A DNA stretch of 64,000 nt from Elsinoe ampelina (GCA_010093995.1 ML992504.1:1601394-1665393); one strand, 5' to 3'; shown: positions 1 to 64,000, numbered from the stretch's first letter. Numbers and translations: made by a program. Notes: generated from the sequence alone by a model not told the origin.

Positions 1-362
1 CTTATTCTGTTAAAGCTTAGGAGTTCTGTCAATTCAGTTATCTCTTAGGTTATCAGGTTAAGTATTTATATAGTGAGAATCCACCTAATTTTGGTAGATC
101 AGGCAGTAATAAATCTTCTCTTTCCCCACACACAAGTCAACAGGTTCTGCGGTTGGGAGTCACTGGTGCTTGCCCAAAACCACATTGCGCGACACTGATT
201 GGGCCTCCATCGAACTGGTACTCCGTATTCGTTTGTGTAGCCCTGCATGACGACTTTTCAAAGCCATGCGCTGTTGGAGTGCAATGCTGCATAAGTGCAC
301 TTCGCGGAAGGCTCCGTGTTGAGTCCTTCCGACATGCTGCATCCCCGCCTACATAATCATGA

Positions 363-904
363 TCAACTCCATTCTCCTTTCCTGTATCCCAGCACTCCAG
401 CGACCAGACTGGTCAAGACCCAGCTGTACTCCAAGTATTGTAACACACCAATCAAGTCCTGCGTCCTATCGATCGCCTCGTTATAGCCCTTCAACATGGG
501 CACCTTGCCCTTCTCCTTCCAGAAATTGTACACGTGTCCACGTACGAGGAGTGTGATGAGTAACATCGCAGGCGACGCCAGAACGCGGTATTTGCGTGGG
601 ACCAAATGCCAGCTTGTCGCGAGGAAAAGAGATGCGCCAAAGGAGAGGAGTACCTACAGGAATCAGACATGCCCGTACGATGACCGCACTGTGAACCTAC
701 CGCTACCGCTCCACTTGCCTGTGTCGTTCTCGTACGGTGCAATTGGCGCGCTGCAATGTCTGAGAACTTTGCTGCCTTCTCCGACTGCTCCTCATATTGG
801 CGCAAGTTCTTGACGGCAATGTACGAGACGTAGATGCCATAGCTGGCGAGCGTCGCTTGGCCCAAGTGCAGGATCTCTGCGTAGTTGAAACCTACACCCG
901 CCAT
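363..904 (-). CDS. Small membrane protein of unknown function (2 exons; intron 654-700)
   Basis: ORF MAGVGFNYAEILHLGQ...TQASGAVA joins via a 47-nt GTAGGT...CTGAT...TAG intron to VLLSFGASLFL...RKGEWS*. Several hydrophobic segments. Confidence 0.75.
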
Positions 905-1382
905 GACCTAGACTGTTACTGGTCGTTGCTGGTTGTGATACGTAGGAGAGGACGTCTCGTGCCTGACGAGCTGCCAGCCCTGAGATCCTCGGATGTCCCA
1001 AAGAGGAAGGAGCTTGGAAACATCATTCTGCTTCGGCCTCAGTTCCATCCACAACGGCTTCTGCACAACAGCGTTTCCACACGATACAGACTATGCGTAC
1101 TCTGCATGATACACAAGTTGCCAATGTGAGCGCCATCTGGGTCCGCAGACACGTGCAAGCCAAGACAAAGGTAGGCTCAAGTGAGAAGGCGCATGCGTGG
1201 ATAGACGTCATCCCTCCGGACATAACTCGCCCTCCCAACAAATGTTTGTATTCACCTCCACAGAGCATTGATTGCTCAAGCCAGTGTGTCACACAACTCA
1301 GCTTCACTTCACAGCCTGAGTTGCATAACCGCTCCTCCAAGCACTTCCTCCGACTTCCCAACTCCCACCACCCACCCTCACC

Positions 1383-2993
1383 ATGCGCAAGCTCTTCTCC
1401 CAAGCCAAATCCCTCGCAAAGGAACAATTCCCCTCCTCCCCCTCCCCTTCCTCCTCCTCCTTCCCCGCCCCCGGTCCCCCACCCACAGACCAACCCCCGC
1501 GCCTCTCCCCTCCCATCCCGCACGACATGTACCTCTACCGCTACCACCACGGCACCAACCTCGGCTCCATCTTCGCGCTGGAACGCTGGCTCACCGGCTC
1601 CCTCTACCCCTCCTCCGCCCCCGGCTCCTCCGAACACGCCGCCGTGTCCGCCTCCATCTCCGAGTCCGGCCTCGATGCTACGAGGGAGAAGTTCGAGCGG
1701 CATTGGCGCGAGTACGTCTCCGATCAGGATCTGGATTGGTTGGCGAATGAGGGTGGGTGCACGACTGTGAGGTTGCCGATTGGGTACTGGACTCTTGGGC
1801 CGGGGTTTTGTAAGGGTACGGCGTTCGAGGGGGTGGCGGGGGTGTATGAACGGGCGTGGGAGGCGGTGAAGGCGTTGGTGCGGAGGTGTGGGGAGAGGGG
1901 GATTGGGGTTTTGGTGGACTTGCATGGGTTGCCGGGCGGGGCGAATCCGAATGATCATTCTGGGACGGACAGTGGGAAGGCGGAGTTTTGGGGGAGTCGG
2001 AGGAATGAGGAATTGGGGTTGAGGTGTGTGGAGTTTGTGGCGGGGGAGTTGAGGGGGTGGGAGAATGTGATCGGCGTGCAGATTGTGAACGAGACGGATG
2101 GGGGCAAGGGTGGGGAGATGTGGAGCTTCTACGATAAGGCGAGGGATGTGGTTGGGAGGATCGATGAGGGGATGCTAGTCATTGTGAGTGATGCGTGGGA
2201 TCTTGGGAGCGCGAGTCGGGAGGTGGCGAAGAGGAACGTGGTTGGAGCGAGAGGTCCACCAGTCGTGCTGGACACGCATCTGTACTGGTGCTTCTCGGAT
2301 CAGGACAAGGCCAAGACGGCCAAACAGATTACAGGCGAGACGTATGATAAGCTGGGAGAGGCCGATTCAGCGTCAGGTAGCGTGCTGGACAAAGGAGCGG
2401 TCCAGGCGATCATTGGAGAGTACAGCTGCGTATTGGCAGAGGAGACCTGGCAGAAGTCTGGACATGAAGGATCTCGAGACGATCTATCACGTGAGTTCGG
2501 TCAAGCGCAGAGTAGACGGTACCAGAACAAAGCAGGTGGGAGCTTCTTCTGGACGTATAGGATGGACTGGATGGATGGCGGTGAGTGGGGATTCAAGGAG
2601 CAGACCAACAAAGGAGCGATCACGGCACCTCACAATGTCCGCCTGGGCAGAGATGATGTTTCTGAGCGAGTGAAAAGGGCAAGAGATGCCATGTACGGTA
2701 AGAGGGGTGACACTTATGGAGCTCATTGCCAGTACTGGGACACCAACCATCCGGGACATTACGAGCACCAGAGGTTCGAGGCAGGTTGGACTGTCGGGTT
2801 CGAGGATGCTTTGAACATCTTTGAGATGAGGACAAGGACTGGTAGAAGCAGTGGTGGTGATAAGATCGGCATGCTCGAGATATGGGTTCTGAAGCGACTC
2901 AAGGAGAGCGGCCAGGGAGGAAAGTTCGTCTGGGAGTACGAGCAGGGGCTGCGGCAAGGTGTGAGAGACTTCTATGAGCTTGCTGGTGTGTAG
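1383..2993 (+). CDS. Glycoside hydrolase family 5 (glucan 1,3-beta-glucosidase-like), no signal peptide
   Basis: 536-aa ORF with GTNLGSIFALERWL, VRLPIGYW, VDLHGLPGGAN, acid/base motif IVNE, DTHLY, nucleophile motif IGEYS and FFWTY. Confidence 0.92.
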   Translation: MRKLFSQAKSLAKEQFPSSPSPSSSSFPAPGPPPTDQPPRLSPPIPHDMYLYRYHHGTNLGSIFALERWLTGSLYPSSAPGSSEHAAVSASISESGLDATREKFERHWREYVSDQDLDWLANEGGCTTVRLPIGYWTLGPGFCKGTAFEGVAGVYERAWEAVKALVRRCGERGIGVLVDLHGLPGGANPNDHSGTDSGKAEFWGSRRNEELGLRCVEFVAGELRGWENVIGVQIVNETDGGKGGEMWSFYDKARDVVGRIDEGMLVIVSDAWDLGSASREVAKRNVVGARGPPVVLDTHLYWCFSDQDKAKTAKQITGETYDKLGEADSASGSVLDKGAVQAIIGEYSCVLAEETWQKSGHEGSRDDLSREFGQAQSRRYQNKAGGSFFWTYRMDWMDGGEWGFKEQTNKGAITAPHNVRLGRDDVSERVKRARDAMYGKRGDTYGAHCQYWDTNHPGHYEHQRFEAGWTVGFEDALNIFEMRTRTGRSSGGDKIGMLEIWVLKRLKESGQGGKFVWEYEQGLRQGVRDFYELAGV

Positions 2994-3511
2994 ATAGAGC
3001 TATGCGAAGACCTCGTCAATGAATTCATTACGGTCGACTAGATGAGTCGTCGTTGCCGTGCAGCTGTCATGCTTGCATGAGAGTGACCTACGTTTCGCAG
3101 CGGAATGTACTGCATTAAATGAATCGACAGGAAATCGACCGAAAAATCCCGTCCCAGTGCCCAAATCCACCGTGAATATATTCAAATATTTTCTAGCCAT
3201 CACTGGACTAAAATGACATCGATTTCGAGAATATAAGCAAAGAGGTACGTGTTCGGGAAGCGTTCGAAGCAGAATATGCTCTTCGACTGCTTGACAGCTC
3301 AAAGATGCGGCTCTGCTGACCCGAAGCTTCTGATTGGTCGTGTCCGACCGCGCGACAGCTTGAGAAGAATCGCGTTCGCTTTGGAAGATTTTCTGTGGAG
3401 CTTCATTCACAGGCAGACAGAAACACCCCTTCGATCACCATATCCAGCAGTCTTGCCAATCGCCATAGCGATACACAGACAAATATCTTGGCCTGATACA
3501 CGTCTCCCAAC

Positions 3512-5341
3512 ATGTCGTTCGGCGGGCAAACGCCAACCATCATCGTCCTCAAAGAAGGTAGGTCGTGTACAACATCAGAAATGGCTGTAGCTGACATGTT
3601 CACCAGGCACCGATCAATCACAAGGACGCGGACAGATTCTTTCGAATATTAATGCTTGTCTAGCTGTTCAAGCGACCATCAAATCCACACTCGGACCATA
3701 CGGCGGTGATCTGCTCCTGGTAGATGAGAATGGCAAGCAAACAATCACAAACGACGGCGCGACTGTCATGAAACTACTAGACATTGTTCACCCGGCCGCG
3801 AGAATCCTCACAGATATCGCGCGCTCACAAGATGCTGAAGTTGGCGACGGGACGACAAGCGTGGTTGTTCTTGCTGGAGAAATCCTGAAAGAGATCAAGG
3901 AGCACGTGGACCAGGGTGTGAGCTCGCAGGTAATCATCAAGGGTCTTCGGAGAGCCTGCGGTATGGCGGTGAACAAGATCAAGGAGATTGCCGTGGACGT
4001 GGCTGGAGAGAAGGATGGGGACAGGAGGGAGACACTGAGGAAGCTGGCCGCGACTGCGATGAGCAGCAAGCTTATCCACAGGAATGCGGACTTCTTCACA
4101 AAGAGTAAGGAACATGGACGATACAGAAGAGAATCGAGGCTGACAGAGCATAGTGGTTGTGGATGCTGTACTTTCTTTAGACCAGGACGACCTGAACGAC
4201 AGATTGATTGGCATCAAGAAGATCACGGGAGGTGCGCTGCAAGACTCCCTATTCGTCAACGGTGTGGCTTTCAAGAAGACCTTCTCCTATGCTGGATTCG
4301 AGCAACAGCCAAAGTCATTCAAGGATCCCAAAATTGTCTGCCTGAACGTGGAGCTGGAGCTGAAGAGTGAGAAGGACAACGCGGAGGTGCGAGTTGAGCA
4401 GGTCTCGGAGTACCAGGCGATCGTGGATGCGGAGTGGCAGATCATTTACAACAAGATGGAGGCGTTGTACAAGACGGGCGCTAAGGTGGTACTGAGCAAG
4501 CTGCCCATTGGTGATTTGGCCACACAGTAAGCTATGCGTATTATCTTACGAGGGGCTGAGCTAACGATTATGCAGATACTTTGCTGATCGAGACATCTTC
4601 TGCGCTGGTCGCGTAGCGTCTGACGATTTGGACCGAGTTTGCCTCGCGACCGGCGCATCGATACAATCGACGTGCTCCGACATTCAGGAATCGCATCTCG
4701 GCACCTGCGCAAAGTTCGAGGAGCGACAAATCGGTGGGGAGAGATTCAACTTCTTCGAGGGTTGCCCGGGCGCAAAGACTTGCACGCTCGTCCTCCGTGG
4801 TGGCGCAGAGCAATTCATTGCCGAAGTCGAGCGGTCACTTCACGATGCCATTATGATCGTCAAGCGGGCCATCAAGAACCAGACGATTGTCGCAGGTGGT
4901 GGCGCGACAGAGATGGAGATTTCAAAATACCTGCACACGTTCGCCGACAAGAACGTTCCGCATAAACAACAATCCATCATCAAAGCCTTCGCCAAGGCAC
5001 TCGAGGTGATACCGAGACAGCTATGCGACAATGCAGGTTTCGATGCGACCGACATCCTCAATAGATTGCGAGTAGAGCACAGGAAGGGAAACACCTGGTC
5101 TGGAGTCGACTTCGATAACGAGGGTGTGCGCGACAACATGCAAGCATTCGTTTGGGAACCTGCATTGGTCAAGGTCAATGCTATCCAAGCTGCGGTGGAG
5201 GCAAGCTGCTTGATTTTGAGCGTGGACGAGACCATCAAGAACCAAGAAAGTCAACAGCCCCAAGGACCGCAAAGAGGACTGCCACCGGGAGCAGCGCAAA
5301 GAGCGATGCGAGGAAGAGGTCGGGGTATGCCCAGACGGTAA
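3512..5341 (+). CDS. CCT7: T-complex protein 1 subunit eta (CCT chaperonin); introns 3558-3606, 4105-4153, 4527-4575
   Basis: [62 protein letters not shown], and a C-terminal [10 protein letters not shown] typical of the eta subunit. Confidence 0.97.
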
Positions 5342-6250
5342 CGCGATAATGACTGCAGGTAATGTACAGTATCAACATAGACGGTCATGTACCAGAGGGA
5401 GAAAATCAAAAGTCGATCGACCAGGCAACGGGTGAGAGGCGACGATCATGTGAGCAGCATACGAAGTTACCAGGCGAGGTTATGAAAGAGGAAAGACTTT
5501 GTTGATCCTGAAAGAGGAGAGCGAAGCAGAGGCGTGGCACAGCGCAACTTGACGGGAGGATGGCAAAAGCTGGGCACGTCACCGAAATTGTTGAGCGCTT
5601 CTGCTTCAGGCCTGAGCTACCCCAAGATCAAACCGTTTCATGACAACGATTATAGATACGGTAGGGTTCGTGAAGGATCAATTCAAGAGGTAAACCCTGT
5701 CGAACACGCGTCCCGTGTGTGAAGTGAAAGAACATGATCGTCAAATGATGCTCCTCAACGAGCAATTCCTGTCCGGCAGACATGGATAGCAACAACAGAG
5801 AGGCGACAACACCTATGATACATGCAGTCAACAGACGAAGCGAATACAGCACGACATGGCACAGCAGTCCACAAAGTCAGTAGAGGAATCAATACAAACG
5901 CACAATCGAATATCGACTGAAAACCGACGAAACACGCCTGGTTTTGCAAGGTGGGACGTCGTTTGCTTTTGTACTTTTGCCGAGTCTTTCAAGATCACGC
6001 GGGCGCGCTTTGCCCTGTTGGTCGATTGTTGATCCGCCCGCGCAAACCGCGAGCTACATAAATCCCAAAGGCGGCCGTGCCCCCCCCGCCCGCCGCCGCC
6101 CCTCTACTCCTTCCTCGCTATTTCAAAGAGAATACATATCCCGCCATCTCAACACCACAACCACTTCTGTACGATACCTTTCATAGCTCATTCGACTCGT
6201 CAGACGCTAATCTATCACGCAAGCCAATTTTCAAAAATCCAACATTCGAA

Positions 6251-7310
6251 ATGGCACCAAAGGCAGCTTCCAAGGCGTCTGCGCCCAAGAAGAGCTCCAG
6301 CACTGCTGCTCACCCAACTTACCAAGGTGATTATTCTTCCCAAATCGCAGATCTGATTTTGCAGAATCATCGCAAATGCTTTGTGTTGATCAGGCGACTG
6401 ACTTTATACCAGACATGATCAAGGAAGCCGTCATCCAGGTATGTCGCCGTCGATTGTTTACTGCTCGGGCGCAACGCGAATCCACGCGTCTCAGGCCGCA
6501 CTCGCATACTGTCTACCACAGCAAAGACCAGTGACTGACTTTTCTCCGCACTACAGCTCAAGGAACGCAATGGCTCCAGGTTAGTATTTCCAAATTTTCA
6601 TTCTTCCCCATGGCAATCTCGCCGCCGCCCTGATCCATCCTCCGGGCGCACCCAAGACTGACTTTCTCCCAGCCGTCAAACCTTGAAGAAGTATGTGATG
6701 GCCAACAACAGCTTGGGCAACATCTCAGATGCTGTCTATACTGCTCGCTTCAACCAAGCACTTGCAAAGGGTTCTGAGAACGGAACCTTCGTTCGCCCCA
6801 AGGGTGCTTCCGGCCCGGTCAAGCTTGGAAAGGCTCCTGCTGCCACCAAGACCGCAAAGGCCAGCTCTCCCACTGCCACCAAGGAGGCCAAGCCCAAGAC
6901 TGCCACCAAGGCAAAGACCGTAAGTTGAATCCCGACCGTGTTGTCGTTGTCATCGGTTATTGACGTTCAATAGACCAAGGCTGCTGCACCCAAGAAGGCC
7001 GCTGCCGCCACCAAGAAGACCGCGGCCAAGGCTGCACCTAAGAAGACTGCCGCAAAGGCCAACACTGGCAAGTCTAGGAAAACCGCCGCTCCTGCCGTTC
7101 GTTCATCTGATCATCAATGTCGTTGCCTTTTGCTAATACCGTGACCAGGCCCCTGCTGTTGGCGAGGAGAAGACCACTGTTCTTAGCAAGACCAAGTCTG
7201 GCCGTGTCTCCAAGACGACAAAGGCCCCAGCACCGAAGAAGGCAGCCTCAACCAAGAAGGCAGCGCCAAAGAAGGCAGCCACCAAGAAGGCCACCCCTAA
7301 GAAGGCATAG
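6251..7310 (+). CDS. HHO1: Histone H1 (linker histone), multi-intron
   Basis: MAPKAASK...HPTYQ/DMIKEAVIQ/LKERNGSS/RQTLKKYVMANN...FVRPKGASGPVKL globular domain, followed by a Lys/Ala/Thr-rich tail. Six short GT-AG introns. Confidence 0.93.
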
Positions 7311-8644
7311 ACGGCTTCGACCACCCCTCTTGACCTTCTCCGCACTCCTGTCGACGAGGCTGAAGTTCTTCGTCGCATGGTCAAGACCAGACTGAAACGA
7401 CTGGCTTGAGTCGATTTCCTATCGACGACCTCGACGACGTTGTGTATAGGAGGTGTCATGGCATGCATGTTACGACTCTCAATCTCTCTCTTTTGTTGAT
7501 CGTCTAATGGACGGAGGATTCCCGTATGTTTTGCCCTCGGTGGGACGGTAGGACGCCAAAGTGGGAGGATGAATGGAAGGCGTACGGCGTTTATCAATGC
7601 GACCGCGCACCCGGGCTGTATTGTAGAGATGGCTGTTTTCAATCAAGCTTTTTTCAAAACTTCAAACATGTTCACATCATCATGATGTTGATCGTTATGA
7701 TGCATTTGTCTCGGAATATCTGTGATATTATTCGGCTGCTGAATGCGCCAGTAAATGCACGACTGCTGTGCGCGGGCGCAACAACCGTCTAGCATGGCAT
7801 GGAACATGTCACGTGCAGCTACGACCACTTCCATCGGGCCAGACAGCGAACATGTTCTGAATCCAGCGAACTCGGACTCAAGTCCACGACTAGATCACTT
7901 GCAGACCCTCACAGGATTGATCTACCGAGACTAGACGTGATCGGCAGTGATCCTGAGCATGAGTGGAGCTATACAGCAACATATCAAGGAAGAGGGTGGG
8001 TGTATCAATGACCGTTTGCATAAAAATAGGCCCAGGTGGTTGGAAGCTGTGGGTCCTGCTAGCCTGAAGTTCCCTGAACTGCGCTCGGAGCACTCCGATT
8101 GGTGCAGCTGCTGAGAAAGTGGGGATGACATCCAGAACAGAGCCGCAACACCAACTCCATCACCAGAATCACTCTGCAACTCGGTGATTCTACTGTAATT
8201 CCGGTGGTGATCTCGCCACCTGGGCCTTTCCAGCTATGTATAGCTGATTCCGCTCATTCTTCTTTCCTTCTGTAACAGTAACCAAAATTCGTGAGTCGTC
8301 CCCCGAATTGCTGCCACACGGCACAGTCGTCTAGTAGCACCTCGTCGCAAGTTTGTGCCAAGACCGCTGACGATGTTTACAGAATCAATCAAACCACCAA
8401 CCAAGTCAATCTGCCGACCCAGTAAGAACTACCAGACAACTGCCAATCATACCGATACTGACCAGAATTGCCAGGTTTGTTACTATCAGACCGTCGAAAT
8501 AACTACCAGGTCTGACAGGTCCCAGATTTCAAAATCCCCAAGAACTACCAGACTCAAAATCAATCTACCCACTCAATACCACCCACCATAGTCTGGTCAG
8601 TGGCAGTTTCCGCGGCCAAGGCCGGCCTGGTTCATGGCTACTTC

Positions 8645-10454
8645 ATGCAAGTCACCAATACCATGCTCAATTCCCAGCATGGGATCGACACAAGCACGTC
8701 TCCGCGCAAGCCAGCGGGAATCATCATCAACGGCAACATTGGTCAGAACCACCAGAACGACCACCGCCAGAACAATCAGGCAGAGCCACGCCCAAGTCTC
8801 CAGCAAGAAACGCGCCATTCATACCATGCCGAGCCAAACGCCTTGGTCGTCCCCAAGCAGCGCTCAAACACCCAACCACTCGACGACGACGCTGCCCGCT
8901 GGGCAGAGCGCATCAAAGAACGTCGTATCAGCACCAAACGCCGCCGCGAGGAAGAGCTTGATGATGAGCGAGTACTCATGGGCACAAAGGTGGCCGAAGG
9001 ACACGAGAACTTCGAGACGGCGTATAATATGCTCACCGGCATCCGCTTCTGCGTGTCTCGCTGCAACGCTAAGATCGACCGCGAGCTCACCACCGCCGAC
9101 TTCCGCGAACGGCGCAAGACCAACTTTGACGTCCTCGGCACTGAGCTGACACCTGCCACCAAATACGACTTTAAATTCAAAGACTACGCCCCATGGGTCT
9201 TCAGACACCTTCGCGAGGCATTCAACATCGATCCCGCTACCTACCTCATGTCGTTGACCGACAAATACATCCTCTCAGAACTCGGCTCGCCAGGCAAGTC
9301 CGGCAGCTTCTTCTACTTTTCAAGAGACTACAAATACATCATCAAGACCATTCATCATCACGAGGCAAAGTTCCTCCGCAAGATCCTCCCACAATACTAC
9401 GAGCACGTCAAGGCAAACCCGGACACATTGCTCAGCCAATTCTACGGCCTCCACCGCGTTAAGACCAGCACTGGAGACCTGTTTCACTTTGTCATTATGA
9501 ACAACCTTTTCCCCGCACACAAAGACATTCACCGCACATACGACCTGAAAGGCAGTCTGGTCGGGCGCGAATACGACGAGAAACTACTCGACAACAACCC
9601 ACAAGCCACCCTCAAAGACCTCAACTGGTTGAACCGTAACATGCACCTCGAGTTCGGTCCTTCAAAGGGTGACAAACTCAAAAATCAAATGGAGCGCGAC
9701 GTTCGTTTCCTTCAAAAGCTCGGCATCATGGACTACAGTCTCCTCGTCGGCATCCACGACCTCAACAGAGGCAACGCAGATAACATCCGCAACAAAACCC
9801 TCAAAGTCTTCCAACCAGGCGGCGAACGCATCCTCTCCAACGCCAACCTGCCGAATCTACAACCGTTATCCGAAGCCGCCACCACCACCAGCTTCGAACT
9901 ACCAAACAACGCCTCATCCACCGGTCTCACATCACAACAAAGCAACCAAGCCTTGCCCAACCTCCTCACCCGCACACCCAGCAAGATCGAAAACGCCCGG
10001 AAAGCCAGCCAGCTTAGACAGCTCGTCAAGGCCGAACGCCCCGTGCCCATGGACCAAACCCGCAACCGCATGCCCGAGCGCCAAGCCGACCACGACTCAA
10101 AGAAAGGCACCTTCTTCTACGGCGAAGAGGGCGGCCTCCGCGCCACAAACCGAGACGACCGCCCAGGCGACGAAATCTACTACCTCGGCATCATCGACTG
10201 TCTGACAAAAGTAAGTCCCCCCCCTCCCTTTTCCCTCCCCNNNNNNNNNNNNNNNNNNNNNNNNNNNNNNNNNNNNNNNNNNNNNNNNNNGGTAGTACTC
10301 CATGACCAAGCGGGCGGAACACCTGTGGAAGTCGTTCAGCCAGCCGGACGCCGAGATCTCGGCCGTGCCGCCGGTCAGGTACGGGGAGAGATTCCTCAAG
10401 TTTATGCGGCGGGCGGTGGCGCCGAGGGAGGAGGGGGGGGAGATGACGTTTTAG
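8645..10454 (+). CDS. MSS4: Phosphatidylinositol-4-phosphate 5-kinase; last intron (10211-10295) spans the N gap; start codon uncertain
   Basis: YDFKFKDYAPWVFRHLR, GSPGKSGSFFYFSRDYKYIIKTI, YDLKGS, IMDYSLLVG, YYLGIIDCLT. Final exon YSMTKRAEHLWKSF...ISAVPPVRYGERFLKFM...*. Confidence 0.93.
10241..10290. other. Assembly gap (50 N) inside the MSS4 intron
   Basis: Run of n between a C-rich tract and a G-rich tract. Confidence 0.99.
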
Positions 10455-10650
10455 GAGGGGGAGGGGGAGGGGAGGGAGAAGGGGGAGAAGGGGGATGGGA
10501 GAGGGGAGGAGGGAGGAGGGGAATGGAGGAGGGAAGGGGCTTTCTTTTGTCCTTGGGACATAGCGTCGGCGTACTGAGAATACCATCTTTTTTTCTTCTC
10601 ACTGTTGCTGGTGGTGTCTTGTGATCGATGTCATGGGTTCGTGGTGGTCT

Positions 10651-10935
10651 CTGGTAGGGTCTGAGGTGAGGTACTACCGGACCTTTGTTGTCGGGCCTGT
10701 TATTCCGCTGACATCGCTACAGTTTCTGGTAGGACATGACGGAAGCTACTACTAGGCCTCTCGCTGTCCGTTCCGGGTACCCCGCTGATGTCGCCACAGT
10801 GTCTGTCAGGGTTCGAGGTAAAGTACTACCAGACCATGTCGTCGCTTCTGTGGGTTTTGCTGACGTTGCCACGGTTCCTGGTAGGATTCTAGGTGGCGTA
10901 CTACCAGACCCTTGCTGTCGGTCGTGGGTGTCTCA
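10651..10935. repeat. Degenerate tandem repeat, ~75-77 bp unit, ~3.7 copies, with an internal CTGGTAG...CTACCAG inverted repeat
   Basis: Units start at 10651, 10726, 10803 and 10878. They share ctggtagg...gtactaccagacc...gctgtcg...gctgacgtcgccacagt. Confidence 0.8.
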
Positions 10936-11751
10936 CTTCAAGCTGAGCGACGTAGTCCCGGTTCTCGAACGTTGACCCTTTTATAAGCTTCGGTCCCACG
11001 ATCGACAGGATGTGGAGAAGGCGAGTCGGCAGGAGGATTTCGAAAGAATTGTCCTTAGCGGTGAGACTGGCTTGAACAGTCGTGGCTGGGCTTGCTGTCC
11101 GCAACGACCAGATCCTCGTCGGTGTCTCCTTACTTGACCAGTGAGTCTAATAATCCTCTTCTTCTTCTTTGGTGCGGACTTCGGATCAGATGTGCTTTGT
11201 ACTTCATCTTCATACACTGGGTCAAAGCCTTTGTCGTCGTCTTGCTGGGCACGCTTGAAGAGCTCTGGAGATGTTCCGTTGTCCTCTAAGCTTGCTTTAA
11301 ACACACGCCTACCATACATACCAGCATAGCCACTCATCTCGATCACAACATCTCGTCTTCTGGCAACATGGTATCTGCTCGTCACACAGAACCCTCCCTG
11401 CAGACGAACCTGCCGTACGAGAGACGCGATCATGCCGTACGACTCGACTCTGCAAGCTGCTTGGCGACGGCAGGCAAGGGAAGTAGTGGAAGGCATGGTT
11501 GAAGCATATACAATCCTCCAGCGCCGAGGCGTCGGCAAGAGCGGAGAGGGCGAATAGCCAAGTCGACTTGGTTATGCAAGCAATGGTTAAGCCAGGTCGT
11601 CGTGCCTTTTGCGTAGACACTGACCTACAAATCTCGTGTTCACGAACAGCCGGACCTTGAGTACGTTTTGTAACAATAATACATTACATCCTAGCTAGTG
11701 GTATCATTCGTCGTTCCTCCCATCATTCCCTCCTCTCCTAGTATTCCAAAT

Positions 11752-12024
11752 CTAGTTGGACACCTTGTCCGGGACCTTCTTGCCAGTGGCCTTCTCAAAG
11801 GCACCACGAGCGCTATCGGTGACCTTCTCGTTGACAGACCTCAACTTGTCGGGGTTCTGGCCGGCGCGGCGCTCGAGGGAGTCGAGACCTGGTGGCTGTC
11901 AGTCACTGCTTGTTCAGAGGGGAGGGGCTGGAGGTGTACCCTTGTCACCGTAGTCCTTCTGGTTGGGGTCGACGGGCTTGCTGCCGGAGGGTTGTCCGGA
12001 TACGGCTTTCTTGATGGCGTCCAT
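11752..12024 (-). CDS. Small hydrophilic protein (~73 aa, stress-protein-like), one intron
   Basis: MDAIKKAVSGQPSGSKPVDPNQKDYGDK + intron (GTACAC...CTGAC...CAG) + GLDSLERRAGQNPDKLRSVNEKVTDSARGAFEKATGKKVPDKVSN*. Confidence 0.8.
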
Positions 12025-12433
12025 TGTGGTTTGTAAAGAATCGTTCTTGTGTGTTGGTATGTGGTGTATGGGGTGTAGTTTGACTTGAGGAACTAACCGA
12101 GAGAACAACAGACCTCTACCCTACCTTAAGTACCCCTCCCCGTCATCCTGCCAGACGGGCCTTATCCCCCCCCAAGCACCAGCCGAACGCAACCAAGCTC
12201 CAACCCGTGCGTTCAACGTTGCGCCATCGTGCCCATGCCCACCTCGGAACATCCTCCCATCGCGAGGCGCTGATACGTGGACCTGGGACGGGACAGCGTC
12301 ACTGCTGCAAGCAAGGTTTGTGGCTACATCACTGGTGGGGGCTGGATCGTTCCAGGATGGGAATTTGAAGACACAATAATGAGCTAGAGGGAAAAGGTGT
12401 GGCTTCGCAAGCTGGCAAAGAGAGGTTGATGGG

Positions 12434-12441
12434 TGACGTCA
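12434..12441. promoter_or_regulatory. Perfect CRE palindrome TGACGTCA upstream of the small stress-like gene
   Basis: TGACGTCA at 12434. A second TGACGTCG near 12482 and CCCCT/AGGGG (STRE-like) words lie in the same upstream region. Confidence 0.35.
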
Positions 12442-12931
12442 TGGGAGCACGCGGGGCGATGGACGGGGGAGGGTTTGCGAGTGACGTCGAGGGGAGAGAC
12501 AACCGGGAGGGAGCTTATCTGCTGATTGTTTTGAGTAAATGCGAAAGGGGGGCTCGATGGTGACAAGGAGTATTTGATATTGTGCAGATAGTGGATGATG
12601 GTGAAGTGCTTGAGTGGGAAGCTGCATCAATCCAAGATGATATGCCCGCCCCTTAGATGCTGCTGCAGTGTCACAACAAAGATGGTTCATGGTCCTCATG
12701 AAAGTATACACAAAGATTGAATTGGATTATTGACGTGAAGTAGACCAAACACGAGCAAGCTACCGTAGCCGCTCAGACGTTTTTCTGGTATCATCGCTCG
12801 TCCGCCAGTCCCTAGCATGAAACTGTTTCGCTCTCAGGTGTGACAAAGTAAAAGATTGCTCCAACGAGCAAATGGTATCGACCAATCTCGTGCCAGAGCA
12901 ACACGGTTGTTGATGATCTCACTGCTTGCCA

Positions 12932-13696
12932 TCAAAACTCCGGATCCTCTATCATTCGCCTCTCGAATTGGCGTCTCTCATTACGGTTGGGATCGATGGT
13001 CCAAGGTTGGCCGCGCTTCGCATGGTGCATGCGACGAGCATAGCCCTCCATCCACAACCCACGATCGAACATCCTCCTCGTTCCCGCGATATCAATAATC
13101 CGTCTGTAGTACTCCCAGCAGCAATCTATCGGATTGGACTCAAAACCGATCCATAGTGCGAATCTATGTCTGAACTCTCCCCAGGCGAGATTGGTGGTTG
13201 GCCTACTCGCTGCCTTTGCTATGCGCCATGCTCCGATGGTTTCATTCATGACATTACGACGGAAATTGTTGGCTTCGTGTTCCGTCAGTGTCATCGGAGG
13301 CGATGGCAGGCATATCGGATGGACAAGGATGTGAGGTGATGTGCACATCGGCTCAGGACTGTGGGCGCGCTCAGCGCAAGCAGTGTATGGCTCTGCTGAC
13401 CTCTCTCGGTCTCTGGGCCCGTTGCTTTGGGCAGCAATTTCATCGGCCGTGGCATAGGCTGGAACTTCTCCTGCACCAGCGTTCTGGGTCAAGTTTGGGC
13501 TGTCATGCCGGGGCGCAGAACTGTTGGTGACTGATTCGATCGTGTGAAGGTCGTCGACATGTTCCAAGTCCAGTATGCTCACTCGCTCGGGCGTTTTTGA
13601 CAACCCCAAATGTTGGCTGTTCGCCGACATCTCTGCCGGGGGACTGTCTGAAAAGCCGGGCGCGGACTCAATTTGCTTGGAAGAACCGCCATTCAT
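12932..13696 (-). CDS. Hypothetical protein, in frame with and immediately downstream of SPT7
   Basis: Open frame from 13747 to the stop at 12932; first ATG at 13696. Disordered N-half, then a W/R/F-rich, folded-looking C-half (LAWGEFRHRFALWIGFESNPIDCCWEYYRR). Confidence 0.5.
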   Translation of the reverse strand: MNGGSSKQIESAPGFSDSPPAEMSANSQHLGLSKTPERVSILDLEHVDDLHTIESVTNSSAPRHDSPNLTQNAGAGEVPAYATADEIAAQSNGPRDRERSAEPYTACAERAHSPEPMCTSPHILVHPICLPSPPMTLTEHEANNFRRNVMNETIGAWRIAKAASRPTTNLAWGEFRHRFALWIGFESNPIDCCWEYYRRIIDIAGTRRMFDRGLWMEGYARRMHHAKRGQPWTIDPNRNERRQFERRMIEDPEF

Positions 13697-13747
13697 GATC
13701 GCAGTACGATTGCCACTACCCGCTGACGGTTCCGGCACATCAGCCTC

Positions 13748-16700
13748 CTAAGCAGCCACGATACTCTCCGGGCTCATCATGCCACCACCTCCCTCCTTTT
13801 CCGGATCTCCATTTGTCGTGGCACCCATGTTAACATCAGGCATGTCCAGCTTCAGCGGTCTGATCTCCTTGATCTTCTTATCCTCCTTGTCGCCATCTCC
13901 CTTCTTGAGCTCTTCCAGCTTCCGCTTCTTCTTTGCCGCCTGTTGCTGCTCCCGCAAAGGCCTCTTACGTGGACTGCTGATCTTGCCCGTAGGACCCAAA
14001 CGCGGCTTCGGAAAGCGCTGCTTGGGCGGGAGGTCTTCGTCATCCACGAGTGGTCGACCATTGGTCAGAGCAAGCTTGCTAGCAAAGAAGTCTTGAGCCA
14101 ATCCGATGATACCAGTGACATTCTCAGCAGTGATGGGCTCGAAGGGTTCAGGAACGGAGAAGACAACGCTGGATGTCGTAGTTGCGACGGCGTTGTTGGC
14201 GTTGTAGGCATTGTGGAGACGATTCTGGAGCAGGTGGAATGGCACAGACATGCTGTCCATGCCGAATTCCTCGAGGAGACCCATCTCCTTGAAGCCGAAG
14301 AAGTCCTCGTCAATGTCCTCAGCAAAGTCGCCACCAACAAATTGCTCGGACCCATCGTTGAAGGCGCCTGCCCCGTCTTGTCCGGCATTTTCGGTGAGTG
14401 CAGGACGCTGTGATGTTAGTACCGAGTGTATGAAGCATAGACGTGCGACTTACCAGAATTTCAGCAAAGTGCGACTTCAAGCGTTCATGCACGACCAGAA
14501 GCTTCGTGCCGAGACGATCCATGTCTTCCTTGACATATGAATCTAGACCGTCGAGATCTAGACCATTCTCATGCAATGCATGGAGAAGCTGATCCTCACC
14601 AGTGAATCTCGGCTTGTTATCAGCCTTCCTTCTTGGTTCCTGAGCATAGGTATTGAAGGTAGTGATAAGCTTGGTGAAGAAATCGGACGCAACGTCAGTG
14701 ATGGCTTCTAGCGCCGCAGGCTGGAAGTCCTCGAAGCCAGCATGGTAAAAGATCTTGCCGACTGAGCGCTGCAGCGTCGCTCTTGCTAGGTAAGGCGCCA
14801 TGATGGGACCGTCCTCGGTGACGGCCAAAGGCGGTATTGCTTGCTCGACAAAGGGCTGAGGATCGTATTTGGGAAATTGGTTCTGATAGCTCTGTGTCGT
14901 TGTTAGTCTGATGTCGTGAAGTGTCTGGAGAAGCACAAACCTGGTGCTGTATCTGGAGCTGCTTGACATAACCAATCTTGGCGCAAATCTTCCTCGTCTG
15001 CTGCATCTGGCGCATATTGCCCTCCATTCTCTCTGTAAGGCCACTGCTGGGAGAGGTGAAGTGTTCTGATGGGAACAGGCGAAGGAAGCTTTCCGTTTGT
15101 GGCATGACGTTGCCCTGATCATCTTCTTGCCATCTGAGGTGGTCGGCAATGCTGGGGATTGAAGTTACCAGCTCGTAATAATCGGGCAAAGTCTTGTCGT
15201 GGTCTTTCTCAATCCCCTCGGCCAGACTTTCTCCTGTTGATGTTGCACCCTGCTTTGGATCGGCTTCTGCTTGCGCTTCAGCTCCAGCAGTGTTCTCAAG
15301 ATACTGCTTCTGTTGTCTCGCCCAACGTCGCATGCCAGCTTTTGATCTCAGGATGGCAGGTTCTTCAGCATTGAGATGGTCATTTCGGAAGAGCTTGTGG
15401 CGGTCCGCAGCTGCTGTTGCTCGATCCTTCTTAGTCACTTGCTTCCACGTCTTGTAGTCCGCATCATCTTCGTCGAGCTCTTCGAGCGGTGCAGGAGGAA
15501 TGCTGTCGACATCCATTGTGTCGGCCTGGCTACCATGAATGCCATTCACCATGGGCGTGGCATTGCCTGGAGGAGGCGTCGCGAAGCCGTTCAACAGGTC
15601 CCCTCCGCCTGGCGCATCGGACTCGCCTCGGACAAACTCATTTCGCAGGCTTGACATTGAAGCATGCATGGCCGGCTTCTGCTCCGCTGCTGGAGTACCT
15701 TCATGGTCATCTTTGGAGGCTTCTCGAGTAGTGCCGTTGGTCGGCCCCTTCTTTCCTTTGCTTGGCGCTTTCCGTCCACGAGATGCCATGATTGGCCGGT
15801 CGTCTTCGCTGTCTTCTCCACCGTCGAGATCGTTGTCCAGCCCGTGGTTGCGTCTCTCTTCCGCCTCTATCTCTGCTCTATCGCGGACTGTAATGTCGGG
15901 TATGAGTGGTACAAGTTTATCTGTCTCTTTGCGCATGGCAAGAGCTTTCTTCCTTAAAGGATGATTCGGGTCGGCATTGTAGGTCAAGCAGTTCGACCAG
16001 ATCAATTGAAGATCCCCTACAAACTCCCTCTTTGACTTGTACTGTAGACCCTTGAGCTTCTTGATCATAGAGCCTATGTCCATCGGGGTCTTGATGATGT
16101 GAAAGTAGTCTGGGGCGTCGCGCTTGTTGACTCTTGACAGGAATGGGGTCGAGTATTCGGTCATGGCTTTGAGCTCCATAAGCACCTTCTCTGCGGCCTC
16201 ATACAGCTCTTCTTGTCCGACTTTGTCTTCGCTCGCCCACTTGCTCCTCCCTTTTCGCACTTCGCTGATAAGATGTCGAAGCTGAGCATCGTTCGCTTTG
16301 ACCTCGCTGCGGCGCGCGTCGATTCGAGCAATGAGATTTTTGAGAGTCAGACTCGAAGCACCAAGATCTGCTTGCGCGAGCGATCCCTGAGCAGGGTTCG
16401 CCACTTGCACTTCGCCTGTCTTCGCTGGACCATCGCCAATCTCATTCTCTACATGTCGGTCTAGCTCATCCAACTTTTGTTGCTCCAGCATAGCATCCCT
16501 GTCGGACTCGAGAGTGAAGAACATGGTGTGGAAGTCCTTCTTCGCCAACTCTTCTGCCGCTTTCCTATCCTCTTCCAGCTTCTTACGCACATCTTCCACG
16601 CTCTTGCCATGATCTTGTGATGGTGCGCTGGTCGCGCTCGGGCCAGGTCGAGATGTCAGGGAAGGGGAGCGAGGCAGAGAGGGTGTTATGCCGTTTGTAA

Positions 16701-17151
16701 GAACCGCTTTGCCTTTTGTATGTAGAGGCGACTGGTTATGCGTAGATGTATCGTCATCATCTTCATCGTCGTCGCCATAGTCGTCCTCGATCTGGCGAGC
16801 GGCTTTCTTGGCGCGCGGAGTTGACTTCTGGACCTCAACAGAGACCTGGTCGCGACTTGCGCTATCTTGGTCGGACCCGCCTGGAATTTGGCGCGCAGAC
16901 TCTCCAAGACCAGAAAACAACGTGTCAATCTTCGACTCCATCTGCGACCACTTCTCTTTCAACATCTGATGGACGGGGTCTTCCTCAATCGTCACGTCCC
17001 CCTCGACGTCTGATGCCGCCGTGCCATCTCCAATTGGAGTATCGCTAGCTATACTGGCTTGTCGGCGAGCAGGAGACACAGCATGCGTACTCCGAGAGCG
17101 AAACAGAGCGTGGGTGGCGGCATTTCGAGGAGAGGGCTTGAGATGGTTCAT
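13748..17151 (-). CDS. SPT7: SAGA complex bromodomain subunit Spt7 (two introns near 14.41-14.45 and 14.89-14.94 kb)
   Basis: SKWASEDKVGQEELYEAAEKVL, bromodomain PFLSRVNKRDAPDYFHIIKTPMDIG...WSNCLTYN, histone-fold region FYHAGFEDFQPAALE, EDFFGFKEMGL, and C-terminal MMSPES. Confidence 0.95.
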
Positions 17152-17564
17152 TTCTTGGCGGCGTATGTCGCAGCGCAGAACCCCTCCCGATGCGATGTGA
17201 ATCCCTGCGCGCTCCTCGGGGAAACCGGTGGTCTGTTGATGATCATTGAGTCCTGTCCGATCCAAGCAATGATTTGATGATGGAAAATTGATGAAAATGT
17301 GCTGTTGGGAGATGCTCTGGTAGTGGCCGATTTACGTAGCAGTACACGGTCGTTCAGGGCCAACTGAGGTTGACGACCGAGTGAAGTCGGGAGAGCAATG
17401 GTCTTGGCACTCCGACGACTCGAGATTCGCGGCTTTGAGCTGCAAGGTGACACGATTGTTGATTGTCGACAATAGGTGGCCACTCTGTTCAATTTCCTTT
17501 CCAGTTCAGCCTTCAAGGTCCTTTGAATAACTACAATGCTTTTCTGACATTAAGGAAAGCAAAC

Positions 17565-18323
17565 ATGCGTGTGCGCAAACCATTTGCCGGTAATTGCTCC
17601 ATGTTTGTATCACTGCCGCGGACATGGCTGATCTCCTTACAGCTGCTTTCGCAGTGCTCATGTGTGCGTCGGCATACTTGGGACTGGCGCCGGTCACGAT
17701 ACCATCGTATATGCAGAGCGACAAGGCTCTCCACACGATCACCTTCTTCCTCTTGACAGTAAGTGATGCATTGATGCAGCCCGCTTCTCGACATCTGGCT
17801 GACAGGTCTAGCTCTGCTTCTACTGGATACTCGAAACCAGCCGACGACGAGCAGTACATTATACAATGCTGGCATGCACCGTCGGACTTGCCATTGGATC
17901 TGAAGTTGCACAGGGGCTCTTGCCTGTACGTTCTCACGACTTCCATTGCGCTCTCACCTTGCTAATGCCTGATAGAATGGACGCGAGTTTGATCCGTACG
18001 ATATTGCGGCCAATGTTGTAGGTTCTGGAGGAGCACTGTTGATATGCAGCTGGTATCACAAACGCATGTTGGAAAGGAGGCGAGCTGCAAAGACATACAA
18101 CCTTGTCCCGGGCGAAGACCAGGAAGTGGAGGTGGAGCTCGGAGAGCGTGTTGGTCGCGAAGAACAAGAAACGGGAGTAATTGGTGGAGCAGAGCAGACA
18201 GTGACCGAGCAGTTGGACAATTGGGATGAAAATGCAGAGGACTGGGATGATCCGGATGAGGATGATGTTGCCGGAAAGAAGGCAGGAACAAATGGCGATG
18301 TCAAGAAGACCAGCGTCGACTAG
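17565..18323 (+). CDS. VanZ-like membrane protein (3 introns)
   Basis: MRVRKPFA/AAFAVL...SDKALHTITFFLLT/LCFYWILETSRRR...SEVAQGLLP/NGREFDPYDIAANVVGS. The DKxxH, E..Q and R.FD..D..AN motifs are those of the VanZ family. Confidence 0.85.
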
Positions 18324-18574
18324 GAAATTTGAACGACATGCATGAATGATGCCGCGATGTCAGCTTAGCCATGTAGTATCTCATGTATTTTCAGGACCAG
18401 ACATCCTCGAAACCATTTGTATCGTCATGTTGGTATTTGCATTTGTCGGACGTATTTCTCTGCCTGAAACGCATCCCAATGCATTCATTTCCGATGCATG
18501 CCTTTGCCTTGACAGCTCAAGCCTTCATAGCCGTCGCAAACTGAGATTTCGAAACGCCACCCTCTTCACATCCT

Positions 18575-19136
18575 CTACGCAGCAGCACCAGCGGCAGCAG
18601 TCTTTGCGACCTGCTGAGGGTTGATCTTCTTGCCGTCCTTGTTGTATCGGACTCGTGGGGGAGGAGCACGGTTGCGGCGACCTTCGCGCGAGCGGACACT
18701 GGTTTATATTAGAGGTTGTCCATGCCTTCATCGAAGTCGTGGATCCAAGAGTGCTTTGAACATACCGGACAATCTTTCCGTGAATGGCGCAGGACACGCA
18801 GTACTGGAGCTTGAGGTACATCTTGGGGACGGAGTATTCGGCGAAAACGGAGGCATCAGAGATATCACCTGTGTTCCATATCAGTCCTCCTGTTCAGATA
18901 TTTGCCGGTCTTCTGTCCTCGGTCTGACGTACGGATCGCAGCTGACTCAACCATGTTCCTGATTGTGAATCTCTTGATCGCCTTGTCCTTTGGTGTGCAT
19001 CGAGAGCAGTTTGAGCATCTCACGGGCTTGACGTGACCCCTGCCCTTCTTGTTGCGACCGCTGTGATACGATTAGTATCCGGATATAATGCTTCGCGGAT
19101 CGGTATGTCGTACTTGGAAGCTCGCTTCTTGACCAT
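18575..19136 (-). CDS. RPS26: 40S ribosomal protein S26 (eS26), 3 introns
   Basis: [59 protein letters not shown]...[31 protein letters not shown]. Confidence 0.97.
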
Positions 19137-19442
19137 GCTGGGCGACTGTTGTTGCTTCGAATGGTGGTTGTAAGGTTGATTGGCGATCTGATCAGTCGGA
19201 GTTGAGGTGCAAAACGACGCTCCCAACTGCACGCACACAAATTCGAGTTCCGAACATCAACCGGCGTCATCTTGGCATTCGGTCGGCGGGTCGCTCCTCC
19301 GACCCCTTCCTTTTCCGAACTAGCGTCAAAGGGTGCTCTGTTTACTATCGACACATGACAGGCGGGCCGCAAACTTCCTGCTGGTCGTTTTCTCCTGCAG
19401 TCTAGAGCTCAAAGCTACAGCACATCGCCGCATATCCACAAT

Positions 19443-21573
19443 ATGTCTGCCGCGGGGAACTACCGAGGAACTCCTAAAGGGAGACCACAATCTGCTGCCT
19501 TTTCTGACAGTCCATCTGCAATTCCTCGACCAAAGTTGGAGACTCTCGCCAGTACCAGCAGCGACGCCGGCATGTCTTCACTAAGCGCCAGTCGGCAAAA
19601 ACAATCCAAGAGAGATGAGGTCAGTAGCCCGTAGCATTGGGCACGCCAATTGGAAGTAAGCTGATATTAGCAGGCCATTCGCAAGAAGATTGAGACGGAT
19701 CTCAATAAGAAGAAGAGCAATCCCGCCCGAGCCAGACAGGCACGAAAAGCTCCCCCTGGAACAGTACTCGCGCTTCGACCCAGTCCAGCTTTACAGATCA
19801 AGCCGAACACCACAGTAGCTGAAGCTGCCCAATTGATGGCAGCAAAGAGGGAAGATTGCGTACTTGTCACCGACGATGATGACCGAATCGCTGGTATCTT
19901 TACCGCAAAAGATTTGGCGTTCCGAGTGGTGGGCGAAGGTGTCAAGGCGAACACGGTCACCATCGATCAGATCATGACCAAGAATCCACTATGTGCGAAG
20001 ACGGACACAAGTGCGACAGATGCATTGGACCTGATGGTACGGAAAGGATTCAGACATTTGCCCGTCATGGACGAGAATCACGACATTTCGGGTATTCTGG
20101 ACATCACGAAATGTTTCTACGACGCCATGGAAAAGCTAGAGCGTGCCTATAGCTCCTCGCGAAAGCTCTACGACGCACTTGAGGGTGTTCAGGCTGAGCT
20201 GGGGTCAAGTCAACCCCAACAGATTATCCAATACGTTGAGGCTATCAGACAGAAAATGTCAGGGCCAACTCTGGAGTCGGTACTGAATGGTCTACCACCA
20301 GTGACCGTCTCCGTCAGGACCTCAGTCAAGGAAGCTGCCGCTCTCATGAAAGAGAATCACACCACTGCCGTTCTTGTACAAGACCAAGGCTCAATCACTG
20401 GTATCTTCACGAGCAAGGATGTCGTGCTTCGCGTTATTGCCGCGGGTCTTGATCCTGCCAATTGCAGCGTCGTGAGAGTCATGACGCCTCATCCGGACTT
20501 TGCCCCCATGGACATGAGCATCCAAGCAGCGCTCCGAAAGATGCATGGTGAGATCGATCGTGACACAACTGATATGCAACCGCTAATCATATACAGATGG
20601 ACACTACCTCAATCTTCCCGTCATGTCGCTAGAAGGAGAGATCGTCGGCATGGTCGATGTTCTCAAGCTGACCTACGCCACCCTCGACCAGGTCAACAGC
20701 ATGTCGACAGGTGACTCGGAAGGTCCAGCGTGGAATAAGTTCTGGATGTCCATCGACCACGACACTGAATCCATGATGTCAGGTGAGGGTTCGCATGCGC
20801 AATCTCGACATACACACGACGTTCGCTCGCAAGTCATGTCGCCTGATCTTTCTCGTCCTGGCATGGACAGGCTTGATAGTGTCGCGCCTGGAGACTCGGC
20901 ATCACATGCTGGCGTTGAGTCGCCCTCTACGTCAGCTGTTGGTGGTGCAAACACCTCGGCGGCCGAACTTCCCTTCCCCTTCAAGTTCAAGGCACCTTCA
21001 GGTCGTACGCATCGTCTTGCCATCGCGCCATCCGCAGGCATGCCAGCTCTGATCTCCGTGGTCGCAGACAAGCTTGGTCCTGAAGCTGCGTCTCTAGGCG
21101 GTGTGCCGACGTTCGACAGCGCGCTGTCCAGTACTGGCTTCGCGCTATCATATCTTGATAATGAAGGCGACACCGTCTCCATTACCACTGATGCCGATCT
21201 CATCGACGCGATTACTCTTGCGCGCAATGCTGGCCGCGAGAAGGTCGATCTCTTCGTACATCATCCTGACAAGGCTCCGATCCCAGCCACGACCAACCCA
21301 GCACCCTCGACCATGCCTACTCCACCAGAGAGCATCAAGGACCGGAAGTCCTTCGGCGTGCAAAGCGAGGACGACAGCGCCAACGAGGAGACCGAATTCG
21401 TCAGCGAGAAGCGCAAGGGCAAGAAGCGAGAACGGGCGCACGAAGTGGCGAAGCAGCCTCAAGAGCAGGTGATTCAAGGTGTGCCGAACGAGTTGCTTCT
21501 GCCCGGAGCCATCGTCACGTTGGCGGTGGTGATTGTGGGGGTGTTTGCTTTCACCAGGGGTAGCAAGAATTGA
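19443..21573 (+). CDS. CBS x4 plus PB1 domain protein with C-terminal TM anchor (2 introns)
   Basis: Repeated CBS motifs (AGIFTAKDLAFRV, GIFTSKDVVLRV), PB1 (FKFKAPSGRTHR...YLDNEGDTVSITTDADL), hydrophobic tail LLLPGAIVTLAVVIVGVF. Confidence 0.92.
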
Positions 21574-21756
21574 GATACCAGTCTGCAAGACATTGCAGCT
21601 TCACACAGGAGATAGGATTGATGATGTTCGCACGCAGTATCAGTGTCTTTTAGCCTTGTACATTAATGACTGTGCATCAGCACTCTACTTTTGATTCATG
21701 AGCGTTGGTCTTCATTCGATAGTACATTTCACTCGCCATGAGACCGTGGAAAACAA

Positions 21757-23031
21757 TCACCGGGCCCCGTCCTGCTTCACCAACTTGCCCTCCCAATCTC
21801 CCCTATCTATCTCAGTCTTATTCATCCGTGGTATATTCCACCACTGATCCGTCCACGGCGCTCTCTTCGCATACTCCGCCGCCCCCTTGGCAGCGACGTA
21901 CAACGGATCCTCGTCCACGAACGGCGGTATAGCCCGCCCATCAGCCACAAACTCCATCGCTTCGACGACATTCTTCTTGAAAACAGGCGAGTCTGCACTC
22001 TCCCCCATGAGGATGATCTTGCTGGGGAAGTCGTAGTGCTGCATCAAGTAGATATTGAAGATGAGTTCGCGGACGAGCGCCCAGTACTCGTCGATGTCAT
22101 CGGGGTCGGTGCGGGAGAGGAGCTCGTCGCTGCCGAGAGTCCAGTCCTGGCGAATGCGGTAGGGGGGTTCCCAGAGACTGAAGCCCCCGTGCATCCTCGC
22201 TACCGAAACGATAAAGGCGTCTCTCGTGTACAGGAGCACCATGATGTCGTCGAAATCGGAGTGGTAGGATTCGTTGTGGCAGCTTACGATGTCGGTGAAG
22301 TTGCTGCAGAGGCCGTAGCCGCAACCGGCGTAGGCGGTCATGGTTTCGTAGACGAGGTGATCGAGGAGGTGTTGCTTGTGCATCTCGACGCCGATGTGCT
22401 CGAAGGCGTCGATGATGTCTTCGTTGTAGACGGCTGCGAGGTGTGGGATAGTGGCGATTGCGGATGTGACGGGTTTGCCGGTGTATTGCTCGGCTTTGTC
22501 TCGCAGTGCTGCTAGCATGCCTGCTATGGTTCCGACATCTTCTGAGGCTGGGAAGCCGAATCGTTTGCGCCACCTGCGTAGCTGCTGACGTGGTATGTCG
22601 TTGAAGTCCTCGCCTGCATTGTTGTATGGTGGTCTGCTGTATTTAGTAGTGAAGGGAGTGGGTGGTTATGGTGATGCTCACGCAATGTGCTTGGACGATT
22701 CGAGAGATAATCGTTTCCAAGTTTCTCGGTATTTCTCGTTCCCTTCGACTTTATGGATTGAATGAGTGGTGCCATTGGGGTAGCTGATTGCCACTGTGCT
22801 AGTGAAGTCGTCAGCGGAAATTCACCATGCGCTGGAACGGCCTTACCCATAGAAAGCTGTCAGATCGAAGCCTATGCCTGGCTGGATGTGAAGAACATCC
22901 TTCGTCGGATCGTCTGCGTGATGGAAACCTGGTTGTGATGAATTGATATGTAATAGAGTGATCAAGTAAAGTGAGGAGACGATTGCGAGCAAAGCGAGCA
23001 GTCCACTCGACAACATTCTTCTTGCATACAT
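21757..23031 (-). CDS. Family A copy 1: signal-anchored protein with a degenerate Hsp70/actin-like NBD only (2 introns)
   Basis: Hydrophobic N-terminus, PGIGFDLTAFYG/TVAISYPNGT, LAALRDKAEQYTGKPVTSAIATIPHL, ILMGESADSP, DPLYVAAKGAAEYAKR. Both introns splice in frame. Confidence 0.8.
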
Positions 23032-23791
23032 GCTCGACCAGATGAGTGCGGAATGAAAGTGACGAAGACAGAAAGAATATCCAAGATGCCCATGGCTAGG
23101 TACCTACTTTCAAGCTCCTGTGTGTGGCGCGGTTGTGGGCGCGTCCTGCGACAAGGCCTGGCGGCAAGGGTGGTTCAGCTGAGCGCCGCAGGGCAAGGCT
23201 GAGTCATCACGCCACTCTTGCAGGCGGCTATGCGCCAGACCCCCTTCAATATTGTCCAAGTGTGTTCAATCTCGATCATTCAGTCCCTGGCACCTGAATA
23301 GCGGCTCATAGACTCTCTGCATGTCCTATAAATGGCTTTGAGCCACTGTGCCACCTACACCATGGTCTAGGGTACCACTGACGGCCAGACGCTCAAACAC
23401 TCAGCCTTCCTTCCAACCGGTGAGAGTATCTATGGGAGGGTCATCGTTGGATGACATGCCTGCGAACGTCCCCTCCAGCGCCGCTACACTCATGTAGGCT
23501 CCGTCTTATCACTGCGCCGTGGCATTCGAAACACCCATGGAGTGGTCAAGGCAAGAGTGGCATCAGGGCTTCTCCACCGCCTTGCACTGCTCTCCGGGCA
23601 CACATTCCTCCACAGAGATGTCCTATCTGAAACTCTGGCCAATTCAGCTGAAGTCCACAACCGCTGAGGCTTGAGCAGCTGCTCCTGGACTGTGCCGTAT
23701 ACCATGCATGTGCAAGATGTAATAAAAGGTGGACAACATGCCAGGTCGGTAGAGTACCCTTTCATTCATCAGAGTACTCGCCTCTTCTATC

Positions 23792-25184
23792 ATGGCTCTT
23801 CTGAAGTCTTTGCTGCTCTTTATCGCTACATGTACAGCCGCTCCTCTCCTCGGGCCACGAGATGACCCTATACCACTACGGTGGGCGACTGTAGGCGACA
23901 GCTGGGCGTCCAGTGTTGCATACGACAATAACGTAGCACTTGATGGCAATCAAGACAAATGCCTCGGAGCAAGGAGTCATACACATACCAGATGGAACAG
24001 GACGAGAGCTGGCGCTCAACTCCCCAAGACCTGAAGTTTCCCGCATGCTCAGGGGCGCAACTCATTGACATTGCCCATCCTACCATGGGTCAACAACAAA
24101 TCAAAAGGACCGGCGAACCTCGAGTGGTCATTATGACAATCGGTGGTAACAACGCTGGTTTCGCTAACATTGTCACGGACTGCATGTATCAACCATTTTG
24201 GTGGAGAGACTACGAAGGACCTTTTCCAGATGACGGAAAATGCGCTGCTGCCATTGCGGCAGCAGATAGAATATTGGACGACACCATCGGAACTGATATC
24301 ACCAACACATACATTGATATCTTCAACCACTTCAAGGACATGCCAAGTGATCTCAATGTCTACCACACCAGCTATGTGAGTGATGCACCCAGCCCTTCCA
24401 AACTCAAGCTGACGATTATCAGATACCCTTCTTCAACACCGAAGACAACTGGTGCCGCGACGAGAGCTTCGCTGTCTACCCTTTATCCTGGAAAAAGGAA
24501 CAGAAGCTCAACGTCGAGATTCGCACGGCCATGAACAATCTAGTCACCAAGATGAACAACATCATCGACCAAGCCGTCAGGGACTTTCAACCCCGCCTCG
24601 CCCAGTCCCAGCGACGTCTCCTCGCCCGCCAGAAGGACCTCTCCGACACAGGCCCCGTCATCCCCGACCGCCCCGACCCCCCTGCTCCCCCACCAGCAAC
24701 CCAACCATTCCAACCCCCAATCCAACCCGTCGTCGCAAAGCGAAACCTCGGCTTCATCGATCTCTCCGAAACCTTTAGCGGGCACCGCTTCTGCGAGACC
24801 AACTCCGACCACACGAAGCAGTACTACGGCAACGAAACCTACCTGTGGAATCTCAACTACTTCGGAACTCGCGAAGTGCCTGCCGACGGGAAAGTGCCGG
24901 CTCTCACGTCGGAGCAGAAAGTGCAGATGCAGACTGGTGAACTTGCTGGTGAAAGTGGAAGTGGTACGGACAATTCGATTAGTAACGGGTGGCATTTGCG
25001 ACCGTTTCATCCGACGGCGAGGGGAAACGAGGCGATCAAGGATGCGATTGTGCAGAGGCTGGTGCAGGATCAGATCCCTGGGGTGAAGTCGTTGACCAGT
25101 ATGTTGAATGGGGAGGCGATTAGTGGGAGTGTGCTTGGTGGGATACTTGCTGGGTTGAGGGGTATCATGGGCAAGGGTGCGTAA
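23792..25184 (+). pseudogene. Family B copy 1: secreted SGNH/GDSL hydrolase with a 1-nt deletion at ~23966 (pseudogene or sequencing error); intron 24376-24422
   Basis: Signal peptide, WATVGDSWAS, ACSGA, TIGGNNAGF, GHRFCE, RPFHP. It reads TGC CTC GG AGC AAG GAG where the paralog has TGC CTT CGT AGC AAG GAG. Confidence 0.75.
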
Positions 25185-25439
25185 GAGGTGGACCTCGAAG
25201 AATGTATAGGAATCCAGCGGTTGTCTTTGGAGTATGGCGGTGGTGATTTGCTTTGGTCATACCTAGTACGAATTGTGTAATGCTCGGCAGATCTGGGATT
25301 AGATAATGTCATTATGCCGCATGATTAAAACTCCAGTCGTGCTCATGTCGTGCGAGGCTAACTTACGATTCAGCTGATAATCTCATCTATAGCACAACGT
25401 TGAGTACAGGTACCAAATCTACCAGCCGACCTAGACCAA

Positions 25440-26709
25440 TCACTCCATCAATTGGCTTCGTAGACCTGGCGAAGTGCTTGGAGTTGACAAATTATGTGAC
25501 TTGTTCCAGCCAATTTCCCACCAGAGATCTGTGTACGGTGCTCTCTTCGCGAACTCTGCTGCACCCTTCGCGGCAGCAAATACCGGATCTGTGTCGTAGA
25601 ATGGAACGTCCGCATTGGTAAGCTGGGAAATGACCCCTTTGACAGTATCATTGAAGTTTGGGATGCCGGCGGAGTCCCCAAGGAGGAAGACTCGATGGGG
25701 TGGATCGTAACGGCGAGCAAGGTAGATCTCCTGAATAGCTTCTCCGACGAGTGACCAATACTCTTCAATTTCCTCTGGCGTCAAGAAATGTGCTAACTTG
25801 TCGCTTCCAAGATCGAAGTCGAGCCTAAAGCGGACGGAAGGTTCCCACAAGAAGTAGGCGCCTTTAACACTTGATACAGCCACTGTAAGCACATCTGGTG
25901 TGTATAGTATGACGAGAAGCTCTTCGCTGTCAAAATCATGCATGTGGTCGTAAGTGTATTCAGCGTTAGTGAAGTTCTTAAAGATGCCGAGCCCATGACC
26001 TGCGTATGCGCTGATAGTCTCATAGACAAGGTGATCGTAGAACCAGACGACCGGGGAAGACAGGCCTACGTGCTCGAAAGCGTCCGTGATATCCTCGTTA
26101 TAGACTGCAACCAAATGAGGCAACGTCGTGACGGCAGAATCTATGCCTGAGCCGGTGAATTGAACCACTGCGTCACGCAAGCTTGCCACCATCTCGGCAA
26201 GAGTGCCGACATCTGTAGAAGCTGGTAGTCCTAGACGCTTCTTCCACTTCCTCAATTCTTGTCGCGGTAAGTCATCCCAGCGGTCTCCAAGATTGTCATA
26301 AGGCGGCCTATTGGTGGCGTTAGATCTGCTCGTGCACTTGCTTTGGGCAAGTACTTGCGCTATGTGCTTAGAGGTTTCCAACGACAACCTGTGAATTGTT
26401 TCGCGATATTTCGTTGAACCATCGATCTTTGCTATGGCGACATTGGTGCCATTTGGGTAGCTGACAGCTGCAACTCTGAACGATTTTAGCTAGGTCGCGC
26501 TGTGGCACAATCAAAACATCATACCCATAGGTGGAAGTCAGGTCAAATCCAATCCCAGGCTTGATATCCGAGCGCCATTGTGAATCTTCCGACAGATGGA
26601 ATAGTTGCTGCAAGCGCACCTCGCCGACATGCACCAGCAGATAGATTATGGAGACTATTGCAGCCGTTGCCACCAGGAATGAGCTACAAACCATGCTGGC
26701 ATGCTTCAT
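25440..26709 (-). CDS. Family A copy 2: signal-anchored Hsp70-NBD-like protein (2 introns, the second GC-AG)
   Basis: FLVATAAIVSIIYLLV anchor, PGIGFDLTSTYG/VAAVSYPNGT, VASLRDAVVQFTGSGIDSAVTTLPHL, FLLGDSAGIP, DPVFAAAKGAAEFAKR. Confidence 0.82.
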
Positions 26710-27474
26710 CCCGAGAACGTGATGCTCTTGCGACCAAAGGGCGTGGACAAGTGCTTGAGATGCAGAGAAAGGTACCCATGTTGTCAAGAAGACGAGCTGC
26801 GGCACAGTTCATTAGGAGTCATGGAGAGCCTCGAACCACACTGAAGTCCTCAGCTTTTTGCCAAGGTGTTTCATCACGCTTGCCGCCGCACCCCCACGCG
26901 TGGACCAAAACTATTCCTGGCCTTCTGAAAACTTCCTCCCTCCCTCAACCGCCGAAGCGCTTGATCATCGGTCCTCGGACCTCACAACACAGGACAGCCA
27001 ACGTCTGTGATTGATTCACAGCTGAAGGAAGCGGCTTGCTCATCACCGCTTCGCCGGCAGGACATTTCAGCTCTTTGCCGCAACCGATATGCAGTTGTCT
27101 CCACATTGCTCTGCCCTTGAGGCTGAGGTAAGAGCTCTACGCCGCCCGCACCATCTGTTCCACCATGGTAGTGAGCTTCCTGCTACCGTACTCTCTCACC
27201 GGAACGGTAAGCAAAAATAGCATGACCGGACCACTTGGAGTACTGTCATTGGCAATGAGCCATCGAGGCAGGATGCTCAGCTTCATGGCATGGATTCTCA
27301 GCGGCACCACCATACAGGTCGTAGCAGGACAGGGGTTCGCGTGGCAGTACCAGCGAGTGACGACCACCGAAGTTTTGCACTGTGAGGGAATGCTATAAAG
27401 AAGTAAGCGTGGGTAGGCCATTGACTGCCATAATCTCCTTCTCTTTTCTCAATCCAGAGTACTTGCTTCTCGTC

Positions 27475-28848
27475 ATGGATACACTTCTACTCGTCTTCGC
27501 TGCGGCTAGTGCTATTTCCGCCATACCTCATCTCCTCCCTCGTCAGGACCAATCTTCCATTCTTCCATGGGCAACCATTGGTGACAGCTGGGCATCCAGT
27601 GTTGCATATTCAGATGATGTAGCCTTTGACGGCAATAGGGATAACTGCCTTCGTAGCAAGGAGTCCTATACGTACCAGCTTGAGCAAGACGCAAGCTGGC
27701 GACAAGATGGACAAAATTTGAGGTTCGCTGCCTGCTCCGGGGCACGGCTGGGCGACATGGCAAGAGAGGGGGGACAATTTCAGGTCAGGAAGACCGGCGA
27801 TCCTCGTATCCTGATCATGACAGCGGGTGGCAATGATGCGCTGTTCGCCGACGTTGCAGTGGACTGCATCTACCGACCAGATCCTCGAGAAGACTACGGC
27901 GAGCCGTTCCCAGGGGAGGGCCGCTGCAAGGCGTCCTTAGAGAGATCTAGCGCCTTCATGGACAACAATCTCGGTCTCGAGCTCGAGAAGGTCTATGACG
28001 AGATCTTCCGAAACTACCAAGACCAAGCAAGTGACCTTACGGTATACCATACCTCATATGTAAGACTCTCTGCTACGCTTACTTTGTTGCCTCGATGCTG
28101 TATTGACTGTCGACAGGTGCATTTCTTCAACGTCAACGACAATTGGTGCAACGACTACAACTTCGGAGTTGTGCCTGATGTTCCCTTCCGGCCACCTCGC
28201 AATCAGAAGCTCAATGTCGAGCTGCGGACGTCCATGAACGATCTCGTAGAGAAGATGAATCGTATCATTGAGCAGTCTGTCAATGCTTACCAGGGCAAAC
28301 TTCAGAGCCAGCCAAAACTGCTCCGACGACAGAAGGACCTCTCCGACACAGGGCCCGTGATACCTGACCGTCCGACCTCGCCCCCACCATCATCACCACC
28401 CACGCAGCCCTTCATTTCCCCCATCCAACCAACTATAGCCAAGCGCAGCCTAGGCTACATCAACGTTTCCCCACGCTTCGACGGACATCGCTTCTGCGAA
28501 GACGAATCCTCAGGCCGCAAGCAGTACTACGGCGATGATGTGTGGTTCTGGAACTTGCGAGCAGCATTCGCACAAGAGCCAGAAGGCGAGGATGTCCCTC
28601 CTCTCTCGGCCGAGGAACAGCTGGAAGTGCAAGAGTTGGGTATTATGAGTGGATTGGGTGGAGGGAATGATATCAAGAATGGATGGAGACTTAGGCCGTT
28701 TCACCCCAAGGCGCCAGGCAATGCAGCTTTCAAGGACGTGATCATTGCGAGACTTAGAGATGATCAGATCTCAGGCGTAAGATCCGTTGGATCGGTGGTG
28801 GGTGGCGCTATCGCTGGGATTTTGGGCTCTGGTGGTCGACCATCATGA
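27475..28848 (+). CDS. Family B copy 2: secreted SGNH/GDSL (SEST-like) hydrolase; 57-nt in-frame intron near 28060-28116
   Basis: Signal peptide MDTLLLVFAAASAISA, WATIGDSWAS (block I), FAACSGA (II), TAGGNDALF (III), GHRFCE, RPFHP (V). Confidence 0.9.
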   Translation: MDTLLLVFAAASAISAIPHLLPRQDQSSILPWATIGDSWASSVAYSDDVAFDGNRDNCLRSKESYTYQLEQDASWRQDGQNLRFAACSGARLGDMAREGGQFQVRKTGDPRILIMTAGGNDALFADVAVDCIYRPDPREDYGEPFPGEGRCKASLERSSAFMDNNLGLELEKVYDEIFRNYQDQASDLTVYHTSYVRLSATLTLLPRCCIDCRQVHFFNVNDNWCNDYNFGVVPDVPFRPPRNQKLNVELRTSMNDLVEKMNRIIEQSVNAYQGKLQSQPKLLRRQKDLSDTGPVIPDRPTSPPPSSPPTQPFISPIQPTIAKRSLGYINVSPRFDGHRFCEDESSGRKQYYGDDVWFWNLRAAFAQEPEGEDVPPLSAEEQLEVQELGIMSGLGGGNDIKNGWRLRPFHPKAPGNAAFKDVIIARLRDDQISGVRSVGSVVGGAIAGILGSGGRPS

Positions 28849-28947
28849 TCTCCTTGGCCGTGCTGTGGAAGCTTTTGTACACTGCTGGCGCAACTAATCT
28901 GTTGCTCATCTTCTGTCGGCCCTGTCCGAGTCATATTCCGGATGTCG

Positions 28948-30208
28948 TCAATGTCTCCATAAAGCACTTGATCTCTGCTCTCTCAGTATCTCATCGTCCT
29001 GGACCACTCGGAAGTTGCCTGAGACCTCTGGTCCAATATGCCACCACTCGTCAGTCCACGGCGCCCGCTTCGCAAACTCTGCCGCACCCATGGCAGCCGC
29101 ATATAACGGATCTCCATCAAACACACGAGGCATCTCGTCTAGCACAGCCGCCATCACCTTATCCAGAATCACTCGAAACCTGGGCATATCCGCACTCTCA
29201 CCCATCATCACAAACCTGTCAAAACGAGTCCACCTACGCCTGACAGGAAGATCCATAAGCGCCTCCCTAACCGCCTCCCAATACCGCTCCACGTCTCCAG
29301 CCGCCGAGAGCGACTCCAACTTCCCACTCCCAAGGTCAAAGTCCAGCCGATTAAAGTAATCCGGCAAGAACAGGTAATAAGCCCCTTTCACATACGACGT
29401 AGCCACCATCAGCGCCTCCCGCGTGTACAACACCGTGAACACCTGCTCCCTCGGGTACGCATTCGTCTCTTTCAAACACTTCTCAGGCTGCGTCCAATGC
29501 TCACATAACCCGAGGTCATACCCTGCGTAGGAAGCCGTAGCCTCGTATATGAGGTGGTCGAAGAACCACACCTTCGTGGACCGCAAGCCGGCGTACTCGA
29601 TAGCGTCGCGGATATCTTCGCTGTACACCCCGGGCAGCTTGGGGATGGTGACCACCACGAAGTCCATGTTGTGCCCGAGGAAGGCGTTGGTGCGGTCGCG
29701 GAGGGCGATTATCATTGAAGAGATGACGCCGACGTCAGAGGAAGAGGGGAGGCCGAGTCTCTTGCGTAAGGAGCGGAGGTCTTGTCGGGGTCGGTCTTTG
29801 ATGGCGTCTTCGAGGCTGGTGTATGGTGGTCTTTGTGGGATCAGTGAGGTTGCCGGGAGGGGTCGGGGTGGGCTTACGCGAGGTGCTTGGAGGATTCTAG
29901 GGCGAGACGCTGCCATAGCGTACGGAATTGGTTCGTGGCATCGACTTTTGCGATGGGTAGCTTGGTGCCGTTTGCGTAGCTGATCGCTGCTGTGCTGTTT
30001 GTCTGATCAGACATCCGATTGGGTTTGTTCACTGGACGTACCCGTAGAAGGCTGTGAGGTCGAAGCCGATGCCAGGCGCAACTTTCTCGCTGTCGTTGTC
30101 TGTGAGGACCTGTCGGTGTCCTTGGAAAACCGGCTGTGCGCATGCTAGATGATAGAGTGTACGGCTTGAAACTAACGGGATCAGCAGGAGTAAGACATCG
30201 AGCAGCAT
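28948..30208 (-). CDS. Family A copy 3: signal-peptide Hsp70-NBD-like protein (2 introns)
   Basis: MLLDVLLLLIPLVSS, PGIGFDLTAFYG/TAAISYANGT, IIALRDRTNAFLGHNMDFVVVTIPKL, VMMGESADMP, DPLYAAAMGAAEFAKRAPWTDEWW. Confidence 0.82.
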
Positions 30209-30572
30209 CGTCAAAATAGCTGGCCGTCAATCATACAGACGTGCAAAAAGAAGAGTACAAACCCAATGATCATCAAAGATGGTAAGGCACTTTCAATGCC
30301 GTGTGGCGTGTGGCACGGTTGGCGCCTAGTGATGCAAAGGCAGGCTGAAGCGGAGTTTCATATTGGCTACCATCGCTTCAGCTGGCGAAAAGTGGGAAGA
30401 CTGACATAGCAGAGCAGAAAGAAGAACGGTGCCATGGCTGAGAGTGGATTTATTTGGCGTTTTGTGCCATATGCACATATTCATGAGTCGTGGTATCTCG
30501 TAATCTAAACGCAACGCCAGCGCTCCCAGTGATCGTCAATGCAGCGACAGTGACCATGCCCCATCCTATATC

Positions 30573-32987
30573 TTATCGACCATCCCTAAAAGCCGAGTCC
30601 TTCGCAAATGCCGCAAAGTTAATTTCATTCCTAAGAGGCGCCGCATCCTTAGTTGGCGTTTCCTCCTCGCCCTTCTCGCTCCTAAGCGGCGTGACATTGG
30701 ACCACGAAGAGGTGTCGGCCTTACTCGACGAGTCCGCCTGGCCGTCACCCATGCTGATACGGCTGTTCTCTTTCTTGACGGGCGTCCTAGGCCTGCTAGT
30801 TGGGGCGCTCCTCCCGATACCGACAAAGCTGCCTGATAGACTCGAACTCAGCTTCTCCATGCTCCAGCCGGGGTCGTTCCTTTCCATTTCGCCATTAAAA
30901 GCAGGTCCGGCGGCAACATCAGCGCTCTCAAGCCCTATGACGACAGGCTCTTCCTCCTTTGGCAAACTAATGGCCGGCTGGGTTGAAGTGCCATTCATCT
31001 CTTCGTCAGTGCGGCCGAACACCTCGGCCCACCAGCGGATCTTGCTTGCGTCAGGAAAGATAAGGCGTTCCTTCCCAACAATCTTGTCGTCGATGTCTGC
31101 ATCATAGTCTGGATTGACGAATTGATGCTTACGTGAGAGAAAGTAATCCCAGACGCTGCGAGTACGTTCGCTGGCACGCCACTCTGCACGTTCGCGCTCG
31201 TTGTCGAACAAGAATGTGCCGTATTGAGCAGCGTATAGCTGGTAGAGGAGGCGACGAAGGAAGCGCTCATTGAACTCGAAGCGATTGGGGTGTTGACGGA
31301 GAAGCTGCCAAGTCGCATCGAGAAATTGGTGAAAGATGGGAGACGTCTCACTATGCTTGGTCCCTATCTTGTCGTCTTTGGAGCGCGAAGGCGATGAGTC
31401 CATATCGGAAGGGTCGACGAGATTCTCTCGCGAGTCATTCTTCTTGTTGAAGAAGCCACGTGCAGTAAAAATGGCATTCTCGAAGGCATTGGCAGGAGGT
31501 TGCGCAGTTCCATTGACGTTGGTCGAAGGTCGTGGGCGATCATTCTCGATCTCGAATGCCTTGTCATGCGACAGTGGTCCTGTACGACGGCGGAACATGT
31601 GACCAAATGAGAGCCAATCTTTCTCCACCAAAACAATGAAGCCTTCTATTGTGCGATAGTAGGGGTCGAGACAGAGTTGAGAGAGTGAAGATATTTGTGA
31701 GGTTCGATCCCAGCCGTCAGAACAATGGATGAGAACATGTGAATGATTGATTCCGATCTGACGTGCCACAAGGTCGGCTCCCTTCACCACCAGACTGATG
31801 TACTTGAGCCATTTGCTCTTTGCGAGTAGATCCTGGTCGGGTCCAAGGTTTGTATAGTCGGAATGCTGAAGAGCTTCGACAACCCGGCCGAGAGAGTCTC
31901 GCATGACGTGAATGTTGTCGATTCCAAGGAACGTGATGGTTGCGTCTTTGTAGTATTCCATGTTTTCGGATCCCATGCCGCCAACTTGATTGGCTCGAGC
32001 GTTCATGAGTGGTCGAGCATCGATAATCAGGTTCCGTTGCTGAGCGCCGTAGATCTTGGCAGTCTTGAGGTCTGGTTCACTCCGGTGATGCGCAAGCTTG
32101 TGGTCTTCGCCATCTGTCGATGCCCGTCCATCGTCCTGAATAGCCACCATGTCGGCAGGAATGTCTGACAAGGAGGTCGGGTCGAGTCCTGGTGTAGCTG
32201 ACTTTGGTCGTGAAGTTGAGAAGATAGCTTGTACGAGTCTTTCGTCCTGAGGATTACGCTTGCCCTTGAGAAGTCCGACCATTGGCTGGGAGCTGCGAGT
32301 GATGGAACAATTGTTGACCGGATGAAGGTAGGTGAGAGCTGGTATTCGGGCTTTTGATCGGTATGCTGATCCATGCTTCAGGACATTGTCTGACACCGTT
32401 GAAGGCACGACCAGAACAGACGGGTACGTAGGTGAGTACACATAGTCGTGGTTGATCTCGGAAATTCTCCAACCCTTGTCTGCTTCTTTTGGACCGATAC
32501 CCATTCTCCTAAATTCTCTTCGCGCATCGTAAAGTTCCCATCCATTACATCTGACCTCTTCCGAAGGCGGCTTGTAGGCGAATGCGTGCAGCTTATCCAG
32601 ATGTGATCCCAGGCATGTCAGGGCCTTGATCGCCTCAAAGACGTCTCTGGCGACCTCCTCCTCGGGTAATTGGAAGGCGATGAACGTGAAATCTCGACAT
32701 TGTAGGCGAATTGACGGCTTTTGGCGCAGCGCGGCGGGCTCAGGGCGAAAAACACAGCGGGATATGAGTGGATAGGATATCCAGACTTGACGTACCTTTG
32801 GTTTCGAGTCTGAGCCTGTAGGCAGCGACCAGGAGAAAATGAGATGATGCTCGGAGATATACAGAGTACCGGTAAACCTGTCACCTCTCCTGCAAAGGAC
32901 TACATCCTTGACCTCCTTGAAAGAGCCGAATTGACCGAGTGCCGGCTTGCCGTTTGAGCCCACTTTGAGACCTTTGATCTTGTCCAT
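30573..32987 (-). CDS. YMR1: Myotubularin-family phosphoinositide 3-phosphatase
   Basis: Catalytic HCSDGWDRT, SPTYPSVLVVP, RSKARIPALTYLH, VEKDWLSFGHMF, SPIFHQFLD, YGTFLFDNERER. Confidence 0.94.
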   Translation of the reverse strand: MDKIKGLKVGSNGKPALGQFGSFKEVKDVVLCRRGDRFTGTLYISEHHLIFSWSLPTGSDSKPKVRQVWISYPLISRCVFRPEPAALRQKPSIRLQCRDFTFIAFQLPEEEVARDVFEAIKALTCLGSHLDKLHAFAYKPPSEEVRCNGWELYDARREFRRMGIGPKEADKGWRISEINHDYVYSPTYPSVLVVPSTVSDNVLKHGSAYRSKARIPALTYLHPVNNCSITRSSQPMVGLLKGKRNPQDERLVQAIFSTSRPKSATPGLDPTSLSDIPADMVAIQDDGRASTDGEDHKLAHHRSEPDLKTAKIYGAQQRNLIIDARPLMNARANQVGGMGSENMEYYKDATITFLGIDNIHVMRDSLGRVVEALQHSDYTNLGPDQDLLAKSKWLKYISLVVKGADLVARQIGINHSHVLIHCSDGWDRTSQISSLSQLCLDPYYRTIEGFIVLVEKDWLSFGHMFRRRTGPLSHDKAFEIENDRPRPSTNVNGTAQPPANAFENAIFTARGFFNKKNDSRENLVDPSDMDSSPSRSKDDKIGTKHSETSPIFHQFLDATWQLLRQHPNRFEFNERFLRRLLYQLYAAQYGTFLFDNERERAEWRASERTRSVWDYFLSRKHQFVNPDYDADIDDKIVGKERLIFPDASKIRWWAEVFGRTDEEMNGTSTQPAISLPKEEEPVVIGLESADVAAGPAFNGEMERNDPGWSMEKLSSSLSGSFVGIGRSAPTSRPRTPVKKENSRISMGDGQADSSSKADTSSWSNVTPLRSEKGEEETPTKDAAPLRNEINFAAFAKDSAFRDGR

Positions 32988-33275
32988 AGTTGGTAGAGGC
33001 CCCTTTGCAGGCTCTGCCGACACCTAGAAATTTCAGGATGGATGCATGACTGTAAAGTATGTTGGAATAATTATTGGGTGGAGCATCATGCTCACTGATC
33101 ATGCCGTGAAGTCGATAGAGGCTTGGCGAAACCTTGTCGGCAATCCGGACCGTGCTTCCCCAAATCTTGAACCCACCACGATTTTAGACATCCCACACGC
33201 ACGCAAGAAGTTCGCCAGCAACCAACAGGTCAACCACGATACTAATCTTCGACCACATCCAGCACAACCGTCATC

Positions 33276-34258
33276 ATGGCTGCCGTCCAGGGAGGTGCTA
33301 TGTGAGTGGTACCTACGAGGTTTTCACGACGCGGGATACTGACAAATGTTACAGTTCCAAGCGCAGAAAGTTCGTCGCTGGTATGTCGATTCCACCCAAG
33401 CGCACCACTCGCCAAACGATTCTGTTATTGCAGAAGTGGTCAAAACAGAAGAGCAGAGAATAACAGGTCGCAGATGGTGTGTTCTACGCCGAGCTCAATG
33501 AGTTCTTCCAGAGGGAGCTGGCCGAGGAGGGTTACTCTGGTGTGGAGGTGCGAGTAACACCCACCGTCACCGACATCATCATCCGCGCGACACACACCCA
33601 AGAGGTTCTCGGAGAGCAGGGTCGCCGCATCCGAGAATTGACCTCTCTCATCCAGAAGAGGTTCAAGTTCCCCGAGAACTCCGTCTCCCTGTATGCCGCC
33701 AAGGTCCAAAACCGTGGTCTCTCCGCCGTCGCTCAATGCGAATCCCTCCGCTACAAGCTTCTCAACGGTCTCGCCGTACGAAGGGCATGCTACGGTGTGC
33801 TCCGATTCATCATGGAGTCTGGTGCCAAGGGTTGCGAGGTTGTAGTCAGCGGCAAGCTGCGTGCCGCCCGTGCCAAGTCCATGAAGTTCACTGTACGACT
33901 GTCCCATCGCTGCCCATATATGTATTCTGACATTGTATAGGATGGCTTCATGATCCACTCTGGTCAGCCGGCCAAGGACTTCATCGACTCCGCCACTCGC
34001 CACGTCCTCCTCCGTCAAGGTGTGCTCGGTATCAAGGTCAAGATCATGCGCGGTTCCGACCCAGAGGGCAAGTCCGGCCCATCCAAGACTCTTCCAGACT
34101 CGGTCACTATCATCGAGCCCAAGGAAGAGCCATCAATCGTTCAGCCAATGTCGCAAGACTACGGTGCCAAGGCACTTGCTGCCCAGCAGCAGGCGGATGC
34201 ACAGAGACAGGCAGATGAGGCGGCACAGGGTGGTGAGGGCGAAAACTATCAGCAATAG
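33276..34258 (+). CDS. RPS3: 40S ribosomal protein S3 (uS3), 3 introns
   Basis: [38 protein letters not shown]...[24 protein letters not shown]. Confidence 0.98.
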
Positions 34259-35176
34259 GAAGCTGGAGAGGGCGAGAGTTTGCGGTGAAGCGAGAAGTTC
34301 GAGGGATGGTTCATAGCTCATGGGATCCGGAGTTTTCACGTCATGGCTCTAGATATGTTCCGTAGAGGACATGGCACTGATGCGATCCTCAGAGCGCGGG
34401 TTGCAATACCTTCGGACAGCATCGAGTTCAAACAAATGCATGCAGTCGACCTTTTGACAGCCCCGATCCGCATCGCCTCAATGATGTTCCGCCGGACAGT
34501 CAATCGCCGGATTCATGCTGGTCATTGGATAATGAAACCCACAATCGGCCCGCTCCAGTGACCACGCGACATGTCGGACGTCTTGGTCATGTCGACAAAA
34601 GCCCTTGCGATCTGCCGCCGGTGTCGATTGTTCGTGTCGATTGTTCGTGGGGTAGCAATGAAAGGTTGACCGCAAATTGAGGGGAAATGCAAGCAGAGCT
34701 TCAGCCTCTTGTACCGAAGCAGCAATTTTGGGTTTATCATATGACGGCAGGTCGCATAGATACAATGCGACCGTGCCCCGGTTCTTCTTGCGCCAATTTC
34801 TCTTCGTCTTTATCCATCTCGAACCCTTTGGAAGCTCTGACAGTGCTAGACGACGCCTCCAAGCACAAACGTTGAGATTCACAAAGCTCCTTCCGCCTCC
34901 CCGCCATCTCCATTTGACGCGACACCGCCAGACCGCGACAAGCTCTATGCATGGTCGTTGGCGAGGTTGGCATCTTGTACAGGAGCTGTGTAATTAGTTT
35001 CTACTTCTGCAATTCCTTGTTTCATTCCCGCTCGAATCAATGTACCAACTGGAGCTTTGACGCAGTTCGTTCGAGAAGTTGGTCCGGCCCAAAAAAATTA
35101 TCGGACCTGTCACGCCGTTTGCAACATACTAGAGTATAGGACTCGAAGCGAGCAGAGCATTGCCTGAACCGGCAAG

Positions 35177-38025
35177 ATGGCGATTGAGGAGGAAGCGTAT
35201 TGTACGGTATGAGTTTCTCCGGAGCAATTGAGCTTGCAGAGGACTGAGACTATGCGCAGCTTGTAATGACCGACAGCTATCTACCAGGTACGTCACTCAA
35301 GACACAGAGCAGAAACGTGAGCTCATGCTAATGATGGTCGCAGGCGCCGCCGTCCTTGCGCATTCGTTACGAGACTCTGGTACAAAGAAGAAGCTCGCTG
35401 CACTTGTCACCCTCGAGACATTGCGCGCCGACACAATCGAAGAGCTGAAGGTAGGACAGGATCGAGTCACTGGCACATCTGGCTGACATTTACAGTCGCT
35501 CTACGACTATGTGATACCCGTGGACCGGATACCAAACCCGAACCCAGCGAACCTCTACCTCATCGACCGAGGCGATCTGTTGTACGCTTTCACGAAAATC
35601 AACCTTTGGCGACTGACGCAATTCAAGAAGGTGGTGTACATTGACGCAGACGTGGTCGCTTTACGAGCGCCGGACGAGCTCTTCGCGACGAAAGAGAACT
35701 TTGCCGCAGCATCGGACATAGGATGGCCAGACTTCTTCAACTCGGGTGTCATGGTACTAAAGCCGGACATGGGGACCTACTGGGCACTACAGACGCTGGC
35801 GGCTAGTGGGGACAGCTTCGACGGTGCCGACCAAGGTCTGCTGAACCAGTACTTTGAGCACAAGAACTGGAAGCGATTGCACTTTACCTACAATTGCACC
35901 CCGAGTGCCAGCTACCAATACGAGCCAGCATACAGATACCACAAGGCGAACATCTCCATGGTACATTTCATTGGGCAGTCGAAGCCCTGGCAGAAAGGAC
36001 GGACAGTGTCGCAGAAGGGCTCAGGGGCTTACAAAGAGCTGGTCAACAGATGGTGGGCAGTCTACGATCTGCACTACAAGTTTCCGGTGAGTTGTGATGG
36101 AGGATGGGCGAGAGCCGAGCTGATGGTGACAGACTTATGGTATGGAAGGCGGGCCACGATCGAATGTAGTAAAGAGCTTAGTCACAGGCGAGGCAACCTC
36201 GACAGACTACGGCTACTCATCTGTGCCACAAGCACAAGCACAAACTCACAACACGCATCACGCCCCTCAACCTCAGAATGATGCGCCGATAATCACAATC
36301 GAAGCGCCACCCTCAGATCCTGCAGATTTTGCAGAACAGATTGTACACGAGCATGTGGAACCGACACCTACTGTAGAGCAAAGACGATTCTCCGCGCCGA
36401 TCAACGAGTGGGACGCTACGCGGTGAGTCAAGCGAAACGATTTGTCGATGTAAAGCTGACTGTATAGCGCACCACCTCCTGAAGCATCGCGACCAGAAGC
36501 CGTCAACTTTCCTACACAGAGCTACGAATTCAACGCCGACCCCACACCTTATCAACCGCCACAATCATATCCGGAGCCTCCAAAGGACATGTGGTATGAA
36601 GTACCGAAAGAGAAACCTCTTCCAGCAACTGCAAGACCCAAAGCCATCTTCCCGTGGGAAGAAAGACCGATCGCGAGACCGACACGTGTATTCATTGAAG
36701 ATACCATTACCACACCTAGTACTAATACCGAAGCTGAGGATCCAGGTCTTTCGCGGAGCACCACAAGCGACAAAGACTCCGAAGCTGCAACACCAACAAC
36801 ACCAGTAATCAAGATTAATGACGAATTACCTCAGACAATGGCTCCGATGACTAAGAATGCTTGGGACGATGTTGCTGGAATCGACACGTATGTCCGCCAG
36901 CTCAACCAGTGGCAAAAGCTTCGCGGCAAGCTGCAGGTCCTGCAAAGCAATGACAAGTCTTCACAATCTCCGGCGAACGAAGCAACAAACCCGATGGACT
37001 CGTCTAACAACACTGTCCTATCACCAACCGAGGAGCTTGATGAGATCACCGGCAGCGAGCCCCGATCTCAACGCCGCGAGTCTCTGATCCTCACACAATT
37101 CCCCAGCGCGGACGAGCGACCTAGCCTGCCCGTCACCCCAGCACCAATCAAACGGAATGTATTCTGGGGAGCCGATAAGAACGCCGACGGAAGCAGCTTG
37201 CCGGCCGCCGAGGGTGTGCCGCACCAAGCAGACTGGGTATGTCCCCGCTGCGGCTTTTCCATTTGCGTTGATCGTCTTGTGAAGCATGTCGATGTTGTCA
37301 TTGATCACTTCGATCAGAGACACAAAGGAAGAGGATGACGATGTACTAATAGCCATGATCTGCTTCCCATCTGATTAGCGAGCATGCGAGCGAGCACATC
37401 ACTATCAATTGTATTCTTTGTCAAAAACCCTGTCCTTCACCCCCTCTAACTCCCTGCTTCTTTTTCATATTCTCAGGTTACACAAGACTCAGCCCGCGGG
37501 GCGACCCCCTCCTTCATGTTCGACACTTCAACACGACCTGACCACTTGCGCGAAAGCTTCAACAGCTCACTGACACCTTTTCCCCAGGACCCAAACGCAC
37601 AACTCGAAGCCCTCCGCGCATCTTCAATAGCATTGAAACCCGAATCACTCCGAGGCCACGCCAAAAACGTCCCGAGGCGAGACATGCCCCGCTCGAGCAT
37701 CGACGTGGGACAACACCCCGGCCTCGTGGGCAGCGTGGCCAGTAGTCCCGGCGACAAGCCCGAACATCACGTGCATTTCGGAGGGGTGGTGGAGGTGAGG
37801 GAAGTACCCGGGCTTGATGGGGGGGAGAAGGTCAAGGGGGAGAAGGCGGCTGGTGGGGAGGTGAAGGGGAATGGGACTGGGAGGGTGGCGGGGGAGGGAT
37901 TGGAGGAGACGAAAGGGAGGAAGGGAGGGGTCAGTTTTGGGGAGGTGAGGTTTGGGGAGGAGGCGGCGGGGGGAAGGGATGAGGTGGTGAGTCCGACGGC
38001 GGAGGTGGTTGGTCCGGCGGCTTAG
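35177..38025 (+). CDS. GLG1: Glycogenin (GT8) with a long C-terminal extension; 3' end alternatively spliceable
   Basis: EAYCT/LVMTDSYLP/GAAVLAHSLRD, FTKINLWRLTQFKKVVYIDAD, FNSGVMV, SFDGADQGLLN, VHFIGQSKPW. Confidence 0.9.
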
Positions 38026-39139
38026 AGAGTTGTTGATGGTTGGGGAGGGAGGTGTTGGTAATGAAATGTGTGTAAACTCAGGTCCTCGCGCTGTAGGTAA
38101 CCGATGCTATGCTACGCGGAACTGAGCTCGCTGCCGCCATGCTTTGCGGTCCGACGGCGTGCAGTTGCTGTCATTAAATGCCAATATGGCCAGTACTCAA
38201 AACTGGGGCATTCGAGACACATCTAGGGAGCACTGCTGAAGGAAGAAGTACAGGGCGGAGTGCCAGGTCGGCAACAATGAACCATGCAACGGTGAAGAGA
38301 GCACTGCACGGTTCGTGGATTAAGCCAGTGCAATCATGCCGTCCTATCCTCGGTATAGCCTGGTGTCCATCTCTCGCCAGAGCCCACCTTTGGGAGCTTC
38401 CAATTCGTGATACTCTTGACCGCCATACCGACATTCCTTGACGTCCTGTTCCAACCATGCCGCCTGGTCACCATCGCTTGGTCGCTCGATCAAATTGACA
38501 GACTGAACAGTACTTGTGCGCTGTGGGAAGAGAGTCCAGCATCTTTGTTTCGTCCACACAGGCCTTTTACCCTGTGATACCAGCCTGTATGCAGCCACTC
38601 TTGCTCTGGGATATCTGCCGTGAAGATGTAGTAGGAGATCCGACGGCACAACTCCAGCTGGGATAATTGTTTCATTGCTTGTTGAGTCTGGATGGCGTCG
38701 CGTAACGCGTAGATTCGCACACCAATATGTTGCTCCTCGTTCGATTAGTGCATTAGCGACCTCCAGATGACCACGCAAGCAAATCTGCTTGCGTTTTGAT
38801 GCTGAAGGCGATCGAGCGGACGAAACGTCTCCTAGTAATTGCGAGACTCGCGCTTAACCCATCCTACCTGGTCGGACTCGAGGTTTTGCTGTGATAAAGG
38901 CTTCTACACGCGGGCCTTTTTGGTGAAGCCGATTTTGGTGCGGATGATTCGGAGCGTTGCTGACTTCTTGATGCCTTGTACACATCACCGTTAGCATTAC
39001 CACATCAAGAACATCTCTGCTTTGAATTAAATCCGGATCATCTCGTAAGATCGGCGGAACCGTATCATACGACTCATGCCCAACGGACCTCAATGAGTGG
39101 GTTTGTATCGCCTCCTCATCTCCAATACCTGCTGTAGAT

Positions 39140-42100
39140 TCACCTCTTACGGTCGTGCCGATTTTGAGTGCGACCTCGAACATGACCAGCCACTTGCGGG
39201 CCAATCCTTTCAGCGTCCTCGAGGAGCCGTAAAGTCTTCCTTTGATACTCTCTTCTCGAGCTGGAAGGTATGTGCACGAGATCATCGTGGCTGGTGGTTC
39301 TCACCAGCTCAGACGGCAACGAGGAAAGAGCTGACATTGGACAGGGGAAACGCCCTATCTTCCCCTCCACACTGTGACTGTTTCGCACCCGGGCATCGGC
39401 ACGGTAATCGAGCAGCAAGGGCACGCAGTGATAGCTGCCCCGCATACAGACCTGCCACAGCGGCGTGGTACCTCGGCTGCATCTGACGTGGGGACTGACC
39501 GTGCCAGCACGAAGCAAGTTTTCCATGTTCGAGTACAATCCGTTACAGGCAAGAACCCAGAGTAGGACGTCTCTTGCCCGACAATCAGTGAATTCGCCCC
39601 CAAAGTGCCGTGCGAGATCGCGCAGGCGATTGCTGACAACATCGGGGCGGTCGGGGTCAAAGTCAAGCAGGCTTTCGTCGAGGGTGTGTATGTAAACTAG
39701 GAAGCGATACGTCAAGTCCGCACCCAGCCCTGCGAGGATATTTACGCGAATGTCGAGACTAGTAAGTAGATCCTGGCGAAATGCTTCCGATCTGATATCT
39801 TGTTGTAGGGAACCCCCGTTAGCCGATGGCCTTCCTGAAGCAAGTGCGGGATCCTGCTTCAGCCTGAGTTCCATGCAGACATATGCGTGAATGTACAAAT
39901 CTGCCATTGACACACTACAGGTCTGGGTGAACCAATCCGCGTTCGAGATGCGGTTTCGGTCATGCCTACCAAAGACTTTCTCGAACTGCCAGAAGTTGTA
40001 GATCACCAATTGCTGAAATAGCTCTTTGGAATCGGTGGCCAGAACGAGATGCAGAGCAGCCGGAAATTCCCGATCCTCAAGATCTTTCCAGTCAGAAGGG
40101 GCTATGATGTCGTTGCAAAGAGCACCAGCCACTGAAGGTCTCTCACTCGTGAAGTCGGCACATACCATTGTCACGACCGTCCGTTCGTGCGGGTACACCA
40201 CCACAATGAGTTTCTCCAGCGCTTCCGAGCGATTGTTACCAGCAAGTATACTTGTCAGCCAGTCTTGGACCGTGCCGCACGCTCGATAGTGATGGGACCA
40301 GGCTCGGAATATCAAGTCTATAGAAGCCCAGAGTTGACAGTCCAGAGCATCATTCAATAGCGAGATCCACATCGGATCAAGTGTCAGATTCTGGCGCTCC
40401 TTCGTGGTTGAGCTGATAATGCGCAGGCAAGATTCGAGAAAGTCCTGATTTCTGGAACGTACCGCAAATTGTAGTGGATAGATTCCTTTCTGGTCATGGC
40501 GGACTACCAGCTTTGCGGCATGATTGCTGTGGAAATCGAACTGCTTTTCCCGAAGCAGACCAATGCATTTGGTGTGCCCACCCTCAATAGCGGCGTGCAA
40601 TGGATTTCGACCTCTGTTATCTTCTTTGACGTGCCTTAGGTACGGTGCGTGGGCTAGATTGTTCTCATAGGTCGTGAGGATCGAGTCCATTATTGTGGCG
40701 TTTCCTTGCTCGGCTGCAATGTAGAGACACGTTTTGCCCAGGCTGTCGGGCTTGTTGAATAGGCTTTGAGAGTAGACCAAATTGAACAGCGTCAAATCCT
40801 CAGATCTTGCCGCGTAATGCGCTGCCGAGCCACCTTCCTCACCAAATAGTGGTATTGATCTTAGATTCAACCGTGCTTTGGAGAGTCTTTCCTGGACAGC
40901 CGGTACGTCCAATGCAAAGCTCAGCAGTGGTTTGTGATCATTCATCACTGCCCAGGCGAATAGCCCCGACATGTGACTCGTCCAGGATCTAACCTGATAA
41001 GGCCATGGATATGATATGTGGTGAAGAGGGTCACTCAATAGCTTGTGAAATCTTCGCGTTGTGCTGACGTCAGCTTCCAGTTGACGATTACTTTCGAGCC
41101 ATGCTCGCTGAGCATATGTCAAAAATGACTTACTACTAGGTGCAGTCGCGGTGCCGGGTGGTCGGTAGTTGGGGATTGTCAACATAGCCTTGACGGTGGT
41201 AGGTCTGCCTAGCCAACCGAGGACCTTGGTCGAGAGCTTGTTGCCAGCTGGTATAGTAGCCGGTATATGATGCGGTTGATCGATAGTGATCAAAGCTGTT
41301 GCGTCCTCCAGAATACCGACGCAAAGTGAACCGATGCGGCACAAATGATCCCTTTTCAACGAAGGGTTCAAGGTAAATTGAATGACTGTATGATGGATAG
41401 GACGGACTATATCATCCTCGTCGTCAATTTCGATGAGATTCGCACCACAATCCATGATGGAGTCTCGGGTTGGTCGTTTGTCAGGGTTCACGACAAGCCT
41501 GTTGTCGATTAGTTCTAGAGCAAGAAATTCCTGCAGCTCCTCTATATGGAAGGGTTCTGCCGCGGCGCATGCGACCATAAGGAGCAGTTTGCCCAACGAA
41601 TCTTTGCGTGAGCCGAGACGAGTCGCACAATTCTCATACGTTGACTTCAGATCGACGGGTAGCTTATTCGCTAGGTAATCTTTGATAGTTGAATCGTCGA
41701 CACAATGCGCCCATATCTCGCCAAGGAGAAGCTTTGCCCATAAGAGCCTGGTTGAATTGGTTTGTGCTCGCCTGGAGACATGGTAGTAACTTACATTGTA
41801 CCGACACGGTCAGACAGGAAAGTAGTCATATATGCAAGAGTTGTATCTTCGGCGATGTTCCTTTGACGACATTGGCTGTCGACCATCCACTGGACAATGC
41901 GATCAATGTCTTGAGCCACGCCCTGTATACCACGAGCAATGGTCAGACTAAGTGGCTTTTGCGTTTTCTGCACCTGCTGACTCTCTTGACCCCTGCCTGT
42001 CAAGAACACACGGCAGCCACGTCTGGCGGCAGCGGACAGTGCGAGTAAGAGCTGCCAAAGATCTGAGGGATCACAGAGATCAAGTCCGTCAACCACAATG

Positions 42101-43913
42101 ACGGGTTCTCTGATAGTACCAAGTAGCGGAAGGAACACGTCGTCGATAATCTCGTCGAACGTGGGCTGCGTAGCACTAGGACCATAATAAAGCTTGACTT
42201 TCCCATGGATCAGAGAAGACTGTTCTGGATTGATAATAAGCATTTGCTTCACCAAAGCGTTGAGTGCTGCGGAGCCGCTGCGACAACCGATGAGGCTTTC
42301 CTGGAAATGGAAATGGAAGACTTGTGCATGAGCCCCTTTCCCTCCGCGCATTAGGTGCTCGATAGCCGTTGAACTGTCCGGTCAGATCGAGTGTGAGAAA
42401 CTGCATGATCTACTCACGAGTATAGCGTCTTGCCTGAGCCGACTGCGCAGGTCAGCTGACAGTACGACGGCATAATGAAATGGTCCTTACTTATGCCGGT
42501 CAAGAGAAATGTACTACCAGACGTCGATTGTTCCCATTCTTTGAAAGTGTCATGCGCCAATAGCCAAAGAGTGGTGCCTGGAAGCCTACACCGGAGCAGG
42601 CGGCGAAGCGATCGATCACTGTCATATGTCGATATGCTGGTGAAGATGTCGAAGCTCGTGCGGTATTGGATGACTACTAAGATTAGGAAAGCCCACGTAC
42701 ACTGCTTCGTCCACTCACATTCGTTACGCTCGACTGCCCAAGGTCCTCTTTCTACGAGCGCCCTTTGCCTTTCATGCATCGACGTCTTTATCAGTGACCG
42801 ATCTAGTCGGATGGTAAGCAAGTACCTTGGACAAGATACGACCAGAGGTTATGACAAACCTCGCGCTCTCTTACATACCTACTCTAGGTGACAACTTTGA
42901 TTTGCACTGTCGTAGCAGATTCCAGGTGTCTTCTTTGCGAATGTAATGATCTGTCATCTGGGCGACGTCGCCCTTGACCTCAGGGGTATTGAGATCTATG
43001 TTGCCGACTGAGGGGGCACTGAAACGGTAACAGGACTTGTTCTGGAACAGCTCGGACTTGTCTCGTTGGAATCGATCCGCTGTGGTTTCTGCATCTGTGG
43101 CAATACTCATCAGGGTTTGGAGCAGACCTTCAGCACTATCATCAAAGGATGTAAGAGAACGTAAGCCGGTACCAATCGATACCAGGCAGTTGACTTTATC
43201 TCTGAGTAGATCTGTGTCTTCGACCATTTCGGCAGCTTCCTCCCATATCTTCTCCACTGGATTTGTAGTAAGAGCGCTGCCGTCGTAAAACTTCCGTTTC
43301 TGGGGCCCGATCTCAATCGGACCAAAGAAAGATCCAGTAGCTGATGTCGCCCGTGCAGCTTCCCAGATCTTGGTGTGCTTGTAGAGTTCTGATGGGCCTC
43401 GAGGTCGAAAGTAAGAACTGAGTATCTCCGTAGAAGGGCCAACAGCGGTAGTCGCAGTGACGAAGCTGATGGTCAGATGTGGTCCACAGCTAGTAGATAT
43501 AGCACTTACACTTTGCAGCTCGGCTTGTCAGTATCCTTAAGCAGGCTTTCAGCATCCAGGCCACGAGAAGCGATGATCTTCTTGAAGCCCTTTTCTAGGG
43601 TAGACATGTCGTACATCGGACTGTCCACATTGCTGGCATTGTTCTTGGATCCCGTACTTGACTTGGTGAAGATCTCATCCTGTAGGTCCATGAAGGCGGT
43701 GATACATTCATCCGCAGACATGCGAAGGCGGCCGAGCATGATGGCAATCCAGCCGCCAGTGCTAGTCCCTCCAATTAAGTCGAAACAGTCGCATGGCTTC
43801 GGAGGATCATCAGGTTGTATCAGCTCCATCAGCTTTTGCAGGATATAGAGAGCCGAGAGGCCTCTGATCCCCCCGCCATCGATGCAGAGTAGGTTGAGGT
43901 TGCGGCCAGACAT
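39140..43913 (-). CDS. NLR-like protein: patatin phospholipase - NACHT - ankyrin repeats (at least 6 introns; 3' end uncertain, may extend to ~38344)
   Basis: LCIDGGGIRG, GTSTG, IWEAARATSA, FYDGS. Walker A TGI/IGSGKT, Walker B IVVDGLDLC, GTMLLWAKL. Ankyrins GKTCLYIAAEQGN, GRNPLHAAIEGGH, GTTPLWQVCMRG. Confidence 0.88.
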
Positions 43914-44349
43914 TGGCCATCCGACGGCACAGGGTCATCCCAAGCTGACGCTTCGTGTGACAATTGCATGAGAAGAACAAACATGAAAGATCGAGGACGG
44001 AGAAAGGACAGAGAACGCTGCAGATGTGGAAAAAGGCGTGGGCTCCCCCCTCGCCAGGCGTCTCAGCTGAGCTCAGGTGCAGGCGCGCCTTTCACCGCCA
44101 TGAGTGATCTTGATTGGACGCGTTTGGCAGCTGTCTCGTCCAATTGAGTGCTTTGATGAAGCGCGGCGCCGATAAGCTACGGCGACCACAGTAGGGTGCA
44201 TCTTGCAGCACGGGCTCATGTAGGAACGGTAAGATAATATGGCACACGTGGATTGAATGAATGCAGAAATTGGCCATCAGAGTTGCATATTTTGGGATCG
44301 CAAACGTCACAAAGGTACATAAATCCAAATCTCCGCAAAGGCTGGATCA

Positions 44350-45461
44350 TCACTCTTGCGCCTTGAAAACCACCTTCTGACTCTTGCCCTTGTCAAATGC
44401 TTCATATCCATCCACCGCACTGCTCAATGGTCTGATATCTTGGAACATGAAATCGAGCTGATCTTGCTTCTCCTTCAGCTTTTGTAGCGACTGAGGAAAG
44501 ATTGATCGGACTGGGCAACGACCCATCTGGATTGTGAGGTTCTTTCCGTATGCTTGGTTGCCGTTCCATGGGATCTGCTGCTTGTCAGAACCTGTGGATT
44601 TCTCGTTGTGATCAGTCTTACCTCTCCATTGTGAACGCCAACACTGCTGATTCTTCCCCACGGCCGCAAGAGCTCAAAGCCCATCTTCAATGCTGGACTC
44701 AGACCGACAACTTCGACCACGACATCAGCACCTCTTCCGTCAGTGAGCTCCTTCACTCTTGCATCAAGCTTGTCCCTGTCCGTCATGAAGTTGTGCGGCT
44801 CAGCGCCCAGAGCTTCCGCTTGCTTGAGCCGTTCTGGAATGCTGTCGACAGCAAGGATCTTCCTCGGCTTGTAGTCCACCAGATTCACCAAAGCACAGAG
44901 AGCTACTGGACCGCATCCAACCAGCACCACAACACTGTCCTCGACTTCTTCCCTGCTCATGTTGTTGAAGCCATTGTATGCCGCAAAGTATCCTGTCGGG
45001 AAGATATCTGCCATGAGGACGAGCGCCTCTTCTCGGAGTCCCTCTGGTGCTTTCATCGCAGTGCTGTCCGCCAAAGGTATCCTTACGTATTGGGCCTGTC
45101 CACCGTCCAGCACAGAGCAGCCAAAGAGCTTGGACTTTTCGCATCTCGAACTTGTCCCTCTCTTACAGTAAAAGCACTCGCCACAGCTGACGGTGAATGG
45201 CGAGACTACTAGGTCACCCTTCTGGAAGTTCTTGACTGACGAGCCGAGCTCGTGTACATGGCCGGTGAATTCGTGTCCCATGATGAAGCCGGTACCGGAA
45301 GGCTGGTGACCTCGGAAGACATGCAGCTCGGAACCGCAGAGGGCAGTATAGGCGACTTTGACAATGATGTCGGTAGGATCTTGGATCGTTGGAACCGGTC
45401 GATCTTGCAGGCTGACCTTGTGTGGGCCGTCAAAGACGACGGCTTTCATTGTGGACGCCAT
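44350..45461 (-). CDS. Zinc-dependent medium-chain alcohol dehydrogenase (1 intron)
   Basis: ALCGSELH, MGHEFTG, CGECFYC...C structural Zn site, ADIFPTGY, GCGPV Rossmann motif. Confidence 0.93.
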
Positions 45462-45994
45462 GTTGTCGTGTCAGTCGATCAATTGATAGATAAGAAGCAG
45501 TCCAGGCGATGTTGGAATTGCTGCAGGAGATGTACAGATGATGTAGCAGTGCCGTGGAATTGGAGTACTTGGATTGCGAAGAGGGCAATCCGGTTGGTTT
45601 TGTCCTGCTTGAATCTCCGAGGCATCTTCCCCGCAATTTCGAAGGAGGGGCACAAAGCTGAGGTCACAATTGCTCCCCCTCTAGCAAACACCTGCAGGCA
45701 TCGAGATGCGCCGGTGCCGATCCAAGACTGTGGTATAGTCTTCCTCCTAGTCCGATATATTGGCATCTCCTCTCGATCACTTTGCCTCGTCGGTTGCTCT
45801 GTACTGGTCCGGCGAAATTGATAGTGCTCTGAACCTCGGCTGGTTGTCAAAGCCAAGACCAAGACCGAATTCCGGTACATTTCGATACCAGGAACTTTCC
45901 GGGTGCTAGTCGAGTACGGGAATTGCCAGTTGTTTGTATTTCCGACCATGGTTTTGAAGATATGCATGTCCACCGGTGAAACACCAGGAGGCGT

Positions 45995-46492
45995 TCATGG
46001 TTGATTTCCTGGCAGTCTCGCCCTTTCAGGTCGCGCCAGTCCAGATTCCACGTCCTTTGCTATCGACTCTCTGATTCTCTCCTGCTCTTTCTCCGCATGC
46101 TCAGCTTGCGTCCTGGATATCTCTTTCGCATCTGCGGCAGTTGTCTCATAATTCCCTGCTCCTCCTCGACCACGATAGGCTGGCAAGGTCGCTTGCGCTT
46201 GCGCTTTCGATTGCAATGTCGATGTTGTCGGAATGTCAGGCTGCTCGGCTCCAGGTGCTGTGGCTTCGAATTGACCAGTCTTTGTGAGCTCTTGAGGCGA
46301 ATAGTAGTTGCCAGCTCCGCCTCGTCCAGAATGTGCGTACTGCGCTGGCGCTTTGGACTCAGCTAGAGACTTTGTGAGGTCGTCGTCCACGCCTTTTTGA
46401 GCCTCGACATCGTTTGCTGCTCGGTCCTGAGCTGCCTGCTTCACTGCTTGGGCTGCCTCGAAGTTGCCGGCACCGCCACGACCATACGGCAT
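45995..46492 (-). CDS. GRGGAGN-repeat protein (DUF3602/Par32-like)
   Basis: Three GRGGAGN motifs in a ~165-aa hydrophilic protein starting MPYGRGGAGNF. Confidence 0.75.
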   Translation of the reverse strand: MPYGRGGAGNFEAAQAVKQAAQDRAANDVEAQKGVDDDLTKSLAESKAPAQYAHSGRGGAGNYYSPQELTKTGQFEATAPGAEQPDIPTTSTLQSKAQAQATLPAYRGRGGAGNYETTAADAKEISRTQAEHAEKEQERIRESIAKDVESGLARPERARLPGNQP

Positions 46493-47113
46493 GACGATGG
46501 AATATGCGTAATGCAAGACTAATGCTGACAGGAATTTCTTCTGGTGACGTATCTTTGTCGACTTTGCTGTAAACCGCGGGGTCAATCCATCAAGGTATTG
46601 TCGTGTGTTTTGAGAATCGGAGCCCAGGGACATGCGGACTGGCGAGATTGGGTTTCGGGGACATGCGTTGGCGCTATGCCCAACTAAGACACATGTCCGA
46701 GCAAGCTGCGGATTTCCCCCCTGTACTCTTTCGATTCCTAGGACAAGTAGACCTACCAAATATACGTAGACCAATGAGCTTCATAATGAGTAGGGTAACA
46801 CGCCAGAGTACAATAGAAGAGCGACCAGGAGCAACCAGGAAATCTGGGAGAGGCTGACAAGATGGCCTCAAAAAAACGGAAAGTAGAGCCGAAGAGGAGC
46901 AACCTGTGCCGAATGAGACATGCAACGATTCACAGAAATGTTCAAGGGTCCAGCAATTCTCTTGCATGGTCACTTATCTGGACATTGCTGCTTGTACACC
47001 TCGTGGAATTTTAAGAGACCAACTTGAACAGAAGCGTATACGTATTGTCAGTCCCTTGATTCCAAGCTCAGATCCATCATCCTAATCCCCAATAACCACA
47101 CATCACATCCATC

Positions 47114-48020
47114 ATGGCCAAACGGAAAGCCCACGAACCCAACGGCAAAGTCCCCCCAGCCAACTCTGACAGTGGCAGCGACGAGGTACCTCCCCACTGC
47201 TTCCCCATATCTCCCCCCCTTTAACCCTCCCCAGGATCTCGACACCCTCGACGTCGACTTCGAATGGTTCGACCCCTCCCCAATCGACTTCCACGGCCTC
47301 AAGTCCCTCCTCCGCCAACTCCTCGACGCCGACGCCACCCTCTTCGACCTCTCGTCCCTCGCCGACCTGATCCTCTCCCAACCCCACCTCGGCTCCACCG
47401 TAAAATGCGACGGCCAAGACTCGGACCCCTACGCCTTCCTCACCGTCCTCTCACTACGCACCCACGCCGCGAACCCAGCATTGCAAACCCTCACCGCCTA
47501 CCTCCAATCCCGAAGCAGGACCAACCCCTCCCTCGCCCCTCTGTCTACCCTCCTATCAAACCCAGACGCCCACGTCGGCTTGATCCTCTCCGAGAAACTC
47601 ATCAACATGCCCACCGAGATCGTCCCGCCCATGTACACCATGCTCCTCGAAGAACTCATCTGGGCGGCCGAGGAGAAGCGCCCCGTGGATTTCACGCACT
47701 ACGTCGTCCTCTCGAAGACGTACAGCGAAGTTGCGTCGGAGCTGGACGAGCCTGCGCGGCCGCAGAAGAAGGTGCGGCAGGGGGGAGGCGGTGGCGAGGG
47801 GGAGGTGTTTTTCTTTCATGCGGAGGATGAGGTGTTGGCGCGGCATGCCGTGTGTGCGGGAGGGTGGGATTTTGAGAAGGTGAGTGAGGGAGGGGCGGAT
47901 GCGAGGAGGGCGTTTCAGGAGAGTGGGATTAAGCCGCAGGGCCATGTGACTGTGATTGAGAAGGGGAGGTTTGAGGGGGCGGTCAAGGCGGTGGGGGAGT
48001 ATTTGGGAGTGAAGCAGTAG
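47114..48020 (+). CDS. BCP1: Bcp1/BCCIP-like 60S biogenesis factor (1 intron)
   Basis: DVDFEWFDP...DFHGLKSLLRQLLD, GSTVKCDG, VGLILSEKLINMPTEIVPPMY, FFFHAEDE. Confidence 0.92.
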
Positions 48021-48267
48021 GAAGTTCTGGAAGGGAATGTGGATGGGAAAATGTGTTCACGATACCCAAAACTCAATGAATGGTGGACATTAGGAGAGCT
48101 CATGTGATTGCTGCATGTTTTGATGTAGTACAGTTTATACACCTCGCTGCAAGTACAAAGATGCAAAAAGGGCCAGAGAAAGAAGACTGCATGCCTATTA
48201 TCTGGAATGTCCGCCGCTCTATCTTCTTGTCGTATTCGTCTCCATCTGTCCGTCCACAAGAGAAGCT

Positions 48268-49148
48268 CTAACCAATAACTAGGGAGTTCTCCTCGGGGAA
48301 GTCGTATGCTGGAACTTCGAGGTTGAGTGGTGCGGGTCCCTTCCTGATGCGTCCCGAGATGTCGTAATGCGATCCGTGGCATGGGCAGAACCAGCCACCA
48401 AAGTCACCAGCTTCGCCGATGGGTACACAGCCCAAGTGAGTGCAGACACCTGCCCTCCGTCAGCATTGCCCAATTGTGATAGCTCAATAGTCACTCACCC
48501 AACATGATCAACCACTCTGGCTTCTGAACACGGTCGCTGTCTGGCTGGGGATCTCTGAGAGCCTCCCACTTTGTGTCCTCGGCCTCCTTGATCTCATCTG
48601 CTGTCCTGTGTCGGATGAAGACGGGCTTGCCACGCCACTTGATGATCACGTTCTTTCCTTCTGGGATAGCCGCAAGGTCGACCTCAACCTTGGCCTGGGC
48701 CAGGACATCTGCCGAGGCAGACATGTTGACAAGGAAGTCTGGAGGTATATCAGCCGCCATTCGTTATATCATCTTCCGTGAAGGCAGCTTCGGGCAGCTC
48801 GAAGTGAAGTATTCTTCCAGCTTGTTATCGATTGTGTTTTCTCGTACCTTGGACCGTCGCCTTTGCTCCGTATGCGGAAATAGCACCCATTGTTCCGACC
48901 ATAAAGTATTGGAACACCTTGCCCGAAATCTCACCACCCGAGCTCCTGTACTTCTTGAAGTCGGGAATAGCCGTTGTGTCTCTGTGGCTGCTCGTGCCCC
49001 GGAATGGTGATTGGTAGCTTGATGTCGTGGTCGCGGAGTCTGCTTTGTTGCGTGTCTGCATGGAGGTCGCTCCAGCGCGCACCGAGGGCAATTGAGTGCG
49101 TCCACACTGTCGGGTGAGCGCCCGAGCGGGCAGAGCGGCGAGCGACAT
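48268..49148 (-). CDS. RIP1: Cytochrome b-c1 complex Rieske iron-sulfur subunit (2 introns)
   Basis: Mitochondrial presequence, [51 protein letters not shown]. Confidence 0.97.
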
Positions 49149-49425
49149 GATGAGCGATGGGATCGAGCGTGGGAGGGTGGATGTTGAGGTGTTTGGGAAG
49201 ATTTATTCGGAGAGAGCAGGGACGACTTGAAGATGTGAGGCTTGGCTTTTTCATGGGATAAGGTCGATCCTGATTGGCTGGAAGTCGAAGGCCGGCGGGA
49301 AGGTGAGGTCACCTCCGACCATTCGAGCATTTGAGCATTTCTGGGGAAACTACCACTACGCGTGAAAGTCGTACATCCAACATTTTCAATTTACCCATCG
49401 CTAACATAGTACATACAGATTAAAC

Positions 49426-50151
49426 ATGCCGAAGCGCAAGAGAGATGCAACGACCGGATCTGAGTCCGCAAAAGCGCCCAGACGGTCTACACGCCAGCGC
49501 AAACCTCTCGAGTCTCCATCCGAGTCGCCAACATCCAAGCCCGAGGTCAAGAAGCAATCATCAGAATCAGCTGCTACCAAGCCCGCAGAATCTACAGCCG
49601 AGGAATTGAAAGTGGCTCGCGGCAAGCATCTCGCCATCGTTGAAAAGATCGGCGACCTGTTCTCTGCTCCAGCCAACACGGTCTTGATTCATGCCTGCAA
49701 CTGTCGTGGTCATTGGGGACATGGCATCGCCGCTGTTTTCAAGAAACGCTACCCAAAGGCCGACAAGCTAAGCAACGATCACTGCAACAAAGTCAATAAG
49801 GTCGACAAGAATGACTTACCCGGCACTGCCCAACTCATCCCGCCACAAAAGGGCGACATGGACGAGCACTTTGTTGGCTGCCTTTTCACATCAAAGTCTT
49901 ATGGCAAGACCAAAGACAAGCCGCCTGCGATCTTGAAGAATACGGGAAGCGCGATCGCGGATCTGATGAGGCAGGTGGCGGAGTGGAACAAGGGAAGGGC
50001 GGAGGGGAGGATTGAGGCCATTTGGACGTGCAAGATCAATTCTGGCTTGTTCAATGTGCCGTGGGAAGAGACGAAGAAGGTCATGGAGGAAGCTGACCTG
50101 CCGGAAGGCGACTTTCCTGTCGAAATTGTCTGCATGTCGAGGGAGGAGTAG
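49426..50151 (+). CDS. POA1: Macro-domain protein, ADP-ribose 1''-phosphate phosphatase-like
   Basis: GDLFSAPANTVLIHACNCRGHWGHGIA, VGCLFTS, KINSGLFNVPW. Confidence 0.85.
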   Translation: MPKRKRDATTGSESAKAPRRSTRQRKPLESPSESPTSKPEVKKQSSESAATKPAESTAEELKVARGKHLAIVEKIGDLFSAPANTVLIHACNCRGHWGHGIAAVFKKRYPKADKLSNDHCNKVNKVDKNDLPGTAQLIPPQKGDMDEHFVGCLFTSKSYGKTKDKPPAILKNTGSAIADLMRQVAEWNKGRAEGRIEAIWTCKINSGLFNVPWEETKKVMEEADLPEGDFPVEIVCMSREE

Positions 50152-52381
50152 GGGGACGAGCTGGCAGTAATGTAATGATAATGAGAGATACCCTTACCGA
50201 GAGAATCAAATTTGATAAAAGACTTCAGCCACGACGCCACCGCTTCCTGATCGTGTACACCGGTTGTCGAGGCGTCTGACGGAAGGTTGGGAAGCATGGT
50301 CGATACCAACTCCATAGGAACAACAGATCTGCTAACGGTGGCGGAAAGAACAGCCACATCGTACCTTGCCATATACCTCCACTCTAGATCAGTCAAGACA
50401 GCGTCGGGGGTTTGGGTCAGCAAAAGCCTTTGCAGAGCGTTAACTGGACGCATAGCAGTGACGGAAGTTGTCGTAGAAACTCCATGCTTGACATACAGAG
50501 CCCTGTCGACAAGGCGGCGCGGCGTACCTGACCCATCCGCCCTGTGACCTTCAAAGTGCCGAGCGCCAAAAGAGCACAGCTGTATTAGATCCAGCCGGTA
50601 GAAGCCAGAGCAAGTCCAGCCTCAACCCCCGCTCAACCATGAAAGGCCGACCAGTATTTGTGGCGCCATCCGGCACATTGAGCCACGAGACGCTCATCCG
50701 ACAAGACAATATGGCAAGCTGAACCGTGTATCGATTTGGATGCTCGGCGACTCCGCGTGGGGAAACCTATGAGAGTCCTCATGCGGTCGTGCTGTCGTCC
50801 TTCCGGGGCCGTTGTAGTACGACCGTTGGAACCCGTGTCTCTGGAGCTACGCGGCCGGGAGAATCGCCGAAGATGATGTGACCGGATAGGTCAGTCCTGG
50901 TTCTCTGAATGGAACGAAATATGCTCAGCTATGCGTACAGGACTTGTGAATACAAATTGGAGACGTCGAGGTGCCTGGCAAAACCCCGAGTATAGATCGA
51001 CCAGGAGGCAGAGGGCAGCCGGGGTGAGCTTTACGGCCGGTAGGCAAGGAAAGCCTTCTTGCGATTATGGTGACTGGTAGTTATCGAATCGGCAACCTTG
51101 AGCTTGTCCAACAAGCTCAAAGATACAGTTTAGCCATGGTCCAGAGCTGCTGGGCCAGCTTCTACGCGAGTGTCTGGCCACATCGATCCCACCGTTTCGC
51201 GGTCCGCGAGCGTCGATAACGGTTGGTCGAGCCTGGTCATGATGCCGTTTATCAAAGAGTGACAACTTGCGAGAAGAGTGTGCTGAATTCGAAGAGCTTC
51301 AAGCCATGCCGTGAGATAGCGTGACCCTTTTGAGCGATCAAGCAGGATAGCAACAGTCCCGGCATTGCCATGTGGAATGACGCTGCGTGACCCTGAGATA
51401 GATCATTCTATGATGTGCTTCTGCATCTGCGATCATGTCGTTCATGCTCTGAAAGGTTTGAGATGTATCAGGACTTGGACTCAAGGCCAGATTCGATTTG
51501 GGATTGGATTGGATCGTGGCCTTTCTGCAAAGCTACAGGGCTAAGTCTGTTTGACGAAATTCGTCCTCGAGACCATCAGAGACATGAATAGCCTTATGAC
51601 CCCTCATCTACAAACGATGAGCAGCTGTATACTAACGGGTATTGTGACTTTCGAGATCGATGGGCGGAAAAGAAGCATGGAAAGTCGTCGAGGTTCCTTC
51701 ACTTTCCTTTTGGGTCAACTTGGCAAACCACGTTGTTTCTTTCTTCCACGGACAAGCTCGACAACATTTCTTCAGTGACAAGACCGATGATGTACGAGTA
51801 CCATCGTCTTACGCGTTCACCAAAAGGCGGCATCGATAGGCAACAAAGCGTTGCTCAGCAAGCATGGCTTCGTTGTACTCGGCCGTGTGTCTACCTGATC
51901 AGGGACGATACTCGAGCAAAGATTATCATTTCTTCGTCCACAACCATCAAATCCCATCAGACCACCGTCACTCGGCTGCTCGAGTCGAGATCATAATACG
52001 TTTCCAATGGTCAGACATTCTGTGCTGATCTTGCCCCGCCTGTAGTCAGTCTCTATACCATCCCTCCAATCGCCCTGCCGGGCCAACGTCACTTCAACGG
52101 TCGAACTGTTGTATCCAATTCAGTAGCTTTGCTCAGTATAACGGATTTCTTGCGAACAGCCTTTGACAATTGCTGAGGCACCGGTTGCCGGTGTATATAC
52201 ACAAGTAGGTTCTTCAACTTTCAATTCCGTTGCTTTCTAGTCGCTCGTTCAATACACCCTGTCACCCTCGGCCGCACAATACGCATCCACGAGTGAAGCA
52301 GGACTGCACTCGTCAGCCCTGCATGCATACAAACAAATCGGGTTTCCGACCATAACAGAGACCTGACCGAGGGCCGCAACC

Positions 52382-54505
52382 ATGTTCGCCGAAATCATGC
52401 CGCTCGTCGAGCGTGGGCTCAACGACGGGCCTACCAATGGCATGATCTATTCTTTAAAGGCCGCCGAACATATCAGAATCGTCGCAACCACGTTAGCGAG
52501 TCTGAGTATTCTGGCCGATTTCATGACGTTATACTGGTTCGCACGAATGAAGCGGAAATGGAGACACACGTATGAGTCCCTCAATCTGTGGTAGTACGCA
52601 CCGGACTGACAATCAACTCAGCTTAATCGTCACTCTCATCATAGCCGATTTCCTCAAGGACATCAACTACCTCTCATTCACAGCTATTGCATTCATCGAG
52701 AAGCATGTCGTTTCGGGTTCGAGATGGTGTCAAGCAAGCGGTTTCTTTCACCAATATCTGGTAGAGGTGACTGGTGCGTATGGATCTGACCTTAAGGTTG
52801 ACAGCTCTGACTTGTTCTAGATTTTGTCATTCTCAGCATTGTCGTACACATGTCGGTCCAGATCTTAAACCCCAACGCTACAAACGGCGCTGAAGGCGGA
52901 CTTGAGAAGTGGAAAGTCTGGATCTTCACTGCTATCCTTGGACTACCTTTCATCATGGCTTGTGTTGCATTCTCCAACCCCTACGGAGGCTACCAACTCG
53001 TAGGCGCCTTCTGCAGTCTGCCTGTTCGACCTTTCTGGTATCGCTTGACACTGAGCTGGATCCCGCGATACATTATCGCCATCACAATCGTGGTGCTTAC
53101 CGTCATCATCCGCTACAAAGTCAAGAAGTACCAGCAGAAGTTGGAGGATCTCCAAAAGTCCATGCCGACACAAGGTCAGCTGGAGGATGGCATAATCGAT
53201 GAGATTATTGAAGAGTCGGATGATGACAATGAGACATCTTCGCAAGAGAAGCAGCATGACAGTGTGAGCATGGTCGACGAGAAGAGACCCACCGGAGCCC
53301 AGACTGAGGAGGTACCACCTGTGCCCACGATCCCAGCCGAGCACCAACAATTCACTGCAGACGATCTCCCACGACCAAAGCGAATGTCATACAGACGTCG
53401 CCAACTTCCACCTCTCAACACCGCCGTGCTCGATGCTACCGTCCCCCGCGGTGGCTCAATCGCCCCCTCCCTCGCCCCATCATCCGCCGTCTTCTCCTCT
53501 CCCACCCGCACCGAGTTCGGCCCCAACCCAGACTACCGTAGCAGCATGCTCGCCGAATCGTTCGTCCTCGAAGACCCCACCCCACCACGCCGCCGCAAAT
53601 CCATCACCGACATCAACCCCCGGCGCTCCCAATCCGTCATCGACTACCCGCAACTCCACCGCCGCGCCTCCCTCGCCGAAGTCCCCCGGTCAGGGTCCAT
53701 GTCCCGCAACGCCTCCACCGCCAACATCTACTCGGACCGCATGTCGACCATCCACTCGACCGGCCGACGCTCCTCCATCTGGGACGAAATCGACGCCTCC
53801 CTGGACAAGAAGATGACCAACCGCATCAGCATCTTCACCATCACGGCGTCCGAAGCCGGCGACCTAGGCCCCACCGACGACGCCGCCGCCCCCGTGACGT
53901 ACGAAAGCGACAACATCGCCCTCTCGGCGCGCAACAGCATGATCAGCGCCCCTCCCGCCGCCTCCTCCTCCTCGGCGCTCGGCCACCCCAACCCGCTCGG
54001 CCAAAACCGAAACTCGCGGCACATCCGGCGCGGGTCCCTCGCGTCCGCGGGACGGGGCAGCATGATCTACTCGGCCGCCCGACGCGCCATGTCCGTGATT
54101 TCGCTGCGGGGGCTGGGGGAAGAAGAAGCCCCGGACTCGCCCGGCGCCATCCTGCGCAGGCGACACCGCTACATCCAGCGCCAACTGCGCTACCTCATGT
54201 TCTACCCCGTCTTGTACCTCATGCTGTGGGCGTGTCCTTTCTTGCTGCACGTGCTGCAGTACGATGATCGGTTCGCGGTGCACCCGCCTTTTGCGGTCGC
54301 CGTGCTGAATATCGTGAGCATGACGCTTTTTGGGTTCGTGAATTCCGTTGTGTTTTGTATGAGGGAGAAGCCGTGGACGGCGATTGAGGGGAGTGATGGG
54401 ACGTTGGTGGGGAGTTTGAGAACTTGTCCGGTTTATTTGTTTATGAGGGGGTTGTGGTGGAGGGTGAGGGGGAGGGAGGAGGAGGAGATGGATTTTGTGG
54501 GTTGA
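52382..54505 (+). CDS. Git3/Gpr1-type (glucose-sensing class) G-protein coupled receptor (2 introns)
   Basis: Seven TM segments, YWFARMKRKWRH, WCQASGFF, GAFCSLPVRPFWYRLTLSWIPRY, a long third loop, IQRQLRYLMFYPVLY, FCMREKPW. Confidence 0.9.
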
Positions 54506-54720
54506 GAGGGGGGTAAGATTCTTGGATATATTTTAGATAGACGGGTTGGAGGTTTACTTTGTGGTGATACCCTGGAGGAGAATAGATTCTTTTGTAATAC
54601 TCCCGAGACTGAGAGTAGTGGGTGGTGATGTGCGTAGCGAAGGTGAATTATGTAAACATTGTCAAAGGTATCCGATACAGAAGTAGAATAATCCTTCGTC
54701 CTCCATCTCTCCTCCTGCTC

Positions 54721-56766
54721 CTACCACCCTGTCCCTCCATCCACCCACCCCCCGCAAGGCCCATTGCTAACCACCCACTCAGGCCACTCGTGCCTCCCCC
54801 TCCCCTGCCTCTCGTCCCTGGGCCTCGTCACAAACACCCCCGCTCCACCTCCCTGCCCCGCACACTGATTCCGCCAATCACTCACCAAATAACACCTCTG
54901 CGCTCTATTATCCCACACGCTCCCCAAACATGGCACCAGCATCTCGTGACACTCGGCGCAGCACTCCTCTGCGTCTCTGGCAAGACCGACGTCGTAGGAA
55001 GTATACTTGTACGGACCGTGGGAGTAGATGTTCACAATGTGGGCGTCGGCGTAAGCCGTCGGGCCGAGGAGGTTTTGGGTCGCGCACGCGGCGAGGGCGG
55101 TGCGGGTGGAGGAGACGGTGTGGATTTGAGTGGAGATCCAGGTGGAGGTGGTGAAGTGGGTGGAGGTGGTGGTGATGGTTGTTGTTGTGATGTGGGTGGC
55201 TGTTCGTAGAGGAGCCGGAGATGGGATGGTGGTGGTGATGGTGATGCATTTCAGAGTTGTGGTGGTGAGCGTTATTGGAGTAGCTGGGGCGAAGGTAGGA
55301 GCAAGAGTGAAGGGGGCATATTCGGTGGTTTCGTGATAGATGAATTTAGTGCAGGCGAGTTCGGTAAGGTGGCGAGGTGCAGGGAGCGTCGGCTCAGGAG
55401 TGACCGCGCCGCGGAGACCGTAGTAGTGTCGTGGAACTTTGGTCAGAGCTCGTGCCTGTAGGTGGATTTCCCCTTCGGCTGGGACGGTATCGTTTGGCGT
55501 TTCTGTTGCTTGAATGCTGCGTTTGAAGGACGTTGTGATCTCAATTGTGGTCGCTGTCGGTTGTGTACTGGTGGTGCTCTCAGGATCCGGCATGAGATCT
55601 TCATCATCGTCAAATTCTTCCTCGGTTGAACGTGCAGCTGGTGTTATAGTTGAGTCTTTGTCGGTCAAAGTATTGGTGGCTGTCGCGTCTGCTTCGGTGC
55701 TCGTTGCGGTCGCTTCAGCATCCGTGGCCGTGTCGTCTGACGCGGTGGTTGTGCTGTCTTCGGCTTCTGCAATGCCCTCGAGCGGTCGCTCATCATCTGG
55801 TCGACTTTTGTCAAGGACGGCAGGCAGGTCGGTCGGCTTGGCTGCGGCAATTTCTGCCTCCGCACTAGCCATGGCATTCAACAGGTGTTTTACTAGCTCT
55901 GCTTCAGATTCCTGGTCTGCTGAGAGTGACGTGGGCGTAGGATCTCCCGGAATAGTCGTAACTTGGTCGGTGGCAGTATCTGTGGTCAAAGGCTGTACCT
56001 CGGCATTGCCTTCCGCTGGTGTGGCTGTGGAATCTGAACCACTCTCATCAGTCGGAGTCGCAGTATCAGTTGCGGTGATGAGACTCGTGACGGCTGAGAG
56101 CGGTGTTGGTACCAGACGACCATCTTCGAGAATGTAGATGATCTGTTGTATCTCTGCCGGGCCTGGAACATCAGTAATAGGAGGAACATCGGCCTTTGTC
56201 CGTGAGCGGGCAGTCGCTTTGGACTTTTGCTTTCTGCGGGAACGGGTAGGCCGAATGATGGTAGTCTTCAATCGGCCATCTTTGAGAGTCAGAGTTTTTG
56301 TGATGGTTCCAACTTTGGTCGACGTGTTTACTGGCAACCAGCCATCCATCGTTGGGACCTGAAGGTGAATAGTATAGGGCTCGCTGGAGATGGAGATGGA
56401 GTGTGAGATATCCGTAATGTTGACATAGCGGCGATCATATATATGTACAGTAGATGTTGTGGTCCAGGCAGTGGTGCCCTTTACTTCTTCGGTCACAGTC
56501 TTTGTTATTGTCGAGACGGTCGTTTCAGTCTTGTGGTAGGTCGAGACCGGCTCAAATGTGATGATGCTGGTCGGCTGTGTTGTGAAGGCGATGGTCACTG
56601 TCGGTAAGGAAGTGGAGAGGGTTGTTGTATGTGTCGGTACGCGGTAAGGTGATATTGAGCCCATTAATGACGCGCATCGCACGTCTGTCCTCGTCGACGT
56701 CAACCCCTCTACCACAACCGCCGCCGCCGCCAGACACGCCAATAAGTTTGATATCCGTGTAATCAT
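54721..56766 (-). CDS. Secreted Thr-rich mucin-like protein with a C-terminal Cys-rich (PAN/apple-like) domain
   Basis: Signal peptide, long Thr/Ser/acidic tracts, C-terminal DAEECCAECHEMLVPCLGSVWDNRAQRCYLV...C...VVSNGPCG. Confidence 0.8.
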   Translation of the reverse strand: MITRISNLLACLAAAAVVVEGLTSTRTDVRCASLMGSISPYRVPTHTTTLSTSLPTVTIAFTTQPTSIITFEPVSTYHKTETTVSTITKTVTEEVKGTTAWTTTSTVHIYDRRYVNITDISHSISISSEPYTIHLQVPTMDGWLPVNTSTKVGTITKTLTLKDGRLKTTIIRPTRSRRKQKSKATARSRTKADVPPITDVPGPAEIQQIIYILEDGRLVPTPLSAVTSLITATDTATPTDESGSDSTATPAEGNAEVQPLTTDTATDQVTTIPGDPTPTSLSADQESEAELVKHLLNAMASAEAEIAAAKPTDLPAVLDKSRPDDERPLEGIAEAEDSTTTASDDTATDAEATATSTEADATATNTLTDKDSTITPAARSTEEEFDDDEDLMPDPESTTSTQPTATTIEITTSFKRSIQATETPNDTVPAEGEIHLQARALTKVPRHYYGLRGAVTPEPTLPAPRHLTELACTKFIYHETTEYAPFTLAPTFAPATPITLTTTTLKCITITTTIPSPAPLRTATHITTTTITTTSTHFTTSTWISTQIHTVSSTRTALAACATQNLLGPTAYADAHIVNIYSHGPYKYTSYDVGLARDAEECCAECHEMLVPCLGSVWDNRAQRCYLVSDWRNQCAGQGGGAGVFVTRPRDERQGRGRHEWPEWVVSNGPCGGWVDGGTGW

Positions 56767-58458
56767 CCTGTCACCGCGTTGGATACATTGTCACGAGATG
56801 CGGTTGGACAAGATACTTTTGACAGAGGTGCGCGCGCATCGAAGGGGCAATAGGAACAGGAATAGGAGTCGATGCGGCCGAGCGTGCAGGAGCGTCAACG
56901 GTCATTGCAACGGTCGAGGCGATAGCGCAGACCTGGGCAGGAAGCAAAAATAGTCGTCATATCCATGTCTGAACATTGTACTTACTTGCTTGCTCGTCTT
57001 TACAAAGACCAAGACGAGCAGAATGTGGCTGCATGGCATCAGGGGGTGGTGAAGCATCAAGTGTGTCGAGTTTGAGAGACGAGACGTGAAGGGGCTCGCG
57101 CAAAAGGCAGAAATGACAAAAGCAGCACACGGCCCGTCCCGCCCTTTCATGCTTCTCTGATACGGCATTTTTCTGCTCTCTTTTGAAAGGGCCAGAACGT
57201 TGTTCAAAGTGTATGCAGCTTCGTGAAAAGACAGTGCGTTCGGCTGGAAATTGGACCTTCTGCAGGTACAAAATTTGAGGCGCATGAACCTCTGCCGCTA
57301 CCAAGAGACTTGCAGTCGTGTACATTGTCAAGATCATCTTGTAACCGCATGAGATGTGAGTGCGATGACCATGGAAGTACTGCAGATCATGTCTTGACCT
57401 CATTGAATGGATTGTCATCCACATTACGGACTCGCATGACTCAATCTCACCGGATATCATTCATTCTCCGGACCATATCTTCTGCCATGTGGCATCCACA
57501 CAAGCCGCCAGATCTTACCCGAGCACTAGCCAAGCAACAAAGGACGGCAATTTGATGAGGTTTGTTGTTCCATGGTTTGTCCGTGACATGAAACTCGTGC
57601 AGAAACCCAATCCGATCAGTCCATCTTATTGCATAGCAGATAATTATCCGTCAGTCAATCAGCGTCAACGGATTGCAGATTTCCTTCGAGAGCTTTCCGG
57701 CTGTATTCTTTGGAACATTCGCTGTATCATCAGGACAAATTGCGGTGAACAGGGGCAGGGATGGACCTGGCCCAATGGTCCTTGATCTCAGATATCCAAC
57801 CTGCCGAATGACCTGCATATCGCCGTCGCCCAATCAGGGCGTCAAGACTGACTCTTTCCGTCTATGCAAACACGGGAGAAGACGCAATGGTTTGCTCCAG
57901 GTATACTGTAGCTTTGTCCGTTCCACATCTTGATGACCTACCAGATTTGAAGGAGCCGAGGTCGATGAAAGAGCATTCTGTTCTTGCACATGTTGTAGAA
58001 GTCTCAACATTCGAGCAGTACTTGCTATGATATCCTCAAACAGCGGCAAAAGGCCAATCGTCAAACAATCCCGGGCTGCACCTCCCAATCTAAAGGCGTT
58101 CTCCCCCAAAATGTAGCCGCAATCCTTGAATCATTTGGCCGTCGACGGCGTGGCCCTAAGTTGGTGATCAATACGCCTTTGACTTTCTACTCGTACCAAA
58201 ACTGCTACCAAAGGTCTTCTCAAGTGTCCGCTGACCGGCACCACAAGTCATGTCAATCCTTGGATCTTGCGCCCCCACTCGACCGTAGACATGGTCTCAC
58301 AATTTTGATTCCTCTATAGAACTCATTACTTCCCTTTGTTTGCTCCTCTCCAGCTGTTTGCTCGAATCTAGATCTATGGCGAAGGGATTGCGGCGTGCCT
58401 CGGCTCCCCGTCGAGTCAAATCCTAGCAACTCCCACTATTGAGCGCCAGGTCTCCATA

Positions 58459-60431
58459 ATGGCCGCTCTCCCGAAAGACTCGCCTGCGCCGCCGCTCCGA
58501 AAGTTCAATTCCATCTCTGACGTCGCCGACAATATCTTCATGCGCCGCATTCTGCGATTGACCGGATCAGAGAAGGAGAGCACCTACGACTTCAAATTGA
58601 CCCAGGAAGCAACTGAGCTTGGTTTGGCCGTTACACCGCCTCCTGTCCCCGCTCCGTCAACTCCTCAACCACACAGTAGGAGACCCTCGGTCGCACGAGA
58701 TGGAAGATCCGTATCGATAGACTCTTTTGCTTCAAAGTCCTCTCGGCCTACCTCGGATCTGTCGAAGAGCTGGGACAGGACATCTACTGGCTTCAACTCC
58801 CTTCAATCCTACAACAGACGAGGGTCTGCCACTTCATCCTCTAGCAGATCTCGCGATTCTGTGCTTTCGCAGCCAATACCCATAGCAAAGCAGAAGCAGT
58901 CGCGCAACTCTTCTGTACCACCTACTGCTACCCCAAGACTCGGCCGTCAATCGCCCGAAAGTCCACAACCTTCGTCACCGCACAAGCATCTCATTCGAGG
59001 TCTGACAAAGCTACGCTTACGACGCCATGACTCGGATAAGACTTCACGAAAGTATCGAGACAGACAAGAGCAGAAGGTTGGGAGCAAGACTGACAAGGAC
59101 AGGTGTCGGCACTGTAGCCAGTCGCTTCCTCAGGAGAACCTTCACCGTCTCTCCTGCGGTCACACCTACTGCACTGATGCCCTCTACTATCTTGGTGAAC
59201 TCGCAGCCACCAAAGAACCCAAGGTACAACCTAAATGTTGCGGACAAACTATACCAAAGGCCTTGCTGGACCTGGCTCAGTCTCGAAAGGCCCGCTCATT
59301 AGCGTCAACGAACCCAGCATGGGCTACAAGTATGCACCGCCAGCTTTCCGACCAGGCGTCTCGCTCCAGTGTCACGCCCGAGCCAATCGAGACAGTCAGG
59401 GAATCGTCTGAAAGCGATGAGGGGCTTCTCTCGGAGACTCTCACCATTGCCAGCATCAACCTTGCCAAAGCATTGAGAATACCCGAATATGCCCTGCTCA
59501 GAACCAAGCACACCCAGCAAAGAAATAGACTTCTGCGATGGGACACTCAGCATCGTACTGAACTCCTATCAGGGTCAGAGCAACGACGAGCTGCTGTCGT
59601 GCAAGAATTTGATCGCCTGCAGGAAGAGATGCTCGACAAGGTATGCTATACGCTCACTCGTTCTACTTTCTTCCGTTGACTTGTGAACAGCAAGCCTCCA
59701 CCGTGGCGACTGTGGAAGATATGCACGTCTCAGCCGAAGCAGACCTCCGAGAAGCCCAAGAGACCGAACGGAAGAACACTCAGACTGCGCTCAGACACAT
59801 GGAGGCATACTGTCGCGGCGAATCCGCTAATGGACAGCCGCACGGTAGGACGATCTCCGATCAAGACCGACTCGAACTAGCCAAAGCGCAACGTCTGCGC
59901 GATAACATCGACATCCGCCACGAAAGCGCCATCAACGTCCTCCGAGGCGAGCAGAACCACCGCATGCGACTACGACTCCAACGCCACGATCAAGAAGCCG
60001 CCCAGCTCCAACGCCGAAGAGAACGTGAGCTCGACCGCGTCCAGCGAGACCTCAACGACGAGTTGGGAGAGTGGACCACTGAGATGCAAAGGAAGAAAGC
60101 AGTTCTGGAGAGGTGGTGGGATATTGAAACGCAGATTTGTCTTAAGAAATACGGCGCGAGCAAGGACCTGGTGTTTGACGACCCGCTCACGCCTCTGGCA
60201 TGGTCGAGAGAGCCTGGGGTGGAAACTACCTTTGATAATTTTGCCGACGAGTTGGAGAGCTGGGATAATGACGAAGACGAGGACGACGAGCAGCCGGATG
60301 AAGAGGCAGGGAAAGAGGAGGACAAAGACGAGACGCCCACTCCTGAACCGACGCCTGGGACTAATCAATCCTCAACCGTTGAGAGTGACCCACCGCATAC
60401 CGACGCCGGCGGCGAAGGTGAACCTGTATAG
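58459..60431 (+). CDS. Protein with a degenerate RING-like Zn finger and C-terminal coiled coil (intron 59641-59690)
   Basis: CRHC...LSCGHTYCTDAL...PKCCGQTIP, then a coiled coil with ALRHMEAYCRG and HESAINVLRGEQ. Confidence 0.78.
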
Positions 60432-60827
60432 TACTGATGTCTGACGGTTCTTGTTTGACTGGCGTTGTTTTACATCTGGCTAGATACCCAAGGAGCGCAT
60501 AGCGGATATGCTGGTGCTTTAGCGATTGTTATTGTTAATACCGTACGCGCAGTAATATAATATGTACATAGAGAGATGGGTCATAGGTCGATCTCGAACG
60601 TATCAGGCCGATCATACAAGCCACGCAAGCAGATCGTGTCTAGCGAGTTTACTGCTCAAATGTCCGATGGGACCACTAGGCTGGTTGCCGACGGAAGGTT
60701 GTCAGAACGAATACATTTCTCATGGGGGTATCATATCCTCGTCGCCGAACCTCGCTATCCATCTTGAGCCTCTGCCATCCACAAGTCGCTGCTGCCAACA
60801 CTTCAATCGTCCGTCTCAAACCAGACC

Positions 60828-62126
60828 TCAAGCCTGCACACTCATCTCCCTCACCACCCCTTCCATCCCCCCGCCCCCTCCCCCTCCCACCCCCTCAACC
60901 TCACTGCCCCTCCTCCCCCCTCCACCATCCACACTCCCTCTCTCCCTCCCCTGCCCTTGCCCCTGCCCCTGCCCCGTCACCATCACCGTCGGCCCCGTCC
61001 CCGTCACAGGGGCAGGCGCGAACAACCCCCCACCCCTTCCCCCAAGAGCATTCCCCAACATCTCCTTGAGACGGACATAGTTGTATTTCCTCCGCAACGG
61101 GACGAGTTGAGGCTGGAACAAAGGCCGGGGGCGCGAGCGCGCGATGGCGGCGAGGACGTGTTCTTTCTCTTCGTCCGAGTCGATGGGGCCTTCCGGGGCG
61201 TCGTCGAGGGGGAGGGAGGCGGATTCCATCGCTGCTTCTGCTCATCGTCAGCGTCCTGTCAGGGGGAGGGGAGGGAATAGAGAGACGTACTCTGCAGCTT
61301 GGCCTGGTTTTTACGTTGGTACTCGGCGAGCAACTTGTCGTACGGCGCCGACCGGCCTGGCACCGCTCGTTTGGCGCCCATGCTGTGGCTTTTGCACGTG
61401 AGACTGCGCGCGCATTGTCCGCCCTGGGGCAGCTCGACGCCGCATTGCCGCTCCACGTCCACGGGGGCTTTGACTTTGACCTTTGCCTTGGGTTCTTCCT
61501 TTTTCTTTTTCTTCTTCGGCCCTTCGTCGGCGCCGGCTTCGATCTTGCGCTTCTTCCCCGCTTGACCGGTTGTTTTGCTCGTCTTTTTGCAGCCGGACAT
61601 GCCTTCTGGTGGACCTTCATCTTCGGAGGATGACGAGGAGGAGACGCCCCCTCGTTCGGCTTTGCGGGCGGCGGCGTCGCGGGCGTCTTTGGCTTCTTTC
61701 TTCTTACGTTGTTTCTCTTGCTTCTTCGCTATGCATTGTTCGATGTGGCCCTTTGCGCGGTGGCGGAGGATAGCGCGTTTGCAGTGGTTGCACTTGATGA
61801 TGTCGGCGCGGTCGGAGAGAGGGTGACCGTGGGAGAAGGCGAGTGCTATCGGCGTGGAGGGGTCGGTGATCGGGGCGAGCGGCGGGGATGGAAGGGTAGT
61901 GGAGGCATCCCATGAGCCGGGTTTCGAGGTCTTGGGAGGTGCGGCGGAGGGTTTGAGCTTGAGTTTGAGCTTGGAGGAGTCTGGAATGGTGGATTCGAGA
62001 AGAGACTTGGGGAAGAAGCTGGCGGAGGGTTTCGAGGGAGGCACCGGCGCTGGAATGTGTCAGTATGCGAGTAATGAGGAAGACATCTGGTGACTAACTT
62101 TTGCGACTGGTGCCGTTCGGTGCCAT
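60828..62126 (-). CDS. SGF73: SAGA deubiquitination module subunit Sgf73 (SCA7 domain), 2 introns
   Basis: CNHCKRAIL...HIEQC zinc finger, PVDVERQCGVELPQGGQCARSLTCKSHSMGAKRAVPGRSAPYD, PIDSDEEK. Confidence 0.93.
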
Positions 62127-62769
62127 GTTGTCCTATCTAACCAATAGGATCACACCCGTGTAATTGCACCAGAAAGAAGATCAAGAACGCAACACGATGC
62201 CTTCAAGCGAATGAGAATCGAGTCGCGGCCTAGATTTCCGAGCACATGTCAACATGAGATGAGGTTGATGGCCGGGGAAGGCCGAGGTTCAGCCGATACC
62301 ACAATCTCACGTGCGTCCAATTCGATTCTGCTCACTTGTCTATTTCTTGAACGAACTACATATTGAAATTTTGCTTTCCTGGTCGACAGTCGTCGTATGC
62401 GTGGGCAGCATCTTACGCCCCACGTGCCCGGCTGTGGTGGGCATTCTCTGGAGCCTATCAGAAGATGCTACACGGAATGGAGTCGTTTTGCTTAAGCCAA
62501 CGAGTTCAGTGTTTGGAGCACGATGATCTCGGTATTCTTTCAAACAGACGGGCGGATTTCATGGGAGAGTTTCTGCGTGATGACATTGACGTGGCCGAAT
62601 GATGTGGCAGTATCAAAGGTTGGTGCTACCGTGTAACCACAACATTCGTTTTATTGGTTTGTAGCCGCCAGACACTGTGCAACCTCTCTTCTCACAGCAT
62701 CATTTAACAAGCATGGCGACTCAAAGACTTCTTCATCATCCGCGTGTCGTAGCACTGAGAAGGACCAAG

Positions 62770-64000
62770 ATGTCGAGTCCAATACCCTACTCGGAAGAGC
62801 CGTCAGATCTCGAGCTCGTTTCGCCGTCTGGTAGTACTTCTTCACCAGCTGGTAGTAATTCTCCTCCTGAAGATGACGAGATTCGAATGGACTCAGCCTC
62901 TTCTGTCTTTTCGTCCGACGAGGTACCGCAGATCCAACTCGAGCCTGACAACAACGATGACAATGGGCCGATTTCACAGACGGCCAGGATGGTATCAAGA
63001 GCCGTCGGCGCATTGCATGTGGGCCTGAGCCGAAAGATGGACCGGAAATTTAGGAAGATGGATAGAAAATGGGACAAGAAGTTCGACGGTGTCGAGATTG
63101 AAGTCAGAGATGTCAAGCTTGAGCTCAAAGACGTCAAGGTCGATGTCAGCAACCTGAAGGTTGAGATGGCCAATATCCGAGCTCACCGCCACAATGCTGG
63201 TATAGAGATGCCGTTCGAGAGGATTCATGATATCAGTCGTGCTATTCTCGATACGGCCGGTACCGCTGGGCGAGCGAGCCTGCCAGAATCAGTCATGCCG
63301 AGGAGGCTTGACACCTGGTGGCATGCACTACGTTAGTCCTTGGTATGGTGTATCGCTCCTCAAGCTGACGTTAATAGGTCATTCCGAGGACAGGGTCGAA
63401 AGGCTTGCTGAAATCCTCATGTTCTTCGACAGTGACTGGTACGCCCAGTATGGCATCGATGGTATCCATCAGGATGAGCTGGGTGCCATGAAGCAGGTCG
63501 CACGAATGTTCGGCCTTAATTGGCAAGTCATCAGGAAGAACATGGAAGAGAGGGATAAACAGCTCGAGCAAGACGCCATCAAGGCGCAAGAGGCTCGAGA
63601 ATTTGCAGCCAGACGCCCTCAACTTGAGGCCGAAGTGAGAGCTTTGACCGAGAGATTCATCCAGAACAGGAAACGGAGGAACTCGGAATCGGATTCCATC
63701 ATCGATGGACCTCGCAAGTATCAGCGCCTGGCTGGTACACCTGTCGTCCGACTCGGCAGACATCCGATCGGCCTTTTCGCTGGCATGCGCCAACTACCGC
63801 CTCGAGACTTCTGCGACACAGCAGCATTCTTGTGCGACACAGGTCCTCCCACTGGCTCTGGTAGGCTGAGCTGGAGAGCGCCGCGATCCGACGATACTCC
63901 CCCGCCACAACTCAAGTTCGATCCTGCAAAGCAATTGCCCAGCTTACATAGTGCTGCGAGTTACCAGTCAACAAAGTCAGGGCCCGAAGCACCACGAGAT
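62770..64000 (+). CDS. Hypothetical coiled-coil protein, runs off the window (intron ~63332-63378; start 62713 or 62770)
   Basis: Heptads VEIEVRDVKLELKDVKVDVSNLKVEM, then PRRLDTWWHAL/RHSEDRVERLAEILMFFD...ARMFGLNW. No stop seen before the window end. Confidence 0.7.

Follow-up and report, generated by a model that had tools for sequence, protein, structure and literature searches.

A fast-evolving tandem array of Hsp70-domain-like and secreted SGNH esterase genes in Elsinoe ampelina

The locus described here, from the grapevine pathogen Elsinoe ampelina, is best explained as an old and rapidly evolving tandem array whose unit is a module of two genes. One gene of the module (A) encodes a protein with the fold of the Hsp70 nucleotide-binding domain (NBD), and the other (B) encodes a secreted esterase of the SGNH type. 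We favor, at a probability of about 0.4, a reading in which A acts in the secretory pathway, without catalytic activity of its own, as a partner of the hydrolase encoded beside it. Relatives of A also lie beside secreted hydrolase genes in other fungi, a hint that A may have a helping or protective role not previously described.

Five genes in the order A1(-) B1(+) A2(-) B2(+) A3(-) are flanked by a CBS/PB1 gene on one side and a myotubularin gene on the other. Positions are counted from the first letter of the window, which is the whole 64-kb stretch of DNA that was analyzed.

19671..21573, + strand: flanking gene encoding CBS and PB1 domains (Pfam)
21757..23031, - strand: A1, anchored Hsp70-NBD-like protein, 392-393 aa; exons 23031-22847, 22798-22682, and 22633 (or 22636)-21757
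23032..23791, no strand: A1-B1 head-to-head spacer, 760 bp
23792..25184, + strand: B1, SGNH esterase copy; frame break at 23966-23967; intron 24376-24422
25293..25366, - strand: intron in the A2 3' UTR, 74 nt
25440..26709, - strand: A2, anchored Hsp70-NBD-like protein, 389 aa; exons 26709-26525, 26475-26359, and 26307-25440
26710..27474, no strand: A2-B2 head-to-head spacer, 765 bp
27475..28848, + strand: B2, intact secreted SGNH esterase/lipase-type protein, 438 aa; intron 28060-28116
28948..30208, - strand: A3, third Hsp70-NBD-like paralogue, 388 aa; exons 30208-30042, 29994-29878, and 29830-28948
30573..32987, - strand: flanking gene encoding a myotubularin-like phosphatase, 804 aa (Pfam)

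This alternating order had been proposed in a sequence-only reading of the locus, and the gene models, together with Pfam assignments for the two flanks, agree with it. They reproduce exactly the spacers of 760 and 765 bp claimed there, as well as the offsets of 3678 bp between A starts (23031 to 26709) and 3683 bp between B starts (23792 to 27475). Intron conservation, also claimed, extends to all copies: A1, A2, and A3 each have two introns at identical positions and phases, and B1 and B2 each have one that is likewise identical in position and phase. The introns of A1 are at 22799-22846 and 22634-22681, and the second intron of A2 is a GC-AG intron of 51 nt. A1 corresponds to public model P0074, in which the alternative acceptor is used, A2 to P0001, and B2 to P0021. 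No additional copy of A or B was found in the 64-kb window.

The proposal of a tandem duplication followed by substantial divergence is supported. The repeat search revealed direct repeats at a spacing of 3674-3703 bp from copy 1 to copy 2 and of 3517-3523 bp from copy 2 to copy 3. All of the in-register repeats listed fall within coding sequence, and the A1-B1 and A2-B2 spacers have no listed repeat in common. Protein identity is 48% for A1/A2, 42-44% for A1/A3, 43-45% for A2/A3, and 54-55% for B1/B2. In the A tree, A1, A2, and A3 form a polytomy within one Elsinoe clade, and the tree does not discriminate between duplication of a head-to-head (A,B) unit and of a tail-to-tail (B,A) unit. Between E. 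ampelina and Elsinoe fawcettii, orthologous A and B proteins are 59-60% identical, compared with 88% for the adjacent myotubularin; both families evolve at about three times the rate of the housekeeping gene next to them.

The assignment of A to the Hsp70-NBD family was upheld by structural comparison. The top Foldseek matches of the A model are the NBDs of BiP/Hsp70 (E 6e-12), and VIA-align superposes model residues 49-362 on the Hsp70 NBD with a Z of 24.5 and an rmsd of 2.5-3.6 over 241-259 aligned residues; the AF2 model of A2 has a pLDDT of 85.5. The fold shared with BiP/Kar2, Hsc70, and DnaK (PDB 3LDN, 3QFU, and 5FPM) spans the whole A domain, about 250 residues at 17-20% identity. Sequence similarity is weak but significant (E 9e-5), and a profile search with A recovers Kar2/DnaK NBDs at E about 1e-4, with the phosphate-1 and adenosine motifs aligned. 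Against the Pfam Hsp70 family (PF00012; cut-off 20.6), A1 scores 11.1 bits, A3 scores 10.4 bits, and A2 has no match; no Pfam family reaches its threshold for A.

Unlike Hsp70, A has no C-terminal substrate-binding domain or lid: the proteins are 388-393 aa long, the model ends about 30 disordered residues past the NBD, and the domain has some 310 residues where that of Hsp70 has some 380. A also differs from Hsp70 in its predicted membrane anchor and in phosphate-1, phosphate-2, and adenosine motifs that appear degenerate. In the HMMER alignment, phosphate 1 reads 'GfDLtasYg' opposite 'GIDLGTTYS' ('DLGTT' becoming 'DLTas') and the adenosine motif reads 'GesaedeeF' opposite 'GGSTRIPKV' ('GGSTRIP' becoming 'GESaed'); the Asp persists, but the Gly/Thr residues do not. 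In A2 the phosphate-2 hairpin, placed by predicted secondary structure only, reads 'LYTPDV'. Given these apparently degenerate phosphate-binding loops, A is probably not an ATPase.

The claim that both families carry signal peptides or anchors fits the N-terminal hydrophobic segments visible by eye in all five proteins (A1, A2, A3, B1, and B2). A1 and A2 have a long signal-anchor, and A3 has a shorter signal-like segment. From the N-terminal anchor, A is predicted to be a secretory-pathway protein, a location that it would share with BiP. The proteins have a conserved N-G-T sequon and, in clade I, a CxxC motif. The Ascomycota family to which A belongs is large and unnamed: a threshold of E ≤ 1e-3 gives 1469 representatives and one of E ≤ 1e-30 gives 416, and its Atlas clusters are annotated as Ascomycota “hypothetical protein.” A full-text literature search, whose coverage excludes most subscription journals, returned nothing on the A family or on its pairing with B.

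B encodes a secreted SGNH hydrolase, as had been proposed, and more precisely an esterase of the Streptomyces lipase/phospholipase A1/SsEst type; the Pfam score and the profile and fold matches agree on this. B2 only just passes the threshold of PF13472 (33.0 bits; cut-off 32.9). The solved structures nearest to B2 (AF2 model pLDDT 86.2) are the Streptomyces rimosus lipase 5MAL, the S. albidoflavus phospholipase A1 4HYQ, and the S. scabies esterase 1ESC, with profile E values of 4e-25, 8e-25, and 3e-3, respectively; the fold match has an E of 2.7e-12 and a TM of 0.83 on the target. The GDS, CSG, and GGN(D/N) blocks of the Streptomyces enzymes align with B, which is also secreted and rich in disulfide-forming cysteines, six of them conserved. 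In B2 the blocks are GDS at 36, CSG at 87, GGN at 118, and FHP at 390; in the B1 read-through they are at 35, 86, 118, and 390. These blocks (I, Ser; II, Gly; III, Asn; and V, His), all intact in B2, are nearly invariant in 49 homologues and align with 5MAL. The residue three positions ahead of the catalytic His is Arg, not Asp; 1ESC presumably also lacks a catalytic Asp. B differs from the Streptomyces enzymes in being about 200 residues longer, with a long helical insert, a Pro-rich insert forming a loop with a dibasic KR at its end, and a hydrophobic C-terminal tail rich in Gly. Many B homologues additionally carry lectin-like C-terminal modules.

A1 and A2 are transcribed. The evidence comes from assembled contigs of unstranded runs, the depth of which was not used to rank genes. 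Runs X3, X4, and X7, from three studies, were guessed to be RNA and were counted as RNA-derived because of spliced joints absent from the DNA run. All four coding introns of A1 and A2 are spliced in each of these three runs, and the joint of the A2 3' UTR intron (25292/25367) is likewise present in each. The A2 transcript continues antisense into B1: contigs extend to 24715 in X4, where a separate contig reaches 24392, and to 23267 in X3, and a separate X7 contig over B1 begins at 24399. The B1 intron is retained in the RNA-derived contig spanning it. The RNA-derived contigs of X3, X4, and X7 contain no spliced B1 or B2 joint, absence of cover not being counted as evidence. B2 and A3 have no cover or are represented only by low-depth unspliced pieces in X3 (28676-29384 and 29584-30031) and have no cover in X4 and X7, from which we do not conclude that they are silent.

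These data bear on the idea that A and B are merely coregulated, with A an independent secretory or cell-surface protein (e.g., a quality-control or cell-wall factor) that shares a bidirectional promoter with secreted enzymes required under the same conditions and makes no physical contact with them. Head-to-head genes less than about 1 kb apart have the geometry of a bidirectional promoter, and the spacers of 760 and 765 bp fall within that limit. The geometry is conserved among A-hydrolase pairs, and the products of both genes enter the secretory pathway. However, the two spacers have no detectable repeat in common, and contigs with spliced A1 and A2 yield no spliced B joint. We consider this explanation improbable.

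B1 is not an intact gene: it carries a one-base frame break that the sequence-only reading overlooked. Relative to B2, B1 is one base short directly after 23960-23965, and the frame breaks at 23966-23967 (codon 59), so that the reading frame from its own ATG stops at 24034. An RNA-like contig from X3 and the DNA run X1 both contain the break, with 0 differences. In public databases, B1 is modeled as P0023 (350 aa), which begins at residue 99 of the read-through and has neither the signal peptide nor the GDS serine block. The Elsinoe batatas orthologue of B1 (P0081; 448 aa) is intact. B1 is a probable pseudogene in the E. ampelina genome. Copy 1 of the module would then have decayed, with B1 frame-broken and overlapped by the antisense A2 3' UTR and with A1, A2, and A3 still intact.

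A homologues lie beside SGNH genes in some other genomes, but not generally. In E. fawcettii, the myotubularin gene (KAF4549354) is followed by B, A, and A, with consecutive accessions (KAF4549355/56/57), and in Oculimacula yallundae, which belongs to another class, A and B are KAL2060153/54. A and B are adjacent in two classes of fungi, with proteins that are only 35-38% identical. An SGNH gene was found at none of seven metagenome loci (0/7; see below). In the annotation of E. batatas, the A1 orthologue (94% identical to the E. ampelina copy) has locus tag 003339 and the B1 orthologue (96%) has 002600, a difference of 739; the flanking genes are 002642 and 002647. If locus tags are positional, the A1/B1 pair appears to be split in that species. 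A3, suggested to fit an orphan, is not a recent one: its E. fawcettii orthologue (P0230; 59% identity; sister with 100/100 support) adjoins a B2-like gene.

Distant relatives of A were found at 24 metagenome loci, of which 7 dereplicated loci include upstream sequence. None of these seven has an SGNH gene. A B-family HMM that recovers all B1 and B2 exons in the window as a positive control is negative across the 24 loci (E ≤ 0.01), and Pfam identifies no GDSL family among 62 neighboring open reading frames (ORFs). Instead, an M35/HRXXH-like secreted metalloprotease gene is head-to-head with A at four of the seven loci, the other three having only housekeeping neighbors (ABC1 kinase, EF-hand, and Nop52). 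When 53 B-family queries were compared by tblastn with 5376 six-frame ORFs from the 24 loci, the sole matches were M35-like genes directly upstream of A, where the similarity is to C-terminal modules that long B homologues carry (E 1.6e-12 and 3e-9). The neighbor at locus L012 scores 20.8 bits against PF13933, under the cut-off of 27, and that at L018 carries 'FHETWH'; there are also an Atlas feature score of 0.91 and structural TM values of 0.46-0.59 to M35 clusters. All of these serve as leads only. A search for an M35-like gene in the 64-kb window of E. ampelina found none.

In the A tree, SGNH and M35 neighbors map to two major clades, the SGNH clade holding Elsinoe and Oculimacula. The head-to-head arrangement with M35-type genes recurs in two A subclades, and the spacers of A-hydrolase pairs measure 0.76-1.2 kb. 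The M35-like neighbors at four of the seven loci support an association of A with a secreted enzyme that is wider than the SGNH-only pairing first proposed. Because those within one A subclade may represent a single inherited arrangement, the number of independent events may be small (about 2-3).

The linkage might reflect no functional coupling: two fast-evolving secreted or secretory families would have been co-duplicated by chance, E. fawcettii would reflect synteny, and Oculimacula and the M35 neighbors would be coincidence or inherited gene order. Tandem duplication alone accounts for the periodicity of the array, three of the seven distant loci have housekeeping neighbors, splitting of the pair seems possible from the E. 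batatas tags, and spliced A is seen without a spliced B transcript. Nor is A fused to a hydrolase domain in any of 12 long A-family proteins (among 20 proteins scanned); two of these are merged with housekeeping neighbors, P0210 with syntaxin-6 and P0236 with Avl9, and both look like merged gene models. However, chance does not readily explain adjacency in two fungal classes at such low protein identity, the repetition of the geometry, in two A subclades, with secreted hydrolases of a second family, or the restriction of B-family matches, among 5376 ORFs, to the gene directly upstream of A. We regard the absence of coupling as rather unlikely. If the linkage is synteny only, the array is a tandem duplication of an ordinary kind, evolving fast and with one copy decaying.

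A toxin/immunity system is the idea put forward in the sequence-only reading. B would be a membrane-damaging lipase directed against competitors or the host, A its cognate immunity protein, and A3, along with A1 beside the broken B1, orphan immunity genes. A copies outnumber B copies and stay intact as B1 decays, transcripts of A1 and A2 are seen but no spliced one of B, a phospholipase A1 (4HYQ) is among the closest solved relatives of B, the enzyme partnered with A is modular (SGNH or M35, with C-terminal modules common to both), and both families diverge rapidly. Bacterial Tle/Tli pairs and polymorphic toxin cassettes similarly link a lipase-type enzyme tightly to a non-enzymatic partner, with extra partner copies, a decayed enzyme copy, fast divergence, and swappable catalytic heads on common modules. 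However, A/B is eukaryotic and has a different partner fold. The scheme is speculative; the Hsp70-NBD fold is no known inhibitor scaffold, and it is difficult to imagine a single immunity family acting on two unrelated catalytic folds. In E. fawcettii, A3 is conserved beside a B2-like gene and so is not a stray orphan, and rapid evolution is common among secreted proteins generally. We consider a toxin/immunity function doubtful. An extended form, in which A represents a new class of Hsp70-NBD-derived, ATP-independent partners in the fungal secretory pathway, each the dedicated latency or immunity factor of its head-to-head hydrolase, with modular SGNH/M35 heads and shared lectin-like targeting modules, as a eukaryotic counterpart of bacterial polymorphic toxin-immunity systems whose orphan partners and decayed enzymes would be those of the present locus, seems to us similarly far from likely.

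A-family genes recurrently stand head-to-head, at about 0.8-1.2 kb, with a gene for a secreted hydrolase (SGNH or M35-like, depending on the clade). In the partner reading that we favor, A would bind this hydrolase in the endoplasmic reticulum, in the Golgi, or at the cell surface and would escort or fold it or, as protection for the producing cell, keep it latent. A parallel is offered by Lif/LimA in Pseudomonas and Burkholderia, which are membrane-anchored, lipase-specific foldases encoded next to bacterial lipases; as A would be, they are N-terminally anchored and non-catalytic, face the export compartment, and are encoded beside a cognate secreted lipase. Their scaffold is all-helical, whereas that of A is the Hsp70 NBD, and they belong to a bacterial operon rather than to a divergent eukaryotic pair. 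The comparison is a works-like analogy.

Some observations sit poorly with a partner role. How one accessory protein would serve two unrelated catalytic folds is not obvious, and the spliced A1 and A2 without a spliced B joint, the seven distant loci lacking an SGNH gene, the three of them with housekeeping neighbors only, the E. batatas tags, the absence of hydrolase fusions among the 12 long proteins, and the small number of independent events also count against it.

Were A a dedicated hydrolase partner, a large unnamed Ascomycota family (1469 cluster representatives) would acquire a function, and the Hsp70 ATPase fold would have a use beyond the chaperone cycle. Head-to-head pairing of an A gene with the gene of a secreted enzyme would then be a simple genomic marker for hydrolases that need control or escort, among them, perhaps, candidate factors in virulence or antagonism from plant pathogens, Elsinoe and Oculimacula included.

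Stop-to-stop open reading frames, a reading of both strands, and explicit gene models place five genes in an interval flanked by a CBS+PB1 gene and a myotubularin gene, both identified by Pfam. Three encode Hsp70 nucleotide-binding domain (NBD)-like proteins (A1 to A3) and two encode SGNH esterases (B1 and B2), with the following explicit gene models.

21757-23031, minus strand, A1, Hsp70-NBD-like protein
23792-25184, plus strand, B1, SGNH esterase (frame broken)
25440-26709, minus strand, A2, Hsp70-NBD-like protein
27475-28848, plus strand, B2, SGNH esterase
28948-30208, minus strand, A3, Hsp70-NBD-like protein

The spacing reported in the sequence-only reading is exact: the A starts lie 3678 bp apart and the B starts 3683 bp apart, with head-to-head spacers of 760 and 765 bp. 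A repeat search reveals in-register direct repeats in the coding sequence, with periods of ~3.68 kb and ~3.52 kb, and lists no repeat common to the two A/B spacers. Intron positions and phases are common to all members within each family. Judging from their sequences, the paralogues are old copies (48% identity for A1/A2, 42 to 45% for A1/A3 and A2/A3, and 54 to 55% for B1/B2), and there are no further A or B copies elsewhere in the 64-kb window. The descriptive part of this analysis, i.e., the diverged tandem array, the fold assignments, the break in B1, and the transcription of A1 and A2, is solid.

A1, A2, and B2 are identical to the Elsinoe ampelina proteins in public entries P0074, P0001 (BDZ85DRAFT_90644), and P0021, respectively, and accessions KAF2225239 to 242 follow the gene order A1, B1, A2, B2. 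Among the collection entries seen, the A3 sequence occurs only in P0151, a 159-aa fragment; the public annotation may have A3 in truncated form or not at all. Elsewhere in the window, a run of 50 N (10241-10290) falls within a 659-aa open reading frame (8645-10624).

Pfam matches of A to HSP70 are all below threshold. The AF2 model of A2 (pLDDT 85.5) comprises a long N-terminal helix (residues 3 to 47) and one globular domain, for which the best Foldseek matches are BiP/GRP78 and other Hsp70 NBDs (E = 6e-12); VIA-align superposes about 250 residues over positions 49 to 362 on Hsp70 NBDs (Z = 24.5, rmsd 2.5 to 3.6). A profile of the A family reaches the NBDs of Kar2 and DnaK (E about 1e-4) and aligns with them at the phosphate-1 and adenosine motifs, where A has lost the Gly/Thr residues. 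The substrate-binding domain is absent, and we infer that A is a pseudo-ATPase. A lumenal or extracellular position of the domain is suggested by how charges are distributed about the A1 and A2 anchors, by an N-G-T sequon that is conserved, and by a CxxC motif present in other members. The family is large and without a name, with 1469 representatives of 50% clusters at E <= 1e-3; its Atlas clusters are Ascomycota "hypothetical protein."

B2 is barely above the PF13472 cutoff (33.0 versus 32.9 bits), and its GDS, CSG, GGN, and FHP blocks, together with six cysteines, are nearly invariant among 49 homologues. Ranked by sequence and by fold (AF2 model, pLDDT 86.2), its closest solved relatives are the Streptomyces rimosus lipase 5MAL, the S. 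albidoflavus phospholipase A1 4HYQ, and the S. scabies esterase 1ESC. The Elsinoe B proteins additionally carry a Pro-rich loop ending in KR and a Gly-rich hydrophobic tail. The Pro-rich insert is flanked by RR and KR dibasic sites (28230-28440 and 24540-24740), with KR at residue 304 (B2) or 301 (B1), and the hydrophobic C terminus is Gly-zipper-like; these features may point to Kex2-type processing and membrane association.

Unnoticed in the sequence-only reading, B1 is one base short relative to B2, directly after 23960-23965, and the frame from its own ATG closes at 24034. The public model of B1 (P0023, 350 aa) begins at residue 99 of the read-through and therefore excludes both signal peptide and nucleophile block. 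An intact orthologue of 448 aa (P0081), 96% identical, is present in E. batatas. A DNA run from which this assembly may derive carries the break without any mismatch, as does a contig from an RNA-like run of a different sample.

Transcript evidence comes from assembled contigs only, of three runs from three studies that we guess to be RNA derived (X3, X4, and X7, the last filed under a different organism label). Each of the four coding introns in A1 and A2 is spliced out in 3/3 of these runs, and none of the A1/A2 joints is present in the DNA run. The A2 intron at 26308-26358 is GC-AG, 51 nt, and in frame, as confirmed by spliced contigs in the three runs. The second intron of A1 has a tandem acceptor, CAGCAG (22634-22681 or 22637-22681); it is the downstream acceptor that appears in the RNA contigs and in the public model, and its use removes one Arg and gives a 392-aa protein. 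A further minus-strand intron, the fifth (25293-25366), lies 3' of the A2 stop, and contigs carrying its joint extend antisense into B1, to 24715 in X4 and to 23267 in X3. Separate contigs over B1 come from two studies, with one from X4 reaching or starting at 24392 and one from X7 starting at 24399. The A2 mRNA appears to have a spliced 3' untranslated region of ~1 kb or more that runs antisense across the 3' part of the frame-broken B1 and possibly the whole of it (23267-25292). The intron of B1 itself is retained in the sole contig spanning it. No splice joints were reported in the contigs for B1, B2, or A3, for which missing coverage is not evidence of silence.

The claim that A is paired with an SGNH gene is supported beyond this genome in two species. 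In E. fawcettii, the consecutive accessions KAF4549354 (myotubularin), ..55 (B2-like, 60%), ..56 (A3-like, 59%), and ..57 (A1-like, 60%) place the cluster at the same site, with the B2/A3 order swapped. Oculimacula yallundae, a member of the Leotiomycetes, also has consecutive accessions for A (KAL2060153, VTL71DRAFT_9975) and B (KAL2060154, ..9976), the proteins being only 35 to 38% identical to those of Elsinoe. Other observations speak against the claim. In E. batatas, the orthologues of A1 (94%) and B1 (96%) bear tags 003339 and 002600, and those of myotubularin and of a glycoside hydrolase family 5 (GH5) gene bear 002642 and 002647; if the tags are positional, the A1/B1 pair is split and gone from this site. 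The GH5 gene is intact and single exon in the window (1383-2993, plus strand), its E. batatas orthologue KVT40_002647 being named a glycoside hydrolase family 5 protein. Furthermore, a scan of metagenome contigs yielded 24 loci with distant A relatives (23 to 33% identity), and a B-type SGNH gene was found in 0/24, by a B-family profile with a positive control and by Pfam. No description of the A-B pairing was found in the literature searched.

Seven dereplicated loci include upstream sequence (L001, L004, L007-10, L011-13, L016/17, L018/19, and L023). In 4/7, a putative secreted M35/HRXXH-like metalloprotease homologue is head-to-head with A, 0.8 to 1.2 kb from start to start; ABC1-kinase, EF-hand, or Nop52 genes are the neighbors in the other three. 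The M35-like genes came to light through matches between their C-terminal modules and the extensions at the C termini of long B homologues, with modules of the type in entry P0027 (E = 1.6e-12) and of the type in entry P0042, beside a Fungal_lectin_2 domain (E = 3e-9). By eye, the O. yallundae B bears a P0042-type module. A tree of 33 A proteins, built by a quick method and rooted at the midpoint, puts SGNH neighbors into one major clade and M35 neighbors into two subclades of the other.

We tentatively prefer, at a probability of about 40%, a role for A as an accessory to the neighboring secreted hydrolase, which it would serve as an escort or foldase or through latency or self-protection. 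This preference rests on a head-to-head arrangement that recurs with two classes of hydrolase, the putative secretory location shared by A and the hydrolase, the survival of the A copies alongside a decaying B1, and the fast codivergence of both families: the A and B proteins of E. ampelina share 59 to 60% identity with their E. fawcettii orthologues, versus 88% for the adjacent myotubularin, and 94 to 96% with those of E. batatas, versus 97%. Neutral synteny, in which adjacency would carry no functional meaning, is a somewhat unlikely rival. The same divergent geometry could reflect coregulation only, which we consider improbable. A true toxin/immunity system, offered by the sequence-only reading beside an effector/partner role, is likewise improbable.

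Other neighbors were seen at the A loci. In L001, a sedolisin-type protease gene (11371-13331, minus strand; Pro-kumamolisin activation domain and Peptidase_S8 match) is convergent with and directly downstream of the A homologue that has the M35-like gene upstream. HET-domain genes lie ~6 kb from A homologues (L006:7181-8656 and L023:17147-18061) and are probably background, since HET genes are common. An Avl9/Afi1-SPA gene is directly downstream of A in L007 (11756-14320, plus strand), and in Cudoniella the two are merged in one 1072-aa public model (P0236); this adjacency gives the A family a second synteny, with a housekeeping gene.
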